Positions 1 to 20,000 of a stretch of 20,000 nucleotides of DNA are shown piece by piece; the stretch's first letter is position 1, and the number at the start of each line of letters is the position of its first letter. The notes under the pieces were generated by a model that saw nothing but the letters and a program-made list of their open reading frames with translations, made no database searches and was not told the DNA's origin. Source of the stretch: an uncultured virus (IMG/VR IMGVR_UViG_2786546901_000002) (lineage: Duplodnaviria; Heunggongvirae; Uroviricota; Caudoviricetes); the IMG/VR virus record IMGVR_UViG_2786546901_000002; one strand, 5' to 3'. The position numbers and the translations under genes are program-made.

Positions 1-297
1 CTGGAGGACTTCTTCAGGGTCGTTGCCGGCGAGCGTCCGGCAAAGGAAGAGGTATCGTTTTCTTCAGATAAGGAGGGAAACTATTATTTCAACGGACGCA
101 AGGTCAAGGTGGAAAATTCTGACGAGTACGCCTACCGCCTGCTGAAAACCAAAATACAGACGAGCTACCGGCGTCCGGTAGATTTTTACTTCCGCTTCCT
201 TGCCCGTTTCGGACCATACGGAACTTATGGCAACGTGTATTACCCGAGTATCACGGACCTGATATGCAGGCGTTACCTGCCTGAAACCGCAAAATGA
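1..297 (+). CDS. Hypothetical protein, 5'-truncated by window edge
   Basis: Frame 1 is open from base 1 (LEDFFRVVAGERPAKEEV...RRYLPETAK*) to TGA at 295-297. The track's 109 start is internal. Confidence 0.8.
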   Translation: MEDFFRVVAGERPAKEEVSFSSDKEGNYYFNGRKVKVENSDEYAYRLLKTKIQTSYRRPVDFYFRFLARFGPYGTYGNVYYPSITDLICRRYLPETAK

Positions 298-303
298 ATT
301 CCG

Positions 304-340
304 GAAAGGCGATGGACAACGGTTCACCGCCTTTCTTATT
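304..340 (+). terminator. Stem-loop, possible intrinsic terminator or RNA structure
   Basis: GAAAGGCGATGGAC-AACG-GTTCACCGCCTTTC (14-bp stem, one mismatch, one G-U) followed by TTATT, directly after the stop codon. Confidence 0.55.
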
Positions 341-366
341 GTATAACTTTTTTAATATCAATCATT

Positions 367-1266
367 ATGGCAACAGCATTAGCAACAACGGCCGCCCCCG
401 TGCAGTTCGATTTCCAGAACAACAACGTCGAGGTGATGACGCTCGACACGCTCCGGCGCACACACAAGGAAAATGACATCTATGGCAACCCGCTCAAGGG
501 AATCTACCATTACGAGGTGATAGAGCGCATGGCGGACATCTGCCAGAAACACAACCTGAATTACGAGGTGGAGGAAATCTTCGCCGCCCAGAACAAGAAC
601 AAGGCACAGCCCGGCGTGGTCGTCCTGCCCCAGGTGGAACAAAAGTACGGGGCGATGGCCGTCGAGGCGCATATCCTGCGCCGCGTTTATACGACCATCC
701 GCATTAAGGAATGGGAAACGGACGAGCTGACCACGACGCTTGTCATCGCCTTCCATCAGGACGGCATCCAGGCGGCCATCGGCCCGTGCGTCAGGGTGTG
801 CCACAACCAGTGCATCCTCTCCCCCGAACGCAGTGTGTCGAACTACGGGAAAGACAAAGTCACCACCGAAGAGCTTTTCGGTCGTGTAGACGAGTGGCTC
901 TCGAACTTCGAGGTACAGATGAACGAGGACAGGGAACGCATCCGCCGCCTGAAAGCGAAAGTAATTACCCCGGTGGAGATGTACGCCTACATCGGATTGC
1001 TGACAGCATTGCGCGTATCGCATGACAGTTCCGACAAGCGTCTTTCGTCCAAGGTGGAGACCTATCCCCTGAACCAGTCCCAGATTTCCATCTTCACCGA
1101 GGACCTGCTCAAACTCACCGAAGAGAAGAAGACGCTCACGGCGTGGGATATCTATAACGTGGCAACCGAAATCTACAAGCCCGGACGTACGGACATTCCG
1201 GCCATGATTCCCCAGAACGGGGCGCTGGCCGAGCTGATGCTCTCGGAAGGGTTGCCGGAATCTTAA
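367..1266 (+). CDS. DUF932-like protein (299 aa)
   Basis: Long ORF with an AT-rich leader. HQDGIQAAIGPCVRVCHNQCI resembles the G-x-x-R-x-VC-x-N motif of the DUF932 phage/plasmid family. Confidence 0.65.
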   Translation: MATALATTAAPVQFDFQNNNVEVMTLDTLRRTHKENDIYGNPLKGIYHYEVIERMADICQKHNLNYEVEEIFAAQNKNKAQPGVVVLPQVEQKYGAMAVEAHILRRVYTTIRIKEWETDELTTTLVIAFHQDGIQAAIGPCVRVCHNQCILSPERSVSNYGKDKVTTEELFGRVDEWLSNFEVQMNEDRERIRRLKAKVITPVEMYAYIGLLTALRVSHDSSDKRLSSKVETYPLNQSQISIFTEDLLKLTEEKKTLTAWDIYNVATEIYKPGRTDIPAMIPQNGALAELMLSEGLPES

Positions 1267-1277
1267 AAGGCTGCCAC

Positions 1278-1868
1278 GTGACAAGAATCAAGGGACAACT
1301 GACGACAGCCGACTACCTGCCCATAGCGGAATATAACAGGCTGGTCCGCGGGCTTGAGAAGGACGGCGAGTACCTGTGGGAGACCTACTGCTGGCTGTCG
1401 TTCTGCACGGCATGCAGGGCCTCCGACGTGAGGACCCTGCGCTGGAAAGACATCTTAGGAAAAAGCACCATGACCCGCATCGAGCAGAAAACAAAGAAAA
1501 ACCGCCTGATCAAGTTCAACAGGGACGTGCAGGAGAAGAACCGTTTCCTGTACGAGATGCTCGGACAACCCGCCCCCGAACAGTACATCTTTCTCAGCCC
1601 GCGTACCGGGAAACCTTACTCGCTGGAATACATCAACAGGCTGCTCAAGGTATTCAAGGTAAGGTACAGGCTGCCGATCAGGGCATTCTCCACACATACC
1701 TTCCGCAAGACTTTCGGGCGCTATGTCTACGAGCTGATGGGACGCTCGGCCGAGGGCCTGATCCTGCTCAACCAGATATTCCGCCATTCCAACCTGGAAA
1801 CCACCCGGCGCTACATCGGGCTGGCGCAGGAGGACATCGACAAAGTGTTCGATTCCATACGTCTATGA
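1278..1868 (+). CDS. Tyrosine recombinase/integrase, catalytic domain only (196 aa, GTG start)
   Basis: Full catalytic set: R (CRASDV), K (EQKTKK), HxxR (HTFRKT), H (HSN), Y (TRRYIG). Confidence 0.92.
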   Translation: MTRIKGQLTTADYLPIAEYNRLVRGLEKDGEYLWETYCWLSFCTACRASDVRTLRWKDILGKSTMTRIEQKTKKNRLIKFNRDVQEKNRFLYEMLGQPAPEQYIFLSPRTGKPYSLEYINRLLKVFKVRYRLPIRAFSTHTFRKTFGRYVYELMGRSAEGLILLNQIFRHSNLETTRRYIGLAQEDIDKVFDSIRL

Positions 1869-1884
1869 GAATATTTTCAACGAT

Positions 1885-1913
1885 GCCCGGAACCCGAGCG
1901 GGAGGTTCCGGGC
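1885..1913 (+). other. Perfect 10-bp hairpin downstream of the recombinase
   Basis: GCCCGGAACC (1885-1894), 9-nt loop, GGTTCCGGGC (1904-1913). Confidence 0.75.
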
Positions 1914-1949
1914 TATGCTTTATATAACATATCAAAATCAGAACTGTAA

Positions 1950-2618
1950 ATGGACACACCGATATATATCGACACATACTTCCGCGTCGAGTCCGGCTAT
2001 GACGGCGGTCGCATGCCGGAAGAGAAAGCCGGACGCTTCTTCGACGAGGTAAAGCGCCTTTTCACGGAAACAGGGTTCAGCATCAAGGAAAACAAATACA
2101 AAGACGGTTGTCCCGAGGTGTATCTCGGAAAGACATGCCTGTACTGTCATCCCCAATCGTTATCGGGCCCTGTTCTTAAAGAGCACATGGAGCTTATCGA
2201 GAAGATTCTGGCACAAGGAACGACCTTCCGGTACCTACGTACTGACACTTACGGCGAGATTCTCGACCTGACGGAGGAGGAAGAACTCGCGTATTACCAC
2301 AAGACTCATGACATGACTATCGGGGGTGTCTTTCTCGACGCCTTCCGCACCAAGCGCCGGAACCTGTACAAGAGCCGGGAGCAGGTGCTGGAAATACTCG
2401 TCGAAAAGCTGCGTGTCAAGACACTCCGTGGGAAGTCCGTTTATTCGAACACCTCCCCGGCATACCGTTATATCAGGGAAATGTACGGGAAAATGGTGTC
2501 TGAAGGACGGCTCGTCGAGGGATGCAAGCAAACCGCTTCCGGGAAACTGCCGCTCTGCCGCACGGCAACCGGCAGGGAACTGAAAATGAAAAGACGGGAA
2601 GACGACAGGACGGAATGA
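1950..2618 (+). CDS. Hypothetical protein (222 aa)
   Basis: ORF with A-rich leader, co-oriented with its neighbours, normal protein composition. Confidence 0.85.
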   Translation: MDTPIYIDTYFRVESGYDGGRMPEEKAGRFFDEVKRLFTETGFSIKENKYKDGCPEVYLGKTCLYCHPQSLSGPVLKEHMELIEKILAQGTTFRYLRTDTYGEILDLTEEEELAYYHKTHDMTIGGVFLDAFRTKRRNLYKSREQVLEILVEKLRVKTLRGKSVYSNTSPAYRYIREMYGKMVSEGRLVEGCKQTASGKLPLCRTATGRELKMKRREDDRTE

Positions 2619-2748
2619 CACGCGGTTCCGTACCGGACATGGCCGGATACCAGTCCGAAGACTTCTGTAAATCATAATTTTCAAGCCGGACTGTCAATCG
2701 AAAGAAGGACGACCCGGCTATACTTCAACAACAAGAGATAGCACTATT

Positions 2749-3339
2749 ATGAGCATACAAATCGGAAAACTGTTGCCGGACGGCAGTGTCCGGCACATCA
2801 AGGCGCTCCATGAGACGCTTTCAAAAGACCTTGTGAGGAAACTCCGGGTGTTCTATCCCAATGACAGACGGGTAGATGCCCTGCTGTCGCTGGGCGACAT
2901 ACAAAAACTGGGACCGTCACCCTATGGAAAATGGACAGGAACCGGCGATACCGTCCACTGTTTTTCAAAGATCCGTGACGGACGGGAAACACCGCGGCAA
3001 TCCGCATCACGCATCGCGGACAACGCAGACATTTTCGGCCGCATGGAGGACACGTGCCTCCTGTTCGATAACGGCAGATGGCGTGTCATGGACAAGGGAG
3101 AATACTGTGAACAGCCGCTCTTCGTCGAAGATACGCCCTCCCATGACAGCATGAAACCGATCACGGTATATGTGAACAACCATGTCCGACTCGAAAAGAT
3201 AAATACACCGCAGCACTGGCAGGGACTTGAGGAACTCGCCGAACGGGAATCCAGGATACTCTATGTCTACCGGGGGTGCCGCCTTGTGAGAATCGTCCGT
3301 TCGTCCAACCTTAAAAAGAAACTGTATGCGGCACAATAA
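2749..3339 (+). CDS. Hypothetical protein (196 aa), resembles an uncharacterised phage-type family
   Basis: ORF with A-rich leader. N-terminal IG...DGSV..I and LLSLGDIQKL...RDGRE pattern. Confidence 0.85.
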   Translation: MSIQIGKLLPDGSVRHIKALHETLSKDLVRKLRVFYPNDRRVDALLSLGDIQKLGPSPYGKWTGTGDTVHCFSKIRDGRETPRQSASRIADNADIFGRMEDTCLLFDNGRWRVMDKGEYCEQPLFVEDTPSHDSMKPITVYVNNHVRLEKINTPQHWQGLEELAERESRILYVYRGCRLVRIVRSSNLKKKLYAAQ

Positions 3340-5230
3340 CATCGTATCGGCCATAGAATGGCTGCCGGAACACCTGTTCACGGAAGAGATCGTGGAAGCA
3401 GCCGTCGAAAGCAAGGAAATAGAGGTGCTGAGCCATATTCCGGGACGTTTCCTCACACCCGGACGTATAGAACGAATCATCGCGGGCAGCACGGAGAGCT
3501 GGCACAGCTTCGAGCTGCGCAATATTCCGGAGGCGTACCGTTCGGGAGCAGTCTGTGACTACGCCATGCGCAAAAAACCGAAGAATATCACGGCCGTTCC
3601 CGAAGCAATGGTTACCCGAGAAATGGCAGAAGCGGTCATCCGAAACGGACGCGGGGATTTCGACATTCTCGCCTTCATACCTGAACGCCTTTGGGATGCG
3701 CAACTGGCATACCTGGCCTTGCGCAGCTATATTTACGACCCGTATTACACGGACAGCAGGACAGACGCCGTCATGAAAACGGGGCTTATCCTCGGATATG
3801 TCCCCGTTGAGGTAAAGACTCAAGAGTTCTATTACGGGATGCTCGACGGGATGAAAATATTGAGCACGGTTACCGATGCCGTCGTGCCGTCCCGTTTCAA
3901 GACTGCGGCATACTACCGCAAGATGGCGGAACATGACCTCTCGCTTGTTCCCGCCCGGTTCTATTCCTATGAGATTCTCCATGCGGCTGTCTGTTCGACC
4001 GAAGGAAAAAACTTCATCACAGACCCCCAGTTTTTCAAGCCGTTGTCGGTATATCTGGACGACATGCTGGCGGACCGGCTGATGGAGAAACACCCTTACA
4101 TGTTCGGGGAGTTGCCGAAGCGGTTCAAGACACCGGAAAGACTGGTCATTGCCATCGATAACAGCAAACGGGAGACGAACTGCTATATCGACGAGGAAAC
4201 TGAACAATCCCTGCTCACGGTGGAAGTGTGCAAGGCATTCATCCGAAGAAACGGCAACTGTCCCGAATTTCCTGAAAATGTATGGACGCGGGAATTTGTC
4301 GACTACTGCATGGAGCACGGGACGAGTTTCCGCTGGTTCCGCCAGATGCCCAAAAAGTTCCAGAGCTCCGCGAACACGCAGGCGGCGTATGATTACGGTC
4401 ATTACCATATCTGTGACTTTGCCAAACGGTTCATCACTCCGCAAATGGCGAAGGAGTGCTACCAGGAGCGCAGTTATGCACATGCCATCCCCGGACATTT
4501 CCTCACGGAGTTCTGCCGACAGACCGGACTGCCCGAGAAGTTCTACGGCGGGGAAACCACGATGCTGTCGCTGAAAAACAGCCGTGACGACTATACTTAC
4601 TGCAAAGTCGGCAATACCTGTCTGGCCTTTTACCTGAAAGAACAATACGAGCCGTCCTCGGCACATCTGATGATGACGCGGTCGGATTCAAAATACTGCA
4701 CGCCGGAGAAGGTGTTCGACGTGCCTGTCGGAACCTTCCACCGCACGTGGCTGGAAAAGATCGTGGCGGAAAACGACCCCCGCTTTGTCAAACCCCGTGT
4801 GGACAAAGCGTTGAAAGCCGTACAGGCGGTCTGCTATTACGGTGTCGAGAAGTTGAAGGACCTGAACCGTACGGAAATCTTCCGCAACACCTTCATGGGT
4901 GAGACCATCGGTTACTGCGCCCGCCGCAGGGACCTGACCTACCACAGCGACAACTGCGGGACCCTTATCGAGGGCTTGAAGTTCAAGATCCGGGGAATGG
5001 CTGTCCCCGTAACCTTGGCGGAAGACATGACTCCTTATACGGCCGACATGCTGCACCGGAAGTTCGGCTTCTGCTATATCGGAATGACGGCATTCGCCAC
5101 GGACTACGGCCTGGACATGGAGAAGGCATACACCTTTGCACAGATGCGCCAGATCGTAAGGGAGAAAGGGCACAAGCCGTCATTGAGAAACTACAAACGT
5201 GAACTGAAACAAATAAACATCATACAATGA
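3326..5230 (+). CDS. Helical-repeat protein (DUF4116-like repeats), 634 aa
   Basis: At least nine ~25-aa repeats such as IEWLPEHLFTEEIVEAAV, LRNIPEAYRSGAVCDYAM, ITAVPEAMVTREMAEAVI and LSLVPARFYSYEILHAAV. Overlaps both neighbouring genes. Confidence 0.85.
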   Translation: MRHNNIVSAIEWLPEHLFTEEIVEAAVESKEIEVLSHIPGRFLTPGRIERIIAGSTESWHSFELRNIPEAYRSGAVCDYAMRKKPKNITAVPEAMVTREMAEAVIRNGRGDFDILAFIPERLWDAQLAYLALRSYIYDPYYTDSRTDAVMKTGLILGYVPVEVKTQEFYYGMLDGMKILSTVTDAVVPSRFKTAAYYRKMAEHDLSLVPARFYSYEILHAAVCSTEGKNFITDPQFFKPLSVYLDDMLADRLMEKHPYMFGELPKRFKTPERLVIAIDNSKRETNCYIDEETEQSLLTVEVCKAFIRRNGNCPEFPENVWTREFVDYCMEHGTSFRWFRQMPKKFQSSANTQAAYDYGHYHICDFAKRFITPQMAKECYQERSYAHAIPGHFLTEFCRQTGLPEKFYGGETTMLSLKNSRDDYTYCKVGNTCLAFYLKEQYEPSSAHLMMTRSDSKYCTPEKVFDVPVGTFHRTWLEKIVAENDPRFVKPRVDKALKAVQAVCYYGVEKLKDLNRTEIFRNTFMGETIGYCARRRDLTYHSDNCGTLIEGLKFKIRGMAVPVTLAEDMTPYTADMLHRKFGFCYIGMTAFATDYGLDMEKAYTFAQMRQIVREKGHKPSLRNYKRELKQINIIQ

Positions 5231-6099
5231 AAAAATACCGGATAGCTATCGAAGAGACGCTCCGTAAGGTCGTGGAGATCGAGGCAGAAACGCCCGGTCT
5301 GGCCGTCTGCAGGGCGGAAGACGAATACAATGAAGAGAAACACGTGCTGTCAGCCGACAATTTCGCAGGAGCTGACATCGCGCTCTCGACTGATGACAGC
5401 ACGGTCATGGAGACTCTGGAAGACGTGGATTTCATCGGATACGTGCAACGCCGTTTCGAGGAATGCCGGGAGTCCATATCCGTCGAAGACAAAGTCCGGC
5501 TGGCATTCGGAAGTTTCGACAACGCCCTGTATGAGTTCGGCGAATACCGTAAGGAGGCGGCTCGGAACCGCCCGCAGGTCTACCTGCTGTACCGGAGCGA
5601 TGCCTGGCACAACCGTTCTTCCATGGAGCTCATAGCCCCGTTCTCCTCCCTCGAAAACATGATGGAGTACCTGCGGCGTAAGAAGAAGGAATTCCGCCTG
5701 ACGGAAAGTGATCTGGAAGAGTTCAAGAACAACCGGCAGACGAAGGGGCGCGACGAAAACTACCTGTACGAGTCGGATTATTTGGATGTGCTGCCGGAAC
5801 AGGAACCCGAACTGCCGCCGAAAGATGACGCTTTCTATGACAAGGTTTTCACCTGCGGGCAATCCGAGCTGTCACGCAGGGAGTTGGAATCTCTGCCGGA
5901 GCCGTTCGATACCTACCATGTTACGGACGAAGAAATGGAACAGATTGTGTACGAAACGGAAATGGAGACACGGGACCGGCTGCGGCTCGGTAAAAGAAAG
6001 CCCATAGATTTTGACAATGACCGCCATAGTGAAATCTGGTGGGAAGAAATGGAAAAAGCAGTGGTAAGGCACGGCGTACCGTACTACGAGGCCGAATAA
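5227..6099 (+). CDS. DpnD/PcfM-like N-terminal domain protein (290 aa)
   Basis: MKKYRIAIEETLRKVVEIEAE...AEDEYNEEKHVLSADNF matches the DpnD/PcfM pattern. ATGA overlap with the upstream stop. Confidence 0.8.
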   Translation: MKKYRIAIEETLRKVVEIEAETPGLAVCRAEDEYNEEKHVLSADNFAGADIALSTDDSTVMETLEDVDFIGYVQRRFEECRESISVEDKVRLAFGSFDNALYEFGEYRKEAARNRPQVYLLYRSDAWHNRSSMELIAPFSSLENMMEYLRRKKKEFRLTESDLEEFKNNRQTKGRDENYLYESDYLDVLPEQEPELPPKDDAFYDKVFTCGQSELSRRELESLPEPFDTYHVTDEEMEQIVYETEMETRDRLRLGKRKPIDFDNDRHSEIWWEEMEKAVVRHGVPYYEAE

Positions 6100-6139
6100 C
6101 GAAAATAGAACCTGTTCATCACATGCCATAATGATGACG

Positions 6140-6175
6140 GGCCGTCGCGGCTACGGCTGCGGCGGTCTTTTTTTT
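6140..6175 (+). terminator. Rho-independent terminator
   Basis: GGCCGTCGCGGC-TACG-GCTGCGGCGGTC (12-bp stem with G-U pairs, UNCG tetraloop) followed by T8. Confidence 0.88.
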
Positions 6176-6239
6176 CAAAACGAGGTGAGTATTCCACCCC
6201 TTATACAAAACGATTACCTACTCTTAAAAAAACGGATTT

Positions 6240-6911
6240 ATGAAACAGACAAGACAGGATTTCTTCACGGCGAACGGGGAAGGAATCAAAATCATGACAT
6301 TTACGGAGTTCGCCCGGCATATCCTGCGTATGGAATGCGGGGAAAGTCTGGAACTGTATGCCGTTGTGAACCGGCAGACACGGGAATGCTCCCGGCCGCT
6401 CTCTGTCAGAAAGGAACAATGGAACGGTACGCCCTTTTACCTGCTCGGCGGGCACGGGCAGGAAGTCCGTACCATCAATTTTGCGGGTCGTCCGAAAGAG
6501 GAGTTTGAAACGACCTGCCATGATGTCTTGGACAGCTACGATGCCGTGGAAAGTATCGGGGCGGTCGTGTCAAGACTGCGTGAATTATCTCCTGAAGAAC
6601 TGCATAAGCGGATTGCGGAAGAGATGAAGACCGGCTGTAAATACCTGTTGGTCTACCGCAGCGAGGAGGAGATGACGGCCGCACTCGACGGCAAGATATA
6701 CGCCATCAGCGATACGGACGGCAAATTCCTTTGCGACCTGTATCAGCCGGATTATCTCCATCTGGAAAACGGGGGCGATATTGTGGACACCGCATCCATT
6801 CCGGACATGCATTTCCATTCCGATTGGGCAATCGCCAACCCCACGGTACGCGACAAGGTGCTCTCCTCCCGGATGGTGATTATATATACCCACGAAACGG
6901 TAACGCTATGA
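6240..6911 (+). CDS. Hypothetical protein (223 aa)
   Basis: ORF after the terminator with an A-rich leader. ATGA-coupled to the next gene. Confidence 0.85.
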   Translation: MKQTRQDFFTANGEGIKIMTFTEFARHILRMECGESLELYAVVNRQTRECSRPLSVRKEQWNGTPFYLLGGHGQEVRTINFAGRPKEEFETTCHDVLDSYDAVESIGAVVSRLRELSPEELHKRIAEEMKTGCKYLLVYRSEEEMTAALDGKIYAISDTDGKFLCDLYQPDYLHLENGGDIVDTASIPDMHFHSDWAIANPTVRDKVLSSRMVIIYTHETVTL

Positions 6912-7258
6912 TAGAGATTGGCAACAGGATAGAAACGCCGGAAGGTGTGTTCTATGAACTGGAATACGGAGGGGAAGGAAACATCTACAAGAACGAGGAT
7001 GCCTTTCTCAACCGCCCCGATGAAGTGTGCTATGTACCTGAATACGCGGCAGAAGACCGTGAGGACTGGCGTGTGTCGGAGAGCAGTGACGGCTGTTTCA
7101 CGCATAACTCACTGCTCGCCCTGTGCAAGGGTAATGAAGAGGTGTGCCAGGATCTGTTTTACAGCCTTGAATGGACGTACCCGACCACCTTGCTGGAAGA
7201 ATGGGACTCGAACGGCTATTTCGATGAGATCGAGGGCTGGTATGACAGTAACGATTAA
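6908..7258 (+). CDS. Small acidic hypothetical protein (116 aa; start MIEIGNR)
   Basis: ATG at 6908 overlaps the upstream TGA (ATGA). The track's 6731 start is an extension inside the previous gene. Confidence 0.82.
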   Translation: MIEIGNRIETPEGVFYELEYGGEGNIYKNEDAFLNRPDEVCYVPEYAAEDREDWRVSESSDGCFTHNSLLALCKGNEEVCQDLFYSLEWTYPTTLLEEWDSNGYFDEIEGWYDSND

Positions 7259-7579
7259 ATGGAACGGCATATCATGGACAGGAAATACAAAATCACATAC
7301 TCGGGAAAAATCACGGGCAAGACCCCGAACTACATATTGAGCCTGCGGGCGCATCTGAAAGGCATCTTCCCTGAAATGGAACGGTATGGTAAGGAAGAAT
7401 TCGACCACGTGCTTCATTGCATCAGCTCGTTCATTGATGATTTTACCTTCAAGGTACGCAATTCCCGATACCGGGGAGACATCCTGAAAAGGACTATCAG
7501 TAACGACTGCCTGAAAGTGTTCAACCTGGGTGACGAGAAAGTGATACTGACCGTCTCCTTCACCCCGCTGGAAACATGA
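7259..7579 (+). CDS. Hypothetical protein (106 aa; alternative start 7274)
   Basis: Abuts the previous stop codon and fills the gap in the co-directional array. Confidence 0.75.
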   Translation: MERHIMDRKYKITYSGKITGKTPNYILSLRAHLKGIFPEMERYGKEEFDHVLHCISSFIDDFTFKVRNSRYRGDILKRTISNDCLKVFNLGDEKVILTVSFTPLET

Positions 7580-7589
7580 AACCAACAAT

Positions 7590-8018
7590 ATGACAGATAT
7601 GGATAAAATACAGAAAGACAATGCGGAGCCGGGCAAAGCCCCGGACAAAATGAGCGCCGACAAGCTGCATCTGTTCGCCACCCAGTACGCCTTTATCGAC
7701 GGACGGCTGCACGAGGCCGAGCAAGCCATGCTGAAATTCATGCTGGAGTTCCTGGCACAATATGGCCGCGTATCACTCGGCCTTACAGAAGAGGAGGAAC
7801 TCGATGACAACAACTTCCCCGTCACGACAACCTTGTACGGGAAGCACGACACGCCCCGTATCAAGCTTACCGATGTCTACCTGACGGATGACGGGGAATA
7901 TCTCCTTGCTGACGGAATAGATGCGGAGACCGGGGAAAAACGGGACGGATTCTATATCTACAGCGAACAATACGCCGATATCTTCCAGTTCGTCGGCCAC
8001 GCTTCGGAGATGAACTGA
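7590..8018 (+). CDS. Acidic hypothetical protein (142 aa)
   Basis: ORF with an A-rich leader, 10 nt after the previous stop. Confidence 0.82.
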   Translation: MTDMDKIQKDNAEPGKAPDKMSADKLHLFATQYAFIDGRLHEAEQAMLKFMLEFLAQYGRVSLGLTEEEELDDNNFPVTTTLYGKHDTPRIKLTDVYLTDDGEYLLADGIDAETGEKRDGFYIYSEQYADIFQFVGHASEMN

Positions 8019-8050
8019 CGAATGAGGAACAACCATAAAACGAAATATCA

Positions 8051-8569
8051 ATGGACTGTATCAAAGATTTACAAGACGCCATCCGCAACATTCTCGTGAA
8101 CAACGGCCTTACGGAACTCTGTCTGGGAGAGCCTGACGAACTGGACGATCCCACCTATATCATCTGGTATGACAGGCACTGTGAGCCTCACGAAGACCCG
8201 GTATTGAAGGTTTACCTTGAAAATGAGGGCATTGCCGTTGAGGTCGAAGCCCGCAGTTTCGGGAACACGATAACCGTCTACGATTATGACATAGACCGTA
8301 TTGAATGGTGGAAAGGCATTCATGCCAATATTCTGGAAGTGCTGGAGCGTGACGGCAAGCGCCGGTGTCCGGCCTGTGGCAGGACGGTCAAGGGGAAGCA
8401 GCGGTATTGCGGTGCCGGATGCCGTGATTTCATGACTCCCGGACCGACAGTGGAGCAGGTCGCGGAAAAAGCCAACCGGAATATCCGCAAACTGGCAAGC
8501 CTTGCCGCCGGAAAAGACAAGGCGTACCGGAAGCGGCTGATAGAGAAATATACCGTCGGTCCGTCATAA
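8051..8569 (+). CDS. Hypothetical protein with C-terminal zinc ribbon (172 aa)
   Basis: CPACGRTVKGKQRYCGAGC (CxxC-x10-CxxxC). Confidence 0.82.
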   Translation: MDCIKDLQDAIRNILVNNGLTELCLGEPDELDDPTYIIWYDRHCEPHEDPVLKVYLENEGIAVEVEARSFGNTITVYDYDIDRIEWWKGIHANILEVLERDGKRRCPACGRTVKGKQRYCGAGCRDFMTPGPTVEQVAEKANRNIRKLASLAAGKDKAYRKRLIEKYTVGPS

Positions 8570-8603
8570 GCCGGCTTTGTTACACTAAAAAATGTATGAT
8601 ATT

Positions 8604-8783
8604 ATGGCAACAAGAACCATTTACCTGACCGTACGGCTCGATATCGACAACCCGAAGGCTGATGAAATAACGGACGAAGAGGTTGACGAAATTATCAGCG
8701 AAGTGGACTATGAATTCAAAAATTACGGGGACTATGAAATCGACACGGAAATCTGCGGGAAAAATGACGAAGGTGGTCTTTAG
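8604..8783 (+). CDS. Very acidic small protein (59 aa; alternative start 8592)
   Basis: MATRTIYLTVRLDIDN...; 18 D/E versus 5 K/R by manual count. Confidence 0.75.
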   Translation: MATRTIYLTVRLDIDNPKADEITDEEVDEIISEVDYEFKNYGDYEIDTEICGKNDEGGL

Positions 8784-9027
8784 ACGCTATCCCGACGGAC
8801 AGGTCATCGCCCTGTTCCCGGACATACCGTGGAGCGGACGGCGGGGTGAAATAACCTCCTACATGCATGTCGGCCAGCATGGCGCAGCCGACTATGCGGG
8901 CGTGATCGCCATGACACGGCCAGCCCATGAAAAGGAGTACCGCAACCCGCTTTCCGAACTGAGAGCCATCGGTTACGATGACCTACACATCATGCGGCGT
9001 GCAAGACCGAAATTCATAAACAGCTAA
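8764..9027 (+). CDS. Small phage-type hypothetical protein (87 aa; start MTKVVFRR)
   Basis: The VVFR...G.VIALFP...SYMHVGQHG...EY..EL..IGY pattern recalls a family common in phages and mobile elements. Overlaps the previous gene by 20 nt. Confidence 0.8.
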   Translation: MTKVVFRRYPDGQVIALFPDIPWSGRRGEITSYMHVGQHGAADYAGVIAMTRPAHEKEYRNPLSELRAIGYDDLHIMRRARPKFINS

Positions 9028-9038
9028 AAACAAATCTT

Positions 9039-9542
9039 ATGTCTCATAAACCGAATGCCGTTCCTGTCTTGCAGGAGGGAACGGTCTATACAATTATACT
9101 TGACAACGGACGAAAGGTCCACGACGTAATCTATCATGCCTGTGTCGCCTCCGGCAAGTCGTATTTCGCCAAAGGCGATAAGACCTATCCCGCCGAAAAG
9201 GTGCGGAACCATTCAATCACCGGACATGCCGCATCGGACGGCTCTAGAAGGAACGGCACACCCAATCCCGACCGCTTCGCCATCACGGATGAAGTGTGCG
9301 AGGTCGTTGATGTAGTTACCACGCCGGAAACCAATCCGGAAATGTTCCGGTGTCGTGTCAAATGCCTGATGTATTCAGGCCTGTCACAAGCCGAGGCTGA
9401 GAAAGTCATCGCTTCAACGCCACTAAAGCTGGAACTCTTCTACGACGTAGGCCGTGGCAGTTTCGCTATTGACGCCGAGGCAGTTGGCAACACACCGCTG
9501 TATAATCCTTACACGGGAAAGGAAATCCCGGATGAAACCTAA
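9039..9542 (+). CDS. Hypothetical protein (167 aa)
   Basis: ORF with an A-rich leader, tightly packed in the array. Confidence 0.8.
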   Translation: MSHKPNAVPVLQEGTVYTIILDNGRKVHDVIYHACVASGKSYFAKGDKTYPAEKVRNHSITGHAASDGSRRNGTPNPDRFAITDEVCEVVDVVTTPETNPEMFRCRVKCLMYSGLSQAEAEKVIASTPLKLELFYDVGRGSFAIDAEAVGNTPLYNPYTGKEIPDET

Positions 9543-9559
9543 GCCGAACTACATCGAAT

Positions 9560-10264
9560 ATGAGAGAACTATATATCAAGAATCTCTGCATCGAGATTAC
9601 CCGACGTTGCAACATGCGCTGTACCCATTGCATGCGGGGAGATGCCGAATCCGTGGATATCCCTTTGAAACATATAAGCAACCTGCTGCGGCATGTCAGG
9701 CATATTCACCATTTCAACATCACGGGCGGCGAGCCGTCGCTTAACGTCCGGGCCATCCGCCATATCCTCGAACGGGTACGCGCCTACGGTATTACTGTCA
9801 ATGACTTTTATATCGTAACCAACGGCTCTGCCACATCCCGTTCGGAGGAATTCATAGAAGCCTGCGCCGCACTGTACGAGTACCAGGAGGAAAAGGAACA
9901 GGACTCCGGCCACATGCTCGAAATGAGCGACGACCGCTTCCATGATCCGGCAGAGCATGCCGCCACGCTCGCGGCACTTTCCCCGTATCCCTTTTTCGGA
10001 GTCCGGGGACAGGCCGAGCGTATCTTCCTTTTCCGGGAAGGCCGCAGCACGGAGGGGTTTCCGAACCCTGTTCATGGGATTTATCTTACGGAGGAGAACT
10101 ACGTTTACGGCGACCTCTGTCTCAATGCTGAAGGCATGGTTCTCTCCAACGGGGACCTGAGTTATGCCCGCCAACGGGAACATGCCCTGTGTCCCTGCGG
10201 GAAACTGATGCAATATCTCCGGATGACCTTGAAAAAGCGTCAAAAAGAAAGATTGTACGAATAA
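9560..10264 (+). CDS. Radical SAM protein (234 aa)
   Basis: CxxxCxxC (EITRRCNMRCTHC), GGE motif (ITGGEPSL) and VTNG. Confidence 0.92.
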   Translation: MRELYIKNLCIEITRRCNMRCTHCMRGDAESVDIPLKHISNLLRHVRHIHHFNITGGEPSLNVRAIRHILERVRAYGITVNDFYIVTNGSATSRSEEFIEACAALYEYQEEKEQDSGHMLEMSDDRFHDPAEHAATLAALSPYPFFGVRGQAERIFLFREGRSTEGFPNPVHGIYLTEENYVYGDLCLNAEGMVLSNGDLSYARQREHALCPCGKLMQYLRMTLKKRQKERLYE

Positions 10265-10284
10265 ATACACAAATCAAAAAACTT

Positions 10285-11187
10285 ATGTCAATCGTATGCA
10301 GTATCTGCGGCGGCACTGGAGTGAAATGTACCGCCGTCATCGACCCGAACACCAGACAGTTCCTCGAATTTACCCGCAACGCCTTGTCGGACGGCCGGTG
10401 CAGCCAGTGCGGCAACGTTGCCCTGACCGACCCTGACGAAGTAAAAGCCGGGCTGGACAAGCTTTGGACGGAATATACGGCGCGGCATCGTGCCGCCCCC
10501 AACTACACCTGCTGCGACATTGTCCGGCATGGTGATTACGACGGGTGTGAAAAGGCGTATATCCGCATCGGAGGCCCGTCAGACGTGGTCGAGAAGTATC
10601 CGGTCGTGGCCGTGTGCCGCGACCTCGAAGAGCTCAAATCACTTGCACTCCCTGACCCGACGCGAGAATTTACCCTCATGGGAATTCAAGGGTTCGAGTT
10701 CCACGACGTGTTGGAAAACAAGACCTACGAGATCGGGGTGGACGACCTGAAAATTCCCGTCACGACGAAAGAGGTGCTGGACTTTTACCCGGCGGAACAT
10801 CGGCTGAAAGAAACGGACATCGAACAATATGCCGCGGCTTACACGGCCCGTATCAAGGCGTACAGGGAGTATACCCGTCAGCTCGACGCCACACTCGTGC
10901 GGCGGCTTCTCGACAAAGAGCGGCTGATGAAAGTCGGCGAGAGCGACGGTTTCCGCTTGAAACTCCATTTCGACTGGTTTGTCATTTTAAAGCGGGAGAA
11001 CGAAAGGATGTACGCGCCTTTCAAATACGCTGTAAATGCTTATTGTCTGGATAATATCCAAACTTTCGACCGTCGTTATGTCACGCTCGAAGATGCCTTG
11101 CTCCACTGCCTGAACGGTTTCAACGAGAACGCGAACATTCCTAACCGTTACAAGTCCATCGGGCATTACCTGTCGGGGAAATCCTGA
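10285..11187 (+). CDS. Hypothetical protein with N-terminal zinc finger (300 aa; start MSIVCSIC)
   Basis: CSIC...CSQC pair. ATG at 10285 follows an A-rich leader, whereas the track's 10189 start overlaps the radical SAM gene. Confidence 0.82.
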   Translation: MSIVCSICGGTGVKCTAVIDPNTRQFLEFTRNALSDGRCSQCGNVALTDPDEVKAGLDKLWTEYTARHRAAPNYTCCDIVRHGDYDGCEKAYIRIGGPSDVVEKYPVVAVCRDLEELKSLALPDPTREFTLMGIQGFEFHDVLENKTYEIGVDDLKIPVTTKEVLDFYPAEHRLKETDIEQYAAAYTARIKAYREYTRQLDATLVRRLLDKERLMKVGESDGFRLKLHFDWFVILKRENERMYAPFKYAVNAYCLDNIQTFDRRYVTLEDALLHCLNGFNENANIPNRYKSIGHYLSGKS

Positions 11188-11288
11188 CGACGGGCAGTGT
11201 ATCGACGGGTTACCGGAGGCCACGGGTGCTTTCCCCTTGACCGGAATACCGTCGGAACAAGTAACAATGTAACCAAAGAATAAAAAAT

Positions 11289-11765
11289 ATGATGAATGAT
11301 TATAAAATCAAGAACATTCTCGAATCCCTGAAAGAGGAGGTCGAGAACGGGAAGGTATCCCTGCGGGAAGCTGCTGTCGAACTTCATAAAGCCGGCTGGA
11401 CGAATTTCATCGACATCGACGCCACGAGGAACCTACTGAAGACCCGGAATGTAACGGGGAACGGAAATGTCCCGGGAGTTTCCGACATGATGGGAAAATA
11501 CCGCGAGATGAAAGCGGCGCACCCGGATGCCCTGTACATTTTCCGAAACGGGGAATCTTGTGAATTGTATGAGGATGATGCCATCGCCGCTTCCGGCATT
11601 TTGGGCATTGCCACCGCCGAACGCGTCGACGGGCAAGGGAAAGGCGTCAAGGAACTGCGGTTTTCTTTTCGTGACCTGGACGTGTATCTCCCCAAACTGA
11701 TACGCGCCGGAAACCGGGTGGCTGTCTGCGAACCGAATCAAACCGGTTCGGGCAAACGAGTTTGA
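11289..11765 (+). CDS. Stand-alone MutS domain I protein with N-terminal extension (158 aa)
   Basis: MMGKYREMKAAHPDALYIFRNGESCELYEDDA...LDVYLPKLIRAGNRVAVCE aligns with MutS domain I. No ATPase domain. Confidence 0.85.
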   Translation: MMNDYKIKNILESLKEEVENGKVSLREAAVELHKAGWTNFIDIDATRNLLKTRNVTGNGNVPGVSDMMGKYREMKAAHPDALYIFRNGESCELYEDDAIAASGILGIATAERVDGQGKGVKELRFSFRDLDVYLPKLIRAGNRVAVCEPNQTGSGKRV

Positions 11766-11803
11766 TAACCATTAAATAACAAATATTCAAAACCCAAAGA
11801 CAC

Positions 11804-12250
11804 ATGATAAAGATAACAACGATTTTCGGCGAGGACGCCGTACGGGAATATGAAGAGAACAATGAACTGCCTTCTGAAGAATGGCTGGCGGATAACGGGG
11901 GCGTCGTGGACGAGAAAGAGTTCGAGACTGAGGCGGAGTACAATGCCTACATCGCCGGGGTAAACGATGCCGACGGATGGAGTGATTATCATATCATACG
12001 CCACCGGTCGGAAGAGGCGGACACCTCGAGAGAGGAAAATCTCTGGCTACGTCTCGGAATTAGCGTCCGGGGCAGCCGGGAGGACATCGAAAGGATTCTA
12101 AACGGGGACACCGAAACCCTTCGGAAACTGCTCGATGCCGGACGTTATGGGATTGGCGGAGAGACCTATGTCCCTGGTTCGACCGTCGAGGGGTACAACG
12201 AGGACCACGACACGGAGTTCGAGGAGGAAGACGTGGAGTTCCATTTATAA
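11804..12250 (+). CDS. Acidic hypothetical protein (148 aa)
   Basis: About 40 D/E by manual count. N-terminal domain is paralogous to that of the next gene (FETEAEY.AY). Confidence 0.85.
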   Translation: MIKITTIFGEDAVREYEENNELPSEEWLADNGGVVDEKEFETEAEYNAYIAGVNDADGWSDYHIIRHRSEEADTSREENLWLRLGISVRGSREDIERILNGDTETLRKLLDAGRYGIGGETYVPGSTVEGYNEDHDTEFEEEDVEFHL

Positions 12251-12272
12251 TAAAACCACACCATCTGCAATA

Positions 12273-12779
12273 ATGATAACAGTAAAAGTTCTACTCGGTA
12301 AGGATACTGTAAGCATATACAGGAAAACCGGGGATATCTCGTCGGTGGAGAGCACGGCCGAATCCGGGGGATATGTGATAACCCGACATTTCGAGACCGA
12401 AGCTGAATACAAAGCCTACGCAATGGCTGTGGAAGACCTGGACGGACATGAAGACTGGCAGATGCTGACTCCTGCCGTTACGCCGGAAGCTCCGTTCCGC
12501 AAAGGGGAATTTGTCCGGCTGACAGACGATGCAATTAAGCGGATACGTGAAAGTTTCGGGGACGGACCGGCTGACTACAGAAAGGAAATGATTTTGGAGG
12601 TGATTGCCTGGTGCCGCTATGAAGGCACATGGATCATTGAAGTCCGAGATATCCGTGAAGACGATACTCAGGAGTTCGATGCCGTTTTTCTGCGCCCCTT
12701 GACGGCACGGGATCTCGTGGCTATTTCCGCACCCCGACACCCGCTATCCACTGCGATATATCCTATTCACATCCGATAA
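12273..12779 (+). CDS. Hypothetical protein (168 aa; start MITVKVLLG)
   Basis: ATG at 12273 aligns with the start of the upstream paralogue. Confidence 0.85.
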   Translation: MITVKVLLGKDTVSIYRKTGDISSVESTAESGGYVITRHFETEAEYKAYAMAVEDLDGHEDWQMLTPAVTPEAPFRKGEFVRLTDDAIKRIRESFGDGPADYRKEMILEVIAWCRYEGTWIIEVRDIREDDTQEFDAVFLRPLTARDLVAISAPRHPLSTAIYPIHIR

Positions 12780-12791
12780 CTTAAATGATGC

Positions 12792-13385
12792 ATGATGGAA
12801 AATATATTCATACTGCCCGGAAACGAACAGGAACTGTTTAACCGGTATTTAGATAACAACGAATACGGCCCTCTGAAAGAACGGCTGGAACTGGTCAGGA
12901 AAGCCTTGAGCAACAAGCTTTCCCCGGATGAACGCAATAAGCACGGGCTGAACGTGGGTGTGCATGAACTGTCCATGGAACGTAAGGAACTGGAAAGAAA
13001 GATATTCCAAATGGCACTCAAATCCTTTGCAGAACGGGTTTGTGACGAGCAACGCGCTCTTTGCGAACAGGGGTTCTGGCAGGCACCGTGCGGCAAAGAG
13101 GCGGAATATATCTCCTCCGCTCCGGTTCCGGACCTTGTAACGGACGTGAAGCAGTACAAGACCATTTGCCGCTGGTGGGAGAAGCTGTCCGATACCAGGA
13201 GGCTGAAGGTAGCGGCGATGTTTGCAAACGAACTGGGACCGATATACGGGCACGACACCGAAACGCTGGAACGGATTTATAGCCGCTGGTTTCTACTCTC
13301 CTTAGATGGCAAACAACGCATCTACCATTCATGGACCACAAACGAAAAACAGACTTCACCATGCCATACAAAAGCTCGGGAATAA
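12792..13385 (+). CDS. Hypothetical protein (197 aa)
   Basis: ORF in the co-directional array. Confidence 0.82.
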   Translation: MMENIFILPGNEQELFNRYLDNNEYGPLKERLELVRKALSNKLSPDERNKHGLNVGVHELSMERKELERKIFQMALKSFAERVCDEQRALCEQGFWQAPCGKEAEYISSAPVPDLVTDVKQYKTICRWWEKLSDTRRLKVAAMFANELGPIYGHDTETLERIYSRWFLLSLDGKQRIYHSWTTNEKQTSPCHTKARE

Positions 13386-13696
13386 TCATCAGCGGGACAC
13401 AATATGACCGCAGGCAGAAGCTCACTCCTTTTCAGAAGGCTGAAATTTTCCACCGTTACATGACAGAAGCTGTCAGCCAGCGCCAGCTTGCCCGGGAATA
13501 CGGTGTCAGCCGCAGGCTGATAACCTTCATTGTGAACCCAGAAAGCGAAGAGCGGAACAAGGAACTGCTGAGAGAGAACAAGGCAAAAGGCTTGTATAAA
13601 TATGACCGGAAGAAACATACCGAAAATATACGCAACCACCGTCGTTACAAACAGAGATTATTTCAAGAAGGTAAAATCATACTAAAAGATGGATAG
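13361..13696 (+). CDS. Helix-turn-helix DNA-binding protein (111 aa; start MPYKS)
   Basis: KLTPFQKAEIFHRY...SQRQLAREYGVSRRLITFIV is a classic HTH. Basic C-terminus. Confidence 0.82.
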   Translation: MPYKSSGIIISGTQYDRRQKLTPFQKAEIFHRYMTEAVSQRQLAREYGVSRRLITFIVNPESEERNKELLRENKAKGLYKYDRKKHTENIRNHRRYKQRLFQEGKIILKDG

Positions 13697-13699
13697 ACA

Positions 13700-14356
13700 A
13701 TGAGAATACAGGAGAAACAAAAAGCGTTGGAACAGGAAGTTATAGCCAACCTGTGTGCGATACCGAAAATGCCGGAAAATATGTTGCCCCATACGGTATA
13801 TGTCGAGGAGGAAGGGGAAGACGGGTATGGCCACGGGATACCGGTATACACCATGTACCGGTTGGAGGAGATACGCACGGACGGAAGCTGCACGCTTTAC
13901 AACGCGGAAAGCCGGGAGCGTTTCACCTGCCGCCACCTGCATGAGATTAACATGGACTGGCTGGTGACAGTCTGGGAACGTTATCTGGAACTCTGTGTCG
14001 AGCAGGATATCTGGAAAGGGAATGCCGTTGCATTCCTGAAAGACCGTACCGGCAAACCGGAAGAGGAAATCATTTCATTCGTGGAAACCTCGTGGGACAA
14101 ATGCCAGGCTTATACAGACAACCTCAAGGCGTTTCTTGGGGAAGATAAAGACCGGGAAATATGGATATTCTCTTTCCCGCTGGACGAATTTGAACGTGAC
14201 GTTCCGGCCGGGAAAATCATCGTTGATTACGAAAATAACCCCGCAACGCGGGTTGAGAAGATGACACCGCTGGAATTTACGGCCAACATCAATGATGAAT
14301 GTTTTGATGACCGGAACAATTGGGTAAGAGCCATTGAACTTCCCAAGCAGGAATAA
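13700..14356 (+). CDS. Hypothetical protein (218 aa)
   Basis: Starts 3 nt after the previous stop. Confidence 0.85.
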   Translation: MRIQEKQKALEQEVIANLCAIPKMPENMLPHTVYVEEEGEDGYGHGIPVYTMYRLEEIRTDGSCTLYNAESRERFTCRHLHEINMDWLVTVWERYLELCVEQDIWKGNAVAFLKDRTGKPEEEIISFVETSWDKCQAYTDNLKAFLGEDKDREIWIFSFPLDEFERDVPAGKIIVDYENNPATRVEKMTPLEFTANINDECFDDRNNWVRAIELPKQE

Positions 14357-14378
14357 TAAACTATTTGAATCAATAAAT

Positions 14379-14687
14379 ATGATTACAAAAGAAAACATTG
14401 GCAACGAGACCTTTGAGTCTATGACCATCAATGACACGCCTGCATTGTTTACGGATATGCGGATTGACCGGAATGCCGTTCCGGAGGGACTGTACGCATA
14501 CGATATCCGGGAGTCGGATGACGGGGACCGTCTGGCGACCATCGAACCGACGGTGATGGTAAATCATGGCGGAACCATCCTGACCAGGAAAGAGTTTATC
14601 ACGGAAAAGGACGGCTATGTACAGATTGACGAATACGGTTTCGAGGCCTCCATGACACTGGAAGAGTGGCTTGAGGAAAACAATTAA
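14379..14687 (+). CDS. LPD28-like (large polyvalent protein-associated domain 28) protein (102 aa)
   Basis: ALFTDMRIDRNAVPEGLYAYDIRESD...TIEPTVMVNHGGTI matches the LPD28 pattern as I recall it. Confidence 0.78.
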   Translation: MITKENIGNETFESMTINDTPALFTDMRIDRNAVPEGLYAYDIRESDDGDRLATIEPTVMVNHGGTILTRKEFITEKDGYVQIDEYGFEASMTLEEWLEENN

Positions 14688-14700
14688 ATGTATAAAGGAT

Positions 14701-15111
14701 ATGGATATTAAGGAACTGACAGAAAGGTATCAGGATCGTTTCGATGCCCATTACCTGCAAGACGATAACGGAACCGGCAGAAAAGGTCGGAAACGGAAAA
14801 AGGAAGTTGAGACCCCGAATTTTCTCAAGGATGTTATCCGGCCGATCCTGGACACTTTGCCGGACTTGTTGCCGGAGTACGGGTTCACCAAAACTACGGA
14901 TGATTACGCCATGTACGGCGAGTATTACCGTATCAAGGCGGGTATCGTCCTCGTGGGAGGTTTTTCCATCGATGAGGATTTTAACCTGTACTTCACGCCA
15001 TTGTTCCATGGCAAAGCCTGCGGTAAGAGTCACAAAATCGACAGCATCGGACAACTCGTTGAAATCATCCGCGAACAATTTGAAAGAAGGGAGGTGAAGA
15101 TGAAAGGATAG
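14701..15111 (+). CDS. Hypothetical protein (136 aa; start MDIKEL)
   Basis: ATG 13 nt after the previous stop. Contains a basic patch, RKGRKRKK. Confidence 0.8.
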   Translation: MDIKELTERYQDRFDAHYLQDDNGTGRKGRKRKKEVETPNFLKDVIRPILDTLPDLLPEYGFTKTTDDYAMYGEYYRIKAGIVLVGGFSIDEDFNLYFTPLFHGKACGKSHKIDSIGQLVEIIREQFERREVKMKG

Positions 15112-15149
15112 TTTCATGCAATAGACATGGGTCGTTCCGTAATTTATTG

Positions 15150-15157
15150 TATATTTG
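15150..15157 (+). promoter_or_regulatory. Bacteroidetes -7 promoter box
   Basis: TATATTTG matches TAnnTTTG, in the intergenic gap ahead of 15266. The -33 TTTG is not well matched. Confidence 0.55.
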
Positions 15158-15265
15158 TCAGATGAAGAAAGTCTGTATATGTATTTCGGACGAAAGCCCG
15201 GCAGTTGAACGGATTACAGGCACTTTCATGTTTGGCTGACATCAAACCTAATATATCTATTTGAT

Positions 15266-15589
15266 ATGAAAAAGGAAGAGATTATTCGCCGCTGTTACGG
15301 CGGCATGAAGGAAAGGCATGGCGTGGAAACCATCATCCTTTTCCATGTCGGAGATTCATTCGAGGCGTATTTTGATGATGCCGAAACGATTACCCGGATC
15401 ACGGAAGTGCCCCGGTTCAAGATGACGGCGGCAGGTATACCTGCCATCAGGATTTCCGACGCCGCCTTGGAAGAATGTAGAAACCGGTTGCTGGATGCAG
15501 GATGCAAGGTATGCGTGTCCGAGGTCCGGGGGGTATCCGGCCGCCACATTCTCAAAATCAATGAAACAAATACGGAAACGGGCCGATGA
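15266..15589 (+). CDS. Stand-alone MutS domain I protein (107 aa)
   Basis: YGGMKERHGVETIILFHVGDSFEAYFDDA...RLLDAGCKVCVSE aligns with MutS domain I. Confidence 0.82.
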   Translation: MKKEEIIRRCYGGMKERHGVETIILFHVGDSFEAYFDDAETITRITEVPRFKMTAAGIPAIRISDAALEECRNRLLDAGCKVCVSEVRGVSGRHILKINETNTETGR

Positions 15590-16217
15590 ATTGATATTGA
15601 TAGCGGCAGCAATAGGTCCTTGGACACTGTTGGTGGTAGCGGTATTAATCATCGGAACGCTGAAATGCTGTCTGACCACGGACTCGGACAGCATTGACGA
15701 AAGTATCAACAAATCACCGGGGATAGTCGCGCATGTCATGGTACTGGACAGTACGGATAATGGTTTTCGGGTGGTTTATGCGACGGCTGCGCCGGTAACG
15801 GATGAAAGGTTTGCCGAGATATGCGACAGGCCGGGTATTTTGGAGGGGTTCGAGAACCTGAAACGGAAAGCTCCCGAACACTTTGGCGGCAACCTGCTGG
15901 AAACCGACATCTGTGACTTCGCGTTGTACGCCTACCGGTTTCCTATCGATAAGGACGTACGGATACACAATATCTTTGTCGCCGGTAAAGAGAAAATGGA
16001 CTTCTATGTCCGGAACAACCCGGACCTGCCCGGGTGCGCTACATGGATGCACCACGGTACGGAACAAGGGAACCAATATCTGAATGCTGACGATATAAAT
16101 CACTGTATACCCAACGGAAGGCGGATTTACCGTTATTGGAAATGCCGTTATCTACTGCAAACTTCTGATACTGACGAGCGTTTCAGTCATTTTACAGAGG
16201 AGGAAAGGCTGTACTGA
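15561..16217 (+). CDS. Membrane-anchored hypothetical protein (218 aa; start MKQIRKR)
   Basis: Basic N-terminus followed by hydrophobic LILIAAAIGPWTLLVVAVLIIGTL. Overlaps the MutS-I gene by 29 nt. Confidence 0.8.
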   Translation: MKQIRKRADELILIAAAIGPWTLLVVAVLIIGTLKCCLTTDSDSIDESINKSPGIVAHVMVLDSTDNGFRVVYATAAPVTDERFAEICDRPGILEGFENLKRKAPEHFGGNLLETDICDFALYAYRFPIDKDVRIHNIFVAGKEKMDFYVRNNPDLPGCATWMHHGTEQGNQYLNADDINHCIPNGRRIYRYWKCRYLLQTSDTDERFSHFTEEERLY

Positions 16218-16277
16218 ATGCAGCCTTTTCTCTATATATATTACACATAACCATCTGAAAATTAATAACTAAAACGT

Positions 16278-16308
16278 TTTGTTGGCGTGAAAAATTGGCA
16301 TATATTTG
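16278..16308 (+). promoter_or_regulatory. Consensus Bacteroidetes primary-sigma promoter
   Basis: TTTG (16278-16281), 19-nt spacer, TATATTTG (16301-16308): an exact -33/-7 consensus. Confidence 0.8.
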
Positions 16309-16379
16309 TATGGAAAAGTGACCCATTGAAAACAGATTGTCAATTGAAAGCAATAGATTGAATATGAAAGAACAGTAAT

Positions 16380-16910
16380 ATGACATCGGAAAAATCGCAA
16401 CTGAAGTTTGCGAGATCGGAAGAGACGGGCGAACTGATAGGGTTCGTTTCGCGCCATTCCAAGACACGTAAATTGATGGGAGTCCGTGAAGACTCAAGAT
16501 TCGGCAAGCAGATTTGTGTCCTTTCGGAAGACCTGAAAGGAACTCTCGAGCCAAACATACTATACTCGGTAGAGTTGAAACCCATGCACAAAGCCAACGG
16601 GTATGTAGTCGTTGCCGCTACCCCCGTGTTATTTCAGGCGCATGTGGAAACAGTGATCGTCCCGAAGACATTGTATCAAGTAACTGTGACGTTCGGCAAC
16701 AAAAAGATTTTCTTCGACCCGAAAGACGGCAAGAGCGTAATGAGCCGCACAATAGACGGTGTGCTGGAAATCCTCAAGGGACGCAAGGATATCAAGTACA
16801 AGGAAGGTGTCATCACCGACTATCTGAATCAGGCGCGTGCTCTGGTACGACGTATGGAATCCGACGGGTTCATCTATACGGGAGACAGACATCAGGGAGG
16901 AATTCAATGA
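16380..16910 (+). CDS. Hypothetical protein (176 aa), beta-rich N-terminal part
   Basis: First ORF after the promoter. ATGA-coupled to the RNase H gene. Confidence 0.87.
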   Translation: MTSEKSQLKFARSEETGELIGFVSRHSKTRKLMGVREDSRFGKQICVLSEDLKGTLEPNILYSVELKPMHKANGYVVVAATPVLFQAHVETVIVPKTLYQVTVTFGNKKIFFDPKDGKSVMSRTIDGVLEILKGRKDIKYKEGVITDYLNQARALVRRMESDGFIYTGDRHQGGIQ

Positions 16911-17305
16911 AAGAAAAACCGGTCGTGGGTATTGCGACCGACGGTGCCCATTCTGCAAAAGAGAGGTTGACACGCTTCCGGGCTGTCGACCTCTCTTCAG
17001 GAAAAGAACTCTTTTCCAAAGCTATCGGTAACTGGACGAACAATATCGGGGAGTTTCTCGGCATTGTCGAGGCGGTCAGATATGTCATGGAACATCCGGA
17101 AAGTCCGCGAACAATCTACTCGGACAGCATTACAGCCATCACGTGGTATCGTAACAAACAGACAGCCTCTTCACGCAGATGCCCGGCATTGCAGAAAGCG
17201 GAGATATTCCTCAAAGTGATGGAGGCAAGAATCAAGGACATCGAAGTGCTGCACTGGGACAACCGCCTGTGGGGTGAGATTCCTGCCGACTTCGGAAACA
17301 AATAA
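16907..17305 (+). CDS. rnhA: Ribonuclease HI catalytic domain (Bacillus halodurans type), no hybrid-binding domain (132 aa)
   Basis: The DEDD active site is intact: ATDGA, TNNIGEFLGIV, IYSDS, WGEIPADFG. True start is ATG 16907. Confidence 0.9.
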   Translation: MKEKPVVGIATDGAHSAKERLTRFRAVDLSSGKELFSKAIGNWTNNIGEFLGIVEAVRYVMEHPESPRTIYSDSITAITWYRNKQTASSRRCPALQKAEIFLKVMEARIKDIEVLHWDNRLWGEIPADFGNK

Positions 17306-17315
17306 CAACATCAAT

Positions 17316-17519
17316 ATGGCAAAATTAAAATCACAGTCACAGAAATATGTTGAGCTGAAGGAGGAAGACTACCTGTTGCTCATCGAGAATACCATCAAGA
17401 TGGAAGCCCTGAAGATTGCCGGTATCGAAAAGATGCCCATATACAAGGCTATGGAACATATCCTTGAACACGAGCACATCGACCTGCTCGTCAAACCCGT
17501 TTCAAGGAGATATTCTTGA
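17316..17519 (+). CDS. Small hypothetical protein (67 aa; start MAKLKS)
   Basis: ATG 10 nt after the RNase H stop, with an A-rich leader. Last gene of the + strand array. Confidence 0.75.
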   Translation: MAKLKSQSQKYVELKEEDYLLLIENTIKMEALKIAGIEKMPIYKAMEHILEHEHIDLLVKPVSRRYS

Positions 17520-17554
17520 TTTTTTTAGGTGGACAATAATACACCCCACAAGCA

Positions 17555-17621
17555 AAATCAATGCTTATCAGTACCAAATGATAGTATATAATAACAATTA
17601 ATGTAAATCAATGCAAATCAG
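17555..17621. repeat. Direct repeat AAATCAATGCnnATCAG x2
   Basis: 17555-17571 and 17605-17621, 15/17 identical, 50 bp apart. Confidence 0.6.
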
Positions 17622-17630
17622 ATGATTAAG

Positions 17631-17677
17631 AAAGTGGCGCATGTACGGAATTATCTATACCATACATGCGCCACTTT
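17631..17677. terminator. 18-bp inverted repeat, probable (bidirectional) terminator or binding site
   Basis: AAAGTGGCGCATGTACGG, 11-nt loop, CCATACATGCGCCACTTT (17/18 complementary), between convergent gene sets. Confidence 0.7.
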
Positions 17678-17700
17678 GCTCTATACACTTTTTGATTTCC

Positions 17701-17856
17701 TTGATTGATAAAAGAAGGTTCTTTTCCAGTGTTTTACAATCCGACTTTTTTATATACTTTTGTCTTCAGTATCAGTTGGTTATTGAAACCCTCTATGTAT
17801 GCTTATAAGTAGAGATTAGCTTTTTTAAGCGAAACTAACTACTGGTTATCAATCAA
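17701..17856. repeat. 11-bp inverted repeat pair
   Basis: TTGATTGATAA (17701-17711) and TTATCAATCAA (17846-17856). Confidence 0.5.
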
Positions 17857-17949
17857 TTATCAAACAAAAAAAGTTTGCCCTATAAGATACAGTCCTCTCA
17901 ACTACAACCAACCCTAACTAACTGAACACGTTGTTCCTAAACTTTTAAA

Positions 17950-18594
17950 TTACTCTTTTTTCCCGTCATCCTTAGATTCGCTGGTTTTACTACCAACTGT
18001 GACAATACTAAAACGACCCTCTTCCAACTGTATATAAATTTCTTTATTTTCGCTCAACGGTCTTCCGTCATTCTTCTGCATAGAATAAATTTTAGCTCTC
18101 CGCAACACGATCTCTCTCTGCGGACTGAAATAGGAAAAACTTTTTATATATCCAATGTATTTATAATTATTCTTATAATCATAAATCTCAACTTTCCGAT
18201 TCTTCTTACACAAAAAATTCACATAATGATCCCATAACTTTACATGCAATAAACCAGCATAATTCAAGCGGATCCTACGCATCAAACGACCGATAAAAAA
18301 AGCTGCGACACTCCCCGCCGCCAATGCATAAAACATTGTACGAAGAGGAATTTCGGTAAACTTATAACCAAATACAATCCAAACGTCAGAATTATTACCT
18401 ATAGGAATGCCATACATAAAATAGCCGATTACTTCTACAATCCCATAGGCTAAAATAGCCCATATTGTGCTATATAAAATAAATTTATACAGCCTATCTA
18501 TGGCATATCCCGCCACATATCTGTACACTGTAAATGAAACCATTCCGGGGATCAGGAAAAGAATCACCATCCATAATATATCCGTTACTACCAT
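17950..18594 (-). CDS. Membrane protein, DUF6338-like (214 aa)
   Basis: Three hydrophobic segments with an LIPG motif, then a soluble YIGYIKSFS...EIVL..AKIY domain. Low GC. Confidence 0.75.
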   Translation of the reverse strand: MVVTDILWMVILFLIPGMVSFTVYRYVAGYAIDRLYKFILYSTIWAILAYGIVEVIGYFMYGIPIGNNSDVWIVFGYKFTEIPLRTMFYALAAGSVAAFFIGRLMRRIRLNYAGLLHVKLWDHYVNFLCKKNRKVEIYDYKNNYKYIGYIKSFSYFSPQREIVLRRAKIYSMQKNDGRPLSENKEIYIQLEEGRFSIVTVGSKTSESKDDGKKE

Positions 18595-18596
18595 AT

Positions 18597-20000
18597 TTAT
18601 CTGTTATATAAACAACGATCCCGTTCAGCTATCAGGCTATCTACAGGCGTTTCCTCTTTTTTATCTTCACCGATATACACCCTATAGCCGATTTTATTTT
18701 TCAATTCTTTTTCCCATGGTCCGGACACAATTTTTCCCTTTTTTACCGGGAGTTTTATCGCTGTATCTCTTTCAAACCGGTAATAATGATCTTCCAGATT
18801 TCCATATACCGTTTTGTAAAAATAACACCAGACAGACACACTGTCTTTATAAGGACCGTCCGGCAATACATTCATCTCATTTCCCTTTACTCTATTCTCG
18901 TATTGCGGATTGTGAATGTAAAAGTTTCCTTCTTCGTCTTTTCTCAAAATTCCCAAAGCGATATAATATTTATACATTCTCTGCAAATAAGATATTCTTT
19001 TTGAGCCTTTCTCCATCAACCCGTTCTTACACAAATCGTCACATACAGCATCTTCACCTATCCCTCCTTTATCTTTCTGCCATACCTCCTGAATAATCAC
19101 CAGCGGATCGTACGGAATATTTATCATCACATCCTGAATGATCAGACTGTCTCTCATTTCCTGATCCAATAATTCATTATACTCACTATCGCTTATAGCT
19201 CCTATCCAATAACGCCCTTTATTTTGTCCTTCTGGTTTGTCCGCCACTAATTCGTTGATCATGTTACTTTTAGAATCCCACAATACAGTAGGAAGAGTAT
19301 TCGTACAATTTTCCAACAAATAAACTTCAGGCGTAATATGAGTTGATCCGGACCCCTCCTTGACGTTTAAAATATATTTCGCCTGGGCGAATTCTTTGGG
19401 GGTCGAAGGAAAAGTCCCGTTTTTATGTGAAATAAACCGCAATAAATAATAGGGCCTTTCTGCCTTTTTATATCCGATTACTTTTAATGTACAGGAATCA
19501 CAACCATTCTGCACCTTCAAACTATCACATGGCACTTTTCCTTTAGCCAAACACATCCACGTATAAGAATTTACAGAAAATACAACTTTCTTACCATCAT
19601 CCATATTTTCCCAAAAAGCTTCTTTCCAGCACTCCGGATAATCCAAATCTTTTCTTTTTACAACCGCAGCTTTTAGCCAAATTTTATTTATTCCCCAATT
19701 CCACCATCCAGATTTTTTATTATACTCTTCCTGGCGTTTCTTTTGTAAATCCACAGGAGTATAGGTCGCATAAGGTCCGTGATAAATATAAACGGTCGAC
19801 GGAAAAAAGAAATACCAGGATACAAAACCTACGGCCAAAATTAATACAATTATTAACATTTCCCACCAAATATACTTTTGCCACCAAGCCATCACACACT
19901 TTTGCCACCAAACCACCACATGCTTTTGCCACCAAGCCATCACACGCTTTTTCCATATACATTTTTCCTTGCCTGTATTTCGACGATCTATATATATCAT
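18597..20000 (-). CDS. Membrane-anchored hypothetical protein (at least 467 aa; may extend past the window edge)
   Basis: Long low-GC ORF with one TM segment (MLIIVLILAVGFVSWYFFF). Its stop lies 2 nt before the next gene's start. The ATG is at the exact window end. Confidence 0.82.
   Translation of the reverse strand: MIYIDRRNTGKEKCIWKKRVMAWWQKHVVVWWQKCVMAWWQKYIWWEMLIIVLILAVGFVSWYFFFPSTVYIYHGPYATYTPVDLQKKRQEEYNKKSGWWNWGINKIWLKAAVVKRKDLDYPECWKEAFWENMDDGKKVVFSVNSYTWMCLAKGKVPCDSLKVQNGCDSCTLKVIGYKKAERPYYLLRFISHKNGTFPSTPKEFAQAKYILNVKEGSGSTHITPEVYLLENCTNTLPTVLWDSKSNMINELVADKPEGQNKGRYWIGAISDSEYNELLDQEMRDSLIIQDVMINIPYDPLVIIQEVWQKDKGGIGEDAVCDDLCKNGLMEKGSKRISYLQRMYKYYIALGILRKDEEGNFYIHNPQYENRVKGNEMNVLPDGPYKDSVSVWCYFYKTVYGNLEDHYYRFERDTAIKLPVKKGKIVSGPWEKELKNKIGYRVYIGEDKKEETPVDSLIAERDRCLYNR
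19875..19946 (-). repeat. Three tandem 24-bp coding repeats (xVxxWWQK)
   Basis: On the + strand: CTTTTGCCACCAAGCCATCACACA / CTTTTGCCACCAAACCACCACATG / CTTTTGCCACCAAGCCATCACACG. Confidence 0.9.

Follow-up and report, generated by a model that had tools for sequence, protein, structure and literature searches.

The right-hand end of a ~116-kb Bacteroidales prophage, contained in the 20,000-nt stretch of DNA that was analysed (hereafter the window), carries two adjacent genes, for a basic 176-aa protein (ORF1) and a 132-aa RNase H, which we interpret, with a probability of about 55%, as the two halves of a phage RNase H1 in which ORF1 stands in place of the hybrid-binding domain (HBD). RNase H1 is usually viewed as a single polypeptide that finds its RNA:DNA hybrids through a built-in HBD or a basic protrusion. 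In the two-part enzyme proposed here, the catalytic part would be a 132-aa Bacillus halodurans-type catalytic domain that has lost its HBD, and the binding part would be ORF1, whose predicted OB-like barrel and second small domain may constitute a replacement nucleic-acid-binding or targeting module. The two would be translated in step by virtue of an ATGA stop/start overlap, would probably bind each other, and would act jointly to cleave RNA paired with DNA in hybrids. The most likely substrates of such an enzyme would be primers and R-loops formed on the ~116-kb phage DNA, in a phage that encodes a PolIII-alpha, a DnaQ-like exonuclease and a DnaB-like helicase and has no recognisable 5′-nuclease or SSB. 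The product of a third gene, ORF3, would be a conserved accessory protein, possibly a regulator.

All of the parts of the operon that an earlier note on this DNA had placed between positions 16278 and 17677 of the window were recovered at the positions given there, and all of them lie on the plus strand. The promoter, TTTG-N19-TATATTTG at 16278–16308, follows the pattern TTTG-N17-21-TAnnTTTG, which we take to be the Bacteroidetes promoter consensus, and is the single match to it in the 20-kb window; the match is not significant taken alone, with 0.30 expected and at least one found in 54 of 200 shuffles. Among 28 related loci, however, 22 have the -7 box TAnnTTTG at a distance of 79–92 nt 5′ of ORF1, and 14 keep the full motif. 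The promoter is followed by a conserved 5′ leader (16334–16378) with two AGATTG repeats (16334–16339 and 16355–16360) and a 4-codon mini-ORF (16364–16378); its motif AGATTGTnAATTGA...ATAGATTGAATATG is apparent in most of the 22 promoter-bearing loci. ORF1 occupies positions 16380–16910, the RNase H gene extends from 16907 to 17305 with its start ATG overlapping the ORF1 TGA, and the 67-aa ORF3 is located at 17316–17519. About 115 nt 3′ of ORF3, the hairpin reported at 17632–17677 does fold, with 17 contiguous pairs and a z-score of -4.66 for the segment 17520–17700, and it is kept in nine diverged sequences, with both sides changed at 4 of 13 pairs. Its tail is moderately T-rich and it is unlisted by a terminator consensus scan; we regard it as a probable terminator. 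The same scan detected, 5′ of the promoter, a terminator-like hairpin at 16199–16233 on the plus strand (15 pairs, a loop of 5 and a T-rich tail) that closes the upstream gene (15495–16214), an addition to what had been described earlier. The view of the operon as self-contained thus stands as far as its own promoter and terminator are concerned, but is weakened by conservation of the upstream gene alongside it and by RNA contigs that cross the junction in three of four runs.

The assignment of the 132-aa protein to type 1 RNases H rests on several comparisons. A phmmer search of the PDB retrieved catalytic-domain chains of B. halodurans RNase H (6dmn, 1zbf and others; E = 1.2e-15), the alignment running end to end, from residues 11–132 of the query to residues 16–142 of the 142-residue chain; the Pfam RNase_H model gave 21.3 bits, under its 25.8-bit cut-off. 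The match to NCBIfam NF046109 is restricted to profile positions 91–211 of 211, so the N-terminal part is missing. Similarly, in hhalign the protein matched columns 81–212 of an alignment of ~210-aa chromosomal HBD-bearing homologues (probability 99.95, E = 7.5e-38) and did not match the first 80 columns, in agreement with the claim that the HBD (PF01693) is absent; indeed, the protein begins 11 residues before its first catalytic Asp. The DEDD site was correctly described as intact, since each of D12, E49, D73 and D128 falls opposite an acidic residue in the solved chain; across 54 homologues D12 and D73 never vary and E49 and D128 hardly do, and the four presumably correspond to catalytic residues D71, E109, D132 and D192. 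With B. halodurans-type RNase H1 the phage protein shares the TNN.GEF and YSDS motifs and the four acidic residues, but it is devoid of the N-terminal HBD and linker and has instead a separate upstream protein of different fold, translationally coupled to it or, rarely, fused.

Homologues of the RNase H were found in 233 other genomes of the same order, at 33–44% identity among the matches listed, and 20 of the 26 retrieved are full-length proteins of about 197–214 aa with an N-terminal HBD motif. The phage protein has lost the HBD that chromosomal enzymes of the order keep. Other HBD-less members of the same clade have different partners: P0420 (19 members) bears a 280-aa C-terminal extension and P0421 carries an HTH domain. 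Another group, P0392, comprises RNase H forms of ~210 aa that at first sight seemed to bear a shortened version of the ORF1 barrel; hhalign gave this a probability of 1.35 (E = 0.038, 25 columns). Two members of the cluster begin at an internal Met, so the longer version may reflect over-calling of the ORF.

ORF1 belongs to a sizeable family, for which clustering at 90% gave 295 homologues and clustering at 50% gave 241 clusters, and it matched no family in Pfam (no match at E ≤ 1), NCBIfam, PHROG or PADLOC. It is basic (pI 9.2–9.5), and its AF2 model is confident (pLDDT 91.4), with an OB-like five-stranded barrel formed by residues 1–84 and a beta-beta-beta-alpha-alpha domain by residues 85–165. 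The OB-like fold that the earlier note had suggested looking for is thus present in the model as a barrel, but its structural matches are weak. The best VIA-align matches to residues 1–84 (Rho, RNase R, NusA, IF1/eIF1A, ExoVII, PriB, SSB and LEF-3) have Z-scores of 4.7–5.9, below 8 and hence in the range that the tool itself rates as common, while Foldseek gave E-values of 0.02–0.1 against the PDB and no better than 2.4e-3 against BFVD. Non-nucleic-acid barrels, such as NigD-like proteins and potempins, are matched as well, and the atlas lead S1CSD-TOTE-2 reached only 0.78. The C-terminal domain matched only unnamed ribosome-associated chains (Z 6–6.9). On the basis of the model, residues 1–84 weakly resemble S1/cold-shock/OB nucleic-acid binders, and ORF1 is best described as a candidate substrate-binding partner of the RNase H, its nucleic-acid binding being predicted. 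We also considered an HBD hidden inside ORF1 and rejected it, given that there is no Pfam match at E ≤ 1 and that hhalign against the HBD-RNase H profile gave a probability of 0.16. Both the weakness of the fold matches and the lack of similarity to the HBD profile count against the two-part reading.

In favour of that reading is the association of ORF1 with the HBD-less RNase H, proposed previously and borne out by synteny, coupling, co-occurrence and fusion. In 39 evaluable ORF1 loci, a full RNase H lies directly downstream in 32, a partial one in four and none in three; of 37 loci, 33 retain the ATGA overlap, and so do 18 of the 21 different sequences seen at the junction, even where ORF1 identity is as low as 55%. 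Such locus counts overstate independence because the related loci are kin (five are near-identical copies), which we also weigh against the two-part enzyme. In the 401 genomes of the order, ORF1 is present in four, three of which have an intact RNase H of the phage type (counted at ≥55% identity) and the fourth, G209, only its residues 44–125; outside these genomes, the phage-type enzyme is represented by one 60-residue pseudogene fragment in G333. In G379, a distant relative of ORF1 (E = 1.6e-22) shares a gene string with an HBD-less RNase H, from which it is separated by a single gene of 234 aa.

Furthermore, ORF1 and the RNase H are joined in frame in three lineages and at three different junctions: in Dysgonomonas sp. 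520 (L035), where ORF1 residues 1–138 and the RNase H make up a 282-aa protein; in P0390, of 298 aa and with four member sequences, which includes ORF1 residues 1–163 at 60% identity; and in P0415, of 284 aa, with ORF1 at 36% identity (E = 7e-29). In all three, ORF1 is N-terminal to the catalytic domain, that is, in the place of the HBD in canonical enzymes. The fused proteins are known from assemblies of draft or metagenome quality, a point that we hold against the two-part reading. Four other apparent fusions, P0002, P0025 and P0089 (307–308 aa) and P0011, were discarded as single-member frameshift products. A programmed frameshift between the two genes was likewise rejected: upstream of the RNase H start, its frame stays open over 139 codons in the window but over only 5–113 in relatives, leaving out the six near-identical copies and the fused L035.

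These data bear directly on the possibility that the RNase H works alone as a small enzyme of the ordinary kind, and that ORF1 is an unrelated phage protein (an ssDNA-binding protein or a structural adaptor, say) linked to it by no more than a common operon and translational coupling. When separated from its HBD, the B. halodurans catalytic domain retains activity, although it was used at a 50-fold higher concentration (PMC3526281), and the clade members P0420 and P0421 show that HBD-less enzymes may have other partners. ORF1 also persists where the RNase H has decayed (L020 and L021) or has been lost (L031), and may therefore serve some purpose independently of the enzyme; this persistence speaks against the two-part reading, and, like the weak fold matches, is in line with independent proteins. 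Three independent in-frame fusions, exclusive co-occurrence in the 401 genomes and a 4-nt overlap maintained across 18 distinct junction sequences speak against that view, and we consider it unlikely.

ORF3, of the length and at the place claimed for it, is kept in 25 of the 32 loci having a full RNase H, and 15 of its columns are invariant in 21 sequences. Its AF2 model (pLDDT 71.7) shows a small two-helix protein, with helices at residues 16–34 and 41–52 that follow a basic stretch without structure. It matched nothing in Pfam, NCBIfam, PHROG or PADLOC, and Foldseek gave no match at E ≤ 0.001; a possible likeness to ribbon-helix-helix repressors, which are beta-alpha-alpha dimers, derives from the topology of the monomer model alone. 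An atlas lead to T7 gp5.9 (0.88) was dismissed for want of Pfam backing and because ORF3, with a pI of 6.8, is not acidic.

The element was taken earlier to be a mobile one in which the operon could act during transfer. A scan of the 100 kb upstream revealed virion and replisome genes and ruled out a conjugative element: the structural genes include Portal_Mu, Phage_Mu_F, a Clp protease, a tape-measure protein, DUF2586 and DUF6046, and those for replication and integration include PolIII-alpha, a DnaQ-like exonuclease, a DnaB-like helicase and an integrase. Families of tra genes and relaxases were found neither among the 29 ORFs of the window (E ≤ 0.01) nor among 88 ORFs of five flanking loci (E ≤ 1e-5), and within the prophage there was no match to the 5′-nuclease (PF02739) or SSB (PF00436) families. 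The proposed role in transfer is therefore inapplicable to what is a ~116-kb prophage. Its right end (...AAAGTTTGCC) can be placed at position 17879: five other genomes are 99.7–99.9% identical to the window over 12380–17879 and then have unrelated flanks, the GC content drops there from about 50% to 33%, and all four RNA-run contigs depart from the window sequence at this position. A circular phage junction at 17879 was also considered and rejected; the next 30 letters of the RNA contigs are absent anywhere in G000, and thus represent the flank of another host rather than the left end of the phage.

The RNase H operon is the last one of the prophage, some 105–110 kb from the replication genes in the integrated state, and the host carries its own canonical rnhA; both facts count against the two-part enzyme as a servant of phage replication. 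Four RNA libraries from one sample gave contigs spanning positions 14918/15213–17879 at 100% identity. Three of the four run on into flanking host DNA of high coverage, which makes the depths of these three of little value; the X3 contig lying wholly inside the phage has a depth of 72.8. Over positions 12000–14900, the libraries yielded only pieces of 156–299 nt at depths of 2–6, and the parts of this segment that lack contigs are no proof by themselves. An X4 contig ends at 16200, and the X3 contigs break at 17608|17697, the only one of the four runs to do so. Combined with the promoter, this coverage is more in keeping with an accessory gene expressed in lysogeny than with a gene for lytic replication, and we count it, too, against the two-part reading.

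The foremost alternative, itself unlikely, is that the pair forms a lysogeny-expressed conflict module, or “moron”, which would degrade the RNA:DNA hybrids on which competitors or host immunity depend, to the benefit of the prophage or its host. Its targets could be cDNA intermediates of RT-based defence systems, the msDNA of retrons, R-loops of CRISPR systems, or the primers that incoming plasmids or phages use. Such a module would suit the terminal position of the operon, its own promoter, the terminators on both sides and the conserved leader, the contigs that cover it next to a segment nearly absent from the RNA, and the accessory-type neighbouring genes with MutS-I, LPD28 and DpnD/PcfM domains. 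Iyer et al. 2017 (PMC5512222) linked these domains to the conflict proteins that phages and conjugative elements encode. In one related phage, moreover, a HipA-like toxin-antitoxin insertion adjoins the ORF1-RNase H module. Nonetheless, ORF1, the RNase H and ORF3 match none of the 5027 PADLOC models (PADLOC 2.0 at E ≤ 0.01, which also returned no family for the upstream 240-aa protein), the RNA evidence comes from one sample in the form of contigs without strand or level information, and a literature search found no comparable RNase H anti-defence module. A more specific version, in which the OB-like subunit would guide the stripped-down RNase H, during lysogeny, to hybrids of rivals or of immunity systems, R-loop primers of incoming replicons among them, we judge distinctly unlikely; if true, it would be the first RNase H-based defence or counter-defence module with a trans-acting targeting subunit.

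It was also considered whether the pair serves an RT of the prophage itself by stripping the RNA template from its cDNA product. PADLOC detected a full-length RT_UG27 without an RNase H domain (E = 2.2e-231) in the same prophage, 27 kb upstream of the operon, and a related element in G404 retains the RT region at 75% identity. The two loci belong to different transcription units, though, with no functional link between them, and their co-occurrence may reflect shared phage ancestry; we consider this explanation very improbable.

Returning to the two-part RNase H1, we may compare it with enzymes assisted by other proteins or domains. E. coli RNase HI is stimulated by SSB, an OB-fold binder of ssDNA. 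Human RNase H1 has its activity tuned by a separate protein, P32 (PMC3750045); SSB and P32 are general cellular proteins and not dedicated, co-translated or fused subunits of the kind proposed for ORF1. Closer in setting is Rhc (RNase H-clamp) of the Chimalliviridae jumbo phages, which is proposed to act in replication and R-loop removal and has a non-HBD DNA-binding domain (bioRxiv 10.64898/2026.10.01.755736). Both would be phage RNases H whose nucleic-acid-binding part, predicted in the case of ORF1, is not an HBD, but Rhc carries its clamp-derived domain at the C-terminus of a single polypeptide and serves as a subunit of a polymerase, whereas ORF1 is a separate OB-like protein on the N-terminal side with no known polymerase contact. 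In an engineered enzyme in which a zinc finger has been joined to the B. halodurans catalytic domain, the swapped-in module dictates the place of cleavage (PMC3526281), which shows that a different binding module can take the place of the HBD; that construct is artificial and sequence-specific whereas ORF1 would be a natural partner.

The two-part reading would mean that a phage lineage has exchanged the HBD for a co-translated protein encoded by a gene of its own, whose family is unnamed, lacks a Pfam model and includes no relative of solved structure; our literature search found no paper on the ORF1-RNase H gene pair. If ORF1 directs the enzyme, it would represent a new nucleic-acid-recognition module and a natural case of RNase H retargeting, of relevance to R-loop biology and to use as a tool. 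The phage itself also deserves mention: the whole ~116 kb is common to up to five genomes at 99–100%, and the near-identity of this temperate phage in Bacteroides, Phocaeicola and Alistipes species is unusual for a phage and merits study.

The region 16278-17677 has the anatomy described in the earlier note, namely a promoter match (TTTG-N19-TATATTTG, 16278-16308, located by a motif scan), ORF1 (16380-16910, 176 aa), an RNase H gene (16907-17305, 132 aa) whose ATG overlaps the ORF1 stop codon (ATGA), ORF3 (17316-17519, 67 aa) and a strong hairpin (17632-17677). A terminator-like hairpin at 16199-16233 closes the upstream gene and precedes the promoter. The motif, which we take to be the Bacteroidetes promoter consensus, could by itself match by chance (0.30 matches expected per window, and at least one in 54 of 200 shuffles); of 28 related loci, however, 22 keep its -7 box at the same distance and 14 have the motif in full. 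The downstream hairpin is conserved across nine diverged sequences, with pairs changed on both sides at 4 of 13 positions. Between promoter and ORF1, a conserved leader (16334-16378) carries two AGATTG repeats and a mini-ORF of 2-4 codons stopping just short of the ORF1 start; this AGATTG leader is present in loci with ORF1 identity as low as about 63%, and could serve as an operator or a translation signal. Upstream lie genes for a MutS-I-domain protein (15266-15589), preceded by a second promoter-like -7 box (TATATTTG, 15150-15157), and for a conserved 240-aa protein without family (15495-16214); the two accompany the operon in most loci, and the same RNA contigs cover them. In locus L023 (1317-2886), an HTH protein and a two-part HipA-like kinase, a toxin-antitoxin-like insertion as read from its ORFs, take the place of the usual 240-aa gene beside ORF1.

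The RNase H is a catalytic domain that has lost the N-terminal hybrid-binding domain (HBD) of canonical B. halodurans-type RNase H1: only the catalytic columns match, while most of the homologues retrieved from the order carry the HBD. Of the 211 positions in the NCBIfam model for this enzyme type, only the C-terminal 121 are matched, and the phage RNase H profile aligns only to columns 81-212 of an HBD-bearing alignment. Across 54 homologues, residues D12, E49, D73 and D128 show little or no variation. In a 401-genome sample of the order, 237 genomes have a homologue at E <= 1e-10; except for four and one fragment, these are weaker matches, with 33-44% identity among the matches listed; 20 of the 26 weaker-match loci that we retrieved read as full-length enzymes of about 197-214 aa with an N-terminal HBD motif. 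The host also encodes a canonical rnhA elsewhere. A second copy, about 53% identical to that in the window, was found about 2.7-3 kb upstream of ORF1 in two loci (L023:77-553 and L040:1001-1387); it has no ORF1 of its own and has lost catalytic residues (E49R and D128S in L023). Two other HBD-less proteins of the same clade carry C-terminal additions: a 280-aa extension without known family in P0420 (412 aa, 19 members) and an HTH_17 domain in P0421 (162 aa).

ORF1 and RNase H belong together. A search with an ORF1 profile yielded 49 genome loci, of which 39 could be evaluated: a full RNase H gene lies directly downstream in 32, a partial one in 4 and none in 3, although these loci are kin, five of them near-identical, and the counts do not represent independent events. 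Of 37 loci, 33 retain the ATGA overlap, which corresponds to 18 of the 21 distinct junction sequences; among the exceptions, the gene is decayed in two, truncated in one and fused in one. Among the 401 genomes, ORF1 occurs in four, and RNase H of the window type (at least 55% identity) in exactly those four, with only a partial match (residues 44-125) in one of them, G209; a fifth genome has a fragment of 60 residues with a stop codon inside. Even a remote relative of ORF1 (E 1.6e-22), located in another phage-like setting, has an HBD-less RNase H in the same gene string, with one 234-aa gene between. In-frame ORF1-RNase H fusions exist in three lineages with differing junctions: L035, from a Dysgonomonas isolate; P0390, which has 4 member sequences; and P0415, in which the ORF1 portion is just 36% identical to that of the window. 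In all three, ORF1 is N-terminal, the position held by the HBD in canonical enzymes. Further apparent fusions were rejected as single-member frameshift artefacts, and relatives do not share the long open frame that precedes RNase H. Proteins P0392-P0409 (about 210 aa, one lineage) have an 80-aa basic extension before RNase H that faintly resembles the ORF1 barrel (hhalign E 0.038); two members begin at an internal Met, so that the longer ORF may have been over-called.

ORF1 has no family match in Pfam, NCBIfam, PHROG or PADLOC, and no profile similarity to the HBD was found. It belongs to a genuine family of moderate diversity (295 proteins when clustered at 90%, and 241 clusters at 50% identity) and is basic (pI 9.5). 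A confident AlphaFold model (pLDDT 91.4, pTM 0.78) has two parts. Residues 1-84 are modelled as a five-stranded barrel, the best solved look-alikes of which are S1, cold-shock and OB modules of Rho, RNase R, NusA, IF1/eIF1A, ExoVII, PriB and SSB, at scores of just Z 4.7-5.9 and with non-nucleic-acid barrels among them; in Foldseek, E values went no lower than 0.02 against PDB and 2.4e-3 against viral models, the latter led by baculovirus LEF-3 ssDNA binders. The modelled barrel thus resembles in shape the OB-like fold that the earlier note had proposed to look for, and a nucleic-acid-binding function of ORF1 is putative. Residues 85-165 form three strands and two helices in the model, for which no clear fold match was found. 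This C-terminal domain is tandemly duplicated in three ORF1 relatives of 255-278 aa (P0121, P0127 and P0129). Another relative, P0047 (215 aa), has a Cys-rich zinc-ribbon-like and an HTH-like segment in place of the first ~65 residues; this lone sequence may be a chimera.

We consider it somewhat better than an even bet (about 0.55) that the pair is a two-part RNase H1, in which ORF1 would replace the HBD as a putative substrate-binding or targeting subunit for the catalytic domain. The RNase H is already annotated as such in public records and ORF1 is a "hypothetical protein" everywhere; a literature search found no paper on the pair.

Of the 32 loci with a full RNase H, 25 also have ORF3, and its conservation is strong, with 15 columns invariant across 21 sequences. 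Its model consists of a basic unstructured segment followed by two helices (pLDDT 71.7), with neither a fold nor a family match found. A language-model lead to T7 gp5.9 (0.88) was rejected, as it has no Pfam backing and the charge disagrees (pI 6.8). That ORF3 might repress through the AGATTG repeats of the leader, as a ribbon-helix-helix protein, is an idea only.

The element carrying the operon is a prophage. An initial reading as a conjugative element, based on its neighbourhood (DUF932, DpnD/PcfM, MutS-I, LPD28), was dropped after a scan of 100 kb upstream, and no conjugation families were found among 117 ORFs scanned. The prophage spans ~116 kb (about G000:C11:1376429-1492318, comprising L083-L088 and window 1-17879), with a tyrosine integrase at its left edge and its right end at window position 17879, where GC falls from about 50% to 33%. 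It encodes a Mu-type portal, MuF, Clp protease, a 1280-aa tape-measure protein and tail proteins, together with a split PolIII-alpha, a DnaQ-like exonuclease, a DnaB-like helicase and a sigma factor. It is 99-100% identical, with unlike flanks in each case, in up to five other genomes from two families (Bacteroides propionicigenes, B. gallinarum, B. ndongoniae, Phocaeicola coprophilus and an Alistipes sp.), a spread over Bacteroides, Phocaeicola and Alistipes that is unusually broad for a phage.

As to its biological role, the two-part enzyme would most plausibly remove primers and R-loops on phage DNA: the phage has its own replisome, yet no recognisable 5′-nuclease or SSB was found in the prophage; in a circular phage form, the operon would adjoin the integrase and polymerase genes. 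An RNase H of a jumbo phage, whose DNA-binding domain derives from a clamp, is reported to function in replication and in the removal of R-loops (bioRxiv 10.64898/2026.10.01.755736). No further transcription unit lies between the operon and the right end, and assembled contigs from four RNA-seq libraries (one sample, one study; strand, ends and levels not readable) cover it at 100% identity to 17879 in all four, continuing into DNA absent from G000, the genome containing the window. In library X3, a contig wholly within the phage (14918-17608) has a depth of 72.8, and the 2.9 kb upstream of 14918 yielded only pieces of 156-299 nt at depth 2-6, which uniform DNA carry-over would not explain. 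Contigs break around the upstream terminator and promoter in library X4 (16200|16337) and around the hairpin in X3 (17608|17697), and start at 15180 and 15213, just after the -7 box at 15150-15157. These data from one sample are weak evidence for transcription across the final ~3 kb of the prophage, with neighbouring phage genes nearly silent. Such a pattern, together with the operon's own promoter and end position, suits an accessory module expressed in lysogeny and speaks against the favoured reading, primer and R-loop removal; we regard a role in conflict as rather unlikely.

The prophage also encodes a full-length reverse transcriptase without an RNase H domain (L085:8964-10223; PADLOC class RT_UG27, E 2.2e-231), 27 kb upstream of the operon. 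A link between this enzyme and the ORF1-RNase H pair is possible, co-residence in the prophage being the one observation in its favour. Defence-like cargo of the prophage comprises a TIR_2-domain protein and an RloB/AAA_21 pair (L083:10515-11714; L084:13849-15700). The two PolIII-alpha ORFs (L087:4867-10606) are separated by two HNH_3/NUMOD4 homing-endonuclease genes and an N6/N4 DNA methylase gene, and an IS110-family insertion (L085:915-2470) is present only in this genome's prophage copy. Beyond the prophage, the low-GC flank (33-39%; window 17950-20000, minus strand) encodes a DUF6338-like membrane protein; in a protein of >467 aa encoded there, the start is rich in repeated W-W-Q-K motifs.
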